64,000 bases of DNA from an uncultured Ignavibacteria bacterium (GTDB taxonomy: Bacteria; Zixibacteria; MSB-5A5; CAIYYT01). Numbering within the stretch: position 1 is the first letter of the stretch; each line of letters starts with the position of its first letter. The stretch lies in NCBI GenBank assembly GCA_964617645.1, contig CAZTYE010000013.1, positions 3,956 to 67,955 of the forward strand, given 5' to 3'. Positions 1 through 64,000 of the stretch are shown piece after piece. Made by a program: the position numbers and the translations under genes. The notes beneath the pieces are model-generated. The model searched no databases. It saw nothing but the letters and a program-made list of their open reading frames with translations, and was not told the DNA's origin.

Positions 1-169
1 CCTTTAACGCCACCAATAGTGAGTTGGAGACAACGGATACCAAGGCGGCAATCGAACTTCGGTTCAACATGATCGATTCGGCTCTACACTCACAATCAAT
101 TACTCAACTCGCGAAGATAACGCAAATTCTCGTCAGGAAACAAGCAGGAAGTGTCGACTTTTATCGACA

Positions 170-556
170 ATGGCGACGATTAAATGTATAATATCCGGCA
201 TGTGTGAGATGCAGACGCACGGCAAGACCCTTCTCTTCGGGACTGTTGAAGAGGTCCGCTGTGCACACAAAGCGCGGCGGCAGGAATCCCTTCCTGCCGT
301 AACTAATGCGGTTAGGAAAGGATTCCTGACCACGCCGATCCTGGCTATCCAAGGCTCTTCGGCAGTCCTCTTCGTAGGGATCATCGCCGTTCTTGTGGGG
401 CTGGCCTTGATGTTCGCGGACAAGATTCCGTTCTTGGGGCGGTTGCCGGGAGACTTCGTCGTCAGGAAGAAGAGCTTCGCGCTATACTTCCCCATTGTTA
501 CCTGCTTGCTGCTGAGCGGGGTGGCTTCGATCGTGTTGTATCTTTTCCGGCGATGA
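170..556 (+). CDS. DUF2905-family small membrane protein (true start probably downstream of 170)
   Basis: C-terminal ~65 aa KIPFLGRLPGDFVVRKKSFALYFPIVTCLLLS..LYLFRR match the GRLPGD...YFP pattern of DUF2905. The stop overlaps the next ATG (ATGA at 553-556). Confidence 0.7.
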   Translation: MATIKCIISGMCEMQTHGKTLLFGTVEEVRCAHKARRQESLPAVTNAVRKGFLTTPILAIQGSSAVLFVGIIAVLVGLALMFADKIPFLGRLPGDFVVRKKSFALYFPIVTCLLLSGVASIVLYLFRR

Positions 557-1050
557 AGGTAAGATCGACTGTCGTGGTCCTGATGACGCTGCAATGGTCG
601 CTGCTTGCGGCGTTTGGCACACTGCTGTTCATCCTTCCGACTCGGTCGTTTTTTCCCGCACAGAGCTGGGTAGGCGCGGGCCTGATAATCCTCGGATTTG
701 TGATGTTTGTGCTCGCGATCATTGCCCATCGGTCGCGCAACCGCGACGTGATGATCCGCACGGTTCCGATTCCTCATGACAAAGCCGAATTAGTTAGCGG
801 CGGGATCTACGGATTCGTTCGGCATCCGATGTACCTTGCGACAGTGCTCGCCGCCATCGGCGCCGCGATCGCGCGAGGTCAGGCTTGGCTGCTCGTATTC
901 ACAGCGGTCATAGCGATACACTTGTACGTCAAGTCGCGCTACGAAGAGCGGTTGCTGCGAGCGCGGTATCCCACTTACCGTGAATACATGAACCGAACCG
1001 GACGAATCATCCCTCGATTCCGACGCGTTCGCCGAAGAAATCGATCTTAA
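553..1050 (+). CDS. Isoprenylcysteine carboxylmethyltransferase (ICMT/PEMT)-family membrane protein
   Basis: Multiple TM segments, GIYGFVRHPMYL motif and C-terminal EERLL..RYPTYREY..RT.R.IP. Confidence 0.85.
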   Translation: MKVRSTVVVLMTLQWSLLAAFGTLLFILPTRSFFPAQSWVGAGLIILGFVMFVLAIIAHRSRNRDVMIRTVPIPHDKAELVSGGIYGFVRHPMYLATVLAAIGAAIARGQAWLLVFTAVIAIHLYVKSRYEERLLRARYPTYREYMNRTGRIIPRFRRVRRRNRS

Positions 1051-1282
1051 CGCGAAAGTCAGTCGTTTTTTGATCGACGCAGCGGGCACCGGTGTACAAG
1101 GAGATTGAAGCGGCGCCGAAGTAATCCGCACCGCGACTGAAAGGGCTTGGTTGACATTGATGTGATTGATTACTTAGCGTCTAAGGGGTTGGCAATGGCA
1201 GGAGTGGAATCTTGCGCACGCTTTCTATGGCATTCTTAGAAACAAGAGATAGGCGGATGCTCTTATCCGCCGGGGAGTTTAT

Positions 1283-4200
1283 ATGAGAAAAGATCGGGGC
1301 GCGATCAGCTATGGCGTACTGTACGGGGTTATCGCCATTTTGAGTTTAGTCGTCGTAATCGGCGTCATCTACTTCAACACCGACCGCGGCGACGTGGTCA
1401 AGGTCGAAATGATTTCGCCGACCAACGAAGTGACACAAGCTACGAATTTCACGGTGGTGTTTTCGCGCGAACTGGCGCCCGATTCGGTCGTGGGACAAAG
1501 TTCCGACGCGGCGCTCATCAGCTTTCAACCGGAGCTTCCGGGCAAGTTCGAGTGGATAGCGCGCGACAAGTTGCGCTTCTATCCGGAAGTGGCGTTGGCG
1601 CCGTCGACGCGCTATACGGCCGAGATCAGCGGGAAGATCGCCGCTGAGCAGGGTTATCGCCTTGGCGGTAACCGCAAGTTCGAGTTCTACACAACGCCGC
1701 TGCGCGTCGAGTCGGCTCAACTCAATTATGAACTTCGCAGCGGCGATGACCAACAAGCGGACTTGATCGCGACTATTGACTTTAACTATCCGGTCGATCC
1801 GCCGGAAATCAAGCGCTTCGTTTCGATTCAGTACGAAGGCGGCCGAGCGCTAAATTACGACGCGCCCGTGCAAGCCGGACGGCAGATTGTGCTTCGTTCG
1901 ACGGGCGTCAGCCGCGCGCCGACGGAGAAACAGCTCCAACTCCGCATTGGCAAGGGCTTGATGTGCATCGGCGGACAAATCGCCTTGGCGGACGATTTTG
2001 TCGCGCCGCTCACTCTGCCGGGGCGAACCGACCTGCGGGTTGAGAGTTTGCTGCCCGAGTCCGGAACCGAGGGCCAGCGCGGCGCGCGCATCGTATTCAA
2101 TTTGCCGATCGACCCGGCGACGGCGGCGAGCTATGTCAGTATCCAGCCGGATACGAAATACAGCCTGCGCGTCGCGCATAATGCGATTTATTTACAGAGC
2201 GATTTCGACCTCAAGCAAACTTATCAAGTGCGTCTCGCGCCGGGGCTGCGCGCGGTCGACGGCGCGACGCTCAAGCGCGAATATCTCGGGACACTCGACT
2301 TGCAGCGCGCGGACATCCCGCCGCAGCTTTCGTTCGTCGGCGACGGCTATTATCTCTCCCGCACCGGGGAGTTCAAAGTCGGACTGGCGACAATCAATGT
2401 TGATCGGGTCGTACTGGAAGCGCAGCAGGTGTTCGCCAACAATCTGTGCTACCTGTTGACCGGAAACGATCTTGCCGAATCGGGACAGTGGCGCGATTGG
2501 GTTTACAATTTCGAAGGCGTTGGCCGGACGGTGAAAGAGTGGGAACTCAAGATTGCCGGCGCGAAAAATCAGGAAACGGTCACGCCGCTCAATGTCCGCG
2601 ATCACTTCAGCGCCGAGCAGCGCGGCGTCTACCGCATCATCGCCCGCGAATACGAGCGGCGCTGGCAATCGGCGACGCGCTGGATCGTCGCGACCGATTT
2701 GGGAATCGTCGCCAAGCGGAGCCAGGGCGAACTCTGGGTGTGGGTCAATTCGCTGGCGACGCTCAAACCGATTGCCGGCGCGCAATTGACGCTGCTCAGC
2801 CGCAACAACCAGAAGTTAGCGGAAGTCAAGACCGACGCCGACGGGATCGCGATTTTCAAGAACTACGCGCCGAAGGAGAGCGGCCTCGATCCGTTTCTGC
2901 TAACGGCGAGCCTCGGCGATGATCTGTCGTTTCTCGAATTGACGCGGCGGCTGATTCCGACGACCGATTTCGATGTTGCCGGCGTACCGCCACTGCGCGG
3001 CGGGTATGAAGCTTTCGTTTACTTCGAGCGCGACATCTATCGACCGGGCGAAACGGTAAATCTCGCGGCCGTCGTTCGCGGCGTCAACGCCGCCACGCCG
3101 ACACCATTTCCGATTCGCTTGCGGGTAACCGCGCCGGACGGAAAAATCATTGTCGAAGAACGGGCCATCTTAAACGAACAAGGCGCCGCTCAGTTTCGCG
3201 TACCGGTCGCCGATTACGCGCTGACCGGCCGCTATGCGGCGGAGATCCTGATCGGCGACAACGATCCGATCGGACGCGGGCTTTTCGCAATCGAGGAGTT
3301 TATTCCCGATCGCATGAAAGTGACACTTTCGACCGCACAGAAATCGATCAACACCGGCCACACGCTGGCGATCAAGATCGACGCCATCACGCTATTCGGA
3401 CCGCCGGCGTCGGGCCGAAGCGTCTCGGGTAAGGTCGAGATCGAAGCGTTCGATTTTGCGCCCGACAAGCATAAGAGCTTTAGTTTTCGTGACGACACCA
3501 AGTCGTTTGCGACTCAGACTCATGAACTCGCGGCGGCGCAACTTGACGACAACGGGAGATTCGAGTATCGCTTCGCCGTTCCATCGCCGCTGGCGCCGCC
3601 ATCGGCGCTGCGCGGTGTATTGTCCGCGACTGTCCTCGAACCCGGCGGGCGCGGTGTCACCGACTACGGTGGCGTTGAGATTCATGCGTATCCCGCTTAC
3701 GTGGGGCTGCGTCCGGCGCAGGCCGGTTATGCCGAGCCGAATTCGCCGACACGATTCGATATTGTCGTCGTCGATCCCGCCGGCGAGCCGGTCGGCGGCC
3801 GTCAAGTCGAAGTTGTTCTGCAGCGTATCTACTGGAACAGTATCATGCGCTTCGACGAATCTCAGTGGCGCTATCGCTGGGTATCGGAACAAGTCGCGCA
3901 GGAAGTCGACCGCTTCACGGTTACCTCGTCCGCAACCAGCGGCGATTTCAGCGTGACGCCGCTTGACTACGGCAAATATCGGGTCATCGCTCGCGATCTC
4001 GCGGGCAGCGGTTCGGCGAGCTACGATTTCTACGCCTCGGGGTGGGGTTACGCGCCGTGGGCGCTCGATAATCCCGACCGCATCGAGATCGATCTCGACA
4101 AGTCAGAATATACCGCCGGCGAAACGGCGGTTGCACAAATTCGCTCGCCGTTCGCGGGAAAGCTCCTGCTCACGATCGAGCGCGATCAAGTTTACTCGCA

Positions 4201-6742
4201 CCAGATCCTGACGCTCAAGGAGAACACGGCGACGATTCGCATCCCGATCAAGCGCGACTGGCAGCCGAACGTTTACGTGTCGGCGCTGCTCATTCGCTCG
4301 ACTGACAAACTGGAACGCGACATGCCGGTGCGGGCGTTTGGAGTTGTGCCGCTTGCGGTGAACACGGAAAGTCAACGGCTGAAAATCAGCATCGACGCGC
4401 CGAACGAAATCCTGCCGCGACGGGAGCTGGCGGTGAACTTCCAAGTCAGCGGCGCGCACGCGGCGCCGTATGTCACGATCGCCGCCGTTGATGAAGGGAT
4501 TTGTCAACTCACCGACTATCAAACTCCCGATCCGCACGGCTTCTTTTTCGCAAAGAGACAGCTTGGAGTTGAATCGTTTGATATTTACAGCCAGATTTTG
4601 CCGGAGGTGATTCTCGGCAAGTCGCCCGCCGGCGATATCGAAGCCAAGCGACGGCGGCAACTATCACCGACCAGCATGACACGCGTTCGGCCGGTGTCGT
4701 ATTGGTCGGGATTGCTCAAGGCGAACGCCGACGGCTCCGGTCGCGTGACGATTCCCGTTCCGCAGTTCAGTGGCCAGTTGCGCGTGATGGTCGCGGCCAT
4801 CGAGGGTAATCGCTTCGGCGCCGCGGATAAAAATATCTTCGTGCGTGAGCCGATTGTCTTGACGCCGACGTTTCCGCGCTTTGTCGGGCCGACTGATGCA
4901 TTCGTCGTTCCGGTCAGCGTTTACAACGGCACCGGCAGCGACGGCCGTTTCGAAGTGCGGCTCAATATTGACGGCGCGGTGTCGCTGACCGGTGATGCGA
5001 CACAACAGGTGGCTGTTGCGGCGGGGCGAGAACTGCCGGTGTTTTTCAGTCTCAGGGCCGGAATGGCGACGGGAGTTGCGAAGTTTACAGTCATGGCGAG
5101 CGGTAACGGAAAGTCGACGCAGCATCAAGAAGAGGTTCCGATTCGCCCGCCGGTGCCGATGGTCACGCTGGCCGGTATGGGATCAGTCAGCGCCGGCGCT
5201 CCGGTAACGATTAGCATGCCGGCAGAATTCGTTGACGGGACGACTGATTTCCGCCTGACAGTCGCGCCGTTTCCGGCGGTGCGGTTCGCGGGGAGTTTGC
5301 AGTATCTGCTGGGCTATCCGCACGGCTGCCTCGAGCAGAAGACCTCAAAGGTGTTTCCGCTGCTCTATTTCGATGATTTGGCGCGCATCGCCGAACCGAA
5401 TCTCTTCCGGAAAAACAGCGTCGATTACTTCGTCGAGGCAGGAATCACGGCGCTTGCGCAGATGCAGCAGAGTTCCGGGGCGTTCGTCTACTGGCCGAGC
5501 GGCGGTTACCAGCACAATTGGAGTTCGGTGTACGCAACGCACTTTCTGGTTGAAGCGCGCCGCGCCGGATATACGGTGCCGGATCGCGTCTTCGACCGCG
5601 CTCTCGATGCACTCGAGCGCTTCGCCAGGCAGTATGACAATGCGAACGAGTCGCGACGAAACCAAGGCGAGCCGTTTGGCGACTACGATGATCCCTCGCC
5701 GCGGCTGCCGACGGCGGTGTACGCCAACTATGTGCTGGCGCTGGCCGGCAAGCCGGATCGATCGGCGTTATCGTACCTGAAAACGACGGCGCTGCCAAAA
5801 CTTCCCAACGATTCCCGCTTTCTTTTGGCGACGGCACTGGCGCTCAGCGGTGATCGGGCTTCTGCTGTGAATCTGCTCCCGACGGCGCTCGCGCCGCGCG
5901 ACACAACCGACCGTTGGCAAAGCGGCGGACACTTCAGTTCACCGGCGCGCACGCAGGCGATTCTGCTCGACGCGTATGCGACCATTGATCCGCAAAGTCC
6001 GATGATTCCGAAACTCGTGGAAAGCATCGTTGCATCCGCCAACAGTCATGGCGCGTGGAGCACGACGCAGGAAAACGCTTTCATCTTGTTGGCGCTGGGA
6101 AAGGTGTTCAAACGCGCGCAAGCGACCGACTATTCCGGCAGCGTGAAGCTTGGCGGTTCGACGCTCGGTGTCTTGTCGGCAAAGTCGCAGGACTTTGGCG
6201 ACAAAGACTGGGGCGGCAAGACCATTGAATTGGCCATTACGGGCAGCGGCACGGCCTACTACTACTGGCGCGCCGACGGGTTGCCGTCGACACTGCGCGT
6301 GGATGAATCGGACAACACTTTGCAAGTCCGACGTCGCTATCTCGATCAGAGCGGCAATGCCATAAACCTTGACGCGCTGAAGCAGGGTGATCTGATCGTT
6401 GCCGAAGTGTCGATTAAGTCCATCGATCAGGACGTACAGAACGTCGCGATTGTCGATCTGCTGCCGTCGGGATTGGAAATCGAAAATCCGCGATTGCAGT
6501 CGCGCGCGGCCATTAAATGGATCGGCGAAAATCTCTATCAGCCGCGCTATCTTGATATCCGCGACGACCGGCTGATTGCTTACGGCGATCTGCGTGGCGG
6601 CCGGCAGGAGAAATTCTATTACGGCATTCGCGTGGTGAGCGAGGGGACGTTTATCCTTCCGCCCGTCACCGCCGAAGCGATGTACGCGCCGATGATTTCG
6701 TCGCGCGCGTCATCGGGACAAATTCGCGTCGGGAGGCCGTAA
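1283..6742 (+). CDS. Bacterial alpha-2-macroglobulin (YfhM-like), N-terminal membrane anchor
   Basis: 1819 aa; RDIYRPGETV MG2 motif; AAVDEGI; intact thioester motif GYPHGCLEQ; WSTTQEN; C-terminal receptor-binding region ending AEAMYAP; adjacent to pbpC. Confidence 0.95.
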   Translation: MRKDRGAISYGVLYGVIAILSLVVVIGVIYFNTDRGDVVKVEMISPTNEVTQATNFTVVFSRELAPDSVVGQSSDAALISFQPELPGKFEWIARDKLRFYPEVALAPSTRYTAEISGKIAAEQGYRLGGNRKFEFYTTPLRVESAQLNYELRSGDDQQADLIATIDFNYPVDPPEIKRFVSIQYEGGRALNYDAPVQAGRQIVLRSTGVSRAPTEKQLQLRIGKGLMCIGGQIALADDFVAPLTLPGRTDLRVESLLPESGTEGQRGARIVFNLPIDPATAASYVSIQPDTKYSLRVAHNAIYLQSDFDLKQTYQVRLAPGLRAVDGATLKREYLGTLDLQRADIPPQLSFVGDGYYLSRTGEFKVGLATINVDRVVLEAQQVFANNLCYLLTGNDLAESGQWRDWVYNFEGVGRTVKEWELKIAGAKNQETVTPLNVRDHFSAEQRGVYRIIAREYERRWQSATRWIVATDLGIVAKRSQGELWVWVNSLATLKPIAGAQLTLLSRNNQKLAEVKTDADGIAIFKNYAPKESGLDPFLLTASLGDDLSFLELTRRLIPTTDFDVAGVPPLRGGYEAFVYFERDIYRPGETVNLAAVVRGVNAATPTPFPIRLRVTAPDGKIIVEERAILNEQGAAQFRVPVADYALTGRYAAEILIGDNDPIGRGLFAIEEFIPDRMKVTLSTAQKSINTGHTLAIKIDAITLFGPPASGRSVSGKVEIEAFDFAPDKHKSFSFRDDTKSFATQTHELAAAQLDDNGRFEYRFAVPSPLAPPSALRGVLSATVLEPGGRGVTDYGGVEIHAYPAYVGLRPAQAGYAEPNSPTRFDIVVVDPAGEPVGGRQVEVVLQRIYWNSIMRFDESQWRYRWVSEQVAQEVDRFTVTSSATSGDFSVTPLDYGKYRVIARDLAGSGSASYDFYASGWGYAPWALDNPDRIEIDLDKSEYTAGETAVAQIRSPFAGKLLLTIERDQVYSHQILTLKENTATIRIPIKRDWQPNVYVSALLIRSTDKLERDMPVRAFGVVPLAVNTESQRLKISIDAPNEILPRRELAVNFQVSGAHAAPYVTIAAVDEGICQLTDYQTPDPHGFFFAKRQLGVESFDIYSQILPEVILGKSPAGDIEAKRRRQLSPTSMTRVRPVSYWSGLLKANADGSGRVTIPVPQFSGQLRVMVAAIEGNRFGAADKNIFVREPIVLTPTFPRFVGPTDAFVVPVSVYNGTGSDGRFEVRLNIDGAVSLTGDATQQVAVAAGRELPVFFSLRAGMATGVAKFTVMASGNGKSTQHQEEVPIRPPVPMVTLAGMGSVSAGAPVTISMPAEFVDGTTDFRLTVAPFPAVRFAGSLQYLLGYPHGCLEQKTSKVFPLLYFDDLARIAEPNLFRKNSVDYFVEAGITALAQMQQSSGAFVYWPSGGYQHNWSSVYATHFLVEARRAGYTVPDRVFDRALDALERFARQYDNANESRRNQGEPFGDYDDPSPRLPTAVYANYVLALAGKPDRSALSYLKTTALPKLPNDSRFLLATALALSGDRASAVNLLPTALAPRDTTDRWQSGGHFSSPARTQAILLDAYATIDPQSPMIPKLVESIVASANSHGAWSTTQENAFILLALGKVFKRAQATDYSGSVKLGGSTLGVLSAKSQDFGDKDWGGKTIELAITGSGTAYYYWRADGLPSTLRVDESDNTLQVRRRYLDQSGNAINLDALKQGDLIVAEVSIKSIDQDVQNVAIVDLLPSGLEIENPRLQSRAAIKWIGENLYQPRYLDIRDDRLIAYGDLRGGRQEKFYYGIRVVSEGTFILPPVTAEAMYAPMISSRASSGQIRVGRP

Positions 6743-6748
6743 TCGCCA

Positions 6749-9073
6749 ATGCTTGATTTGGAACGCATCTGCAAATTGGTGCGAGTGGTTGCGGCGCTTC
6801 TGATCGTTACCGTGTTGTCGTTTATGGGCGCGGATCTGGCGTTTCCGCTGCCGAAAGATCGACTCTATCCGCCGTCATCGCAGCAAATACTCGACAAGGA
6901 CGGGCGGATCCTGCGCGCCTTTCTGGCGCCCGACCAAATGTGGCGGCTGCGGGTGACGAGCGAGCAGACTTCATCACAGCTCAAGCTGGCAGTGTTGGCC
7001 TACGAGGATCGGCATTTCTACGTTCATCCGGGAATCAACCCGGCAGCGCTGCTGCGCGCCGCGTCGGCGAACATTCGCGCCGGACGAATCATCCAAGGCG
7101 GCTCGACAATCACCATGCAGGTGGCACGGCTGATCGAACCAAAAGAGCGCACGGTGGCGAGCAAGCTGATCGAAATGTTCCGGGCGCTGCAGCTTGAGCT
7201 GCACTTGACCAAAGACGAAATCCTCACCTGCTACTTCAATCTGGCGCCTTACGGCGGCAATATCGTCGGTATCGGCGCCGCGGCGCGTTCGTACTTTCAG
7301 AAGGCGCCGGATGCGCTCAGCCTCGGCGAAGCCGCGCTCCTTGCGGCGATACCGAACTCGCCCAACCGCTATCGACCGGATGTGAATCCGGAGGCGGCGG
7401 CGCAAGCGCGCGCCAAGATTCTGCGGATCATGCGTGACCGCGGAGCCATTACCGAGCAACAACGGGAAGAGGCGCAGCAGGAAACGATTCCGCGACGCCG
7501 CTTCGATCTGCCCTTTAGCGCGCCGCATTTCGCAGAGCTAATTCGCGAAGCCTACCCGGACCAGGAGATAGCGGGCACGACGCTGGATTCGCGGGTTCAG
7601 GAACTGGCCGAGCACGCGCTCGACCGCCAACTGGCGCAATTATCGCCGCTCGGAATTCATAGCGGCGCGGTAGTGGTGGTCGACAACCGATCCGGCACGC
7701 TTTTGGCCTTGGTGGGGTCGCAGGAATACTTCGACTCACTGCACTCCGGGCAAGTCAACGGCGCAACAGCGCCGCGTTCGCCGGGCTCGGCGCTCAAGCC
7801 GTTCGTATACGCGCTGGCGCTCGATCGGGGAGTAATATCGTCGCGAACCTTGATCTACGATGTACCCGTCGAATTCGCCGGCTACAAACCGGTGAACTAC
7901 GACGAAACCTTCAACGGCGCCGTGGCCGCCGAAGACGCGCTGATCCGCTCGCTGAACGTGCCGGCAATCAACCTCGCTGCGCAAACCGGCGGGGAGAAGA
8001 TTTTCGAAGAATTGAAGCGCTGCGGCCTGACAACGCTCAATCGCCCCTGGTCGCAATACGGCTTGCCGCTGGTGTTGGGCGGATGCGAAGTCAAGCTGCT
8101 CGAATTGACGAACCTCTACGCCGCGCTGGCGAACAGCGGACGATATCGCAGATTGCGTTTCCTAAAAAGCGACTCGGCAACCGGAGAACATGAACTCGTG
8201 GATACCGCTGCGGCATTCATCGTGAGTGAGATTCTGAGCCGCGTGCGGCGTCCGGAGCTGCCGTCGGCCTGGGAAGCCGCCACAAATGTTCCGAAGGTGG
8301 CGTGGAAGACGGGAACTTCATTGGGCAAGCGCGATGCCTGGTCAATCGGCTACAATCGTGATTATACGATCGGCGTCTGGATCGGCAATTTCAACGGGCG
8401 CGGCCACCCGCAACTGATCGGAGCCGAAGCGGCGGCGCCGGTTCTGTTTGATTTGTTCGAAACACTGGCCACCGGCGCCAGCGCCGGCTGGTTCGAACAG
8501 CCGCCGAATGTCGCGTGTCGACAGGTCTGCGCGTTATCGGGCATGCTTGCAACTGAATTTTGCACCGTCGTCGAGGACGAACCGGCGATTGTCGGGGTTG
8601 CGCCGAATCAACCCTGCTCGATGCACGAGGCCATCATCGTCGACCAAATTACGGGTCAGCGTTTGTGCAAACACTGTCGCGCCGGACATGCGACCCGGGA
8701 GCGAATCGCGGTGCGCTGGCCGACGGCGATTGCCACTTGGATGCAGCGCAACGGACGCGTGATCGACGCGATCCCGGCGCACAATCCGCAGTGCGGCGTG
8801 TTAGCCTCGGGAGACGGGCCGGTGATCGTATCGCCGATCGACGAATCGGATTTTCAACTGCGTCCGGAAGTGGCGCGGCGGTATCAGCGAATCCGGCTCG
8901 ATGCCTCGGTGGCAAACGAGACGCGGACGATTTACTGGTTTCTCAATCAAAAACTGATTTACTCGGGAGCGCCGACGCAGCAGGTATTTTTCGATCCAAC
9001 GCCGGGGAAACACGTGATCGTCTGCATGGACGATCGGGGACGTTCTTCGGAAGTCGAAGTATCGGTGCGGTAG
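6749..9073 (+). CDS. pbpC: Penicillin-binding protein 1C
   Basis: Transglycosylase motifs EDRHF and GGSTITMQVARL; transpeptidase motifs GSALKP, SLN and KTGTS; C-terminal BiPBP_C-like region; canonical pairing with alpha-2-macroglobulin. Confidence 0.93.
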   Translation: MLDLERICKLVRVVAALLIVTVLSFMGADLAFPLPKDRLYPPSSQQILDKDGRILRAFLAPDQMWRLRVTSEQTSSQLKLAVLAYEDRHFYVHPGINPAALLRAASANIRAGRIIQGGSTITMQVARLIEPKERTVASKLIEMFRALQLELHLTKDEILTCYFNLAPYGGNIVGIGAAARSYFQKAPDALSLGEAALLAAIPNSPNRYRPDVNPEAAAQARAKILRIMRDRGAITEQQREEAQQETIPRRRFDLPFSAPHFAELIREAYPDQEIAGTTLDSRVQELAEHALDRQLAQLSPLGIHSGAVVVVDNRSGTLLALVGSQEYFDSLHSGQVNGATAPRSPGSALKPFVYALALDRGVISSRTLIYDVPVEFAGYKPVNYDETFNGAVAAEDALIRSLNVPAINLAAQTGGEKIFEELKRCGLTTLNRPWSQYGLPLVLGGCEVKLLELTNLYAALANSGRYRRLRFLKSDSATGEHELVDTAAAFIVSEILSRVRRPELPSAWEAATNVPKVAWKTGTSLGKRDAWSIGYNRDYTIGVWIGNFNGRGHPQLIGAEAAAPVLFDLFETLATGASAGWFEQPPNVACRQVCALSGMLATEFCTVVEDEPAIVGVAPNQPCSMHEAIIVDQITGQRLCKHCRAGHATRERIAVRWPTAIATWMQRNGRVIDAIPAHNPQCGVLASGDGPVIVSPIDESDFQLRPEVARRYQRIRLDASVANETRTIYWFLNQKLIYSGAPTQQVFFDPTPGKHVIVCMDDRGRSSEVEVSVR

Positions 9074-9091
9074 CCGGGCGGCGTTGTTCGG

Positions 9092-9805
9092 TCAAGCGTT
9101 GGAGTCAAGCTCGCCGCGCGGCGTAAATTTGTAGCCGGCGCCGCGCATCGTGTGGATGTAGCGCGGGTTGGATTGATCCGGTTCAAAGATCTTTCGCAGC
9201 CGCAGAATGAAATTATCGATCGTGCGCGATGACGGGAAAACGTGGTATCCCCAGACGGCGTCGAGCAGCATGTCGCGTGTGACAACTTCGTTGGCGTGTT
9301 CGACGAGAAACTTCATCGTCATGCACTCTTTCTGGGAAAGCTCGACTTCCCCGCCGGTCCCTTTTGCGCGGTAAGTTTTGAAGTCGACCCAGTTGGCGTC
9401 GAAGGCAAAGCGCGATTTGTCAATCGCGATGGTCCCATACCAAACCTGACGGCGAAAGATCGCCGCAACGCGGAGGAGCAATTCCTGCAAGTTGAACGGT
9501 TTGGTAAGGTAGTCGTCGCCGCCGGAGAGAAACCCCTCAATGCGATCCGATTGCCGGTCACGCGCCGTCAAAAAGAGCACCGGTACCCGGCCGCCGGCAT
9601 CGCGGATTTCTTTGCAAACCGTGAGACCATCTTTGCCGGGAATCATGATATCGAGAATCAGCAGATCGAACTGCCCTTTGTGATATGTTTCCAGCGCCAC
9701 AATGCCGTCGCCCGCGACCGCGACCTCGTAGCCTTCGGCTTCAAGGTTGATTTGCAGTCCTTCGGCAATGTGCTCTTCGTCTTCGACGACCAAAATTCGC
9801 TTCAT
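9092..9805 (-). CDS. OmpR/PhoB-family response regulator
   Basis: ILVVEDE...LLILDIMIPGKDG receiver and winged-helix RTIDNFILRLRK...IHTMRGAGYKF. Confidence 0.95.
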   Translation of the reverse strand: MKRILVVEDEEHIAEGLQINLEAEGYEVAVAGDGIVALETYHKGQFDLLILDIMIPGKDGLTVCKEIRDAGGRVPVLFLTARDRQSDRIEGFLSGGDDYLTKPFNLQELLLRVAAIFRRQVWYGTIAIDKSRFAFDANWVDFKTYRAKGTGGEVELSQKECMTMKFLVEHANEVVTRDMLLDAVWGYHVFPSSRTIDNFILRLRKIFEPDQSNPRYIHTMRGAGYKFTPRGELDSNA

Positions 9806-11169
9806 CGGCGCCTCACTAACGGCAGTTTGATAATAAACGTCGTGCCTTTGTCAAGCCCTTCCGAGCGAGCTTCGACTGCGCCTCCGTGTTCCGTGACAAT
9901 TTGCCGGACGAGAAACAGCCCGATGCCGGTGCCTTTCACCGAGCGCGTGCTCTCCTCGCCGGTGCGATAAAAGCGGTCGAAGACTTTCTTGATCTCGTAG
10001 CGTTCGATGCCGATGCCCTGATCGGCGAAGGCGACTTCCACCGCGCGACCGATTCGGCGGGCGGTGATGGTCAGATGACGGCGATGCTCGGGCGAGTATT
10101 TGATGGCATTGTCGACGAGCGCCGTGACGACGCGCCGCAACGCGTGGTAGTCGGTGCGCACCGGCAACTCGGGACCGATCTCGGCGGAGATTTGCATTTG
10201 ATAGCGGTCAAGATGCGGTTGCAGGTCTTCGATATATTCGCGCAGATCGGTCGCCAGATTGGTTTCGACGAGATTGGCATGGTGGCCGCGCGTCCCGATG
10301 CGACCGGCCTCCAGAACATTGTCGACCAGGCCTTCCAGCCGCGCGCAATCATCGAGCATCCGCGGGATGAACCCTTTCACTTTCTCCTGATCGAATTTCC
10401 CGGACGCCATCGTTTCGAGATAAAGTTTGATCGAAGCGAGCGGAATTTTCAGTTCATGCGTAACGGCATGGATGAAGTTCTCCTGTTGCATCTTAAGCTC
10501 TTCCGATTGGCGCAATGTGCGGTAGATCATGAACGCGCCGAAGAGCGTCAACAGCACGAAGAACGAGCCTTCCATCGTAAACATGAAGACACGCCGGCGA
10601 CCGCGCTCCTCGACATCGGCGAGCACCTGCGGCTGGACGGAGAACATCTCCGGCGCGAACCAAGGCGACTCGTAGCGTCCGCGTCGCGCCGCCGCGAATT
10701 GCAGGTCGGCGTTGACGGTTGAGGTGAGTTGTGCCGGATAGGCGGCGTCGAGGAAGACGAGCGCACGATAGCTGGAGCGAACGTCGAGGTAGAATGTCGA
10801 GTCGACCGCGCCGGAAGTGATCAATAAACCGCCCTCAGGATCAAATAGCTGATAGCCAATGACAGCGGGGTCTTCGCGCAGCAGTTCAAAGGCGGCCTCG
10901 AGATGGCGGATGTTGTCGACCGACACGAACGATGCGGCTTCGCGCTCGAGACGGGCATATGAGCGATTAAGAATGGCGGCCGCGAGTTCGGCAGACGCCT
11001 GCGCCTGCCGTTCGTGAAACGCGAGTTGCTCCCTCGAGATCGTGACCTGAAAGTAGATCCACCAGACGATCTGCGCAACGGCGACAACGGCGATGGCGAC
11101 GAAGAGCGCCAGCGCGAGACCGGTGGGTCGGGCCAATTTGCGTTTGATACGATCGATAGCGAACCTCAA
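9802..11169 (-). CDS. Membrane sensor histidine kinase (probable TTG start at 11169)
   Basis: Two TM segments; H-box VTHELKIPL; N-box LVDNAIKYS; G-boxes DQGIGI and GTGIGL. The ORF-track extension to 11280 runs through the REP-like repeat and is likely spurious. Confidence 0.92.
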   Translation of the reverse strand: MRFAIDRIKRKLARPTGLALALFVAIAVVAVAQIVWWIYFQVTISREQLAFHERQAQASAELAAAILNRSYARLEREAASFVSVDNIRHLEAAFELLREDPAVIGYQLFDPEGGLLITSGAVDSTFYLDVRSSYRALVFLDAAYPAQLTSTVNADLQFAAARRGRYESPWFAPEMFSVQPQVLADVEERGRRRVFMFTMEGSFFVLLTLFGAFMIYRTLRQSEELKMQQENFIHAVTHELKIPLASIKLYLETMASGKFDQEKVKGFIPRMLDDCARLEGLVDNVLEAGRIGTRGHHANLVETNLATDLREYIEDLQPHLDRYQMQISAEIGPELPVRTDYHALRRVVTALVDNAIKYSPEHRRHLTITARRIGRAVEVAFADQGIGIERYEIKKVFDRFYRTGEESTRSVKGTGIGLFLVRQIVTEHGGAVEARSEGLDKGTTFIIKLPLVRRR

Positions 11170-11182
11170 TCTTGGACGAATG

Positions 11183-11341
11183 TTGGGTTGGGCGCACTGC
11201 CGTGCGCCTCTACGCGACGTGGCCATGCTTCGGGCGCAAAGTATTGCGCCCCTACCGGCGCAACTTTGGGTTGGGCGCACTGCCGTGCGCCATTACGCAG
11301 CGCAGTCACGCCTCGGGCGCAAAGTATTGCGCCCCGACCGG
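11183..11341. repeat. Two tandem copies (period 83 bp) of a composite REP/BIME-like element, four hairpins in total
   Basis: Copies at 11183-11258 and 11266-11341. Each contains GGCGCACTGCCGTGCGCC and GGGCGCAAAGTATTGCGCCC palindromes. The minus strand reads GTAG/GTCG/GTAA-N-GGCGCA..., the GTAG-type REP signature. Confidence 0.8.
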
Positions 11342-11388
11342 CTCGGGGGATAGATATCCCTTCCGCTTACGCAATATATTATTCCCGA

Positions 11389-12267
11389 TTAGAAACGAAA
11401 GTTGAACTGCAGAAAGAGCGGCGTTTGGCGGTTTGAGTCTGAGGTGACAAAGTCATCGCCGAGCGAGTACATCAGTTCAGCGATCAACCAGCCAACGAGA
11501 GCGCCGGCGGCGACATCGGAAAGATAATGCTGGTGCGCATGGATTCGCGACCACGCGACAAACGACGCCCACGAAAACAGCGCCGTTGGCGGCGCCCAAT
11601 TCCAGTTGCGGAAGTCGCGGCAGTTCAAACGATCGCGCATGACTTGGCGCAACCGCAGATTGAGGTAGGCGGTCGCAAAAAACGCGCTGGAGGCATGGCC
11701 CGATATGAACGATTTGCGGGCATCATCATTGTTGAAGCCTTCCTCGTTTTGAACTTCCGGATGGAAATAGAGCATGGGCCGGGGTCGAGCGAATGCCCAC
11801 TTGAACAAGCCGGTAACGCCTTTGGTGGCGATCAGGCCGCTGCTATATAATAGTATATCCTGCGCGGCGTCTTTTCCGGAACGTTGGGCCGGCCAGCGGA
11901 AATCCGCACCGACCAGAGCGACGCCGCAGAGCGCCGGCGTAATCGCGGATCCGAAAGAGCCATCGATGAAATTCGTCTTGCCCGCGTAGTAGCGACCGCC
12001 GAGCAGTTTCAGCGCCGAACGGTCGAAAAGCACGGGGCCGTTGATCAGCGCTTTCCGCTGGGGCGAGATCGACGGCGTCATTTCGTAGAGGGCGAGCGGA
12101 GCCATTGATGCCGCAAAAACGGCGACAGCTTCGCCGCCGGAAAGATAGTCGCGTTGCGTTGCCGCTCTTCCCGCCGCGGAACTGTCAGCCGCAAAAACGC
12201 TCAGCAGCAGAAGACAAATCAAGAAGACATGCTTGCCCAGAGAGGGGTGACGGCGCCCGCAAATCAA
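11389..12267 (-). CDS. PAP2-superfamily phosphatase with signal-like N-terminus
   Basis: K..FARPRP, SFISGHAS and SRIHAHQHYLSDV..G motifs. The TTG start overlaps the upstream TGA (TTGA). Confidence 0.88.
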   Translation of the reverse strand: MICGRRHPSLGKHVFLICLLLLSVFAADSSAAGRAATQRDYLSGGEAVAVFAASMAPLALYEMTPSISPQRKALINGPVLFDRSALKLLGGRYYAGKTNFIDGSFGSAITPALCGVALVGADFRWPAQRSGKDAAQDILLYSSGLIATKGVTGLFKWAFARPRPMLYFHPEVQNEEGFNNDDARKSFISGHASSAFFATAYLNLRLRQVMRDRLNCRDFRNWNWAPPTALFSWASFVAWSRIHAHQHYLSDVAAGALVGWLIAELMYSLGDDFVTSDSNRQTPLFLQFNFRF

Positions 12268-13964
12268 TGTTCTATCCCGACGATTTCGAACTCGTTACGG
12301 TCCGCATGGTACCAAAGCCAGACGCGCGCCGATTTGCTCCAGCCTCCTTCGGAATGGCGACTCGAAATCTTAAACTCGAGCGGCTTCGGTGCCGCCGTTT
12401 GCGCGCCGATTGTGAAACGTGATTTGATGTTAGCGAGCGCCGAAGCTGCTAAGATCACGCTCGCGCTTGCCGCATCTCCATCGGCGATTGATTTGCCGTC
12501 GTGGCGCAGTGACCAGCGATATTTGTCGGCTCGCGCCGGAGTCCAGCCGTGATCCGCAGCCAAGTCGACGAAAACGATACGAATGCCCTTGGCGTCGGTC
12601 ACGATCTCGAAATCTTCGAGCGGACTCACCTTGGAGAACCAATAGCGGCCAATCTTCTCGCGGCGCGCGATTAGAGTCTGCAACAGATAATCGGCGGCGG
12701 CGGGATCGGAGTATTCGCCGGTTTTGACCAGCGCCGCCAGACGATCATCCGACCACTCCATGACGATCTTCGCGCCCCAGTAGCCGTCACGATCGGTGAG
12801 GTTTTCGAATGCGGAATTCGGGACGATGGGATCGAATTTGTTCGGCGCGAAAATCTCCGACTCGAAGTAGCCGATGGATGCATGCTGAGCCGGTTTGGCG
12901 TCTTCCCAGCCCCATTTTTTGAGTCCGAATGTCAGCCACGAGACGACGACATCGCGCAGGTCAAAGATATTGGCGTAGCCTTGTCTTGGCCCTTTGGGGC
13001 GGTCGCCATTGGCGCCGAAGGTCGAGCCGAAATCGATGAGATAGTGCTTGAGGTAGTTTCGACCGCCATCGTTAACGTATAGATCGAGCGTGTTTTGATC
13101 TTTGGTGTCGTAGTGGTTTACGAATGAAGCGATGACGTAAAGACCCCGAAGTTCGCGTCGATGCTCGTGCGGGCACCAGTCGTTCGGGTCATCTTTGCGG
13201 CGACCGTCGTAAGAGAACGGTCCAACTACCTTGCCGGCGAGGACTTTGGACGCCAATGAACGAATACGGCCGTCCGGTTGATGCGCGACACGAGCAAGAA
13301 TGTCGTCGAGGTCTTGGCGGGTGAACTCGCGCTTGACGCCTTCGCGGTCGGTAAACATCACGCCGGTCTGAATCTGCAGATTCTCCGGCCGCCAATGCAC
13401 AATGGTTTCTTCGGGGACGTTGTATCCGCAGGCATAGAAAAAGCGCGCGCCCATGGCGGCGGCGCCGGTTGCCAGCTCCGGCGCAGACGGCGGGTCGAAT
13501 TTGATTATATACTGCTCGCCGCGGGAATCCTTAATCCAGAAGCCCGGCGTTGCGCCTTGAACCTTGGGACGAAACACGAGCCACGGCTGTGAGGTGTCCG
13601 GGCCGCTGCCGGAGCCGGCGCCGCGCGTGATTTCCGCCGCTGTCATCGGCGATGTGCCGAGTCGATTGGTGAACCACGAAGAGTTGGCGACACCGTCGAA
13701 GCGGGTGATGTTGTAAGATTCTTTGGGCCGACCGACGAGCTTGCGGAAGCTGCGGTCGAGATCAGTGAGTTCTTCCCCCTGACGCCAGAACGTGTTGTCG
13801 ATCGACTGCCAGGCAAGAACCGGATCGACCGCCGCCGGCTGCGCGATGGTGGCGGTGTCGTGTTCGTGAACGCGGTCAGGGCCGGGGCGATAGACGACAT
13901 GATGCCGTGCGCAGCCGATCAGTCCGATTCCGACGGCAATGGTCAAAATCCGCAGAGCGATCAC
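12264..13964 (-). CDS. Lipoprotein with predicted PI3/PI4-kinase/HipA-like fold (probable GTG start at 13964)
   Basis: Lipobox LIG-C; GATPGFWIKDSRGEQYIIKF, PELATGA..GYNVPEETIV, NHYDTKDQN and YLIDFGSTFG line up with the ATP-loop/Lys, catalytic-loop and DFG-like elements of atypical kinases. GTGA overlap with the Omp85 stop. Confidence 0.65.
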   Translation of the reverse strand: MIALRILTIAVGIGLIGCARHHVVYRPGPDRVHEHDTATIAQPAAVDPVLAWQSIDNTFWRQGEELTDLDRSFRKLVGRPKESYNITRFDGVANSSWFTNRLGTSPMTAAEITRGAGSGSGPDTSQPWLVFRPKVQGATPGFWIKDSRGEQYIIKFDPPSAPELATGAAAMGARFFYACGYNVPEETIVHWRPENLQIQTGVMFTDREGVKREFTRQDLDDILARVAHQPDGRIRSLASKVLAGKVVGPFSYDGRRKDDPNDWCPHEHRRELRGLYVIASFVNHYDTKDQNTLDLYVNDGGRNYLKHYLIDFGSTFGANGDRPKGPRQGYANIFDLRDVVVSWLTFGLKKWGWEDAKPAQHASIGYFESEIFAPNKFDPIVPNSAFENLTDRDGYWGAKIVMEWSDDRLAALVKTGEYSDPAAADYLLQTLIARREKIGRYWFSKVSPLEDFEIVTDAKGIRIVFVDLAADHGWTPARADKYRWSLRHDGKSIADGDAASASVILAASALANIKSRFTIGAQTAAPKPLEFKISSRHSEGGWSKSARVWLWYHADRNEFEIVGIEH

Positions 13965-15280
13965 CAGTCGCCGCCCATCTCGAAGTAGACACGCCAACCT
14001 TCATCGGAACGCGCGACTTGCACGCTGAGCGCGACGCCGCTTTCATTCCAGAGCCGCAGGCCGGTCCCGTATCCTTCGTGCCAATTACGGAGAGTGAACT
14101 CGTCGCCGATGGCGGCAAAAACGCGGCCGGCTTCGGCAAAGATGAAGGCATCAATGACGTCCCAAATTGGATAACGGTACTCGAGGACCGCCTGAACGCG
14201 ATCGTAGTCGACATATCTGCTGCTGACGAAGCCGCGCAGGTCGTCGCGGCCACCGAGGCGACTTTTGAGATAAAAGGGGATTGTCGCGAGCTCTTTGTCG
14301 GCATCCACCGATTCGGCGAGCAGTTTCAGCGCCAACACGCGCTTATGATAGAGATTGAGATACTGTGTTAGCTCCAGCGACGCGCGCGTGAACCGGACAT
14401 CTTCGTCTTTCCCGATTCCGTCGGCGACGATCAACTCGACCAACTCGCGACCGCCGGCGGTTGGCTGTCCGCGCTCATTGCGCCAGTCGTGGTCGAAGCT
14501 CAGGCCGCCGGAAAGAACGCGGCTGCGACGGAGATCGGCAGGACGCAGGTCGAATTTCTCCAAGATGTCGTCGAGATCCCCGGTTAAGTCCGGCGTCTTG
14601 CCGCCGTAGATGTTCGTCGCGCGATACGCGGCGATAACGCCAACGGTGATGTTCTGAGCCAGCAGCCAGCGGTTCATGGCTTTGACCTCAAACCACTCCG
14701 TCGTGTACGCGACTTTGTCCGATTCGTGAGTGTCGTTGCCTAATCCGTAGAAATTTTCGCGCGGACGACGGCGATAAGTGATCTCCAAGTCCAGACCGCT
14801 GCGTGACGAAAACAGTTGCGGCGCTCGATAAGACAGGCCGTGCCGGTGATAGCTATGGGTCGAATAGGTGCTGATGATGCGCAAATGTCCCTGCGGCGAG
14901 AACGCCTGCGGCTTCACGAACTCGAAGCCGTAACGCAAACCGGGATTTGTGCCGTAGGAGACGGCGGGAATAATTCCCGACGGTGACTTGAACGAGAAAA
15001 CACGCCGCGCCACGCGATATACGGCCGGATTGCGGTAGATCCCGTGCACGACCGCCCAGTTGAGGCCTTTGCCGACATAGAGCGGGACGCGAAGAACGGT
15101 CTCCGGAGCATCGAGCAGGTAATCGCCAAAGTTCTTGCGGGGCGCTTCGGGCCGTTGGGTCAACGCCGTATCGATGTCGGCTACTGCTGCAGGCTGCGCC
15201 GCCGCGACATTAGTTGCGAGGATGAAGCCGGCCAAGATAAATGTGGCCAAATTCAGTCCGAGATAGATAGTCGACTTCAT
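13961..15280 (-). CDS. Omp85 (BamA/TamA-family) outer-membrane barrel, apparently without POTRA domains (probable ATG at 15280)
   Basis: Signal peptide MKSTIYLGLNLATFILAGFILATNVAAA; LGGRDDLRGF loop-6 motif; FAEAGRVF; GYGTGLR; terminal Trp; only ~440 aa. Confidence 0.85.
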   Translation of the reverse strand: MKSTIYLGLNLATFILAGFILATNVAAAQPAAVADIDTALTQRPEAPRKNFGDYLLDAPETVLRVPLYVGKGLNWAVVHGIYRNPAVYRVARRVFSFKSPSGIIPAVSYGTNPGLRYGFEFVKPQAFSPQGHLRIISTYSTHSYHRHGLSYRAPQLFSSRSGLDLEITYRRRPRENFYGLGNDTHESDKVAYTTEWFEVKAMNRWLLAQNITVGVIAAYRATNIYGGKTPDLTGDLDDILEKFDLRPADLRRSRVLSGGLSFDHDWRNERGQPTAGGRELVELIVADGIGKDEDVRFTRASLELTQYLNLYHKRVLALKLLAESVDADKELATIPFYLKSRLGGRDDLRGFVSSRYVDYDRVQAVLEYRYPIWDVIDAFIFAEAGRVFAAIGDEFTLRNWHEGYGTGLRLWNESGVALSVQVARSDEGWRVYFEMGGDW

Positions 15281-15392
15281 GGTGTGGGGGAATATATTCG
15301 CGGCGTCGACCGGCGTCAAGTATCGGCTCGGAATAAATGGCTGTTGCCGCCGGCTGGTCATGCGGGTATTATTTCCGTAATCGAGTTGAGGT

Positions 15393-18185
15393 ATGGCAGA
15401 GATCAGATTATTACTTGTCGAGCCCGATCCGGAGAGGCGCCGCCGAACGGCACAGCAGTTGCGCCGGCGCGAGTTCCAAGTTACGATGGCGCGATCCGGC
15501 GCGCAGGCGCTCACGCTCAGCCGCGCTTCGGTCTTCGACGCCGTCGTCGCGAATTTGAGCGCCGTCGCCGCTGAAGCGGATCAGGTAATCGAAGGACTTC
15601 GAGCAGCGCTGCCCCAGTCACCGATCTTGCTGCTGACTCCGCGAAAAGCCGAGTCTCGGGCGCTGGCGGCGATTGCGCGCGGCGCCTATCAGTTTCTCTT
15701 TTTGCCGGTCAGCATTGACAACTTGGAATTGACGATCCGGCTGGCGGTCGAACATCAGCGGTTGCGCCGGCGGCTGCAAACGCACTCGCGCGAGCTGGAA
15801 CGGAAGACGGATTCGCTGGAACGCCGCACGGCGGAGCTCTCGCAAGCGCTGAGAGAGTTGGAGGCAAGCCGGGATGAATTGCAGGCGGTGTTCGACAGTT
15901 CGCATAGCCTGCTGCTTTTTGTCGACAACGCCGATTGCATCGTAAGCTGTAATCCGCGCGTACGCGAATACTTCGGTTTGTCGCCGGAAGATGTCGCGCA
16001 CCGGCCGTTTACCGAATTCATCGGCAAGGTCGGCCGCCTGCTCCAAAATCCGGAAAATGCCGAGCGGGCGCTCAGCGACCCGGCATTCTACAAGGCCGAC
16101 CAGATGTCGAATGACGACGCGCACGCGATGTTCCGGCGCGCCTGGGTGGTTGCCGAATCGCAGCGCGTGATCGCGCCCTGGGTCGTCGATGTCACGGCGC
16201 GCGACGGGCACAAGCTGGGGCGCTTTTGGGGATTTTCGGACATCACCGGCGTCAAACAAGCGGACGATCATATCCATGCGGTGATTGAGGCGGCGCCGAT
16301 TCCGCTGATCATTACACGCTTTCCAGAGGGGACGATTCTGTTCGCGAACGAGCGGATGTCGTCGATTGTCGGATTGAAGCCGAAAGATCTCGTCGGGCGA
16401 CGCGCGCCGGAGTTCTACGCCGACCCCAGCGAGCGCGAGAATCTTCTCAAGGAGTTGACGGCGACCGGCCGCGCGCAACAGGAAATGCGCGTGCGCCATG
16501 TTGACGGCAGCGAAATCTGGATGATCTTCATGGTCGCATTGGCGGAGATCAATCGCCAGAAGGTGATCATTGGCGGGCTCTACGACATTTCCGAGCGCAA
16601 GTCGATTGAAGAGCAATTGCGGCGGGAGCGCAACTTCGTGGCGGCGGTGATTAATACGGTCGACGCCCTGATCATCGTCCTCGACACCGAGGGCCGGATC
16701 GTGCAGTTCAACCGCGCCTGCGAGAGCATCAGCGGCTACGAAAGCTTCGAAACGCGGGGGCGTTTCGTTTGGGATTTCCTGTTGCCGCCCGAGGAAGTCG
16801 CGGCGGTGCAGGCGGCATTCGCCGATGTCCGGGCACAAACCCTGAGCGGCACATTTACGAATCACTGGCTGACACGCGACGGACGCAAGCGACTGATCGA
16901 ATGGTCGAACACCGTCCTGAGCGACGCCGACGGCAAAATCGAATATGTGATCGGCACCGGCATCGACGTGACGGAAGAACGAGCGGCGCTCGAGGCACTG
17001 CGAGTTTCGGAAGAACGATTCCGCACGATCGTCGAAAATGCCAACGACATCATCTATCTGCTCGACGACGACGGCGTCTTCCGCTACGTTTCGCCAAATT
17101 GGACGCAGTGGCTCGGACACGAAGTCGCCGAGGTCGTCGGGCAACCTTTCTCGGATTTCGTTCATCCCGATGACCGGCAGCTCTGTCAAGAGTGCTTTAT
17201 TCAGATACTGACGTCGCAGCGTCGTCTAAGCGGGATCGAACACCGCGTTCGACATAAGAACGGCAGCTATCGCTGGCACAACACGAGCGCGTCGCCGTTG
17301 CCGAGCGCAAGCGGTCGATCATCGCAGTATGTCGGGATTTCTCATGACGTCACCGAGCGCAAGAAGACGCAGGACGAACTGGCGGCGGCTTACAAAGACC
17401 TAAAAAGCACGCAGAGCCAATTGGTGCAGTCGGAGAAGATGGCCTCTTTGGGCATGCTGGTGGCGGGGATTGCCCACGAGATCAACACACCGATCGGCGC
17501 GGTGGCGAGCATGCACGATACGCTGGTACGCGCCGTCGACAAATTGACCCGCTCGCTGGACTGCATCGGCGAACAATCCGGCGCCGACACCGAGAGTATC
17601 GCCGAAACGCTGCGACTCATCGAAGACGCCAACCGCGTGATCGTCTCCGGCACCGAGCGCGTGGTGAATATCGTCCGGCGTTTGCGCAGTTTCGCGCGTT
17701 TGGATGAAGCGGAAATCAAGCGCATCGATATCCATGAGGGACTCGAAGACACGTTGACGCTCATCCACCATGAGATCAAACACAACATCAAGCTGGAACG
17801 GCGGTTCGGCGCGGTGCCGCGTCTGGCGTGCTACCCCGGACGATTGAATCAAGTTTTTCTCAATTTGCTGATCAATGCGAAACAGGCGATCGTGGACAAG
17901 GGCACGATCACGATCACGACCGGCACACAGGGCATATTTGCTTTCATCGAATTCGCGGATTCCGGCGTCGGCATCCCGCCGGAAAATCTACAGCGCATCT
18001 TCGATCCGGGATTCACGACGAAAGGCGTCGGGGTCGGCACCGGCTTAGGGCTGTCGATCTGCTATCAAATCGTGCGCGATCATCGCGGAACGATCGAAGT
18101 GGCAAGCGAGGTTGGCGTCGGGACGACGTTTCGCGTGTTGCTGCCGCTGAACCTTGACGAAATCCTCGGAGTGTCGGCGGGTTAG
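15393..18185 (+). CDS. Cytoplasmic hybrid histidine kinase: receiver, coiled coil, four PAS domains, NtrB-like HisKA/HATPase
   Basis: N-terminal LLLVEPD receiver-like domain; four PAS-like repeats; SEKMASLGMLVAGIAHEINTP; NLLINAKQA; FTTKGVGVGTGLGL. Confidence 0.92.
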   Translation: MAEIRLLLVEPDPERRRRTAQQLRRREFQVTMARSGAQALTLSRASVFDAVVANLSAVAAEADQVIEGLRAALPQSPILLLTPRKAESRALAAIARGAYQFLFLPVSIDNLELTIRLAVEHQRLRRRLQTHSRELERKTDSLERRTAELSQALRELEASRDELQAVFDSSHSLLLFVDNADCIVSCNPRVREYFGLSPEDVAHRPFTEFIGKVGRLLQNPENAERALSDPAFYKADQMSNDDAHAMFRRAWVVAESQRVIAPWVVDVTARDGHKLGRFWGFSDITGVKQADDHIHAVIEAAPIPLIITRFPEGTILFANERMSSIVGLKPKDLVGRRAPEFYADPSERENLLKELTATGRAQQEMRVRHVDGSEIWMIFMVALAEINRQKVIIGGLYDISERKSIEEQLRRERNFVAAVINTVDALIIVLDTEGRIVQFNRACESISGYESFETRGRFVWDFLLPPEEVAAVQAAFADVRAQTLSGTFTNHWLTRDGRKRLIEWSNTVLSDADGKIEYVIGTGIDVTEERAALEALRVSEERFRTIVENANDIIYLLDDDGVFRYVSPNWTQWLGHEVAEVVGQPFSDFVHPDDRQLCQECFIQILTSQRRLSGIEHRVRHKNGSYRWHNTSASPLPSASGRSSQYVGISHDVTERKKTQDELAAAYKDLKSTQSQLVQSEKMASLGMLVAGIAHEINTPIGAVASMHDTLVRAVDKLTRSLDCIGEQSGADTESIAETLRLIEDANRVIVSGTERVVNIVRRLRSFARLDEAEIKRIDIHEGLEDTLTLIHHEIKHNIKLERRFGAVPRLACYPGRLNQVFLNLLINAKQAIVDKGTITITTGTQGIFAFIEFADSGVGIPPENLQRIFDPGFTTKGVGVGTGLGLSICYQIVRDHRGTIEVASEVGVGTTFRVLLPLNLDEILGVSAG

Positions 18186-18210
18186 TCGGTTAGCCCGGCG
18201 CAACGCAAGC

Positions 18211-19734
18211 ATGAAGCGATTCCTGCTAAAAACGTTCGATGTCCGGCCCGAAGAGCGTCGCCTGACATCGCTGTTGGCGGTCAACTACGCGTTACTGCTG
18301 GCAACCTTTTACCTGCTTAAACCGGCGCGCGACAGTTTATTCCTCGTCAAACTGACTCCCGACCAACTGCCGCTGGTGTTCATTCTTTCGGCGTTTGCGA
18401 CGCTGCCGGTAGCCGCGCTGTATGCGCGCGCCGCGAGAAGGTTTGGGCCGGTGGCGTTGACGAACGGCACGACGATCTTCCTGATCGTCAACCTGGCGGC
18501 GCTTCGCTATCTGGTGACGGCCGGCGGCGAGTGGGTGTACTACGTGTTTTACGCCTGGGTCGGGATTTACGGGATTCTGGTTACGGCGCAATTCTGGCTT
18601 CTGGCAAACGCGCTCTATGACGCGACGCAGGCTAAGCGTTTGTTTTCGCTGCTCGGCGCGGCCGGAATCGTCGGCGCCTTTCTCGGCGGTGAGTTGACCG
18701 CGTTCTTAGTCGCGCGCCTGCATCTGGGGACGGAGAACTTGCTGTTGGCTACTATGGGACTCCTGACTTTGAGTGTCCTTGCCGTTGGCATGATCGCCCG
18801 CAGCCGCCGACACGAGTTGGCCCGAAGACAAAGCGCGCGCCAAACTCGAGAACCGACCGCATTGCCAATTATTGATGCGGCGCGCACCGTCGCACGATCG
18901 CGCTTGCTGGTGGCCATTGTCGCTTTGATCGCCGTTGCGGTGATGGTATCGACACTCATCGATTATGTCTTTAAAGATATCTGCTATCGGGAATTGGCGG
19001 GCGACAAGCAGAGCCTGACCGCATTTTTTGGCACATTCTATGGCCGCGTCAGCCTGATCGCGCTGGCGATTCAATTGCTGGCGACTTACCCGCTGCTCAG
19101 GCGGTTCGGCGTCGGCGGTGTGTTAGTTTTCATGCCGCTGGCGATTATCGGGGGTGACGCCGCGATCATGCTTACTCCGACGCTCATCGGAGCGATGCTG
19201 CTCAAAGGATCGGAAGGATCGCTGGAATACTCGCTCGATCGCGTCGGCCGTGAACTGCTTTTTCTGCCGGTGCCGATACAGGTCAAGGCGCGGGTCAAGA
19301 TTCTTGTCGATATCTTCGCCGACCGATTCTTCCGCGGCGTGGCGGGAATCATTCTGTTGGTGCTGCTGGCAATCGCGGCGGCGACAACCGAGAACATCGC
19401 GCTGATAATCGGCGGATTGGCGCTAATCTGGGTGACGATCGGATTTTGGGTTCGCCGCGAATACATTGACTCGTTTCGCCACGCCATGGAGCGGCGCGAA
19501 ATCGATCTTGAAGACCAACGATTGCGGATCGATGATGATGCCACGCTACAAACTCTCGTCGTTTCCCTTGCGAGCCTGAACGAACGCCAAGTCAGTTATG
19601 CGCTTGAGTTGCTCAAATCCGCGCGCAAGCCGGCGCTCGTCGCGGAAGTCGGTCCGCTGCTGAAACATCGCTCGCCGGAAGTTCGGCGCAGGGCGCTCGA
19701 ACTGCTTCAGGAGTATCATGAACTGGTTGGCTGA
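18211..19734 (+). CDS. Npt1/Npt2 (ATP/ADP translocase-like) MFS transporter with the start of a HEAT-repeat region; 5' part of a split gene
   Basis: YLLKPARDSLF, QFWLLANALYD..QAKRLF, EYSLDRVGRELLFLP and K..VDIFADR motifs; about 12 TM segments; HEAT-like tail LLKHRSPEVRRRALELL. Confidence 0.8.
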   Translation: MKRFLLKTFDVRPEERRLTSLLAVNYALLLATFYLLKPARDSLFLVKLTPDQLPLVFILSAFATLPVAALYARAARRFGPVALTNGTTIFLIVNLAALRYLVTAGGEWVYYVFYAWVGIYGILVTAQFWLLANALYDATQAKRLFSLLGAAGIVGAFLGGELTAFLVARLHLGTENLLLATMGLLTLSVLAVGMIARSRRHELARRQSARQTREPTALPIIDAARTVARSRLLVAIVALIAVAVMVSTLIDYVFKDICYRELAGDKQSLTAFFGTFYGRVSLIALAIQLLATYPLLRRFGVGGVLVFMPLAIIGGDAAIMLTPTLIGAMLLKGSEGSLEYSLDRVGRELLFLPVPIQVKARVKILVDIFADRFFRGVAGIILLVLLAIAAATTENIALIIGGLALIWVTIGFWVRREYIDSFRHAMERREIDLEDQRLRIDDDATLQTLVVSLASLNERQVSYALELLKSARKPALVAEVGPLLKHRSPEVRRRALELLQEYHELVG

Positions 19735-20974
19735 CATCAATGCGCTGCTCGACGACCCCGACCTCGGCGTGCGGCGCGAAGCGCTCCACCTTCTGTATCT
19801 CCGCGCGGGCAGCGAACGGATGCGGTTTGTGGAGGAGCAACTGAATCACTTTGACCCTCGACGGCAGACCGCCATGCTGGCGTGTATGGCCCGGCATCGG
19901 CTACCGGAATCCGAGAAGCTGCTCGACGAAGAGCGCCTCGAGACTTTCCTGGTGCGGCAGGATGCTGACGCCGAGGCCGGTCGCATCGAGGTGGCGCGAG
20001 TCATGGGCGTGCTCAGCGCCGAGCACTATCGTATTTTCCTCGCGCAACTGCTGGCGGATTCGTCGGTCAACGTCGTGCACGCCGCGATCGCGGCGGTTGG
20101 ACATCGTCGCGATGCCGATTTTATTCCCACGCTTTACGACTTTCTCGCCAGTCCCCGGTCACGGAATGCCGCCAAGGAGGCGCTCGCCGAGTTCGGTACG
20201 CCGATTCTGCCGTTTTTGCGGGACGGACTGTTGTCGGCGCAAACGGCGCCGCGTCTGCGCGAACAAATTCCCAGCGTGATTTATCGCATCGTCGCGCCGG
20301 AGTCCGTGGCGCTACTCGTTGACTGCGCCGCCCAATTACCGCCGCCGCTACGCTGGCGCACAATCCGGGCCTTGAACAAGCTGCTGTCGACATCGAGTCG
20401 GCTGAAATTTCCCGCAACACGAATCGACAAGTTGATAGTTGCCGAATGCGAAGAGCTGTTTCGATACATCGAGATGTTGGCGATCCTTGCCGAAGGCGCC
20501 GACACGGAGGCGAATCGGCTCCTGATTCGGGCAATCGCCGAACGCAAGCGGCTCGGACGCGAGATGGCTTTCCGCCTGCTCGGGCTGCGTTTTGACCGGG
20601 TAGCAATCTACAACGCCTATCTCCGCATCAGCGACCCGCGTCACGACGCGCGCGCCGGAGCGCTGGAGTATCTGAGCAACGTCTTGCCCGCTCAGTATCG
20701 GTCGCAGCTTCTTGCCGTGATTGAGGAACATGCGCCGCAGGAGGCCTTGCGCCGCGCATCATTGTACTACGACCGCCGGATCCGGGACCGGGAGGCGCTG
20801 GTCGAGACGCTGCTCACGGGCCGTGATGACTGGCTCAAGGCCTGCGCGGTCAATACGCTCACGGCAACAGAGACGAGGGCGACAGTCGACCGGGTACGCA
20901 CATTGTGCCAGGATCGCGACGCCGTCGTACGGGAAACGGCGCTTGCCGTCACCGCGGAAAATGGCTATCAATAG
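19718..20974 (+). CDS. HEAT-repeat protein, probably the 3' continuation of the Npt-HEAT gene
   Basis: LLDDPDLGVRREAL, LLADSSVNVVHAAI and D.DAVVRETA HEAT repeats; overlaps the upstream ORF by 17 nt in the +1 frame. Confidence 0.75.
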   Translation: MNWLADINALLDDPDLGVRREALHLLYLRAGSERMRFVEEQLNHFDPRRQTAMLACMARHRLPESEKLLDEERLETFLVRQDADAEAGRIEVARVMGVLSAEHYRIFLAQLLADSSVNVVHAAIAAVGHRRDADFIPTLYDFLASPRSRNAAKEALAEFGTPILPFLRDGLLSAQTAPRLREQIPSVIYRIVAPESVALLVDCAAQLPPPLRWRTIRALNKLLSTSSRLKFPATRIDKLIVAECEELFRYIEMLAILAEGADTEANRLLIRAIAERKRLGREMAFRLLGLRFDRVAIYNAYLRISDPRHDARAGALEYLSNVLPAQYRSQLLAVIEEHAPQEALRRASLYYDRRIRDREALVETLLTGRDDWLKACAVNTLTATETRATVDRVRTLCQDRDAVVRETALAVTAENGYQ

Positions 20975-21007
20975 TTGCGCCCGGCGGGTACGCGGAGCAG
21001 AACGCAA

Positions 21008-21451
21008 GTGCTGACGACGATCGAAAAAGTGATACGACTTCAGGATGTCGACATCTTCGCCAACGTCGCCAGCGGCGATTTGGCTTACGTCGCGGCAATC
21101 GCGGAGGAAGTCAATATCGCCGCCGGAGCGCAGATTTTCGCGGTGGGTGACGCCGCCGATGCGATGTATCTGGTGCTTGAGGGCCGAGTGCGGTTGCATC
21201 GTGACGGCGAAGAGATCGCGCTGGCCGATGCCGGTGTCGCGTTCGGCACCTGGTCTTTGTTCGACGAAGAGCAGCGCGTCGTCGGCGCGACAGCGGTAAT
21301 CGAAAGCCGGCTGTTGTGCATCACGCGCGAAGCGTTCGTCGATATTCTCGCCGATCACGGGGAACTGGCGCAAGCAATATTACGTACACTGTCACGACGG
21401 CTGCGGAACATCGTTGAGCGCGTTCACTGGGATCGTCCCGCCGGAAATTAA
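21008..21451 (+). CDS. Stand-alone cyclic-nucleotide-binding (Crp-like cNMP) domain protein
   Basis: GTG start MLTTIEKVI.LQ.VDIF; GDAADAMYLVLEGRV; FGTWSLFDEEQR..GA.A. Confidence 0.85.
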   Translation: MLTTIEKVIRLQDVDIFANVASGDLAYVAAIAEEVNIAAGAQIFAVGDAADAMYLVLEGRVRLHRDGEEIALADAGVAFGTWSLFDEEQRVVGATAVIESRLLCITREAFVDILADHGELAQAILRTLSRRLRNIVERVHWDRPAGN

Positions 21452-21479
21452 CTCTTGCGACACTCGCGGCAAGGAATCG

Positions 21480-22703
21480 ATGGAAATCGCCCGAGACAAT
21501 AATGCGGCAGCGCGCAGCGCGACGGTGATGATCGTCGACGACGAAGAAATCGTCCTGTCGAGCTTGCGGGCAATGCTGCAGCTTGACACCGATTATCGCG
21601 TGTTGACTTATCGCTCGCCGGTCGAGGCGCTGGCATTCTTGCAGCGCCAGCCGGTAGACATCGTGATTTGCGATTTTCTGATGCCGGAAATGAACGGATT
21701 GCAGTTTCTCGGGCAACTAAAGAAGCTCTATCCGAACGTGCCGCGCATCCTGCTCACCGGTTATGCCGACAAAGGCAACGCGATACTGGCCATCAATGAG
21801 ATCGGGCTGTACCAATACATCGAAAAGCCGTGGGATAACCATCACATCAAACTCGTGCTGCGCAACGGTCTGGCGACCAAAACGCTGGAAGACACTTTGC
21901 AACTCAAGCTGCGCGAGCTTGACGAAGTGTTGCGTTCACGCGACTTGATCGCTTCCCGCGAAGAGTCACTCCGGCAGGAGATGGATTTGGCGCGCCAGGT
22001 GCAGCAGAATCTGCTGCCGAAACCGATGAGCGCACGCACCGACTTGACGGTAGCCGCCAATTATCTGCCGGCACTGGAGATCGGGGGCGATTTTTATGAT
22101 TGGCGCTGGATGGATGAGCATCGCTTGGCGGTATTGGTTGCCGACGCTACCGGGCACGGCGTGCAGGCGGCGTTATCAACGGCACTGCTCAAATTCGCTT
22201 TTGTGTCGCTGATTGACTCCGGTCGCGTTCTGCCGGAAATCGTGCGCGGCATGCACGAAATCCTCGATCGCGGGTTGCCGCCGAACACCTTCGTCGCCGC
22301 GGCTCTGGCGATCATCGATACGAATTCACGACGGGCCGAAATCGTCAATGCCGGACTCCCGCATCCGTTGATTTACCGGCGGAAAGCCGATTGCGTCGAA
22401 CGCGTGCCGATCAGCGGCCTGTTCCTCGGGCTTGATCTTCCCGGGCATTTCAGCCCCGGCGAACCGGCGACGGTAACTCTTGGCGCCGGCGACCGACTTC
22501 TGTTATATTCAGACGGGCTGGCCGAGATCAGCGACGATCAGGGCCGGCTCTTTGGCGACGGTCCGCTGTCGGACGCCATCGCGCAACATTGCAGTCATCA
22601 GCTAAACGAGATGATCGAACGGCTGCCCGAAGTTGCCGCCCGCTTCGGCAGCTCACCGCATGAAGCCGACGACATCACACTTGTCGGCGTCGAAACGCTC
22701 TAA
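21480..22703 (+). CDS. Receiver domain fused to PP2C/SpoIIE (RsbU-like) phosphatase
   Basis: MIVDDEE and ICDFLMP receiver; IGGDFYD, VADATGHG, LYSDGL and DDITL PP2C motifs. Confidence 0.92.
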   Translation: MEIARDNNAAARSATVMIVDDEEIVLSSLRAMLQLDTDYRVLTYRSPVEALAFLQRQPVDIVICDFLMPEMNGLQFLGQLKKLYPNVPRILLTGYADKGNAILAINEIGLYQYIEKPWDNHHIKLVLRNGLATKTLEDTLQLKLRELDEVLRSRDLIASREESLRQEMDLARQVQQNLLPKPMSARTDLTVAANYLPALEIGGDFYDWRWMDEHRLAVLVADATGHGVQAALSTALLKFAFVSLIDSGRVLPEIVRGMHEILDRGLPPNTFVAAALAIIDTNSRRAEIVNAGLPHPLIYRRKADCVERVPISGLFLGLDLPGHFSPGEPATVTLGAGDRLLLYSDGLAEISDDQGRLFGDGPLSDAIAQHCSHQLNEMIERLPEVAARFGSSPHEADDITLVGVETL

Positions 22704-22721
22704 GAAGGAGAATCGCTGATC

Positions 22722-23222
22722 GTGGCAGATAAAAAGCAAGCGCCGAACGCCGAGCGCACGGAGGTAATCGTACTGGTGGACGATGAGGAAATGGTCCTCT
22801 CCAGTTTGTCGTCCTTTCTCCGCCTCGAAACCAACTACGTCGTCAAAACGTTCGTTTCCGCCAATCAGGCACTGGATTTCGTAAAGAACAACGAAGTCGA
22901 TCTTGTGCTGTCTGACTATTTAATGCCCGAGATGGATGGAATCACGTTTTTGGCGCGCGTGCGCGATTTGCATCCACAGGTTCCCCGGATTATTCTCACC
23001 GGATATGCCGACAAAGAGAATGCGATCAAGGCGATCAATGAAGTGGGGTTATTCCAGTATCTCGAGAAGCCGTGGGACAACGACGATATCTTGATTGTGC
23101 TGCGCAACGGTCTGGAGCGCAACAAGCTGATGAAGAAGTTGCAGGAGAAGATCGACGAGATCAATCGAGCCTATGGCGAGCTGCAATTGCTGCAGAAGGA
23201 AATCGTCAAAGCATTTGTGTAA
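22722..23222 (+). CDS. Response regulator (receiver plus coiled coil, no output domain)
   Basis: LVDDEE, LSDYLMPEMDG and EKPW; closely similar to the receiver of the upstream gene. Confidence 0.9.
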   Translation: MADKKQAPNAERTEVIVLVDDEEMVLSSLSSFLRLETNYVVKTFVSANQALDFVKNNEVDLVLSDYLMPEMDGITFLARVRDLHPQVPRIILTGYADKENAIKAINEVGLFQYLEKPWDNDDILIVLRNGLERNKLMKKLQEKIDEINRAYGELQLLQKEIVKAFV

Positions 23223-23508
23223 TTCTCTTTCATAATTTTATAAACGATTGAGCCGTTCGCCGGTATCCATTCTGCCTATCCTGCGATGTGTCAGCGCACT
23301 CCTGTACCTTTTATCTACAAAGGAGTTAGGGTCGCAACCTAAAGTGTCACACTAATCAAGCATCCGCGTGGTTTTCTCCGCCATTCAAAGATTATTTTGA
23401 ACCTAATAAAGCCTTAACCATTCCCGGTACCTTCCCCAGAAACTCGTAAGGGCGAGTTTCGAGAGCAAGTAAGGCAAGGACTAACACAGTTAGGGAAGGA
23501 AACGGGAA

Positions 23509-26451
23509 ATGAGAAAGTTCGAGACGAACCAGCGATCTCGATCGCACGCCAGACGGTGGGTTGTTGCCGTCATCTATATTCTGATCTTGGGGCCGGCTTT
23601 AGAGACGGTATCAGCCCAGAATGTCCAGACTGGGCGCATCATCGGGAAGATCGTACAGAAAGAAACCGGTGAGGCCCTCATCGGTGCGGTCGTGACCGTC
23701 GAGAACACAAAACTCGGAGCGCAGTCCGACCTTGATGGAAACTACATCATCAACAACGTTCCGGTCGGTACGTACCGTCTGATCGCGCAGTCGGTTGGAT
23801 TCACGCGGATCATTGTTGAGAACGCCGCTGTCACCGCCGGTCAAGCCATGAAGATGGACTTCGCCATGCAATCGGAGGCGATTGTCGGTGACGAAGTCGT
23901 CGTCGAAGCGTCGCGTCTCAAAGACTCCGAATCCTCACTGCTCAGCTTGCGGCAGCAGGCGCCCGCCGCGCAGGATGCGATCAGCTCCGAGGCGATCTCA
24001 CGCGCCGGAGCCGGAGATGCTGCGGCGGCAATGACCCGAATTACAGGGGCATCGGTGGAAAGCGGCAAGTACGCGGTGATTCGCGGACTCTCCGGCCGCT
24101 ATTCGAGCACATCTCTGAACGGCTCTCAGCTTCCATCGACTGATCCGGATCGTCCGGCGGTGCAAATGGACTTAATGCCGACGGGGTTGCTCGACAATAT
24201 CGTCGTGCAGAAGACTTTCACGCCCGACCAGCCGGGTAATTTTTCCGGCGGTGCGGTCAATCTCAATACGAAGGACCTGCCAGAGAAGCTGAGCGTGAAG
24301 CTTTCCAGTTCGGTGTCTTACAATGATAACGTGACGTGGCGCGACGACGTCATCAGTCACAATGGTGCTTCGTCCGAAAAGTTTGGATACGACAACGGAT
24401 TTCGCGATCCGCCGGCGATCATCGCGGACTCTTCTTTCCGGGTGCCGGGCTACTCGACGGTCCGGACAAGTCCCGAAGGCGCCCGCTATCTCGATCAGGC
24501 CGCCAAGTCGCTGAGCCGCGACTTCAGTTTCAACAAGAGGTCGATTCCGCTCAATCAGGGCTATTCCCTTTCGTTCGGCAATCTCTATCAAATGTTTGAC
24601 CGCCCGCTCGGCGTGATCGGGTCGCTGACATACAATCGCAGCTACTCGTACACTCCGGACGGCGTATACCGGCGCTTCGAGACCAACGCTCAGGACGGAA
24701 AGCTGCTGGGTCTGGGGATCTTTCAGGACTACGCCGATGAAAAGGCGTCGGAAGAGGTTCTCTGGGGTGGACTATTCTCAGCCAATTTTGCGCCAAGCTC
24801 GAATCACAAGCTGCGCTTTACTTTCAATCGCAACCAACACGGCGAGAAGGTTTCCCGCCGTCTCGAGGGCCAGTACCGCACGTACACGGAATCAGAGTCG
24901 CAACTCTTGCGCAGCTACGCCTGGCAGTACACCGAGCGCTCGATGCAGGCGTTTCAGTACGGCGGCGATCACTCGTTGAACTTACCGGCTCTCAATCGTA
25001 CGCGCTTGGAATGGAATGCCAGCTTTAGCACCAACCAACAGGACGATCCGGATCTCCGCTACTGGACGGATATTGCCAATTACGATGACACCGGCGCGTT
25101 CGTCGACGCCGGCATCGTGACCGGATTTCCATTCCCGACGCACTACTTCCGCTATCTGACCGAGAAAAATCGCGAACTCAAAGCGGACTGGTCGATTCCG
25201 CTCTCCCGGAGCGGCAGTTCGGTCAAGATTGGCTCGGCGCTAATCGAAAAGTCGCGCAATCAGGACAACTGGATGCTGCGCCTGAATCCGACGCAATCGC
25301 CGCAGTTTTTCTCGAGTTACAACGGCGATCCGGCGAGCATTTTAGTCGATGACAAGCTGGGCATCGTTGACTCGACATTCGATTCGTTCAGCAACAAGTG
25401 GACTTATCGCTTCGGCATCGTGCCCGAAAATCTTTCACGCAAAACCGACACTTACAGGGGTGAGCAGAATGTTGCCGCCCTCTACGGAATGTTCGATTGG
25501 AAGTTGTCTTCCAAGTTTGACGTGATTGCCGGCGCCCGCTGGGAAGAAACCGATCAGTGGGTCGAATCGTTAGATTCATCCTCACGGGATTTCCGGGGCG
25601 CCTATGAGGTTTCCGATTGGTTGCCGTCGGTAAACTTGGTCTACCATGCGTTGCCCAACATGAATTTGCGGGGCGCTTTCAGCATCACGACCGCGCGCCC
25701 GACGATTCGCGAGATGGCGCCGTTCTACAGCTTCGAATTCCTGACCGGCAACAACAACATCGGCAATCCGCGTTTGACCCGCACGCTGATTCGCAATTAT
25801 GACTTGCGTTGGGAGTGGTTCACGCGACCGGGTGAAGTAATCGCGGTGAGCGGGTTCTTCAAGAACTTCACCGATCCGATCGAGCGGTTCAATATCTCGG
25901 ATAACAGCGACGTGAGCTTTCTGAATGTGCCCAAGGCGCAGGTTTACGGCGCGGAAATTGAATTCCGTCGCCGCCTCGACCATACCGGCATCGGACTACT
26001 CAAGCACTTTCAAATCGGCGGCAACCTGACGCTGGTGCAGTCGGAAGTTGATATCGACCCCACCGAACTGGCCTACCGCGTTGGTCGCGGCCTGCTCGAT
26101 TCGACCGAAACGAAACGCGCCTTTGGCGGTCAATCTCCCTACGTCGTCAACTTCGAGATCATCTACTCCAGTCCGAGCCGTTCGACAGAGATCGCGCTGC
26201 TCTACAATGTTTACGGCGATCGCTTGGCGGAGGTCGGTTACCGCGCGCCCGATGTTTACGAGCAGGAGCGCCACGTTTTGGATCTGACGTTGTCGCGGTC
26301 GTTGCTGGGCCTTCTGACCGCGAAGTTGACGGCCAAGAATCTGCTTAACGAAGATCGCTTCATGACGCAAGAAGCGGGCGGCACGCAGTACACCCGTTCG
26401 CTGGTGCGTGAAGGGCGATCGTTCTCACTGGGGCTGAGCTACTCGCTGTAA
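23509..26451 (+). CDS. TonB-dependent receptor with N-terminal carboxypeptidase-regulatory-like domain
   Basis: Signal peptide; GRIIGKIV..ETGEALIGA; plug motifs IRGLSGRYS and KTFTPDQPGNFSGG..NL.TK; terminal GRSFSLGLSYSL. Confidence 0.92.
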   Translation: MRKFETNQRSRSHARRWVVAVIYILILGPALETVSAQNVQTGRIIGKIVQKETGEALIGAVVTVENTKLGAQSDLDGNYIINNVPVGTYRLIAQSVGFTRIIVENAAVTAGQAMKMDFAMQSEAIVGDEVVVEASRLKDSESSLLSLRQQAPAAQDAISSEAISRAGAGDAAAAMTRITGASVESGKYAVIRGLSGRYSSTSLNGSQLPSTDPDRPAVQMDLMPTGLLDNIVVQKTFTPDQPGNFSGGAVNLNTKDLPEKLSVKLSSSVSYNDNVTWRDDVISHNGASSEKFGYDNGFRDPPAIIADSSFRVPGYSTVRTSPEGARYLDQAAKSLSRDFSFNKRSIPLNQGYSLSFGNLYQMFDRPLGVIGSLTYNRSYSYTPDGVYRRFETNAQDGKLLGLGIFQDYADEKASEEVLWGGLFSANFAPSSNHKLRFTFNRNQHGEKVSRRLEGQYRTYTESESQLLRSYAWQYTERSMQAFQYGGDHSLNLPALNRTRLEWNASFSTNQQDDPDLRYWTDIANYDDTGAFVDAGIVTGFPFPTHYFRYLTEKNRELKADWSIPLSRSGSSVKIGSALIEKSRNQDNWMLRLNPTQSPQFFSSYNGDPASILVDDKLGIVDSTFDSFSNKWTYRFGIVPENLSRKTDTYRGEQNVAALYGMFDWKLSSKFDVIAGARWEETDQWVESLDSSSRDFRGAYEVSDWLPSVNLVYHALPNMNLRGAFSITTARPTIREMAPFYSFEFLTGNNNIGNPRLTRTLIRNYDLRWEWFTRPGEVIAVSGFFKNFTDPIERFNISDNSDVSFLNVPKAQVYGAEIEFRRRLDHTGIGLLKHFQIGGNLTLVQSEVDIDPTELAYRVGRGLLDSTETKRAFGGQSPYVVNFEIIYSSPSRSTEIALLYNVYGDRLAEVGYRAPDVYEQERHVLDLTLSRSLLGLLTAKLTAKNLLNEDRFMTQEAGGTQYTRSLVREGRSFSLGLSYSL

Positions 26452-26700
26452 CGGCGGGCGCCGAACAGAACCAGAGGAACACAGAGATGTTGATGACAGC
26501 AGAAACAAGATTCCATCGACTGGTTGAACGTTTATCATACATCGTAGCACGTTTTCGTCTTCCTGGATTCCGAACTTGCTTCGCTGAGCAGCTCGGCAAG
26601 AACATGGTGCCTCGGGCATCACACGTACTTAACCCATCTACTTTCCTACAGGCAAACAACCAAACCCAAAACATGCACCGATCCTTTAAGGAGGTAACCA

Positions 26701-29700
26701 GTGCAGCGTAAGTCTCTACTGTCTCTTCTGGTGTTGTTGATGATTTCGACCGCGGCGGCGTTCGGCCAGTGTCTGAGCGAGCCGGGGCGTACTTTGGTAT
26801 TCGTGCCCGTCGGCGACATCGCAGTCAACACGCTTTGGACGAACAACAATGTCTATGTGCTGCAGGGCCCGACTTATGTCGTCAGCGGCGTCACGCTGAC
26901 GATCGAGCCGGGAACTGTGATTAAGGGCATCACCGGCCTGCCGCCGGGTTCCGTCGCGGCGCTCGTTGTCGAACGCGGTGGCAAGATTATCGCGGACGGC
27001 ACCGCCGCGCAGCCGATCATCTGGACGGCCTGCACCGACGATGTCAGTAACCCGAACGATCTTGGCCGTTCCGACCGCGGACTCTGGGGATCGCTGATCA
27101 TTCTGGGTCGCGCGCCGATCAACGGCACCGTGACTCCGCCGGAAATCTGTCCGACGGCATTGATTGAAGGATTGCCGCCGTCAGCCAAGCACACCTACGG
27201 CGGATGCGATCCGACCGACAATTCCGGCATCATTCGCTACAATCAGTTCAAGCACGGCGGCTCGATCATCGGCGCCGCGAACGAAATCAACGGGCTGACT
27301 CTCGGCGGCGTCGGCTCCGGCACGACCATCGAGTACGTCGAAGTGTTCGCGAACCTCGACGACGGATTTGAGTGGTTCGGCGGCAACGTCAACTGCAAAT
27401 ACCTCGTCTCGGCTTTCAATGACGACGATGACTTTGACTGGGACCAGGGTTACCATGGCAAGCTTCAGTTCCTGTTCGCGATTAAGGATTCGACGAACGG
27501 CGACCGGCTGTTTGAGTCCGACGGTGACGACGGCAACGCCGACACGGATCCAACGGCTCGCCCGGTCGTCTATAATGTGACGTCGATTGGTCGCGGCCAG
27601 CTTCCGAGCTCACCGTCAAATGCCAATGCGGCATTCCACTTCAAGGAGAATTCCGGCGGTCATATTCGTAATGCGATCGTGGTCGACTGGCCACGTAACG
27701 GCGTCTTTATGGAAGACCAGTCTTCCCCGTCGTTCAGCTTGACCTATCCGGACTGCGCGATCTTGACGCAAAAAGACGTGGAATACCGCAGTCGCTGCTG
27801 GACAGGATCGTACAATACGAACTTCTCGCCGGCGGCACCGGCCTACGCGAACCCGATTTTCGCAGGCGGCGCGGGCATCGGTTCCGACTTGACCATGTAC
27901 GGCGTGATCTTCTGGAACATTGGCCGCAACGCCAAGCTGCTTCCGAACGAACTCACTGCCGGTCAATCGTGGACCGAGAAGCGTCTCTTCACCGACTATC
28001 CGGCTTTGGCCGTCAGTTTGACGGGTCAAAGCTGGCGCAATGTGATCGATAACCCGCTGCTCTACGGCACAGACTTCGCGCGCTGCCGTTTTGCGGGCCA
28101 AAACGCGCTTGATCCGCGCCCGGCGCCGAATTCACCGGCGTTCACCGAAGCCCGTACCGATGCTCCGGCGGAAGATGCGTTCTTCTCGTCGGCGCCGTAT
28201 GCGGGCGCGTTTGACGCGACCAATAACTGGTTGTGTGGCTGGACGAATATTGACGATCAGAATTATCTTCGTCCGTGCGCGCCGCGTGTGACTACTTGCC
28301 TTGATGAAACCGGCAAGACGACGATTTCGGTTCCGGCGGGAGACATCAATAGAAACGTCAATTGGACGAACGAGAACATCTACGTGCTTCAGGGGCCGGT
28401 TTACGTTACCGACTCCGCGCGCATCACGATCGAGCAGGGCACGATTATCAAAGGCGTAACCGGCCTGCCGCCGGGTTCGGTGGCGACGCTTACGATCGAG
28501 CGCAATGCGCAGATTTATGCTCTCGGCGATAGCTGTTGCCCGATCGTGTTCACGGCGCAAACCGACAACGTGAATAATGCGAATGATCTGACCCGGTCGG
28601 ATCGCGGTCTCTGGGGTTCGCTGATCGTGCTCGGCAACGCGCCGATCAACGGCACTGTGACGCCACCCAATCTTTGCGCGACCAATTTCATTGAAGGTTT
28701 GACACCGTCGCCGAAGACCGAGTACGGCGGTTGCGACGCGTTCGATAACTCCGGCGTGATTAAGTGGATTCAGCTTAAGCACGGAGGCTCGATTATTGGC
28801 GCCGCGAACGAGATAAATGGTCTCACGTTGGGTGGAGTTGGTTCCGGAACCGAAGTGCACCATGTCGAAGTGTTCGCGAATCTTGACGACGGTTACGAGT
28901 GGTTCGGCGGCACGGTAAACTGTCGGTATCTGGTTTCGGCTTTCAATGATGACGACGATTTCGACTGGGACCAGGGTTACAGCGGCAAGCTGCAGTTTCT
29001 GTTCTCGATCAAGGACTCGACCAACGGCGACCGCGCCTTCGAGTCTGACGGCGACGACGGCAACGTCGACACCGAGCCGTACTCCCGTCCGATTGTCTAC
29101 AACGTGACATCTTTTGGTCGCGGCGAGGTGTTCGCTACGGCGCCGTCAAACGAAGACGCCGCGCTGAAGTTCAAAGAGAATTCCGGCGGTCACATCCGCA
29201 ATTCGATTTTCTACGAGTGGCCGCGCGGCGGCGTCGATATCGAAGACCAATCGAGCCCGTCGTTCAGCTTGGCCGCGATTCCCGATTGCGCGGTGCTGAC
29301 GCAGATCGATTGCGAATATCATAGCCGCTGCGAGACCGCTACGTTCACTAACCCGAACTGGGTTGGTGGCTATAGCAACACCAATGCGGCGTACGCGAAT
29401 AGCAATCTCTCGATCTACGGCACGTTGTGGTGCGCGATCAACGCGGCCGCGATCACCCCGAGTATCGTCGCACGCAGCCAGAGCTATACGGAACAGCGTC
29501 TCTTCACCGACTACCCGAGCATCGGCGGTTCGCTTGCCGGTGTGGCCGGTGGCAAGTGGGACAATCGCATAAGCGATCCGGTGTTCAAAGGCAACAAGCG
29601 CAATCTTAGCCGTTTCGCAGGCAACAACGCGCTCGATCCGCGCCCGGCGGCCGGAGAAGCAGCGTTTACGCTTCCGATCAAGGACGCCCCGGCGGAAGAT

Positions 29701-30030
29701 TCGTGGTTCTACTCGGCTCCCTATGCTGGCGCCTTCAATGCCACCAATAATTGGATGCTTTGCTGGACCGCGCTTTGGCAGGCCGACTACCTCAACGAGA
29801 ACGCGCCAGCGGCGTGCAGTGGGAAGTGCGGAGATGTCGACGGCAACGGCGCGTGGAGTATCGCGGATGCGGTATACATGATCAATTACATCTTTGCCGG
29901 CGGATCGGCGCCTTGCTCGACGCGCAATGGTGATGCCGACGGCAACGGCGCCTTGAGCATAGCCGACGCCGTCTATCTGATCAATTACATCTTCGCGGGC
30001 GGCTCGGCTCCGGCGTGCCCCTGCGTCTAA
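26701..30030 (+). CDS. Secreted protein with two tandem ~509-aa beta-helix-like domains and a C-terminal dockerin-like module
   Basis: Signal peptide; two near-identical units (GLPPGSVA.L...RGLWGSLI.LG.APING...EINGLTLGGVGSGT...DDG.EWFGG.V...DDDFDWDQGY); GGCCTGCCGCCGGGTTC recurs at 26935 and 28462; paired GD.DGNGA.SIADAVY.INYIF.GG motifs. Confidence 0.8.
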   Translation: MQRKSLLSLLVLLMISTAAAFGQCLSEPGRTLVFVPVGDIAVNTLWTNNNVYVLQGPTYVVSGVTLTIEPGTVIKGITGLPPGSVAALVVERGGKIIADGTAAQPIIWTACTDDVSNPNDLGRSDRGLWGSLIILGRAPINGTVTPPEICPTALIEGLPPSAKHTYGGCDPTDNSGIIRYNQFKHGGSIIGAANEINGLTLGGVGSGTTIEYVEVFANLDDGFEWFGGNVNCKYLVSAFNDDDDFDWDQGYHGKLQFLFAIKDSTNGDRLFESDGDDGNADTDPTARPVVYNVTSIGRGQLPSSPSNANAAFHFKENSGGHIRNAIVVDWPRNGVFMEDQSSPSFSLTYPDCAILTQKDVEYRSRCWTGSYNTNFSPAAPAYANPIFAGGAGIGSDLTMYGVIFWNIGRNAKLLPNELTAGQSWTEKRLFTDYPALAVSLTGQSWRNVIDNPLLYGTDFARCRFAGQNALDPRPAPNSPAFTEARTDAPAEDAFFSSAPYAGAFDATNNWLCGWTNIDDQNYLRPCAPRVTTCLDETGKTTISVPAGDINRNVNWTNENIYVLQGPVYVTDSARITIEQGTIIKGVTGLPPGSVATLTIERNAQIYALGDSCCPIVFTAQTDNVNNANDLTRSDRGLWGSLIVLGNAPINGTVTPPNLCATNFIEGLTPSPKTEYGGCDAFDNSGVIKWIQLKHGGSIIGAANEINGLTLGGVGSGTEVHHVEVFANLDDGYEWFGGTVNCRYLVSAFNDDDDFDWDQGYSGKLQFLFSIKDSTNGDRAFESDGDDGNVDTEPYSRPIVYNVTSFGRGEVFATAPSNEDAALKFKENSGGHIRNSIFYEWPRGGVDIEDQSSPSFSLAAIPDCAVLTQIDCEYHSRCETATFTNPNWVGGYSNTNAAYANSNLSIYGTLWCAINAAAITPSIVARSQSYTEQRLFTDYPSIGGSLAGVAGGKWDNRISDPVFKGNKRNLSRFAGNNALDPRPAAGEAAFTLPIKDAPAEDSWFYSAPYAGAFNATNNWMLCWTALWQADYLNENAPAACSGKCGDVDGNGAWSIADAVYMINYIFAGGSAPCSTRNGDADGNGALSIADAVYLINYIFAGGSAPACPCV

Positions 30031-30062
30031 ACAAGCCCCTTACTTGTTAGTCCGAAAGCAAG

Positions 30063-30088
30063 CGACGGTTCTCCGGAACCGTCGTTTT
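30063..30088 (+). terminator. Intrinsic terminator
   Basis: CGACGGTTC-TCCG-GAACCGTCG perfect 9-bp stem followed by TTTT. Confidence 0.8.
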
Positions 30089-30137
30089 GCCTTGGTGTTG
30101 GGTCGTTGCCGCCGAACACCAAAAATGCCCGCGAGAT

Positions 30138-30155
30138 TTGCGTAAAATTTCACAA
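30138..30155. promoter_or_regulatory. Rex-type operator (2 mismatches)
   Basis: TTGCGTAAAATTTCACAA versus consensus TTGTGAA-N4-TTCACAA. Confidence 0.5.
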
Positions 30156-30208
30156 AGATTATCCGATATTTTTCAATAGTAAGATGGGAGTTTTTGTCAT
30201 GTTTGTGC

Positions 30209-30237
30209 TTGACAAGGCTGCGCCCGTTGATTAATTA
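30209..30237 (+). promoter_or_regulatory. Sigma70-type promoter of the HybAB-like operon
   Basis: TTGACA (30209-30214), 17-nt spacer, TAATTA, in an AT-rich intergenic region. Confidence 0.5.
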
Positions 30238-30268
30238 TGCTCCGAGAGATGTTTACGTGCGTCGGTGA

Positions 30269-30286
30269 TTGTGAAAAAAATCACAA
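30269..30286. promoter_or_regulatory. Rex-type operator (1 mismatch; also fits CRP-type TGTGA-N6-TCACA)
   Basis: TTGTGAAAAAAATCACAA between the promoter and the start codon. Confidence 0.7.
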
Positions 30287-30319
30287 TTAAACTACCGGCG
30301 CGCTCCAAATAGACGAGGA

Positions 30320-31228
30320 TTGCCGATGACGAATACTCGACGAGAATTGTTCAAATGGGCAGCCGTCGGCGCGGTAACCGCTGTTGCCGGGCGAGCCGAG
30401 GCCAAGGAAGAGGAATTCCCTCTCGATTGCGCGCAAACGTACGGCGTACTGGTTGATACGGTCGTCTGTATCGGCTGTCGCAAGTGCGAGTGGGCGTGCA
30501 ACAACGAGCACAAACTCTCGAATACCGATCTCAAGACATTTGAAGATCGCACGGTTTTCCGAAAGCATCGCCGGCCGACGGACCAGTCGTATACGGTGGT
30601 CAATGAGTTCCGCAATCCGGCCACTCAAAAGCCGTACACGATGAAGGTCCAGTGCATGCACTGCAACCACCCGGCCTGCGTGTCCGCCTGTATCGTCGGC
30701 GCCTTGACCAAGAGCAATTCCGGCTCGGTGGATTATGATGCCTGGAAATGTATCGGCTGCCGGTATTGCATGGTAGCCTGCCCGTTTCAAGTGCCGGCAT
30801 ACGAGTACAGCGAGGCATTCAAGCCGCGGGTGATGAAATGCACCTTCTGCGCCCACCGCTTGGCCGAAGGCAAAAAGCCGGCGTGTGTGGGCATCTGCCC
30901 CAATGAGGCGTTGACGTTCGGGACCCGGCAGGAATTAATCGAAATCGCCAAAGAGCGGATCAAGATCAAGCCGGATGTTTACTATGACCATGTCTACGGC
31001 GAAACGGAGGTCGGCGGCACCAGCTGGATGTACCTGGCGCCGGTCGAGTTCAAGCACACCGAGCTGCCGACTTTGGGCGAGAAGCCGATTCCCAAGCTAA
31101 CCGAGACGATTCAACACGGCATATTCAAGTCGTTCGTTCCGCCGCTGGCACTTTACGGCTTATTGGGGCTGGTCATGTACTCGCTGCGCGAGAAGGATGA
31201 GAAGGAGTCGCACAATGAGCACGCATGA
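30320..31228 (+). CDS. Tat-exported 4Fe-4S dicluster protein (HybA/HmcB-like)
   Basis: Twin-arginine TRRELFK; Cys clusters CIGCRKCEWAC, CMHCNHPACVSAC, CIGCRYCMVACP and KCTFC...PACVGICP; EVGGTSWMYL; C-terminal TM anchor. Confidence 0.9.
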   Translation: MPMTNTRRELFKWAAVGAVTAVAGRAEAKEEEFPLDCAQTYGVLVDTVVCIGCRKCEWACNNEHKLSNTDLKTFEDRTVFRKHRRPTDQSYTVVNEFRNPATQKPYTMKVQCMHCNHPACVSACIVGALTKSNSGSVDYDAWKCIGCRYCMVACPFQVPAYEYSEAFKPRVMKCTFCAHRLAEGKKPACVGICPNEALTFGTRQELIEIAKERIKIKPDVYYDHVYGETEVGGTSWMYLAPVEFKHTELPTLGEKPIPKLTETIQHGIFKSFVPPLALYGLLGLVMYSLREKDEKESHNEHA

Positions 31229-32468
31229 AATTCCGGCCCCGATTCAGCGCGTTCCGTTTTTCACCAAGGGCACGATTATCCTCTCGATCTTGGCCGGACT
31301 CGGGATTTCCGCCTACATCTATAGATTGCTGTTCGGACTGGAAGCCGCGACCAACCTCGACGATCAATTCCCGTGGGGCATCTGGATTGCGATTGATGTC
31401 GCTTCGGGTGTGGCGCTGGCGGCCGGCGGATTTACCAGCGCGGCACTCGCCGACATTTTTCACAAAGACAAATACCACGTGATCACGCGGCCGGCGCTTT
31501 TGACGGCGATGCTGGGATACACGTTTGTCGTGATCGGCCTGCTTGCGGATCTGGGACGCTATTATAATGTGTGGCACCCGATGCTTCCGAGCATGTGGCA
31601 AGGCAATTCGGTGCTGTTCGAAGTCGGCATGTGCGTGATGGTTTATCTGACCGTGCTGTATGTCGAGTTCCTGCCGATCGTGGCGGAGCGATTTATCGGT
31701 CGTGTCAAACTCCCCGGAATATTGCGCGTTTTCAATAGTCTGGTCGACGGCTGGCTGCGAGTCTGCAAGCAGTTCCTCGGGCGATTCCTGTCGCTGTTCA
31801 TCATTGCCGGTGTGGTGCTCTCGTGTTTGCATCAGTCGTCGCTGGGAACGTTGATGGTGATCGCGCCGACAAAAATGCATCCCCTCTGGTGGTCGCCGAT
31901 CTCACCGCTGATGTTCCTGTTGTCGGCGATTGCCGTCGGTTTTCCGATGGTGATTTTTGAATCACTGGTGGCGTCGCGCTCGTTCAAACTCAAGCCGGAG
32001 ATTCCGGTGCTTTCGTCGATCGCGGCCTACACGCCGATTCTTCTGGGGGTCTACCTCGCCGTGAAGATAGGCGATTTGACGATGCGCGATGCGTGGCCGT
32101 TCCTGTTCGAGGGTTCGCTGCAGTCGTTCATGTTCATGATCGAAATCGGCCTGGGCGTGATCGCGCCGCTGTTGATGCTCGCCAATCGCAAGCTGCGACA
32201 AACGGCGAAGGGGCTGTTCATCTCGGCGTCGCTGGTGATCTTTGGCGTGCTGCTCAATCGCATCAATGTCTTTCTTGTCGCCTACGAACCGCTGTATCCG
32301 CAAACGACATACTTCCCTTCGGTGTTCGAGATCATGGTGACGGTCGGACTGGTCTGCGCATTGGTGCTGGTGTATCGGTTCCTGGTGCTCCATTTCCCGG
32401 TGATTGCGCAACCGGCTCATGAAGTGAAGGCCGACAATCCGTCGCCGGCAATCGTAAAGACGGCTTAG
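31215..32468 (+). CDS. NrfD/PsrC-family membrane subunit (HybB/HmcC-like)
   Basis: TNLDDQFPWGIWIAIDV..GVALAAGGF, DLGRYYN.WHP, SVLFEV..C and LHQSSLG; about 10 TM segments. Confidence 0.9.
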   Translation: MSTHEIPAPIQRVPFFTKGTIILSILAGLGISAYIYRLLFGLEAATNLDDQFPWGIWIAIDVASGVALAAGGFTSAALADIFHKDKYHVITRPALLTAMLGYTFVVIGLLADLGRYYNVWHPMLPSMWQGNSVLFEVGMCVMVYLTVLYVEFLPIVAERFIGRVKLPGILRVFNSLVDGWLRVCKQFLGRFLSLFIIAGVVLSCLHQSSLGTLMVIAPTKMHPLWWSPISPLMFLLSAIAVGFPMVIFESLVASRSFKLKPEIPVLSSIAAYTPILLGVYLAVKIGDLTMRDAWPFLFEGSLQSFMFMIEIGLGVIAPLLMLANRKLRQTAKGLFISASLVIFGVLLNRINVFLVAYEPLYPQTTYFPSVFEIMVTVGLVCALVLVYRFLVLHFPVIAQPAHEVKADNPSPAIVKTA

Positions 32469-32483
32469 GTGGAGGTGGATGAA

Positions 32484-33602
32484 GTGAAGAAATATACATC
32501 GATTGCATTCAATGTCCTCGTAGCGTTGTTGCTCAGCGGATCGATATTCGCGCAGAGTAAGCCGAAGGCGGTCAATTGCAGCGAGTGCCATACGTGCCCG
32601 TCCCCGACAGTGGCGAACCCGTGTTTGAAAGCTTGTCCACGAGCGCAGGCGGTTCACCAAGCAACCAAGCACGAAGTCGCCGATGCGCCGGACTCGATGC
32701 TGCTCGGCGACATCGCGGATTTGTATCAACCGGTGCATTTCAATCACAAGCTGCATGCGTCGATGGCGCAAATGGGCGGTGACTGCGCGACGTGCCATCA
32801 CTTCAGCCCACCGGGAAGAATCCCGCCCTGCAAGGAGTGCCATAGCCCGTCCGGTGAATCGAGCGATCTGCGCAAGCCGAACCTCAAAGGCGCCTATCAC
32901 CGCCAGTGCCTGGCCTGTCACCGCGAATGGAGCCATGAAACGCAGTGCGTGCTTTGTCATATTCCTTCGGAAGGCGGCGCGATTGCGCAGTCGGCCAAGG
33001 ATCCGACGGATATCATCGGCACACCGCACCCGAAAATCGTCGCGCCGGATAAGCGGCTGTACACGACGCCGTACAAGCCGGGACCGATGGTGACTTTTTA
33101 TCATGAAGAACACATTCAGCTTTTCAATCTGCGCTGCGTCGATTGTCACAAGCAGGAGAACTGCGGCTCGTGTCATGACATGAAGCGCGAAGTGAAAATC
33201 GCCAAGACGCAGGAAGAAGTGCACGCGATCTGCAACGATTGCCACAACAAGGACGCCTGCGCCAAGTGCCACGACACCAAGGAACGTTCGGCGTTTTCGC
33301 ATGCCGACACCGGTTGGCCGCTCAGTCGTTTCCATCAGAAGCTTGAGTGCCGCGCGTGTCATCCGACGGGCAAGAAGATTGCGCGCTTGAACAATAACTG
33401 CTCCGGTTGTCACGGCGGTTGGAACCAGGCGAATTTCAAGCATGCAATTGTCGGTTTGCAGCTTGACGAAGTGCATATCGAGCTGGAGTGCAGCGACTGT
33501 CACGAAAACAAGAATTTCGCGGCGACGCCGAAGTGCGACGGTTGTCATGATGACGGCCGCACGCACAAGGATGCGCCGCCGGGCGAATTGATCCGCAAGT
33601 AG
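32484..33602 (+). CDS. Multiheme cytochrome c, cytochrome c3-like, 13 CxxCH
   Basis: Signal peptide; 13 CxxCH counted; c3-type V.F.H..H and AYHRQCLACH; GGAGG RBS before GTG at 32484. Confidence 0.9.
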   Translation: MKKYTSIAFNVLVALLLSGSIFAQSKPKAVNCSECHTCPSPTVANPCLKACPRAQAVHQATKHEVADAPDSMLLGDIADLYQPVHFNHKLHASMAQMGGDCATCHHFSPPGRIPPCKECHSPSGESSDLRKPNLKGAYHRQCLACHREWSHETQCVLCHIPSEGGAIAQSAKDPTDIIGTPHPKIVAPDKRLYTTPYKPGPMVTFYHEEHIQLFNLRCVDCHKQENCGSCHDMKREVKIAKTQEEVHAICNDCHNKDACAKCHDTKERSAFSHADTGWPLSRFHQKLECRACHPTGKKIARLNNNCSGCHGGWNQANFKHAIVGLQLDEVHIELECSDCHENKNFAATPKCDGCHDDGRTHKDAPPGELIRK

Positions 33603-33628
33603 TAACTGACGATAACGACGCGAGTACG

Positions 33629-33666
33629 AGCCGCCGGGGATTGACTTTTCCGGCGGCTGCTTTTTT
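33629..33666 (+). terminator. Intrinsic terminator
   Basis: AGCCGCCGG...CCGGCGGCT stem followed by GCTTTTTT. Confidence 0.8.
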
Positions 33667-33777
33667 GTAAACCAAAATCGGCAGGGGGAAGTGATTCACA
33701 CGATTTTTCGAAATAGCGATTGACAAATCGACGATAGTGACGTCATATTGTTAAGGTCAATCTTGGAGAGGAAAACT

Positions 33778-36015
33778 ATGCGGGCGATACGAATTGTCGC
33801 TGTGACTCTGGCGTTGAGCCTTCTGGCAATCGCGCCGGGGAGTTTGGCCATCGAATTCGAGCACGTGGCGTCGATTCATTTGGGGAGTCGGTATCAGAAG
33901 ATCGTCGAGCGAGACGGCTACTGGTACTTGGCGGGCGAATGGGGGCTGGAATGCTGGCGGTTCAATGAGCAAGGGGAGTTTATCCGGCTGTCAGAGGTTG
34001 CTACCCCGGGCATCGCGCAGTGGGTGGCTTTGGAAGGCGACTACGCTTATGTCGCCGACGGCTGGGAGGGGCTCACGATAGTGGATGTTTCGGACCCGAA
34101 CAATCTGCGGTTTGTTAGCAACACACAACCGAGTGGATTCGATGGTGCAGACTACGCTGATGAAGTCTCCTACGTCTGTGTGAGCAATGGAACGGCTTAC
34201 TTAAGTGGTAGACATGGGGTCATCGCGGTCGATGTGTCGAACCAAGTACTGCCGATCCCAGCGATTAGGTTGTCCTATCCAGATCCTGATGCCGATTTGA
34301 TAAGCACAACGGGGATGACGCTGCGATTGGGACAGCACCTTTGGGTTGCTCGTGCCGATGCGCCATTTCACGGTGACACAACCTTTTTCGGCATCTATCA
34401 ATATGATCTCGCAAACCCTAACTACCCCACCTATGTTGGCTACTATCCGACCGCATTCTACTCCCCGAGATTCTTAGCGGTTCAGGATTCGGTACTGTAC
34501 GTAGCAGGCAATTGGGCTTTGCATTCGTACCGCTTGCTGCCAAACGGTGGGCTCGCTGCGCTTGATTCGCTAATTGATCTGCTCTTCATGATCAGCGACC
34601 CGCAGGACATTGCCATGGAAGACGGCACTCTCTATCTTGCCGGCCGGGGGAGCCCCACGACCGGTGGAATCGCCGTAGTTGACATTCTTGACCCCGCAAA
34701 CCTGGCGATCCGAGAAATAAGTCGGCAGATGAAGAAATTCAATTGTCTTGCGAGTAATGGCTCAGAGGTGGTAGCCGGCAGATGGGATAACGATCTGCTG
34801 ATCCTCAATCGAGGAATCGACGGCTTCTTGGATTCGACGCAGTTTATCGAGACGTCATCGCAAGCCCGCGACTTGGTCCAATCCGACGACTTCCTCTACG
34901 TCGCGGATAAAGAGAAAGGCGTTTTGTGCTTCGACCTGTCGACTCCGACCATTCCTCAGCAATGTGAAACACTCAACTTAACTTCTCCAGTTTGTATCGA
35001 TTACATGGGTACACGCCTTCTCGTCGGCCACGAAACATCGTCATACCTCAAAGTCTACGATTGTTCAGAACCGTCAAACCCGAAGATCGTTGACTCATTG
35101 CTGCTCGAAACGGGCACTACGCCGTCGGCGCTGACCCATCGAGATAGCGTCTTGAGAATCTGTTCCGGAAGACTGCACACGGTCGTCAGTTCCGAGGGTG
35201 AGTATAAACAGCTCAATCCGGTATCGGCGCTTCAAGCGGTCGCAGTTGCAACAAACTCCGAATTTGTCGCTACACCTCGTTCACTTTTTGCGATCCAGCC
35301 CGATGTGAGCATCAGTCACGTCGCCGACTTTGGGAACGTAGGTTATCCAGTCACCGGGATTGCGCTCTGCGATAGCCTGATTTATACGGCGGATTGGTTC
35401 CAAGGACTGGGAGTGTTCCGTGTCAACGGCAGTTCGAACGTGGAATTCGTTTCGAGGTGGGACACTGTTTCGAGCTCCGGTTATCCGGGCAGCGCGAACG
35501 ACGTTTGCATCTTCAGCGATAGCCTTTTGCTTCTTGCGCATGGCGAACTTGGGATCGAGATCATTGACGTTGCAGATCACACTAATCCGCGGCACACGGG
35601 CCGCCTGCCGACTTCGGCCTACGCGCAAGCGTTATCGCTCGGCCCAGAGTATCTTTGCGTCGGCGACTTGTTGGGTGTAGAGGTGTTTTCACACGACGGT
35701 CTCATCGCTGTCGATGATGCGGAGGATCCGCTCCCCAGAGAATTCAAACTGCATCAGAATTACCCAAATCCATTCAACTCTTCCACGGTATTGAGTTTCG
35801 ATGTCTTTAGCGCGGCGGAGATAGAGCTTGAAATCTATAACACTTCGGGGCAAGCAGTGGGCCGGCTCGCTTCTGCGCCATACCGCCCAGGCAGCTATGA
35901 AGCGCAATGGAATGGGACCGACGGGCACGGAAAGGAGGTGGCCAGTGGTGTATACTATGCACGTTTGAGATCAAATCATCAGTTACAGACAGTAAAGCTC
36001 ATCATAGTTCGTTAG
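33778..36015 (+). CDS. LVIVD-repeat beta-propeller protein with C-terminal T9SS type A/FlgD-Ig sorting domain
   Basis: Signal peptide; repeats such as YAYVADGWEGLTIVDVSDP and LYVADKEKGVLCFDLSTP; tail FKLHQNYPNPFNSST...WNGTD..G..VASGVYYARL. Confidence 0.85.
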   Translation: MRAIRIVAVTLALSLLAIAPGSLAIEFEHVASIHLGSRYQKIVERDGYWYLAGEWGLECWRFNEQGEFIRLSEVATPGIAQWVALEGDYAYVADGWEGLTIVDVSDPNNLRFVSNTQPSGFDGADYADEVSYVCVSNGTAYLSGRHGVIAVDVSNQVLPIPAIRLSYPDPDADLISTTGMTLRLGQHLWVARADAPFHGDTTFFGIYQYDLANPNYPTYVGYYPTAFYSPRFLAVQDSVLYVAGNWALHSYRLLPNGGLAALDSLIDLLFMISDPQDIAMEDGTLYLAGRGSPTTGGIAVVDILDPANLAIREISRQMKKFNCLASNGSEVVAGRWDNDLLILNRGIDGFLDSTQFIETSSQARDLVQSDDFLYVADKEKGVLCFDLSTPTIPQQCETLNLTSPVCIDYMGTRLLVGHETSSYLKVYDCSEPSNPKIVDSLLLETGTTPSALTHRDSVLRICSGRLHTVVSSEGEYKQLNPVSALQAVAVATNSEFVATPRSLFAIQPDVSISHVADFGNVGYPVTGIALCDSLIYTADWFQGLGVFRVNGSSNVEFVSRWDTVSSSGYPGSANDVCIFSDSLLLLAHGELGIEIIDVADHTNPRHTGRLPTSAYAQALSLGPEYLCVGDLLGVEVFSHDGLIAVDDAEDPLPREFKLHQNYPNPFNSSTVLSFDVFSAAEIELEIYNTSGQAVGRLASAPYRPGSYEAQWNGTDGHGKEVASGVYYARLRSNHQLQTVKLIIVR

Positions 36016-36026
36016 GGGAGGTCACT

Positions 36027-37696
36027 ATGTGGTGCCTAACTCGTGGCATCGGCTTGGTCTTGGCAGCATTGACGCCGGTGTTGAGCAGTGATGCTTCAGC
36101 CCAGACTGAGTCAAAACTGCTGCAAGGCAGAGCTTCTGTGTTATTCACGTTCGTTCCAGTAGTTCAAAGCGGGGCAAACAGCATAAGCGTCGGCGAGCCC
36201 TCGATCGATTCTCTGCTGCAAAAGTTTGGCGTACAGGATATGCGCGCGGTATTCGCGCGACCGGGTGATCCGAAACACCTTGCCGTTTATCAGCGTCTTG
36301 GCATGGATCGAGTTTTTGAAATTCGATTCGACTCAATGAATACAGTGACTTCAGTCGTTGAGGAGTTCGCCCTGAACCAACTGGTCGAGTTCGTGGAAGC
36401 GGTGGGAATTGTTGACGCCTACGACATATCACCGGGAGATGAGAATTTCGCCGATCAATGGTATCACTCGCAGCCGAATGATGTGGACCTGGACTCGCCG
36501 GGTGCATGGGCGTTCGATACGACAATGATTCTGACGAAAATCGCCGTGATTGACGCGGGGATAGACTCGCTGCATCCGGAATTGCGTCCGAATCTCTGGA
36601 AGAACCAAGGAGAATTCATTGGCAATCCGCCATTGCCAACGCAGGACGGGCTGGACAATGACGGAAACGGCTATGTCGACGACATATTTGGGTGGGATAC
36701 AGGGGAGCTTGACGGTGATCCTGTACCGGGTTATCGTCGACTGGGCCAAGACTGCAGCCGGATTGACTGGTTTCACGCGCATGGATCGCGGATCGTTGGT
36801 CCGCTGATGTCGGTCGACAACAACTTCTTGGATATAATTGATCAGAATATTGTGGGTGTCATCTGGCACGGTTCGATCATAAACGTGAAGTGCCTATCGG
36901 ACGCCGGTGCGGCCAGCGCCAATACATTAGCTGCGGGAATCCAATACGCTGCCGATGCCGGAGCGGAGATAGCGAGTATAAGCCGCGGCTATATTGGCTC
37001 GATAGGAACGCTTGGAATGGCTGTTAACTACGCCGACGCGCTCGGCGTTGTCATGGTCGCCGCTGTCTCATACGACACGTCCGCCGAAGGTTATCCGGCA
37101 GGCGACATTCCTTGATCAGCGTCGGCGCGATAAGCCCGAACGGAGCCATAGCGTTTGATCACATCGCATTTGACACTTCTGCAGTCGTGGCGCCTGGATC
37201 TGAAATACTGACAACAGAGGCCCCGGTTGATGTGTGCTTCGAGACCACACACACGGTGCGCGCTGGAACATCGTACGCTACTCCGATGGTCGCCGGTGTG
37301 GCTGGCATAGCGATGGGGCGACGTTGGATGCTGACGAATTCTCGGCCAACGGCGCACGACATTCGTCAGGTCATTTGGAATGCTATTGACGATCAGACTC
37401 ACCCAACGGATCCGCACGGCTTCGATCCGCTTTATGGTCGCGGCCGAGTGAACTTCGAGAAGGCGATCTACGCGGTCAGTCGGGGCGATGTCGACGACAA
37501 TGGCTCTTTGTCAATTGCGGATGCCGTCTACCTAAACAACTGGATTTGGGCGGGCGGTCCGGCTCCGAAGCCGAAGATCGGGGTCGGCGATTGCGATTGC
37601 AGCAGCAACGTGTCGATGAGCGATGTCGTCTATCTTGCCAATTACATCTTCTCCGGCGGACCGCCGCCGAAGATTTGCTTCAATTTCAATTATTAG
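36027..37696 (+). pseudogene. S8 subtilisin-family protease with C-terminal dockerin-like module, frameshifted at ~37111
   Basis: IAVIDAGID (Asp) and HGSRIVG (His) lie in frame 1, which stops at 37115; GTSYATPMVAG (Ser) and the dockerin lie in 37112-37696. One extra base after ATTCC restores YPAGDIPLISVGA. Confidence 0.8.
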
Positions 37697-37906
37697 GAAC
37701 TCATTCACGAGTGCCGGGGCCGATGCACGTCTGTTTGTAGCGGCCCCGGTTCTGAATTGAGTTAGGGGGACAAAGCGCTGTCACCACTACGTTCTGTTCC
37801 GAAACAGGGATTGCCGGATGATCGCCGCAATTACCCGCCACGAAAATGTTCGCGCTGGCTTATCAAGTGGGTAAGCGCTACGGCACTTGGCGTCGATAAA
37901 GAATAG

Positions 37907-38746
37907 GTGATTACACGCATCAAAATCGGGTTGTTGACGCTGCTGGCGGGAATCGCGTTTTACTACTTTGGTCGGGGCTTGCCGGATGGGAGGGCGGATT
38001 TCGAGAAGGGGCATCCGCATGAAGAGGTCAATTGCGAGTTGTGCCACAAGTTCGACGGCAACATGCGCGGCTTTGGCGTGAGCGTGGCGCGCAACGCGAT
38101 GTGCCTGACTTGTCACACGACGGCCAAGCTTCATGATGTCAAACTGCGTTCGTTCCACGCGGCGACGACACCCAATTGCAACGAGTGCCACAGTTTTCAC
38201 GCGCCGAGCCGGGTGATTGCCAACGGCGACACGACGACGATGGCGATCGTGGCTGGCCTCGACGAGATTTGCGCGGACTGTCACAACAATCCGGGTCGGC
38301 CGGTGGTGTCGGTCGGTCATGAGGCGGCGGCGCGATTAATTCACGGATCGCTCGATCCGGCCTGGGTGGCGCAGCCGTCGCAATACTGTATGGCGTGTCA
38401 CGACGCGGACGCCGCACCGCGTGGTGATGCCAATACCGGGCAGGTGACGCCGAGGATCCACACGGTCGGCGGCCACGCGATTGGAATTCCATTGATTCCC
38501 GGCTTTCAGCGGGCGGGTGCGGACAATAAGATCCGCGATCAGATACCCGAGTTCGTCCGTACGATCAACGGAAATATCGAGTGCCTGACCTGCCATTCAC
38601 TGAGTTCGGGCAGCGCGTTCCTGCTGGTGACCGGGCACCAGAACGACTTGTGTAACGGCTGCCACAATGTCGATCCGAACATTCCAGAAACAAGGCCACC
38701 GGTCTTCACTCAGCGTTCAGCGAACGGCGACCGGGTGCGTCCGTAA
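37907..38746 (+). CDS. Multiheme cytochrome c, 7 CxxCH, N-terminal membrane anchor or signal
   Basis: CELCH, CLTCH, CNECH, CADCH, CMACH, CLTCH, CNGCH; the last pair has the doubled-CXXCH pattern. Confidence 0.85.
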   Translation: MITRIKIGLLTLLAGIAFYYFGRGLPDGRADFEKGHPHEEVNCELCHKFDGNMRGFGVSVARNAMCLTCHTTAKLHDVKLRSFHAATTPNCNECHSFHAPSRVIANGDTTTMAIVAGLDEICADCHNNPGRPVVSVGHEAAARLIHGSLDPAWVAQPSQYCMACHDADAAPRGDANTGQVTPRIHTVGGHAIGIPLIPGFQRAGADNKIRDQIPEFVRTINGNIECLTCHSLSSGSAFLLVTGHQNDLCNGCHNVDPNIPETRPPVFTQRSANGDRVRP

Positions 38747-38892
38747 AAACGACCACGATATCGACCTTTTCGATAGATTTTAATGTAGACCTTACTGGTC
38801 GATTCTGCATTTTGTAACCCACTGTCGGGCTGTCAGATAGTTTTCTCAAGATAGTAGACATTAACTTTCTTCAGGGGAATCGAAAATATCCC

Positions 38893-38928
38893 TTGACAAG
38901 CAGACTAATCTTGTTACCTTTTTCACAA
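38893..38928 (+). promoter_or_regulatory. Sigma70 promoter with extended -10 overlapped by a Rex-type operator
   Basis: TTGACA (38893-38898), 16-nt spacer with TG, TACCTT; operator TTGTTACCTTTTTCACAA at 38911-38928. Confidence 0.7.
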
Positions 38929-38969
38929 TCTTAGACGCGCCGCTTAGAGCTATGGCGTTGTGAGGCAAT

Positions 38970-39494
38970 ATGAAACGGATAATGACCGTACTTGTGATAG
39001 GGGCAATCTTCTGGGCGGCTACCGAATCCTTCGCCGGCGAAATTTCCAAAGACAGCACTTTTAGATCCGACACACTGACGGCGCCGCTTCCGGGCTGGAA
39101 AGTCGGAATCGACTCGACCAATATCAAGGATACAACCTCGTTTTTTGTTATCGAGACCCGACACAAGGTTTTCGGGAATTTCCGGCAGGTCGACACGGTC
39201 AGGTTTGGAAGGCAATTCGAGTTGGGTGAAGGCGAAGAAGTGGCGGTGGTGATGGCCTTCAATCCGCACTTGGCGATTTCGACGAAGGGCACGGCGATTG
39301 CGTTTTCGGACACGCTCTGGAATCCGGCGGCGCGAGTGCGCGTTCTCGACAAGAGCGGAAAGGTCATCCAAGAAGGCTGGGCGTTTCACTACACCGACGC
39401 GCCGCACTACCCGCGCAACCACCTGTTTGGATTTCGATTGCTGGCCTACAAAGTAGACTCACAGTTTATCATTCCCCCGGTTGAGAAGAAGTAG
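38970..39494 (+). CDS. Secreted hypothetical protein, possibly ResB-subdomain/DUF2155-like
   Basis: Signal peptide; FNP...NPAARVRV...EGWAF segment recalls a periplasmic region of ResB-type proteins (by memory, not aligned); first gene after the promoter. Confidence 0.55.
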   Translation: MKRIMTVLVIGAIFWAATESFAGEISKDSTFRSDTLTAPLPGWKVGIDSTNIKDTTSFFVIETRHKVFGNFRQVDTVRFGRQFELGEGEEVAVVMAFNPHLAISTKGTAIAFSDTLWNPAARVRVLDKSGKVIQEGWAFHYTDAPHYPRNHLFGFRLLAYKVDSQFIIPPVEKK

Positions 39495-39509
39495 TTATCG
39501 GAGGCCTTC

Positions 39510-42500
39510 GTGCGACACGGACGATGCTTTGGGATCATTGCACACATCATTTTGGGGGTCGGCGCTTTTCTGGCATTTTCATCGTCCGCTCAGGCGGTCA
39601 AGACTTGCTACGATTGCCACCAGAATCTTAAAGCGGCCTTCGAAGCAAAAAAGGTCGTTCACAAGCCGGTAAAGGACAACGACTGCGAGTCGTGTCACAA
39701 ACGTCATGGGTTCGCCAATACTCTAATTCTCGTCGACAATAGTTCGGAACTGTGTTTCACATGCCATGCGGACTTGAAAGAGAAATTCGCGGTTGGGACG
39801 AAGCACGCGCCGATGGAAGTCGGCAAATGCTGGGATTGCCACGAACCGCACGCCGCCGACAAGAAGGGGCTGCTTCGCAATTACGAAGGCGTGATCGACG
39901 ATCCCGGCTCCTGCCTGGCGTGCCACGGCAAGGAACTGGAATCGGCGCTTGACGGAACAGTTCCCCATCCGCCGTTTACGAAACTGGATTGCGCGGCCTG
40001 TCATGATCCACATAACAGCGAGCACGCGGGATTGCTCAAGAAGGACGTCAGTGCGCTTTGCGCCGATTGCCACGATCCGAAGGACAAGAAGACGCTGGCG
40101 GCACATGAAGGCAAAGCGATCGCCGGCTTGGAGTGCGCCGAATGTCACAGCGGCCATTCGACGAACAGCGCGGGGCTGATGTCAGGAAATTCGCATGCGC
40201 CTTTTTCCGAAGGACAATGCGATGTTTGTCATGCGCCGGTGACCGATCCGGCGGCGATTCAGTTCACCGATGGCAAGAAACCGGGAGAACTTTGCGGCGA
40301 ATGCCACAGCGAACAGGTCGACGCAACGGCGTTGGCGATTCCGCATGCCGCGGTGGAGAAGGTCAACTGCGATGCCTGCCACCAGCCGCATTCATCGCGG
40401 CACGGCAAGCTACTGAAGGAAAATCAGGCCAACTTGTGCGGCGAATGCCATGACGATCTTCTGACCGGCGACAAGATGGTTGCGCACGCGCCGGCGATTC
40501 TCGGAGACTGCTCCGGCTGTCATGAAGTTCACGGCTCGAATAAGGAGCATCTGCTCGCCGCAACGGATTCGAGTCTTTGCCTGGGATGCCATGGCGAATT
40601 CGCAGTAAAGCGGGATTCCGCCGAAGTCGTGCATCCCGCGATCGCCGACTGCAATGGTTGTCACGCTCCGCACGAGGGCCACACACAGGCGATCTTGCGC
40701 ACTTCACCGGAAGACGCCTGCCGCAAATGCCATGAACCGTCGGGCGCGGATCGCGCGGCAGAGTCGGTCCACCCGCCGTATCTCAGATCGGATTGCAGCG
40801 CTTGTCATAATTCCCACTTCGGCGACGAGGCGCATCTCGTTAAGGCCGGTGGGAACAAACTTTGCGTCAATTGCCATCCGGAAATCGGGAATCGAACAAC
40901 ATTGGCGGTTCAGCACGCGCCGGCGCAGGAAGATTGCCAAACCTGCCACAGGCCCCACACCGCCGGAAGTGATTTTCTCTTGGCAGCGCCCGAGGGTGAG
41001 TTGTGCGGCCAGTGCCACGACCGGGCCGATTTTAATGGCAACAAGACTTTCGTGCATACGCCGGTACTGAAGGGCGATTGCAGCGGTTGCCACAATCCGC
41101 ACGGCTCGATGAAGGAACATCTGGTCGCCGGTCGTGCGGTGCGGATGTATGTCAACGGGATTCCGATCAGTAAAACACCGGCCCTGGGTGACAAGATCGC
41201 CGACCTTTGCTTCACCTGCCACGATGACCTGAAAGAGAAATTCCGCCAAGGCGTACCGCATACGCCGGTCGAAAGCGGCGATTGCCAGGTATGCCATGAT
41301 CCGCACGGCGGCGATGTCTACGGCATGCTAAAGGACGAGCCGGCCAAGGTTTGCGGGACATGCCATACGATCGACGCGGATTTGGCGACGAAACATGAAA
41401 ACTACGATCTGACGGCCGCGAACTGCCTTGATTGTCACAATCCGCACACGGCTCCGGAAAAGGGACTGATGCGGGCGAACTTGCATCCGCCGTTCGCCGA
41501 AAAGTCTTGTGACGGCTGCCATGAGCGCGGTGCGGACGGCAAGGTTGTCATGGCGGGACCGGAAGCCGAGGTTTGCGGCACTTGTCACGAGGATTTGCTG
41601 GGCCTCGCGAGCAAGAAGTCGCAGCATGGGCCGTTTGCCGCCGGCGAATGCACGGCCTGCCATAGTCCTCATGCGGGCGACGACAAGAAGTTTCTGCTTC
41701 GCGCCGGTAATGATCTGTGCACTAACTGCCACTCCGACATTCATGAACTGGTGAATCAGCCGGTGCAGCACCGCCCGTTTGCGGATGGCGCCTGCGTTGA
41801 CTGCCACGGACCGCATGCGACGGACAATCCGGTATTGACGGTCAAGGCGAAGGAAGGATTCTGCACGAGTTGTCACGAAGACATCAAGAAGGAGCTGGCT
41901 TCCGGCGAAGTCCACGCGCCGACAAAGACCGGCGATTGCACCCAATGCCATCTGCCCCACGCCGGCGCCGCACCAATGCTTCTGGCGAAAGACAAACAAG
42001 CACTCTGCTCGGGATGTCATGATTACACTTCGGTGGCCGTGAAAACAGCGCATGGCGGGTTCGACATTTCCGGCGCCGACTGCCAGAATTGCCATGTCGC
42101 GCACGCCACGAAGCGCGGTGTCAAGGGGCTGCTGCTGCCGAACGCGCACGAGCCGTTCCGCAGCGGCACGTGCGACCAGTGCCACGCCGGGCAAGCGCCT
42201 CTACCGCTGGTTGCCGAGACCAAGGAGTTGTGTCTGACCTGCCACGACGACTTTGCAAAGCAACTTGCGCAGGCCGTGGTGCATGCGCCGATCCTGAGCG
42301 GTGATTGCACCGGTTGTCACGGCCCGCACGTCGGCTTCGGTAAGTCACTTCAGGTTCGCGAAGGATTCAAGGCCTGTGTCACCTGTCACGACTCGCGTGA
42401 GTTTTCCGGCAGCGTCAAACATCCGGTGGCGTTCGAAGATTGCGGCAACTGTCATGATCCGCATGCGGCGCCGAATAAGGGACTTCTAAATACGACGGAT

Positions 42501-42704
42501 ATACAAGGCTTGTGTCTCGGCTGTCATGAAGACGCCAAGAAGTCGCATTTTCATCCGATGGGCGATAGTGTCATTGATCCGCGCACCAAGACGCCGGTGA
42601 ACTGCGTCAGTTGCCACTCGGCACACTCATCCGACTGGCCATCGATGCTGGTTGCCGATAAAAACCGCAAGTTGTGTGTACTGTGCCACGACGTCAGCCA
42701 CTAA
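39510..42704 (+). CDS. Very large periplasmic multiheme cytochrome c, 42 CxxCH
   Basis: Sec signal ending AQA; 42 CxxCH counted, mostly as H.P...CxxCH.PH....LL......CxxCH paired repeats. Confidence 0.93.
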   Translation: MRHGRCFGIIAHIILGVGAFLAFSSSAQAVKTCYDCHQNLKAAFEAKKVVHKPVKDNDCESCHKRHGFANTLILVDNSSELCFTCHADLKEKFAVGTKHAPMEVGKCWDCHEPHAADKKGLLRNYEGVIDDPGSCLACHGKELESALDGTVPHPPFTKLDCAACHDPHNSEHAGLLKKDVSALCADCHDPKDKKTLAAHEGKAIAGLECAECHSGHSTNSAGLMSGNSHAPFSEGQCDVCHAPVTDPAAIQFTDGKKPGELCGECHSEQVDATALAIPHAAVEKVNCDACHQPHSSRHGKLLKENQANLCGECHDDLLTGDKMVAHAPAILGDCSGCHEVHGSNKEHLLAATDSSLCLGCHGEFAVKRDSAEVVHPAIADCNGCHAPHEGHTQAILRTSPEDACRKCHEPSGADRAAESVHPPYLRSDCSACHNSHFGDEAHLVKAGGNKLCVNCHPEIGNRTTLAVQHAPAQEDCQTCHRPHTAGSDFLLAAPEGELCGQCHDRADFNGNKTFVHTPVLKGDCSGCHNPHGSMKEHLVAGRAVRMYVNGIPISKTPALGDKIADLCFTCHDDLKEKFRQGVPHTPVESGDCQVCHDPHGGDVYGMLKDEPAKVCGTCHTIDADLATKHENYDLTAANCLDCHNPHTAPEKGLMRANLHPPFAEKSCDGCHERGADGKVVMAGPEAEVCGTCHEDLLGLASKKSQHGPFAAGECTACHSPHAGDDKKFLLRAGNDLCTNCHSDIHELVNQPVQHRPFADGACVDCHGPHATDNPVLTVKAKEGFCTSCHEDIKKELASGEVHAPTKTGDCTQCHLPHAGAAPMLLAKDKQALCSGCHDYTSVAVKTAHGGFDISGADCQNCHVAHATKRGVKGLLLPNAHEPFRSGTCDQCHAGQAPLPLVAETKELCLTCHDDFAKQLAQAVVHAPILSGDCTGCHGPHVGFGKSLQVREGFKACVTCHDSREFSGSVKHPVAFEDCGNCHDPHAAPNKGLLNTTDIQGLCLGCHEDAKKSHFHPMGDSVIDPRTKTPVNCVSCHSAHSSDWPSMLVADKNRKLCVLCHDVSH

Positions 42705-42723
42705 ATGGACTGAGGGAACTCTG

Positions 42724-43611
42724 ATGATCAGGCACCGACTCTATGCTCCGATTCTTGCCGCGACGATCTTGTTCACTGCCGCATATGCGACGGCGTTGCA
42801 GCTCTACAAGAGCATCAAAGTACTCGACGGTGAGCGGCAATTGGTCAAGCCGACGCAGGTGGTTACGTCGCCCTCCGGCGCCCGCTATGCGGTTGTCGAC
42901 CAGTTTGCCAACCGAATTTATGTCTTCGACATTCCCGATCAACTGGTCTGGGAAGTCGGCACGCTGACGCCGCTGGTGCTGCCGACGTCGGCGTGTTTTG
43001 ACGGCGAAGACGCATTATTGTTCGCGGTGCAAAATCGCAATCAGGTTTATCGAACCCGCAGCGACGAACCGGACAAGTACGACAGCGTAACGACAATCAA
43101 GGACGGCGGAATCCGCAATATCGACGCCATCCGCCGGACGCCGGAGAACCAATATATCGTGCTTGATCGCAAGAATGGACGAGTCGCGCAATTCGATCAC
43201 AAGTGGCGATTCGTGCGCGTAGTCGCCGATCAGGGCCAGGGTCGAGGCAAGCTGTGGGCGCCGGTTGAAGTGGCGGTTTTGCTCGGCGGTGGTTTGGCAA
43301 TTTCGGATGCCGCGAATATGCCGCTGCAGATATTCTCCAGCCAGGGGAAATTCCTCAACTCTGCCGGCTGGAATAATCCGACGCAAGACCGTCAATGGAA
43401 GGGCGGCGCTGTCACGGTGGGATTGGACGAAACGATTTGGGTTGCCGATATGAGTGCGCGCCGGTGGCGGCGTTTCGACCGCGCCGGAGTGGAAGTCAGC
43501 AGTGAGAGCTTCACCCTGCCGCCGATGCATCCGCTGAGCGCGGCATTCACCGCCGATGGCCGGTTAATCGTGGTGGATGAGTTAGGGTCGCTGCACATCT
43601 TCGAACCATAA
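42724..43611 (+). CDS. NHL-repeat beta-propeller protein
   Basis: Signal peptide; repeats PTQVVTSPSG..YAVVD, GKLWAPVEVAV..GG.L.ISD, VTVGLDETIWVAD. Confidence 0.75.
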   Translation: MIRHRLYAPILAATILFTAAYATALQLYKSIKVLDGERQLVKPTQVVTSPSGARYAVVDQFANRIYVFDIPDQLVWEVGTLTPLVLPTSACFDGEDALLFAVQNRNQVYRTRSDEPDKYDSVTTIKDGGIRNIDAIRRTPENQYIVLDRKNGRVAQFDHKWRFVRVVADQGQGRGKLWAPVEVAVLLGGGLAISDAANMPLQIFSSQGKFLNSAGWNNPTQDRQWKGGAVTVGLDETIWVADMSARRWRRFDRAGVEVSSESFTLPPMHPLSAAFTADGRLIVVDELGSLHIFEP

Positions 43612-43625
43612 TTACTGAGGATCTT

Positions 43626-44579
43626 GTGAAACGCATCGCGTCGTTGCTGATCGGAATCACTCTCTGGCCGCTCGTTAACGTGGTCGCGGGCGAATGGCAC
43701 ACCGAGGGCAACCTGCGCTGCGCGGATTGCCATCTATCGCATGCTTCGGGCGAAGAGATCGGCGCCTATGAGGGGCCCTACCTGATCCTGCTCAAGAAAG
43801 ACTCGATCAACGAATTGTGCCTGTCTTGCCACGACGGCAGCGATCTGGCCGCGCCAGATGTGCTGACGCCGGTTGAGATGTACGCCGCGACGAGCGCCGG
43901 CGAGAGCACTGCGGGGCATCTGCAACTTCCCAGCTATGATCACGCTGGCGGGCACAATCTGGGTCTGATCGCGCCGACGCCGCTGCAGTCCGCCGGCAGC
44001 GCCATAGAACTCAGTTGCATCAGTTGTCACGCGGCGCACGGCAATGCCAATTACCGCAATCTGTCGGAAGATCCGGCACGCATCGGCAGCAATCTTTCCG
44101 TTGTTGACGGCATTCAAGTGTTCACCGATCAGAAGCCGTCGCGGCCGCCAAATTCGGTGTCAACGATTGCGGCTTATCAGCGCGACAATGTCGGTTACGT
44201 TTCCGGCCTCGACGAGTGGTGCACATCCTGTCACAATCAGTTGGAGAATAACGCACCGGCTTCAAGTCCTGCGCATTTTGCGGGTCACCCGTCCGGCGTG
44301 GCGCTCAATCAGTTTGTCAGCGAGTATCATGCGGATCCGCAACATTGGATCGGCGGAAGTGGCGAGGGATTTACGCTCGATGGGATTAGCCGGTTGCCGA
44401 TCCTGTCGCCGAGCGCGACGAGTTTCATCGCCGCCCGCACGCCGCAGACATCCGATCGCGTGAGTTGTATCAGTTGCCACCGCGGACACGGCGGCGATCG
44501 GCGAAAGAATCTCCGGTGGCCGGCGGTTGAAGGCGGCGCCACCGCGATGGCCGGATGCCAACAGTGCCATAACAAGTAG
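43626..44579 (+). CDS. OmcS-like hexaheme cytochrome c (paralog 1)
   Basis: 6 CxxCH; mature WHTEGNLRCADCHLSH; GGHNL, YRNL, GLDEWCTSCH and VSCISCHRGH in OmcS order. Confidence 0.75.
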   Translation: MKRIASLLIGITLWPLVNVVAGEWHTEGNLRCADCHLSHASGEEIGAYEGPYLILLKKDSINELCLSCHDGSDLAAPDVLTPVEMYAATSAGESTAGHLQLPSYDHAGGHNLGLIAPTPLQSAGSAIELSCISCHAAHGNANYRNLSEDPARIGSNLSVVDGIQVFTDQKPSRPPNSVSTIAAYQRDNVGYVSGLDEWCTSCHNQLENNAPASSPAHFAGHPSGVALNQFVSEYHADPQHWIGGSGEGFTLDGISRLPILSPSATSFIAARTPQTSDRVSCISCHRGHGGDRRKNLRWPAVEGGATAMAGCQQCHNK

Positions 44580-44586
44580 TGAGCAG

Positions 44587-45681
44587 ATGATGAGTCAGCG
44601 CACAACAGGTGTGAGTTTAGGAGTAGCGTCGCTGTTAATCGCGGGGGCAGCGTTGCTGCTCGCCGATGGCGGCCGGTTCCGCAATTCACCACACGGCTCT
44701 GCCGAAAGCGGCGTGTGGCGAACCGGAGATTATCCTCGCGGAAGCTGCCTGCAATGTCATGGCGCGCACCAAGGAGGCACGCCGGAACCGTTCGGACTAT
44801 TCCAGCCCAATAGCAATGAACTCTGCCTCGGCGCCTCGATGGGCGGCTGCCATGCCGATCAACCGAGCGGTGCGACGGCGGGCTATCCGGCGCAAGAGAC
44901 GGACCGGATGCCGATCGGATCGAGCGACGCCGGTTATTTCGAGTTCAATTCCGGCGGCACACGGATTCCCGGAGTCAGTAATCATGTCCGCTGGCCGGGT
45001 CGTCAGGTTTGGAAGGATCTCGCGTATTCACCGCATAATACCGACCCCGATATGCCGCTTAAGGATTTCTTCGGCGACGGCGACTGCGGAAATTGCCACA
45101 ACATACACGGTGGCGCGGGATCGCACGATTTACTTGATACGACCTACAGCAGCATCGTAGGTTCGCAATTCGGCGCGTGGCCGGACAACTACGAATTGTG
45201 TTTCTCCTGCCACTCGCAATTCGGCCCGGTCGGGATGAACGAAAGCGGCAAACGCATTCGCGACTACTACGACCGCTCGATTAATCCGAGCAACCGCGCG
45301 GGCCATGGTATCGGCGACGGCGGCGGATACGTGCCGTCCGGCGCGCGGCTGTCGTGCTCGGATTGCCACAATCCGCATGGATCGCGTGGGAGTCAAGCAG
45401 GGGGTCCGAACGCGTTCTTGCTCAGCGATCAGCGCCCGGGCTGGCACGGACTCACCGATATTCGCAACGACAACGCTCAGGTTCGCCGATTTTGCTTCGG
45501 TTGCCATGTATCCTCCGATAACCAAGCGGGGGGAACTATCCATGGACTCAATCTGGAGCGGCTTCCCGACGAAGTCGCGGCGCATGAATTCATGGGCACG
45601 ACACATTGCTACGACTGTCACGGACGCGACTATTCGACGTCGAACGGCTTCAATGTTCATAACCCAGCGGAGGGTGAATAA
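44587..45681 (+). CDS. Multiheme cytochrome c, 6 CxxCH plus one CX7CH
   Basis: CLQCH, CLGASMGGCH, CGNCH, CFSCH, CSDCH, CFGCH, CYDCH; hydrophobic N-terminus. Confidence 0.85.
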   Translation: MMSQRTTGVSLGVASLLIAGAALLLADGGRFRNSPHGSAESGVWRTGDYPRGSCLQCHGAHQGGTPEPFGLFQPNSNELCLGASMGGCHADQPSGATAGYPAQETDRMPIGSSDAGYFEFNSGGTRIPGVSNHVRWPGRQVWKDLAYSPHNTDPDMPLKDFFGDGDCGNCHNIHGGAGSHDLLDTTYSSIVGSQFGAWPDNYELCFSCHSQFGPVGMNESGKRIRDYYDRSINPSNRAGHGIGDGGGYVPSGARLSCSDCHNPHGSRGSQAGGPNAFLLSDQRPGWHGLTDIRNDNAQVRRFCFGCHVSSDNQAGGTIHGLNLERLPDEVAAHEFMGTTHCYDCHGRDYSTSNGFNVHNPAEGE

Positions 45682-47381
45682 TGTTGCGGGTCGTATTGGT
45701 GCCGGCGCTTCTGACCATTCTGGCCTGCGACGTTGACGCCGATCGGCTGTACGGGAATCTCAATTTGCTGGGAGAGCACTCGCGACAAGCCGGGGCCGTT
45801 GCTTTCAGCGACAACTCCTCGCAGGCAACGCTCACGCTTAACTACGAAGACGCTCTTTTCGTAAAAAACCGAATGCGGCTCGGACTTCAGGTTTCGCGAC
45901 GCGACTATCCGAATTCGCCGCAGCGGGACCTGAGGCCGATTTTTACGCTCGACCTCAAGAGCTACGGTTATGCACTGAATCTGAGCTACTCCCCGTACCG
46001 GCGGCTGACGACAGACGCGATCGGCGCGAGCACGTACTATTTGTATTCGCGTGATTGGCGCTCCAACCTGGCCCTCAACTACGATCGCTACCCGCCCGTG
46101 AACATCACCTACAACCGGACGCGAAAATTCGACCGCCAGACCCAGCGCCGCTTCGATAGCTCCGGCGAGACGTTTTTGATCGACACCCGCCACGCGGTCG
46201 GTGGCGTTGCGGTGCGCGGGTCTTATGGCCGGGTAACGAGCGAGAATTTTCTGATCGGCGGCTCGAATTCGGTTTCGGAAAACGTCGCGGCGGCAGCGAC
46301 TCTAACCAAGAATTACGACGGCATCGGCTACCTGAACGCGCTCTATTCGTACTATGCCTCGGAGATCGACCGCCGGTCGTTGGCGGTGCGCAATCGCACG
46401 GAGTTTTCGGCGCACACGATCAACGCCCTGTTGTCTTCCGACCGGTTTTATGGACTGACCGCGACGACTACCTATTCCGGGCGCTGGGCGGAGTCACAAA
46501 CGAGCACAATTCGCGCCCAAAACGACAATCACAACGCTACGGCGCAGTTGTCGTTCCTGCCCCTATCGTATTTATCGTTCGATGTCGCGAAATCGTACCA
46601 AACCACCGAAGAAGGCGGCCCGCGGCAAACGGTAGAATTCGTCAGCATCTCCGGCTCCGCATCGCGTTATCTGCGGCAAGGCGTCGACACGCGGTTGGGC
46701 GCCACCCGGACGTTTTTCCAGAAATCAAACAAGTCGCTGGAGAGCGGCGAGGGCGGTTCGGGAGCTTATAATTACGACAACATCTATGCTTCAGTCGGAC
46801 TGACGCCGCTGAATTATGTCCGTACCTATTTCGACGTCTCGGTAGCGCACGATTCAAAGCCGATCTTGAAAACCCAGCGGTATCAGGTCTTTCGTTCTTT
46901 GAATGCGCAGCTTCAACTCAGCCGCCGCATCGAGAGCCGCATCGGCTTTACCGCGGTTTATCAGGGCGCGAACTTGAATTTTGACCAGAGTATCTCGCGA
47001 AACTACAACCTCGGGCTGACGTGGATTCCAACCGGCAATCTTAGCCTGAACGCAAACTACATTCGGACGGAAAGCGCGACCGACATCGCGCTGAGCACCG
47101 ATTCGTGGAACGGCTACGCGTCGTACTCATTCCGGCGCGCTTTCACGCTATTCGTCAACGGCGTTTGGCAGGAACAAAAGACGTCGGCGATATCGCCGGC
47201 GCTGCTACCGTCGGAAGTCAATCGCACTTCGCGGCCGCGGTCGATCAATAGCCAGATTCTGATTTACCTGACGCCGTCAATTACACTCACCGGCGGATAC
47301 TTGTACTCCCTGGTTGAAGTGCTGGGCGGATCGTACACCTTGATCGAGTCCTATCAGTTATCCTTGAATTTTCGGATTTAG
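45681..47381 (+). CDS. Outer-membrane beta-barrel protein (porin of a porin-cytochrome or secretion system)
   Basis: Signal-like N-terminus; alternating amphipathic strands rich in Y/S/T/N; terminal strand SYQLSLNFRI; TAATG coupling to the upstream cytochrome. Confidence 0.7.
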   Translation: MLRVVLVPALLTILACDVDADRLYGNLNLLGEHSRQAGAVAFSDNSSQATLTLNYEDALFVKNRMRLGLQVSRRDYPNSPQRDLRPIFTLDLKSYGYALNLSYSPYRRLTTDAIGASTYYLYSRDWRSNLALNYDRYPPVNITYNRTRKFDRQTQRRFDSSGETFLIDTRHAVGGVAVRGSYGRVTSENFLIGGSNSVSENVAAAATLTKNYDGIGYLNALYSYYASEIDRRSLAVRNRTEFSAHTINALLSSDRFYGLTATTTYSGRWAESQTSTIRAQNDNHNATAQLSFLPLSYLSFDVAKSYQTTEEGGPRQTVEFVSISGSASRYLRQGVDTRLGATRTFFQKSNKSLESGEGGSGAYNYDNIYASVGLTPLNYVRTYFDVSVAHDSKPILKTQRYQVFRSLNAQLQLSRRIESRIGFTAVYQGANLNFDQSISRNYNLGLTWIPTGNLSLNANYIRTESATDIALSTDSWNGYASYSFRRAFTLFVNGVWQEQKTSAISPALLPSEVNRTSRPRSINSQILIYLTPSITLTGGYLYSLVEVLGGSYTLIESYQLSLNFRI

Positions 47382-47396
47382 CAACGGATAAGAGTT

Positions 47397-47981
47397 ATGA
47401 AATCACTGACCCGAATCACACTGCTTTTGACTTTGCTGCCGCTGCTGTCTTGCGGCAGTTATCGGGCGTACACCAATCCCGAAGCCGACTTTGGGTTCTA
47501 CGAGCGCGTCGGTGTCATCCCCTTCGCCAATCTTACCAACGACCGCAATGCGTCGGAGAAGGTGACTTCGGCGTTCGTGATCGAGCTCCTCATCGGGGAC
47601 GCGCTGGAAGTGGCGCCGATGGGCGACGTCTACAAGGCGGCGCGCGCGGTACTTAAAGACGAAAAGACGAATCTGCCCGATCAGTTGACGGGCGAGGAAG
47701 CGCGCGCCCTCGGCGAAGCGGCGCAAGTCCAGGCGCTCTTTGTCGGCGCGGTCCGCGATTACGGCATGGTGCGCTCGGGACAAGAGGAGTTTCCGCTGGT
47801 GTCGGTCAGCGTGCGCTTGATCGACTGCGGCACCGGCAAGGTGGTTTGGACGCACGAAGTGACGCGCAAGGGTGGGCCGAAATTCCCGATCTTCTCGTTC
47901 GGCGAGACGCATACGCTCGGTGACATGACCGCCAAGGTTTGCCGCGAGGTGGCACGAGATTTCCTCGGTAAGGTGCGATAG
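47397..47981 (+). CDS. Lipoprotein, DUF799/GNA1162 (CsgG/PelC/TolB_N-like fold)
   Basis: Lipobox LLS-C; RVGVIPFANLT...ALGEAAQVQALFVGAVRDYG...VSVSVRLID..TGKVVW. Confidence 0.7.
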   Translation: MKSLTRITLLLTLLPLLSCGSYRAYTNPEADFGFYERVGVIPFANLTNDRNASEKVTSAFVIELLIGDALEVAPMGDVYKAARAVLKDEKTNLPDQLTGEEARALGEAAQVQALFVGAVRDYGMVRSGQEEFPLVSVSVRLIDCGTGKVVWTHEVTRKGGPKFPIFSFGETHTLGDMTAKVCREVARDFLGKVR

Positions 47982-47983
47982 CC

Positions 47984-48568
47984 ATGCGTTCGGCGGCGAT
48001 TTTTGTTGTGGTAGCGGTTGTGGCGCTCGCGATGTTGGCCTGCAGCCCGGGAATGGTCAGCAAGCGCTCGGCACGAATCGAGCTGCCGCAGAAGCCCCGC
48101 GTGGCGGTGCTTCCCTTCGAGAATTATTCCGGTGAGGAAGGCGCCGCGACGCGCATTACGGATTACTTCGTTACGCTGATGACGGCCAGCCCGGACTTTG
48201 AACTGATCGAATTCGGCAGTTCATACGAGGCGATGCGCCGACTGCGGATCCGCTCATCGAATTCGATGTCGAGCGAGCAAATCGACAGCCTGGCGGCGAT
48301 TCTGGGCGCCGACGTGCTGTTTTCAGGCACGGTGGTAGAATACAATACTGTCGACAACTCGTATCTCGGCAAAGTCCCGCGCGTGGCGTTCAACGCACGT
48401 GCCCTGGCGACGCGCGAACGGCGCACAGTTTGGTCGGCGGCGGTTAGCGGCCGCGGCGACAAAGGCGAGTTTCTTTTCGGAATTGGCGTAATTCGATCCG
48501 CGGAGAAGCTGTCGGAAAAGCTGGTTGAAGCGGCGGTAAGAGAGTTCGCGGATGAAATTCGCAATTGA
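47984..48568 (+). CDS. Lipoprotein, second DUF799/CsgG/PelC-like paralog
   Basis: Lipobox MLA-C; RVAVLPFENYS...LGADVLFSGTVVEY...VAFNARAL....RTVWSA. Confidence 0.7.
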   Translation: MRSAAIFVVVAVVALAMLACSPGMVSKRSARIELPQKPRVAVLPFENYSGEEGAATRITDYFVTLMTASPDFELIEFGSSYEAMRRLRIRSSNSMSSEQIDSLAAILGADVLFSGTVVEYNTVDNSYLGKVPRVAFNARALATRERRTVWSAAVSGRGDKGEFLFGIGVIRSAEKLSEKLVEAAVREFADEIRN

Positions 48569-49532
48569 TCGCCGGCTGCTACTGCTCGCTATTCTGGTGG
48601 GAGTTACTCTCAGCAGTGTCGCGGTCCTTGCCGAACACCCGGCGCAGCGGATTTCGATAGCCGCGATCGGCGATCAAGACGCCACCGGCAAACAATTGCG
48701 CTCGCCGGTGTCGATTCACTTTGATCGCTACGGCAACGAGGTGTTTGTCGTCGACCCGGGCGGAAAAAAGGTGGTGATCTTCGACCCCGACCTCAACCCC
48801 CGCTTCGAGTTCCAGCATCGGGTGCCGTCGCTTCAGGGCGGACAACTCGAGCCGGGAGAACCCAAGCGTCTCGTGACCAATCGGCACGGCGAGATTCTCC
48901 TGATCGATAATGTCGCGGATTTCATCGACATCCTTGACTTCCGCGGCAGACCCGTTGATCGCATTTATCCCAATCGGCTCCTGGGCGACACGACGCTCAA
49001 AATTCGGGCAGACCTGATCGCTACGGATGAACGGGACAATGTTTATGTATCGATCGACGGAGACCTTCAGGCGGTGCTGGTGCTTGACGGCAATTTGCGG
49101 CTCAAGCGCCGCTTCGGGCAGAAAGGCGACCGGCCGGAAGACTTCAATACAGTAGTTGGGCTTTACGCCAGCGAGGGCAAAATCTACATCGCCGATGTAT
49201 ATGGCGAACCGGCAATTAAGGTCTACGACACCCTCGGTACTTACCTGTTTGGGTTTGCCCGCCATGAGATCGACCCCGGTGATCTTTCGATGGCGCAAGG
49301 CATTGCGGTGCACCGCGACACAGCCGGAATCCAGACGATTTGGGTCACCGATGCTCTGCGGCAAGTCATAAAAGTCTACTCAGACAGTGGAGTTTACATC
49401 GCGACCGTCGGTGGCTTTGGCGAAAAGCCAGGAGAGTTTATGTATCCTTCCGGAATCGCGGTGTCGGAGACCGGCTCGTTCTATATTGTGGAGCGTGGAT
49501 CGGCCCGAATTCAGCGTTTCGACTACCGCTAA
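48552..49532 (+). CDS. NHL-repeat beta-propeller protein
   Basis: LRSPVSIHFD..GNEVFVVD; FGQKGDRPEDF; GGFGEKPGEFMYPSGIAVSETGSFYIVERGSARIQRF. Confidence 0.85.
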   Translation: MKFAIDRRLLLLAILVGVTLSSVAVLAEHPAQRISIAAIGDQDATGKQLRSPVSIHFDRYGNEVFVVDPGGKKVVIFDPDLNPRFEFQHRVPSLQGGQLEPGEPKRLVTNRHGEILLIDNVADFIDILDFRGRPVDRIYPNRLLGDTTLKIRADLIATDERDNVYVSIDGDLQAVLVLDGNLRLKRRFGQKGDRPEDFNTVVGLYASEGKIYIADVYGEPAIKVYDTLGTYLFGFARHEIDPGDLSMAQGIAVHRDTAGIQTIWVTDALRQVIKVYSDSGVYIATVGGFGEKPGEFMYPSGIAVSETGSFYIVERGSARIQRFDYR

Positions 49533-49604
49533 GTTAATGCCACTAACTTACTAAGCATTGCACGAAAATTGACCGCGAAAATCGATTTGGTACGAAGAAT
49601 TTCC

Positions 49605-49640
49605 TTGACAAACAATACGAGATTGCTATCTTTTTCACAA
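49605..49640 (+). promoter_or_regulatory. Sigma70 promoter with extended -10 overlapped by a Rex-type operator
   Basis: TTGACA (49605-49610), 16-nt spacer with TG, TATCTT; operator TTGCTATCTTTTTCACAA at 49623-49640; aligns without gaps to 38891-38930. Confidence 0.7.
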
Positions 49641-49717
49641 ACTTTTGAAGCGCTGAAAGCCTTCATATAAGGAACGAGCCGAATGCACCTGCGAAGAGCC
49701 AAATCGACAAACAGGAT

Positions 49718-49735
49718 TTGTGAAGTTTTTCACAA
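49718..49735. promoter_or_regulatory. Perfect Rex-type operator
   Basis: TTGTGAA-GTTT-TTCACAA. Confidence 0.8.
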
Positions 49736-49952
49736 TCACGACAGTCTTTGGGGACAATCGGCCGAGTTAAAGATCGCCAGAACTCAGCCTCTATTTACAT
49801 CTGATCAAAGTCAAATTAGCTCGAATGAACAATTGATGAAAGGAGTGATGCCAGATCACCGACGCGGATCGCGAGAATCTGCGATCACAAAAGACGGGCT
49901 GAACGTTCACAAGTACTTTCACCTTAATTCAACCACTAAGGTAGGTTCTACA

Positions 49953-51032
49953 ATGAAGAAGCTCACCTTGCTTGCTTTTGCCATGGTGTTCGCGCTTGTT
50001 GTCGCGGCGATGGCGGGCGACTATCATTCCGGCGCGAATCTGAATTGCGCGGAATGTCATGTGATGCACTATAGCCAGACCCATGGCTACAACAGCAATG
50101 GCGGCGGGATCACCGTCGACCTGGGCAACGCAGGCCCGTATCATTACTTGCTGCGCAACGAAATCAACGATCTCTGCCTGACTTGCCACGATGGCCAAAC
50201 ATTCGCGCCGGACGTTTTTGAAGTCGGTACTGGCGCTCCGGCAAACGGCCGTCTCGCCGGCGCTCTGAATCGTGATAACGTTTCGCCGTACTTTGATGCT
50301 ACCGGCCACACCCTCGGCTCGACCGACGATGCCCCGGGTGGCACTTGGGACAATCCGGACGGCCTTAACTGCACGAACTGCCACACCCAGCACGGCCGCG
50401 GCGGCTCGTGGGGTGGCGTGTCGTACAGCCTTTATCGCAATGCGAACATCTTCATCAACGGCACCCCGACAACCCCGCTGATGACCTATGCCATCGGGAC
50501 CAATGATCTCACTCGCGACATCTTTGAGCGTTCGGCGACTTACGGCGGCACGCACTATGACTTGCTGAACGTCGACTACAATGAGCCGGATCCGACGCAG
50601 TCTGGATACGGTCGTTTCTGCGGCCAGTGCCACACCAATTTCCATGGAACCGTTGGTTCCGCGGAGATCGGCGGCACGGGTACGCCGGCCAGCGAATTCC
50701 TGCGTCACCCCACCGCCGGCGCCAATATTGGAGCGCTTGGTGGCGGGCACTCAAGCCTGACCCGCAAGTATGACGACATGCTCTATCGTCTCAAGGTCAT
50801 GAGCCCGACCGGTAACTGGGGAACGTGGGGCGTTGCGTTCGGCGGAACCTCGACGGTCTCCAATGCTCCGACCGATCATACACCGTCTTGCATGACCTGC
50901 CACAAGGCGCACGGCACGACCCGCGCCTTTGGTCTGATCTGGGCCACGGGCACGACTCCGTACGGTGAAAACGGCGACGGCACCCGCTACGATCAGCAGT
51001 GCGGCCAGTGTCACGCGCAGGTCGCCTTCTAA
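49953..51032 (+). CDS. OmcS-like hexaheme cytochrome c, likely the major subunit (paralog 2)
   Basis: ATG at 49953 after AAGGTAGGT; signal peptide; YHSGANLNCAECHVMH; 6 CxxCH; APGG...LNCTNCH..HG, FCGQCHTNFH, RHP and SCMTCHKAHG; own promoter and terminator. Confidence 0.8.
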   Translation: MKKLTLLAFAMVFALVVAAMAGDYHSGANLNCAECHVMHYSQTHGYNSNGGGITVDLGNAGPYHYLLRNEINDLCLTCHDGQTFAPDVFEVGTGAPANGRLAGALNRDNVSPYFDATGHTLGSTDDAPGGTWDNPDGLNCTNCHTQHGRGGSWGGVSYSLYRNANIFINGTPTTPLMTYAIGTNDLTRDIFERSATYGGTHYDLLNVDYNEPDPTQSGYGRFCGQCHTNFHGTVGSAEIGGTGTPASEFLRHPTAGANIGALGGGHSSLTRKYDDMLYRLKVMSPTGNWGTWGVAFGGTSTVSNAPTDHTPSCMTCHKAHGTTRAFGLIWATGTTPYGENGDGTRYDQQCGQCHAQVAF

Positions 51033-51067
51033 TTCAGAAGTCACGCCTGTTCATAGTCTGCAATTGA

Positions 51068-51091
51068 GAAGAGGAGCTTCGGCTCCTCTTC
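51068..51091 (+). terminator. Strong hairpin (terminator or RNA stabiliser) after the major OmcS-like gene
   Basis: GAAGAGGAGC-TTCG-GCTCCTCTTC, 10-bp stem with UUCG loop; the U-tract is weak. Confidence 0.7.
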
Positions 51092-51122
51092 CGTTCTTGC
51101 TAATGCTAATCGGGAGCATTCA

Positions 51123-52250
51123 ATGAAGCCGAATTCTTCAATTACTACTTTCCTCATGTTATTTGCTCTTACCTGCTGCTCAAGCTCATTCGCCTTCGAT
51201 CCCAATGATGCGGCGGCAAACCTTCAGTACATTCATCCCGGAGCGACGATCAAGACGCCCGCGGCGGCATTCAAAGCCACCGGTCAAATGGACGTTCCGA
51301 CATTTCATAGCGGTACGACTCTGTATTGCTCGCAGTGCCATGTCATGCACGCCAGTCAACAACATGCGCATGAAGGCGTGGGCGCAATCGATCCCTTCGG
51401 CCCCTACCCACGCACGTTCGACCCATCGCCGAAGCTGCTCAAAGCTCCGGATCCTGTTGCGCTCTGTTTGACCTGCCATGACAATGTGCCCGGCGTCCCG
51501 GATGTCGTCGGAGCAGACGTCAACGGCCTCGTTGAGCGTTCAGCGGGCTTGTTCGAGCTACCCGGCGAGCCAAACCCCAGAGGACACAAGCTCGACTACG
51601 GTCTTGATACGGATCCGGGGTTTGGTCTTTGCATGAGATGCCATTTTGGAGGAACGTTTGAGGATGCGGCAGTCTCCTGTATCGACTGTCACAATCCACA
51701 CGGAAACGGTCGAGCGAGAAACCTTCAATGGGCGTCATACCCCGGCGGCGAGCCGCAGTTTGGATTGTACAACTCCGTCAATAGCGGTTTGGCCAAGTAC
51801 GAACGCGGCAACGTGGCGTATGGTACAGACAACTCAGATTTGGCACGCGAAGTCACGAACATGTGCAATGACTGCCACCATGTGTTCACCGGTCAGTATT
51901 ACAACGACCCGGACGCGGATGGTATTCACAACCTGCACCCGAGTTACGACTCGGAACGGTCAAATCCGAATAATATAGCGCAGGGCAACTCGGAAGGCAC
52001 GACCAGCAGCCAGCATTGGATCGACGGCACGGGAACCGGCTATCAGGCTACGCCGCGGGTCAACTTCGTCAACTACCCGGCTACCGACTTCGCATCGGCG
52101 TCGACCGTGAATGCCGGCAGCAACGGAGTATTCTGCCTATCGTGTCACAAGGCTCACGGCGGGACAAGCTCGTTTGCTTTGCTATGGGATCCTGTTGGCA
52201 GTTTTAATGGAGAAGGATGCGATCAGTGCCATCTCAAGATGGGCGAATGA
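51123..52250 (+). CDS. OmcS-like cytochrome c with N-terminal extension and a seventh CxxCH (paralog 3)
   Basis: Signal peptide, ~35-aa extension, then FHSGTTLYCSQCHVMH; CSQCH, CLTCH, CMRCH, CIDCH, CNDCH, CLSCH, CDQCH. Confidence 0.75.
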   Translation: MKPNSSITTFLMLFALTCCSSSFAFDPNDAAANLQYIHPGATIKTPAAAFKATGQMDVPTFHSGTTLYCSQCHVMHASQQHAHEGVGAIDPFGPYPRTFDPSPKLLKAPDPVALCLTCHDNVPGVPDVVGADVNGLVERSAGLFELPGEPNPRGHKLDYGLDTDPGFGLCMRCHFGGTFEDAAVSCIDCHNPHGNGRARNLQWASYPGGEPQFGLYNSVNSGLAKYERGNVAYGTDNSDLAREVTNMCNDCHHVFTGQYYNDPDADGIHNLHPSYDSERSNPNNIAQGNSEGTTSSQHWIDGTGTGYQATPRVNFVNYPATDFASASTVNAGSNGVFCLSCHKAHGGTSSFALLWDPVGSFNGEGCDQCHLKMGE

Positions 52251-52292
52251 CGGCGCCCGGTGGCAGGCGCTTCGGTTCTTGAAGCTATCATG

Positions 52293-52718
52293 CTAAGCCA
52301 GAAGCGTGCTGATAATTCCTTCGACTTGACCGGCAAGTAGTTTCCACGACATCTTCGTGTAGATGCAACTGAAGGTGTAACCGCGACCATTGAGGATCAG
52401 ATAGGTAAATTGATTGAAGGTGATCGATTCATCGGCGGCAACAGACTTGTAGACCCACTCCCAGGCGCGGACACCGCTGGGCAGGGTCTTCACCTCGTTC
52501 TTTAGTGTCTCGACCATACCCATGGGGCTGGCGGTCGTAAGCTGGATGCGCTGCCGGGCGAATGATTCGAGGGTTTCCCCGGTGGCGACCGCCGGATCGA
52601 TCACCAGCCGCAGCATGTGCTTGATACCGTGCGATTCGGGTCCGGAGTAGACAAAGATCGATTGGTCGCTCCAACCGGCGGGGAGACTAAGTCGAAATTG
52701 ATGATTGTTCGAACTCAT
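52293..52718 (-). CDS. DcrB/DUF1795-like (PsbP-fold) protein
   Basis: FRLSLPAGWSDQSIFVY...LESFARQRI...GRGYTFSC pattern; last gene of the PAAR cassette. Confidence 0.65.
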   Translation of the reverse strand: MSSNNHQFRLSLPAGWSDQSIFVYSGPESHGIKHMLRLVIDPAVATGETLESFARQRIQLTTASPMGMVETLKNEVKTLPSGVRAWEWVYKSVAADESITFNQFTYLILNGRGYTFSCIYTKMSWKLLAGQVEGIISTLLA

Positions 52719-52737
52719 ATTCGTGTCCTCTCATCCG

Positions 52738-53955
52738 TTAGCGCACGCAGAAGATTCCATTGGGTCCGCCGACGTAGATTCGACCGGAGGCATCAACGAT
52801 CGGCCGACAAGTCAAACGCGAGCGCAACGGGCGGTTGCGCAACATCTGACCGTCGGGTCCGACAAGAGTCAGATTCGAATCGACAGCAAGCAGTGACAAT
52901 CCGCCGTCAAGCACGGTCAGGAGCGGCGAACCTGCCGCCGGAACGCTGAAATTCCACTTCTTTAGACCATTGTGAAAGTGAAGCAACTCCCTGCCCCAGA
53001 CCAACCAGACGTTTCCACCGGGCGACGACGCCGGCGGCTGGTTCAGTGTTTGCTCGCCTTCGAGGCGGAATGTCCATATGTCATTGCCCTCAAGGCCAAG
53101 CGCTCGCAGGCGTAGGCCATCGTCATCTTTGTCGACGACGAGGATTTGGTTTTCGGCGTTGATCGAGAAGGAGCGCAGTTCACCGGTTTTGATTTCGCGG
53201 CCGCGATCGTAGCCCGCGACATCCGCCGGAATTACATCGAGCAGCGAGTCCGATCCGAGCACGACTGTGCCAAAATCGGGAGAAGTACAGACACCGCGCC
53301 CCACGCCTTGGCGTTGAAACACGAAGATCACTTCTTCAGTCTTGGGAAGGGCGCGACCATAGCAGATCGTTCCGGGAATATTCGCGGCGTGCGATCCGTG
53401 GCCGGGAATCGGGCTGGCGGTGTAGGCGTAGCGCAGTTCCGGTCCGGCGGATGTTGCCCAGTGCAACCGGGTTCGTTCGCCGAGATAGGGCAAATGAATA
53501 ACCTCACTTCGCTTCCCGGCGAGACTTACCCACTGGGCCAGCCCCGACGGTTCGACAACAAGAACTCCCGCTGAGTCGATTTGAAAATCGACGAAGGGCA
53601 TTATTTCGGTTTTCAGTACTTCGCTGCCGTCGGCGGCACGCAAAATCTGAATGAAGTCCGCATACCGAACCACGAGGAGGTCTCCGGCCAAAGCCAGATT
53701 CAACGGTACGCCAAGCGTCGGGATGGTCTTGTCGGCGGTCGGCCAAATCTGTTCGCCAAGAAGCCGGGTCGACGCCGGTATGAAGCTGGAACTTTGCAGA
53801 TCACCGAAAGGATGCGGATTGATGAACTCGGCGTTAGACATGGTCGCCTTCCCGGTCTCCGGCTGTGATTGCGGCGCCGGCGCCTGCCCGCATGCCGAGC
53901 AGATCAATAGTAGCAGCGGCGCAATGATTCTGGAGAAAAAGCACTTCTTCCGCAT
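52738..53955 (-). CDS. Lipoprotein with PQQ-like beta-propeller; candidate immunity protein
   Basis: Lipobox ICSA-C; propeller-like repeats PPASSPGGNVW, KWNFSVP and RPIVDASGRIYVG. Confidence 0.6.
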   Translation of the reverse strand: MRKKCFFSRIIAPLLLLICSACGQAPAPQSQPETGKATMSNAEFINPHPFGDLQSSSFIPASTRLLGEQIWPTADKTIPTLGVPLNLALAGDLLVVRYADFIQILRAADGSEVLKTEIMPFVDFQIDSAGVLVVEPSGLAQWVSLAGKRSEVIHLPYLGERTRLHWATSAGPELRYAYTASPIPGHGSHAANIPGTICYGRALPKTEEVIFVFQRQGVGRGVCTSPDFGTVVLGSDSLLDVIPADVAGYDRGREIKTGELRSFSINAENQILVVDKDDDGLRLRALGLEGNDIWTFRLEGEQTLNQPPASSPGGNVWLVWGRELLHFHNGLKKWNFSVPAAGSPLLTVLDGGLSLLAVDSNLTLVGPDGQMLRNRPLRSRLTCRPIVDASGRIYVGGPNGIFCVR

Positions 53956-54002
53956 GATTGACCACGAGAGTCCTTTCCGTTTCGGCGTCCATCATCTCCG
54001 GC

Positions 54003-57000
54003 TCACACAATTCTTTCCATCGTGAAGTTGTCGCCGGTTTGCGCGTTGACCCAATCACGAATATAGTCCAGAGCGACCAGATGATCCTGTCCGGAAGCGA
54101 TGTGAAGCAGATATTCCTGAATCTGGGTCATCGTGGCGTTCCGATGAATGCGCAGCTTATCGGCGCCAATGAGCGGCGAATGGAACGTGATTCTTGAGTT
54201 GGTTCCGCTTGGCTGCGAGCGACGAAACTGGGTGCGATAGTTGTTCAAGTCGTCATTGTCGCCGTCGGCTTTGAATCCCGGCACAAAGTGAATGAAGATG
54301 CGTTGAATGCCGCGCGTGCCGCCGATCAAACGGTACTTGCCGCTGCGATCAAGCCAGGCGGCCTGAACCCGGGAGAGGATCGTCGCTTTCTCGCCTTCGG
54401 TCCAATTGCCGTCATCGTCGTCCCACTCGACTTCCATGAGCACGCCAATTGTCAGTACGGCTTGATACTCGAGATCATTCTGATTGAGATGAAAGCCGCG
54501 CCGCGAAGACAAGTCGGGGCCGACATGAAATAGACTGAGCCGGAGTTGTTTGTGGTCGACGCCGGGAATGTTGAAGTGCGCGTCGATGGCCATCGGCCGC
54601 GTCAGGTGCGTCGGCACCTGATGACTTCCCAGAGTCAGGCGACGCGAGTTATCCGGCTGAATCGTAAACACGCCGCGATGGTAAGTGAGATCAACGCCGC
54701 CGCGCACGAGGCGGGCATTGAATCGGCGCCCCGCCGGATGAAACGCCGCGATAGTTCCGGCGGCGATTTCCGCATTGAGCTTATAGAGGTAGTACCACAA
54801 CTGGTGTAACCGCGGGGCGACATTGCCTTTCATCATCGAAGTCTTGTTGGCCTGCATCGAGTAGCATTCGAAGTCGCGGCGATAGCTGCCGAAGATGTGC
54901 CGTTGCGTGCCGCCGCCGGCAATCGGCTCGACGATCGCGAATTCGCGATAAAAATACTCGTCCGCATTGCCGATGGCGTGGCCGATCTCGTGTGCCAGCG
55001 TGAAAACGCCAATGGTATCGCCCAGTTCGGTGACCGTGGCGCCGACATCGCCGATGGTGCCGACGTCGTGATACGCCGAACGGTTCATGCGGAAAAACGA
55101 GTAGGTTCTTCCCCACTTGCGTCGTTGATGCTGATAGGCGGCGCCATAGGGGAATCCCGGCGCTTGATCGGCGCAGACGACGGCAAGAAAAATCGACTTG
55201 CCGCCGAGGGCATTCGCGCGCGCCGTGCTGACCGCGGCATTGTTGGTGATCGGTTCGGCGTCAACGTCGGGGTCCCAGTCAATATTATTGGGCGTGTTCG
55301 CGTCGCTGATGACAAAAGTCTCGCGCTCATCGAAGAAGAAGAAGAGATGGACACGCTCCGATACCGTATCCGGCGACGTTTCATCGAAGAAGAACTCTTT
55401 CAGATTCCAGCGATCCATGGCGTTGTACATGCCTTCATCGACGAATTTTAGTACGTCGCCGCCGGTAGGCTTGGGATCGACGTCCGCCGTGCCGGCGGGG
55501 CGCGTGTCGCGCAGGAAAGAAATCGAAATATACGGAATCAAGTAGGAGACCGGGTTTTCGGCGTCAAGTTCAAGGTGATGAAAGTAGTGCAGCTCATAGT
55601 CGCCCGAGAAAGAAAACTCCTGGTTGACTGCGTCTCCGCCCATAACCCACATCCGATGATAGTCGGCATCGGAACGAATCGCCGCGCGCGCGCCGACGAC
55701 GAACAGCTTCTCCTGCCAACCCGGTTCTTCGACGGTTCGCTTGTGGCCGACGGGATAGAAACCGTCACGGAAGTGCACGAGGCGAGTTAGGTTTTGGTAT
55801 TCCATTTGTTCGACGAAGAGATTGCGGTAGACGGTATTCCCGCCGATAGTCTCGCGCCGGAACGGAATGCGCGCGGTCTTTTGATCGCTGAAGTCGCGAC
55901 AATAAAGGGCCAGATGATGGTTCGGCTTGCTGTAAAGCAACTTCGCCCGCGACTTCTCGGCCAGTTCCTTGTTGACGGGCGGCAGGCTGTGATCGCTGTC
56001 TTTGATATCCTGCGTGCCGCCGACGGCATCGAGAAGGACGATGTCGTCGAAACTGAACACCATCGGCGAGTCGGCATTGGACGCTTCCCCGCCAAACGGT
56101 TTCATCTGCAGCTCGCCGTCGATCATGTCTCTGAACCGCATACCGGAATCGTGATCGTGATCAAAGCGCGTCCAATAGTTGATCGACGACCACTTCGCCG
56201 GCAGATCGTAGTAGCGCTTCTGCTCGGTCAGCGGCATGCCCATCACCGTTTGCGCCGTTGCGTCGGCGATCTGCGCATCCTCACTGTCGACCGGCACGAA
56301 GAGCCACTTGTTCGGCATCTCGATCTCAAAGTGGATCGACGTGCGCGCCGCGTCGTCTTGAATCTTGAGTTGGTAAACGCCATCACGATAGCGTTTGCGC
56401 ACCGCCGAAATTGGTCCGTTCTGGTCATAGACCTTGATGTCAAGCCCGTCGGGAACGGCTTTCACCGTTTCCGATAACCTGTCGAAGTAAACAAACTTGA
56501 GGTGGTAGGCGATTGCCGTTAGGTCGGCAGGATCGATATGCACGGGAATAAAGTGCAGGCTGTGCCAGATCGGACATTCCGCCGGCGTATGAACGCTCGT
56601 TGTTCGCGTGGGACAATTGATTTCCGGCGCTTGATTTTGGTTGAAGAATAGCAGTTCGACGCGGCGGTTTAACTGCGAGCGATAGTTGTCGCGGCCAACG
56701 TTGTCGAGAGGAAACGACTCACCACACGCCACGAATTTCTTCTCGTCATTCACCCAGCCGACCAGGGCACGATACCAGCCCATTTCGTCACGGGCGACAC
56801 CGAGCACGCGCGCGAGTTCGTCGATGTAGAGATCGAATACGGCGCGCCACATTTCGATCGGCCACTTGTGCTGGCCGTGGTTGACGATTTGCGCCATGAC
56901 ATTGCCGGGAATCTGCTCGGAGCCGGCCGGGGCCAATCCGGCCAGCACCCAGAGGTTGTATTTTTCGATGAAGGCGTTTGTCGCATTGCGCGTGTTGTCG

Positions 57001-57536
57001 CCCCATTTGTCGTCAACACCAAGAGGATCACAATCCCAGCCCATGCGCGAATTGGCAAAGGTGAGAATTTGCTGATAGTCTTCGATCCGATGACGACCGG
57101 CGCTGAGAGCGGCCCATTCCTCGCGATTGCCTTCGATCAAGAGCTGGACACCCTGTGCCCGTAGCGCCGACAACTCGAAGTTCATTTGCGCGGCGCCGGA
57201 GGTATCGGTGTGGCCGGCAATCAGGAGCCGCTTCTCCCGGTCAAACTCGAATTGCCGATAAGCCAACGCCAGAGCGGCCAAACCCGAGGCTTGCTCCTGT
57301 TCCTGTTGCGTTTGAGCATCGGTAGCATCATCACCGACGCCTTGCGTGGAAGATCGCCCCTCCGGGCGCTCGGGCATCATGACGGCGCTGTCGAGATGGA
57401 ATAACACATCTTCCATCTCGAGGATTTGGACTTCGATCTGCTCGTGAGTGTAGGTCGTCGGCGTTCCGGTCATGGTGCCGTAACGCGCCAGCCAATCGGA
57501 AAAAGTCCCGGTGATATCGTTAGTTTCGTCAGCCAC
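54003..57536 (-). CDS. OmpA-like peptidoglycan-binding domain plus metzincin-type zinc peptidase; candidate secreted effector
   Basis: LLIAGHTDTSG...NFELSALRAQGV and NRRVELLF (OmpA_C-like, with an insertion); LAHEIGHAIGNADEY (HExxHxxGxxD) followed by SMM; no signal peptide. Confidence 0.65.
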   Translation of the reverse strand: MADETNDITGTFSDWLARYGTMTGTPTTYTHEQIEVQILEMEDVLFHLDSAVMMPERPEGRSSTQGVGDDATDAQTQQEQEQASGLAALALAYRQFEFDREKRLLIAGHTDTSGAAQMNFELSALRAQGVQLLIEGNREEWAALSAGRHRIEDYQQILTFANSRMGWDCDPLGVDDKWGDNTRNATNAFIEKYNLWVLAGLAPAGSEQIPGNVMAQIVNHGQHKWPIEMWRAVFDLYIDELARVLGVARDEMGWYRALVGWVNDEKKFVACGESFPLDNVGRDNYRSQLNRRVELLFFNQNQAPEINCPTRTTSVHTPAECPIWHSLHFIPVHIDPADLTAIAYHLKFVYFDRLSETVKAVPDGLDIKVYDQNGPISAVRKRYRDGVYQLKIQDDAARTSIHFEIEMPNKWLFVPVDSEDAQIADATAQTVMGMPLTEQKRYYDLPAKWSSINYWTRFDHDHDSGMRFRDMIDGELQMKPFGGEASNADSPMVFSFDDIVLLDAVGGTQDIKDSDHSLPPVNKELAEKSRAKLLYSKPNHHLALYCRDFSDQKTARIPFRRETIGGNTVYRNLFVEQMEYQNLTRLVHFRDGFYPVGHKRTVEEPGWQEKLFVVGARAAIRSDADYHRMWVMGGDAVNQEFSFSGDYELHYFHHLELDAENPVSYLIPYISISFLRDTRPAGTADVDPKPTGGDVLKFVDEGMYNAMDRWNLKEFFFDETSPDTVSERVHLFFFFDERETFVISDANTPNNIDWDPDVDAEPITNNAAVSTARANALGGKSIFLAVVCADQAPGFPYGAAYQHQRRKWGRTYSFFRMNRSAYHDVGTIGDVGATVTELGDTIGVFTLAHEIGHAIGNADEYFYREFAIVEPIAGGGTQRHIFGSYRRDFECYSMQANKTSMMKGNVAPRLHQLWYYLYKLNAEIAAGTIAAFHPAGRRFNARLVRGGVDLTYHRGVFTIQPDNSRRLTLGSHQVPTHLTRPMAIDAHFNIPGVDHKQLRLSLFHVGPDLSSRRGFHLNQNDLEYQAVLTIGVLMEVEWDDDDGNWTEGEKATILSRVQAAWLDRSGKYRLIGGTRGIQRIFIHFVPGFKADGDNDDLNNYRTQFRRSQPSGTNSRITFHSPLIGADKLRIHRNATMTQIQEYLLHIASGQDHLVALDYIRDWVNAQTGDNFTMERIV

Positions 57537-57547
57537 GGATCAGCATC

Positions 57548-58660
57548 CTACTGCTTCCACTGTTCATCCTTGAGATCGAAATAGACGCGCACCCGGCCCG
57601 CCGGAACGTCGGTCTCTTTGGCATAGCCGGAACCGTCCAAGTTGCCGGATTTGATTTCGCCATTGGGGAGAAATAGCTGGTACTTCCGATTAGGGATGGC
57701 GTTGCCCTGCTTGTCTTTGAGGTAGATTTCGACGTCGTCGACCACGGTGAGCATATTCGAACGCTTATTGAAATTGTCCGCTTCGACCGTGAAATAATAG
57801 CTCGGCGACGAGTAACGCTTGAGCGCTTCCTTTTGCTCAATGATCTCGACCATGCGTTCATCAATCTCGATCTTCCACTCGCCTTGAATCTTGTCTCCGG
57901 ACACGTCGGTCTCGATAATCTTGAGCTGACGATTGGAGAAGTTCGGGTCATGCATCCAGATTTCGATGCGGGCTTTCGTTCCGGCGGCGATTCCCGCGGT
58001 GTCGATATTCATTTTGACGGTTTCGCCGACTTTCGCCCGACTCTTCTCCCAAAGGGCGCTGACAATGCCAAAGACTGAAATCTCGTAGGCTCCGGGTTCG
58101 ACGTTTTGCAGAGAGATACCACCGGCGGTCAGGCCGGAGCTTTCGTTCCCCTTGGGGTCTTTCATCTTGTACTTTGAGTCCGTGATCGGGAAATTCGCAT
58201 TGTCAACTATCTTAACGTTGAGATAATGGCTGTCGTCCTGATCGCTGGAGCTTCCGCCTCCCGACTGGGCGGCGCCAATCTCCGTACCGCTGCTCTTGTT
58301 GGCCGAGCCGTCAACGTCTTTGCCTTCGCCCGATCCTTGTCCCGGCATGGCGGAGACGGCTCCTTCACCGATCAAAACGGTCGGGCAGCCCTTCGCGATT
58401 GTATCCGGCGGTCCGACGCAGACACACATATCGCCCATTCGCGCGGCCGGCATATTTCCGATCAGAACGCCCATCGAGCCTTTGGAAATTGGCCCGCCGA
58501 CGTGCGGAATCGGCGGTGTCCCCGGGGTCTGCATCGGACAAGTGTGCATGTCACCCATGCGCGCCGCCGGTTGGCCTCCGATGAGAACCATAGGAAAGCC
58601 CATGACGATCGAGCCGCCGTGTACGGTCATGTCACCTTGTCGCGCTGCCGGTTGTCCCAT
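57548..58660 (-). CDS. PAAR-domain spike-tip protein with C-terminal transthyretin-like extensions
   Basis: Three PAARxGD motifs with HTCP, H.GG.I and CVCVGPPD metal ligands; Gly/Ser linker; two D..G.PI.N..Y.L..P.G..SG-type repeats. Confidence 0.88.
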   Translation of the reverse strand: MGQPAARQGDMTVHGGSIVMGFPMVLIGGQPAARMGDMHTCPMQTPGTPPIPHVGGPISKGSMGVLIGNMPAARMGDMCVCVGPPDTIAKGCPTVLIGEGAVSAMPGQGSGEGKDVDGSANKSSGTEIGAAQSGGGSSSDQDDSHYLNVKIVDNANFPITDSKYKMKDPKGNESSGLTAGGISLQNVEPGAYEISVFGIVSALWEKSRAKVGETVKMNIDTAGIAAGTKARIEIWMHDPNFSNRQLKIIETDVSGDKIQGEWKIEIDERMVEIIEQKEALKRYSSPSYYFTVEADNFNKRSNMLTVVDDVEIYLKDKQGNAIPNRKYQLFLPNGEIKSGNLDGSGYAKETDVPAGRVRVYFDLKDEQWKQ

Positions 58661-58751
58661 AGTGGCCAGTCCTCATTGAAGTCTTACACGCTAACTGTCG
58701 GAATCGACCGGTCAGCGTTCGCAAGAATCGGGTAATCAAGTTGTGGCGGGA

Positions 58752-58780
58752 AATTTACCGGAAGTGCGCAGCGGAGTCAA
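58752..58780 (-). promoter_or_regulatory. Sigma70-type promoter of the PAAR cassette
   Basis: Minus strand TTGACT-N17-TAAATT, about 90 nt upstream of the PAAR ATG. Confidence 0.55.
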
Positions 58781-58797
58781 TAATCAAACCGCAGTGG

Positions 58798-59430
58798 CTA
58801 CGGTTTGTACTTTTCAAGATTGGCGCCGCAAAGCGGGCAACTGCGGCGATCTTTCTGCTGCAGCCACTCATGGCCGGATCGGCAGCGCAGAATCGCCGTG
58901 TCGGGATCGATATAGTTGGTGTCCCAATCGGCAAGTACGGTGAATTTAAGATTGCCCTCGCTGATCCGCAGCGCCAGAGTCAGCGGGTCGATCTTCTTGA
59001 CCATGTCGCCTTCGCAATCGAGACGAACCTCGAATTCTTCCTGGTGCACCTGCTTCTCGATCTTGCGCAGGTTATTGCGTTCGACCACCCTGGATTCGAG
59101 CAGGGCGATATTGTCGTGCTTGATCCCCATAAAGCGCAAAGAGCTTTCGGTTGTGATGCTATCAACGGTGAGCCGCCATTGAGCCATGACGATGTTGGGG
59201 CGGGCGGTCATTTCGACGCCGCCCTCGTAGCGCTTGCCAATGACAATCCGCTCAGCGGCTTCGCCGACATGAACGAATCCCAAGAACGAAAATCCGACGG
59301 CAATGATTGCGGCAATGGTCTTACGCACGAAGTTCACCAACACTTCCTTGACGGGCGCCTCCCTATACCATTGTCGGTCTAACGTGGTCGACATCGCTGC
59401 AATATAGCAAAGTTCGAACGAATCGCGCAT
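58798..59430 (-). CDS. Hypothetical exported protein with a C-terminal zinc-ribbon-like motif (start uncertain)
   Basis: Hydrophobic segment TIAAIIAVGFSFLGF; tail CRSGHEW...CPLCG. Confidence 0.55.
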   Translation of the reverse strand: MRDSFELCYIAAMSTTLDRQWYREAPVKEVLVNFVRKTIAAIIAVGFSFLGFVHVGEAAERIVIGKRYEGGVEMTARPNIVMAQWRLTVDSITTESSLRFMGIKHDNIALLESRVVERNNLRKIEKQVHQEEFEVRLDCEGDMVKKIDPLTLALRISEGNLKFTVLADWDTNYIDPDTAILRCRSGHEWLQQKDRRSCPLCGANLEKYKP

Positions 59431-59703
59431 GCCCTGAACAGGAGAGGTTTGGACTTACACAGAATCTCCGATTTGTGCGCAGGCACCACTGCTTAGGCGC
59501 GCAATGCAGGATTGAAGCGGGAAGGCGTCATAAGAATGCACCAGACATTTCCGAACGTCAGCCAATAAATCGCGACGAGTCGGACGCCGGCCGATGCTTT
59601 TGAGAGGAACCGAACAGCGTCGATTGGCCAGCGACCTAAGAGTATTGGCGCCGCCCGATAGTTTTCGCAAAAATCGTCGCTGTTCAGAAAAGGTGTCCGG
59701 TTT

Positions 59704-59751
59704 TGAAACATGTTTCATTGTTGTAATTGCCTGAACAACAACAGATTACAA
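59704..59751. promoter_or_regulatory. Palindromic operator-like sequences in a divergent intergenic region
   Basis: Perfect 14-bp palindrome TGAAACATGTTTCA (59704-59717) and TTGTAAT...ATTACAA inverted repeat (59721-59751). Confidence 0.4.
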
Positions 59752-59875
59752 ATATGCGCCTCGATTGTACGCTCAGAAGTCAGAATTGGCAACGACCTTG
59801 CAATTACTCACCGCAGTTATGAATCGCTGGATATCAACAGGGCACTCCACAGAAGGTGCCGGTAAGGAGGAAAGC

Positions 59876-60109
59876 GTGAAGAAGGTGAGAAGCTCAAAGT
59901 GGTACCGCGTCGTCTTGGCGGCGATGCTGGTCGCGGCGGTAATGATGTTCGTTGGCTGTTCGAGCAACAAGATCGCTGACAATAATGATGACAAACTGCT
60001 GATCGAAGAGAACGACGAGTTTGCCCGTCCGCCGGCAACTTCCGGTAGCGCCGATGTCGCTCCGGCGCCGGGTGGCGACGATGTAAGCGGCAAGCCGTCC
60101 GAGAAGTAG
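59876..60109 (+). CDS. Small acidic lipoprotein (77 aa)
   Basis: AAGGAGG RBS, GTG start, basic N-region, lipobox FVG-C, low-complexity tail. Confidence 0.7.
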   Translation: MKKVRSSKWYRVVLAAMLVAAVMMFVGCSSNKIADNNDDKLLIEENDEFARPPATSGSADVAPAPGGDDVSGKPSEK

Positions 60110-60201
60110 AATCCGTTTCCGCGGCCGGCATCAGCAAGGTTGCCGGCCGCCCGTTTCGCTTGTTCGTTGACTTCCCTGAGCAGGAGGTTATCAGAGTAGT
60201 A

Positions 60202-60238
60202 CACAAGGCTCCGGTGGATCGTCGGAGCCTTGTGCTTT
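60202..60238. terminator. Hairpin terminator between convergent genes
   Basis: CACAAGGCTCCG...CGGAGCCTTGTG, perfect 12-bp stem followed by CTTT. Confidence 0.7.
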
Positions 60239-60323
60239 CATCGCTCTTCGGTTCGCAAGCTGGTAACAGGTTTCCTCAAGCCCACTATGCCGGTGGGACA
60301 CAGAGCTAACCTTCTGAACGAAA

Positions 60324-61283
60324 TCAGCGGGAGATTAGGCGCGCGGCAAGCGGATGGCTGCGGTCGTTGAAACCAATCGCCTTAGCTTCGCGGATATCGT
60401 GGGCCAGAGCTACTGAAGGGCGGGCATCAGCCAGTCCGAAACCGTTGCCGGAGAGAATATCGCGATAGACGACCGTATGTAAGTCGGTAAAGCCCTCCGA
60501 AAATTCGATTTCCGAGCCGTCGATGGTGATTGACCGAAAGGTGCGCTGCCCTTTGGTGGCGACTTCAGCCGGCAAGTCGTTCTTGTCGATCGACAAAAAC
60601 CAGCGGACGATCGCATTCTTAAGCTCGATGAATCCCGCCGCCTTCCAATTAGAAGCGTGATGCACTTCAGATTTTTGCACATCCCCGAATAGCCAGATGA
60701 GCAGGTCAAAGAAGTGAATGCCGATGTTCGTCACTAACCCGCCCGACCGGTCGATCTGACCTTTCCATGATACCAAGTACCAGCCGCCGCGAGATGTGAT
60801 ATAAGTCAGATCGATCTGGCGTTTGCGGTCGGCAGGAGTCTTCATGATCTCCGCCTTGAGCGCAACCAATGATGGGTGGACGCGAAGCTGAAGCACAGTG
60901 AAGACCCGATTTCCCGTCTCCTGCTCGATCTCTTGTAGCGCGTCGATGTTCCAAGGGTTGAGTACGACCGGTTTCTCGCAGATGGCGTCGGCGCCGACGC
61001 GCAGCGCGAAGCGCACATGGGCGTCATGAAGATAATTCGGCGAGCAAATCGTCACCCAGTCGACGCGCTTGTCATCGCCCGAGCGCCGCAGTTTTTCGAC
61101 ATGGCGGTCGAAGCGTTCGAACTCCGTGAAGAACTTGCAATCGTCGAAGTAACTGTCGAGGATGCCGACGGAATCGCTGGGGTCAACCGCCGCGACAAGG
61201 CGATTGCCGGTATCTTTGATGGCACGAAGATGGCGCGGGGCAATATAGCCGCCGACGCCGGTCATGGCAAAGTTCAGGGGCAT
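60324..61283 (-). CDS. wbpB: Gfo/Idh/MocA oxidoreductase, UDP-GlcNAcA 3-dehydrogenase (WbpB/WlbA-like)
   Basis: GVGGYIAPRHL.AIKDTG, DSVGILDSYF, SPNYLHDAH, ICEKP, TNIGIHFFD and EFSEGFTDLH. Confidence 0.85.
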   Translation of the reverse strand: MPLNFAMTGVGGYIAPRHLRAIKDTGNRLVAAVDPSDSVGILDSYFDDCKFFTEFERFDRHVEKLRRSGDDKRVDWVTICSPNYLHDAHVRFALRVGADAICEKPVVLNPWNIDALQEIEQETGNRVFTVLQLRVHPSLVALKAEIMKTPADRKRQIDLTYITSRGGWYLVSWKGQIDRSGGLVTNIGIHFFDLLIWLFGDVQKSEVHHASNWKAAGFIELKNAIVRWFLSIDKNDLPAEVATKGQRTFRSITIDGSEIEFSEGFTDLHTVVYRDILSGNGFGLADARPSVALAHDIREAKAIGFNDRSHPLAARLISR

Positions 61284-61354
61284 GAACAGAAGCCTCGGTG
61301 CGAAACGAACCCGATCATCGGCATAATCATATCAAAATCTCCGCGGCGGTCAAT

Positions 61355-62590
61355 CTAATACTCCATCCAGTTGCGTTCGACGTTGGCGATGATGCCAATG
61401 AGCATCCAACTGACGAGAAGCGACGAACCGCCGTAACTGACGAATGGCAGCGGTACGCCGGCCACCGGCAGAATGCCGACCACCATACCGATATTGACGA
61501 ACATCTGAAAGGCGAGCGCCGCCGTGGCGCCGACGACAATCAGTTGCATAAAGTCCGAACGCGCCTTCATGGCGGTCATCACGCCGCGCGCAAAAAGAAA
61601 CGCGAACAGGCCGATGATTATCATCGCCCCCAGCATGCCGAATTCCTCCGCGCCGACCGAGAAGATGAAATCGGTGTGCCGCAGCGGCAAATAGTCGAGC
61701 TTGTTCTGGCTCCCCGACATGTAGCCCTTGCCCAACAGTCCGCCCGAGCCGATTGCGACCTTCGATTGAATAATCTGATAACCGGCGCCCAGCGGATCTT
61801 GTCCGGGATCGAGGAAGATCTTGATGCGCATCTGCTGGTAGTCATGCAATTGGTTCCAGGCGATCGAACTCCCGGCGCCGACGATGAGATTCAGCGTTAC
61901 CAGCAGGATAGTAAACGCCGGCGAACGGCGGACAATGATGATCGCCGCGACAATCAAGAGCGCGAAAAATACGATCCACGCCCACATGCTCGAGGAGGCG
62001 ATCATGCTGATCAGCGGCGTGAAAAACAACAAGAGGTACCGCGCCGGTAATCCGGCCCAGAACATCATAGCCGAGAACACGACAGTGAAGATCATCGCCG
62101 ATCCGAGGTCGGGCTGACGCAGCACCAAGAATGTGATGAAGCCGCACATCAAGCAGGCGGTGATAATCTTGCGCAGACTCGATATCGGGCGGCGGCTGTA
62201 ACTCAAATAGCGGGCGAGCGCAAAAATGAAGGCGACCTTGGCGACTTCGGAAGGTTGGAAACTGAAGAAACCGAGATGATACCAGCGCGTCGCGCCGAAC
62301 ATTGATGCGCCGGCGACGATCAAACCCAAGAGCAGGACACAGGCGACGGCGTAATAGACATAGGCGAACGCCTCATGGAATCGCAGCGGGATTTTCATCG
62401 CCGCGACAAAAATGACGATCCCGAGGAACAGCCAAATGACCTGCTTGATCCAGTCATCGGCTAAGCGCGGGTCGCTGGCGACATGATTGGCCGAGTACAC
62501 CAGCACGACGGAGATCACCGTCAACAGCAGGGCGGCCAAAAAGATGGTGAGGCTGCCTCTATTGAATAGATCGAGGCTGATATTCTTCAA
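61355..62590 (-). CDS. rodA: Rod shape-determining protein RodA (probable TTG start at 62590)
   Basis: GATRW..LG.FSFQPSE.AK, QPDLGSA, AGYQIIQSK.AIGSGG, HTDFIF and LPFVSYGGSS; directly downstream of mrdA. Confidence 0.93.
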   Translation of the reverse strand: MKNISLDLFNRGSLTIFLAALLLTVISVVLVYSANHVASDPRLADDWIKQVIWLFLGIVIFVAAMKIPLRFHEAFAYVYYAVACVLLLGLIVAGASMFGATRWYHLGFFSFQPSEVAKVAFIFALARYLSYSRRPISSLRKIITACLMCGFITFLVLRQPDLGSAMIFTVVFSAMMFWAGLPARYLLLFFTPLISMIASSSMWAWIVFFALLIVAAIIIVRRSPAFTILLVTLNLIVGAGSSIAWNQLHDYQQMRIKIFLDPGQDPLGAGYQIIQSKVAIGSGGLLGKGYMSGSQNKLDYLPLRHTDFIFSVGAEEFGMLGAMIIIGLFAFLFARGVMTAMKARSDFMQLIVVGATAALAFQMFVNIGMVVGILPVAGVPLPFVSYGGSSLLVSWMLIGIIANVERNWMEY

Positions 62591-64000
62591 AGTAAACCAA
62601 ATCCTCGAAACGGGCCGGCGCCGGCGGCGCCAAGAATCCACGCTTCTGTAACTGGCGAACGAATACTTCCCGGACAATCGGAGCCGCCGCAACGGAACCA
62701 TGACCAGCCTGCTCGACGATTACGCATCCGCAGATAACCGGATCATCGTAAGGCACGAAGCCGCAAAACCAGGCATGCTCGTTGCCGTGGGGATTTTGCG
62801 CCGTTCCGGTCTTGCCGCCCATCGGAATTCCGGGGATTCGCGTGCGCGTCGCCGTCCCGGCGCCGCCTTCAACGACCCGGCGGGCGCCTTCGCGGATAAT
62901 CGCCAGTGTGCGCTGCGAGAACGGAAGCTGGCGCACGACCTCCGGTTGGGTCATTGTGATTTCGCCATTCGGCGACTTGATATAGCGGGTCAGATGAGGC
63001 TTCATCACGATCCCGTTGTTCGCGACGCCGGCGTAGAATTGCGCCAAACCCAACGGCGTGGTGAGCACTTCCCCCTGACCGATCCCCAGGTTAAGGAGCA
63101 CAGCCTTTGTCCACCCGCTCTTGCCGAAGACGCGGTTGTACCACGCTTCATCGGGAAACGAACTGGGTTTTTCGGCGGGAATGTCGATACCGGTGACTTC
63201 GCCGAAACCGCAAGCATGCGCATATTTGCTAAAATTGTCGAGGCCGAGCTTCAGGCCAACCTGATAGAAATAGGTGTCGCAAGAGACCTCAATGGCGCCA
63301 TAGACATCCTGGCTGCCGTGACCGGATTTCTTGTGGCACTTGAAAAAGCGATTGCCAAACTGGAAGCCGCCATAGCACGGGCGAAAGTGCGAATGGGGTT
63401 CGATAAGGCCCAGCTCGAGCGCTGCGCCCGCCGTGACGAGCTTCCAGGTCGATCCCGGCGGGTAGAGACCGCGAATCGTGCGATCGAGCAGCGGTTTGCG
63501 CTCGTCGGTTGACAGCCTCTGATATTCGTCACGCGGCACGAAACCGGAAAAGAGGTTGGCGTCGTAATTGGGCTTTGATACCATTGCGAGGACCTCGCCG
63601 GTCTTGGGGTCGAGGAAAACCCCGGCTCCGGCGAGCGAGTCAGCGAACAGCGAATCGCAGAGCAATTGCAGGTCGAGATCGAGAGAAAGCCCCAGTTCGC
63701 TTCCGGGTACCGGATCTTTGTTCGGGCGCGACTCGAGCGCACCGAGAATACGTCCCGATGCCGTGACCTCCAGATAGTCGACGCCATCGATGCCGCGCAA
63801 CGGCTGATCATAGGTCTTCTCGACGCCGGCGCGACCGATCATCGATCCGATACGATATTGCAGCTTGGTCTCGGCCTCGTTGACTTCACCGGTGTAGCCG
63901 AGAAGATGCGCTGCGACCTGACCGTAGGGATAGACTCGAGCGTGATCGAGCTGGTACATGACGCCGGGAAAGAGTTCGTTGGACTCCTCAATCACGCAAA
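62559..64000 (-). CDS. mrdA: Penicillin-binding protein 2, 5'-truncated by the window edge
   Basis: RVYPYG, YPPGSTWK, SCD.YFY and GKTGTAQNPHG..HAWF; upstream of rodA. Confidence 0.93.
   Translation of the reverse strand, partial: CVIEESNELFPGVMYQLDHARVYPYGQVAAHLLGYTGEVNEAETKLQYRIGSMIGRAGVEKTYDQPLRGIDGVDYLEVTASGRILGALESRPNKDPVPGSELGLSLDLDLQLLCDSLFADSLAGAGVFLDPKTGEVLAMVSKPNYDANLFSGFVPRDEYQRLSTDERKPLLDRTIRGLYPPGSTWKLVTAGAALELGLIEPHSHFRPCYGGFQFGNRFFKCHKKSGHGSQDVYGAIEVSCDTYFYQVGLKLGLDNFSKYAHACGFGEVTGIDIPAEKPSSFPDEAWYNRVFGKSGWTKAVLLNLGIGQGEVLTTPLGLAQFYAGVANNGIVMKPHLTRYIKSPNGEITMTQPEVVRQLPFSQRTLAIIREGARRVVEGGAGTATRTRIPGIPMGGKTGTAQNPHGNEHAWFCGFVPYDDPVICGCVIVEQAGHGSVAAAPIVREVFVRQLQKRGFLAPPAPARFEDLVYFEEYQPRSIQ

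Follow-up and report, generated by a model that had tools for sequence, protein, structure and literature searches.

The 64,000-nt window (the whole stretch of DNA that was analysed) encodes three multihaem cytochromes, A, B and C, which, judged by their sequences, are genuine distant homologues of OmcS, and paralogues within the OmcS superfamily that diverged long ago. All three keep the haem-ligand positions of OmcS, the model of B has a moderate structural likeness to OmcS, and their companion genes stand in a conserved order. The genome belongs to the FCB group, most likely to Zixibacteria. It is fairly probable that the three genes belong to a rearranged osc (omcS-companion) cluster in which B is the main polymerising subunit of an extracellular OmcS-like polymer. 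The cytochromes and their motifs are as follows.

Paralogue A: 43626..44579, + strand, 317-aa hexahaem OmcS-like cytochrome with signal peptide
N-terminal motif of A, WHTEGNLRCADCHLSH: 43695..43742, + strand, residues 24-39 of A
Paralogue B: 49953..51032, + strand, 359-aa hexahaem OmcS-like cytochrome
N-terminal motif of B, YHSGANLNCAECHVMH: 50022..50069, + strand, residues 24-39, numbered from the ATG at 49953
Haem-5 motif of B, C313xxC316H317: 50889-50903, + strand
Paralogue C: 51123..52250, + strand, 375-aa heptahaem OmcS-like cytochrome
N-terminal motif of C, FHSGTTLYCSQCHVMH: 51303..51350, + strand, residues 61-76 of C

Homology of A, B and C to OmcS

A search with an HMM of 125 OmcS homologues gave collinear matches to A, B and C at 50-65 bits. 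In full-length profile-profile alignments, 12/12 Cys and 12/12 conserved His of OmcS fell on Cys and His, respectively, in A, B and C. The later motifs follow the OmcS order, as a sequence-only reading of this DNA had claimed. The hhalign scores against the OmcS family were 99.8% (E 1.3e-27) for the A family, 99.5% (E 2.7e-23) for the B family and 99.3% (E 9.7e-21) for the C family. When negative controls were aligned to the OmcS profile, the matches covered just 10-34 columns, with E values of 6e-6 to 3e-3. Pairwise alignments of A, B and C with OmcS all began at OmcS residue 1.

Exactly 12 His are conserved in 126 OmcS-family sequences. The axial His of OmcS are residues 2, 13, 16, 51, 110, 144, 147, 243, 257, 332, 335 and 404, and their counterparts in A are H25, H36, H39, H69, H110, H135, H138, H203, H221, H285, H288 and H315. 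All 12 were invariant or nearly so inside each of the A, B and C families. Unlike the OmcS family, A, B and C carry about 2-4 spare conserved His each (H217, H235 and H240 in A; H44 and H231 in B; H38, H81, H253, H269 and H298 in C). Any of these might be able to serve as the sixth ligand of haem 5, or to take over the bridging role of the His16 counterpart.

A, B and C each belong to a family of their own; these families are deeply diverged and nearer to one another (26-30% identity) than to OmcS (about 22-27%). After clustering at 90%, at least 290 relatives of A, 942 of B and 444 of C were found, and the B family is the largest of the three. Almost all members carry no annotation beyond 'hypothetical' or 'cytochrome c3 family', and they come from Zixibacteria, Eisenbacteria, Acidobacteriota, Armatimonadota, Planctomycetota and further groups. 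The three cytochromes extend the OmcS superfamily by distant members, including a heptahaem form. Seven CxxCH motifs were present in 114/114 C relatives; the six in OmcS order are kept, and the extra haem motif of C, CMRCH, lies at C170-H174 between haems 2 and 3. An extension of ~37 residues with an invariant His38 precedes the N-terminal motif of C.

In single-sequence phmmer searches, OmcS (6ef8) was the best PDB match for A (E 8e-6), and OmcS was not reached with B or C. With family profiles, the best PDB match was OmcS for both B and C. A model of B (pLDDT 77) searched with Foldseek against the PDB gave a sole match, 6ef8_A (E 8.4e-6, prob 1.0); the superposition was moderate, at TM 0.43/0.39 (TMq 0.43) and rmsd 10.5 Å. 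OmcS was not retrieved in the structure search with the model of C, a weak AF2 model (pLDDT 72, N-terminal third <50).

It is hardly credible that haem-binding motifs, by chance or composition, produced the resemblance to OmcS without true kinship. The occurrence of the 16-residue motif pattern in unrelated cytochromes of the window and the single-sequence failures of B and C might suggest this reading. It was rejected because the profile alignments are collinear over the full length (E 1e-20 to 1e-27, against control matches of 10-34 columns), the sole structural match of B is OmcS, and the companion genes are homologous to those of OmcS loci.

The N-terminal motif and the His16 counterparts

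The three peptides quoted in the sequence-only reading occur exactly in A, B and C (H-x6-CxxCH-xx-H). The spacing of His2, Cys9, Cys12, His13 and His16 is that of residues 1-16 of PDB chain 6ef8_A (OmcS). The positions given for the peptides, 43626, 49953 and 51123, proved to be gene starts; the motifs themselves begin at 43695, 50022 and 51303. An exact OmcS register was found for the internal spacing and not for the distance from the mature N-terminus. Likely signal-peptidase sites (VVA/GE in A and AMA/GD in B) would make the first His residue 4 of the mature A and B proteins, and C is extended. In A and B, as in OmcS, the motif immediately follows the signal peptide.

The 16-residue pattern alone is weak and not diagnostic, since it was also found in window cytochromes that are not OmcS-like: once in the ORF at 37907-38746 and twice in a 42-haem protein, in which CxxCHxxH occurs 19 times. 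The N-terminal motif was present in every OmcS paralogue of 78 canonical loci. It is the full-length collinearity of the sequences, not the pattern, that exceeds chance.

The residue with which one OmcS subunit ligates haem 5 of its neighbour is reportedly His16, according to Wang et al. 2019. Its counterparts are H39 in A (codon 43740-43742), H39 in B (codon 50067-50069) and H76 in C (codon 51348-51350), and the alignments to OmcS showed that the ligand positions, including the counterparts of His16 and haem 5, are conserved in all three. In OmcS, one axial His of haem 5 is donated by the neighbouring subunit (PMC6584659, PMC9473688). The N-terminal motif was invariant in 109/119 relatives of A (in which H39 itself was kept in 100% of the 119 family members), in 118/120 relatives of B and in 114/114 relatives of C. 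In the B family, the arm formed by residues 21-46 is the most conserved 26-residue stretch, and the haem-5 region is also among the most conserved. An invariant His44 lies 5 residues C-terminal of H39 in B.

Companion genes in conserved order

The features around A, B and C are listed below. Osc letters were assigned by gene order and GSU numbers, and the roles of the osc genes follow the same papers (PMC13194489, PMC12977616).

4Fe-4S protein, NrfD-type membrane protein and 13-haem cytochrome: 30320..33602, + strand, upstream of the cluster
42-haem cytochrome: 39510..42704, + strand, 1064 aa, 42 CxxCH, paired-CXXCH repeats
NHL-repeat beta-propeller 1: 42652..43611, + strand, directly 5' of A, start probably at an ATG near 42724
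Cytochrome D: 44527..45681, + strand, six CxxCH, start probably near 44587
OscE-like protein: 45681..47381, + strand, 566 aa, no Pfam family
OscF-position lipoprotein: 47397..47981, + strand, 194 aa, lipobox LLS/C, weak LpoB/GNA1162/CsgG-like match
OscG-position lipoprotein: 47984..48568, + strand, 194 aa, lipobox MLA/C, paralogue of the 47397 gene
NHL-repeat beta-propeller 2: 48552..49532, + strand, directly 5' of B
Sigma-70-like promoter match TTGACA-16-TATCTT: 49605..49632, + strand, 10/12 and best of the region, to a consensus that may not be the host's
10-bp GC-rich hairpin: 51068..51091, + strand, directly 3' of the B stop, terminator- or attenuator-like as a consensus match only

Propeller 2 matched the gene immediately 5' of omcS in 49 loci; it is the equivalent of the propeller gene found ahead of omcS in canonical clusters. 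The family of the 45681 gene matched the ~750-aa family at the OscE position (hhalign 97.8%, E 1.2e-12, 536 columns); the 566-aa protein is probably an outer-membrane channel, with a predicted barrel topology. Matches to the 47397 lipoprotein were found at E 1e-18 to 1e-28 in 57/78 OmcS loci, and matches to the 47984 lipoprotein at E about 1e-20 to 1e-28. The two lipoproteins correspond to the two genes 3' of the ~750-aa gene in 56-57/78 OmcS loci, and the OscE-, OscF- and OscG-position genes have the same order as in the canonical locus L023. Signal peptides were visible in the sequences, and the putative channel and lipoproteins are encoded alongside. A has its own NHL partner and is near the putative channel gene.

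Cytochrome D had only single dihaem modules in common with OmcS and was not collinear with it. The 42-haem protein is probably a periplasm-spanning electron feeder, OscI-like, and the trio at 30320..33602 is probably a quinol-oxidising entry module, its link to the cluster suggested by proximity. None of the ORFs of the window that were scanned with Pfam encodes an OscH-type PPIase or an OscD-type YNCE-like propeller. A PPIase and a YNCE-type propeller adjoin the B homologue in an Acidobacteriota locus (L083) and are also present in L023.

The cluster was found again in five loci (L079 and L081-L084). Zixibacteria show the same gene order, and Eisenbacteria and Acidobacteriota have reduced forms of the cluster. 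In Zixibacteria the order NHL-A ... NHL-B-C is kept, and A, B and C lie repeatedly on the same contigs. The NHL-then-A pair was found in L081 and L082, and the 42-haem cytochrome is kept at the cluster head in L079, L081 and L082. An NHL gene precedes the B homologue in all five loci, and a hairpin similar to that at 51068 lies 3' of it in the same loci. B occurs without A in L079 and without both A and C in L083 and L084. The promoter-like site falls within the 420-nt gap 5' of B.

Proposed wire, alternative readings and known systems

B is the best filament candidate of the three, and its head-to-tail polymerisation is plausible. It was singled out because of its largest family, the constant NHL gene upstream, the conserved arm and haem-5 region, the promoter-like site and the conserved hairpin. 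We infer an electron route in which electrons would exit the quinone pool via the FeS/NrfD/multihaem module (30320-33602), be relayed through the periplasm by multihaem cytochromes (D, the product of the 37907 ORF and the 42-haem protein) and then reach an OmcS-like polymer that would lie outside the cell. The polymer would be exported by the OscE-like channel and the two OscF/G-like lipoproteins, with the NHL propellers assisting. Each B subunit would hold a chain of six bis-His haems in three dihaem modules. Haem 5 (C313xxC316H317) would be without a sixth ligand of its own and would receive it from the N-terminal arm of the next subunit, either from His39 or possibly from the invariant His44. 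A and C may be accessory OmcS-like proteins serving as base, adaptor, tip or alternative wires.

It is unlikely that A, B and C are instead non-polymerising carriers with the OmcS fold, monomeric or in small oligomers, in the periplasm or on the outer surface. Such carriers might form a porin-cytochrome-type conduit with the 566-aa protein and the 42-haem cytochrome, and their N-terminal His would ligate intramolecularly or heterotypically. Among the OmcS paralogues, all of which have the N-terminal motif, wire formation is known for OmcS alone, and the functions of OmcT, OmcJ and GSU2501 are not established (PMC12977616). The spare His of A, B and C might close haem 5 intramolecularly, and CxxCHxxH is generic in paired-CXXCH cytochromes, as its 19 copies in the 42-haem protein illustrate. 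The companion block may also be a secretion system that predates nanowires (PMC12977616). However, all 12 OmcS ligand positions are kept, including the subunit-bridging pair, and the arm of B is conserved beyond the needs of haem binding. B also resembles an abundantly made structural gene in its promoter-like site and conserved hairpin, and its companion genes are those tied to the secretion of OmcS wires.

By analogy with pili, a wire with dedicated minor subunits could be imagined, in which B would form the bulk, A a base or adaptor and C a tip, branch or inter-wire junction, with a His-to-haem-5 plug and socket throughout; we consider this improbable. A single heteromeric wire with His-to-haem-5 contacts between paralogues, for example with A forming the base near the channel, B the bulk and C a tip, junction or branch, is quite improbable. 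Each paralogue keeps both putative halves of such an interface, the arm His and the haem-5 motif. The shared contigs and the gene order conserved in Zixibacteria fit this heteromeric arrangement, as does C, which always has its extra haem and His-bearing N-terminal extension. On the other hand, the arms of A and C show no marked conservation, and the loci in which B occurs without A, or without A and C, indicate that A and C are dispensable for the role of B.

To our knowledge, cytochrome nanowires have been structurally demonstrated for just a handful of proteins. The present analysis reveals large, mostly unannotated OmcS-like families, from which a single-sequence search with B or C misses OmcS. 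Should B polymerise, the range of OmcS-type wires and of the machinery that exports them would reach far past the lineages with close OmcS homologues. It would take in abundant uncultured phyla of sediment and subsurface. Those phyla are already implicated in iron cycling (PMC8478452). Comparison of two lineages at ~20% identity would then show which residues are needed for the inter-subunit bond and haem packing, and the heptahaem paralogue would provide a naturally occurring variation on the haem chain. If A, B and C do not polymerise, the 'His16' arm would be insufficient to predict wire formation. With minor subunits in the wire, C-type heptahaem proteins would be a new class of nanowire component, and the C profile, which touches both OmcS and OmcE, would be the first sequence-level link between those wire families.

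A and B share with OmcS (GSU2504, Geobacter sulfurreducens; PDB 6EF8/6NEF) six collinear CxxCH and the aromatic-H-S/T-G...CxxCHxxH arm right after the signal peptide. Further likenesses are the three dihaem modules, the 12 axial His positions, the NHL propeller gene upstream and, for B, a predicted fold that matches moderately. In contrast to OmcS, A, B and C are 50-90 residues shorter and have extra conserved His, and C is further distinguished by a seventh haem and an extended N-terminus. OmcS itself assembles into electricity-conducting filaments, and for A, B and C filament formation is a prediction. OmcT (GSU2503), GSU2501/OscC and OmcJ (GSU0701) provide a parallel for several OmcS-like hexahaem genes clustered with a secretion block, but they are far closer to OmcS (phmmer >200 bits) than A, B and C.

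The osc cluster comprises GSU2505-GSU2493 (Shen et al. 2025, as reported in PMC13194489 and PMC12977616). Like it, the cluster described here has an NHL propeller, OmcS-like genes, a very large multihaem cytochrome and a ~570-750-aa OscE-position protein with a pair of GNA1162/LpoB-like proteins after it, in the OscF/G positions. Here the genes stand in another order: the large cytochrome opens the cluster, and B and C close it. It contains two NHL propellers, the OscG-like protein has half the canonical length, and the OscD-type YNCE propeller and OscH-type PPIase are absent from the window. OmcE (PDB 7TFS) differs by its four haems, another overall fold and no His seven residues before its first CxxCH, but the C-family profile weakly matched its N-terminal dihaem module (E 1.4e-4, ~110 residues). 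Inter-subunit His ligation and haem packing in OmcE are the same as in OmcS (PMC9473688).

Gene cluster and homology to OmcS

As listed below, the three OmcS-like cytochrome paralogues A, B and C lie within a cluster of ten genes, all in one direction, which occupies 39510-52250 of the window.

Genes of the cluster (position, strand, product)
39510-42704, +, 42-haem cytochrome
42652-43611, +, NHL propeller 1
43626-44579, +, A, 317 aa
44527-45681, +, D, six-haem cytochrome
45681-47381, +, 566-aa protein without a Pfam family
47397-47981, +, 194-aa lipoprotein
47984-48568, +, 194-aa lipoprotein
48552-49532, +, NHL propeller 2
49953-51032, +, B, 359 aa
51123-52250, +, C, 375 aa

A and B each contain six CxxCH motifs and C contains seven. 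D (44527-45681) was ruled out as a fourth OmcS paralogue, its similarity being local and restricted to a single module. With 384 aa and 6 CxxCH, D has half the length of its homologues in two other loci carrying B homologues, L081 (3585-5720) and L082 (3519-5684), which have 711-721 aa and 12 CxxCH, indicating module duplication or fusion in the longer proteins; D is likewise short in loci L079 and L084.

The OmcS sequence used as query is the same as that in the PDB alignments for residues 1-57 and 125-405. Scanning the reference genomes with it gave 78 loci from many phyla with homologues 50-67% identical to OmcS. Geobacter sulfurreducens itself was not among these 78 loci (best match, 67% identical), so the Geomonas locus L023 was taken as the canonical reference. 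An HMM made from 125 OmcS homologues matched A, C and B collinearly. Profiles built from relatives of A (n = 119), B (n = 72) and C (n = 113) matched the OmcS family with 99.3-99.8% probability and E values of 1e-20 to 1e-27 (hhalign), and control cytochromes of the window aligned with the OmcS profile over 10-34 columns only. Every pairwise alignment with A, B or C started at OmcS residue 1. Exactly twelve His residues are conserved in the OmcS family (2, 13, 16, 51, 110, 144, 147, 243, 257, 332, 335 and 404), a number equal to that of the axial ligands reported for the OmcS structure (PMC6584659). All twelve, together with all twelve haem Cys, fell on His and Cys of A, B and C in the top full-length alignments, which bears out the sequence-only reading that the later motifs follow OmcS order. 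Identity is 26-30% among the three proteins and 22-27% between each of them and OmcS. All sequence criteria tested place A, B and C in the OmcS superfamily, as three deep families that lie apart from the clade holding the close homologues of OmcS.

In a Foldseek search of the whole PDB, the AlphaFold2 model of B (pLDDT 77) matched OmcS alone (E 8.4e-6, probability 1.0, TM 0.43). The model of C, which is poor in the N-terminal third, gave no meaningful structural match; OmcS was the first-ranked PDB match of the C sequence profile. OmcS was not matched in single-sequence phmmer searches of the PDB with B and C. Pfam and NCBIfam hold no OmcS-specific model, and the region of A, B and C matched generic multihaem families only.

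Secondary hhalign alignments involving the OmcS family and A, B and C were offset by two haems. It follows that an OmcS-like protein is made up of three dihaem modules in tandem. Each module has the layout [His]...CxxCHxxH...CxxCH, in which H16, H147 and H335 are equivalent (hhalign).

C represents a heptahaem form that is conserved and carries an extension at its N-terminus. Its family profile also matched chain 7tfs_A of the OmcE filament (residues 50-158 of C aligned to 31-146 of OmcE, E 1.4e-4) and, more weakly, 9yuq_N, annotated as 'putative multiheme cytochrome c'. At the level of sequence, the C profile may link the OmcS and OmcE wire families.

N-terminal motif and putative bridging histidine

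The 16-residue peptides on which the relation to OmcS had been proposed were found at 43695-43742 (A), 50022-50069 (B) and 51303-51350 (C); 43626, 49953 and 51123, cited for them previously, are the gene starts. Their motif spacing was confirmed to be that of residues 1-16 of PDB chain 6ef8_A in the alignment text. The same pattern is seen once in the ORF at 37907-38746, which has seven haems, and two times in the 42-haem protein, which contains CxxCHxxH 19 times. By itself the pattern is unspecific; the whole-protein relation to OmcS is the specific part.

The bridging residue of OmcS, which we take to be His16, has its counterparts in H39 of B and H76 of C. In the OmcS structure, one ligand of haem 5 is supplied by the neighbouring subunit (PMC6584659, PMC9473688). 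A, B and C hold invariant His beyond the twelve needed for OmcS-type ligation: His217/235/240 in A, H44 in B (window 50082-50084) and H81 in C, the last two being five residues past the His16 counterpart. C has in addition a conserved H38 within its N-terminal extension, and a seventh haem. The N-terminal motif is common to every OmcS paralogue across the 78 canonical loci. These spare conserved His and the generality of the motif weigh against a firm conclusion on polymerisation, and the earlier interpretation of A, B and C as OmcS-type proteins able to polymerise is partly supported.

Companion genes and surroundings

In L023 an NHL-type propeller gene is followed by OmcS, a second OmcS-like gene, a YNCE-type propeller and a ~750-aa protein, then by a 194-aa GNA1162/LpoB-like lipoprotein, a 373-aa protein, a prolyl isomerase (PPIase) and a multihaem cytochrome. 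Genes 4-9 were named OscD to OscI by their order and the GSU numbers in PMC13194489 and PMC12977616. OscD is reported to act in wire morphology, OscE, OscF and OscG in secretion and OscH in folding (PMC13194489, PMC12977616). The two lipoproteins of the window matched the genes at the OscF and OscG positions in 57 of the 78 OmcS loci (E 1e-18 to 1e-28), and NHL propeller 2 matched the gene upstream of omcS in 49. The family of the 566-aa protein matched that of the ~750-aa protein at the OscE position (97.8%, E 1.2e-12, hhalign). A PPIase and a YNCE-type propeller were not found among the Pfam-scanned ORFs of the window.

Further upstream, the window encodes an FeS/NrfD/13-haem module as well as a T9SS-sorted protein whose sorting-domain match is just below cutoff; these point to a quinol-to-surface pathway and an FCB-group host. 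The latter gene (33748-36015, +) encodes an LVIVD-repeat protein with a type IX secretion C-terminal sorting domain at 26.4 bits against a cutoff of 27; this weak match would fit a host of the FCB group (Zixibacteria-like). The closest relatives are from Zixibacteria (60-67% identity).

Several other genes of the window were recorded. A subtilase gene is seemingly split into overlapping ORFs (35907-37115 and 37112-37696, +), whose matches to Peptidase_S8 cover profile positions 4-151 and 174-288; the split could stem from a frameshift or a sequencing error, or mark a pseudogene. At 54003-57536 (-) and 57548-58660 (-), a PAAR-motif protein adjoins a 1177-aa protein with a weak, below-cutoff OmpA-like match and a HEIGH zinc-protease-like motif, with which it possibly forms an effector pair of type VI secretion. 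At 1283-9073 (+) the window encodes a bacterial alpha-2-macroglobulin of 1819 aa and, after it, a PBP1C-type transglycosylase/transpeptidase; at 18154-19734 (+) it encodes a TLC-type ATP/ADP transporter-like protein and then a HEAT-repeat protein.

B as a candidate filament subunit

The B family is the largest of the three, with at least 942 clusters in the homologue search, and B is the sole paralogue found in every cluster version examined, always preceded by an NHL gene. Of all 26-residue stretches of B, conservation peaks in the N-terminal arm at residues 21-46 (0.82 vs 0.64), where 17 of the 26 positions are at least 90% conserved; the haem-5 region ranks among those that come next. The best promoter-like match of the region, to a consensus that may not be the host's, lies inside the 420-nt gap upstream of B. 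The stop codon of B is followed by a strong 10-bp GC hairpin (window 51068-51091), and a similar GC-rich hairpin, often with a T-rich run after it, was seen behind the B homologue in each of the five further loci examined (L079, L081-L084); the B-family genes with this feature span at least three phyla. Riboswitches are reported from Geobacter exoelectrogenesis genes; the Rfam scan of the whole window, aimed at one upstream of B, gave no match. As indirect evidence, the features of B are what would be expected of a structural subunit made in abundance.

For location, polymerisation and electron route we infer the following. B subunits would be joined in head-to-tail fashion: the N-terminal arm of one, by H39 or perhaps H44, would complete the haem 5 coordination (C313/C316/H317) of the next, and haem 1 would stack on haem 6' between subunits, giving an unbroken chain of dihaem modules. 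Export would proceed through the putative OscE-like channel and the two lipoproteins, and the 42-haem protein and D would pass electrons from the FeS/NrfD module. The interest of A, B and C lies in the fact that a large unannotated clade of uncultured phyla becomes a nanowire candidate open to testing.

The ten-gene order is repeated in the Zixibacteria assembly L082 and in L081, and the reduced clusters L079 and L084 retain NHL-B together with the putative channel gene, the lipoprotein genes and the giant cytochrome. For the L079 organism, which may be obtainable, several ENA runs give an assembly at about 100x coverage. In the Acidobacteriota locus L083, the B homologue adjoins a PPIase and a YNCE propeller. 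Compared with the canonical osc cluster of L023, the companion cluster of the window is rearranged.
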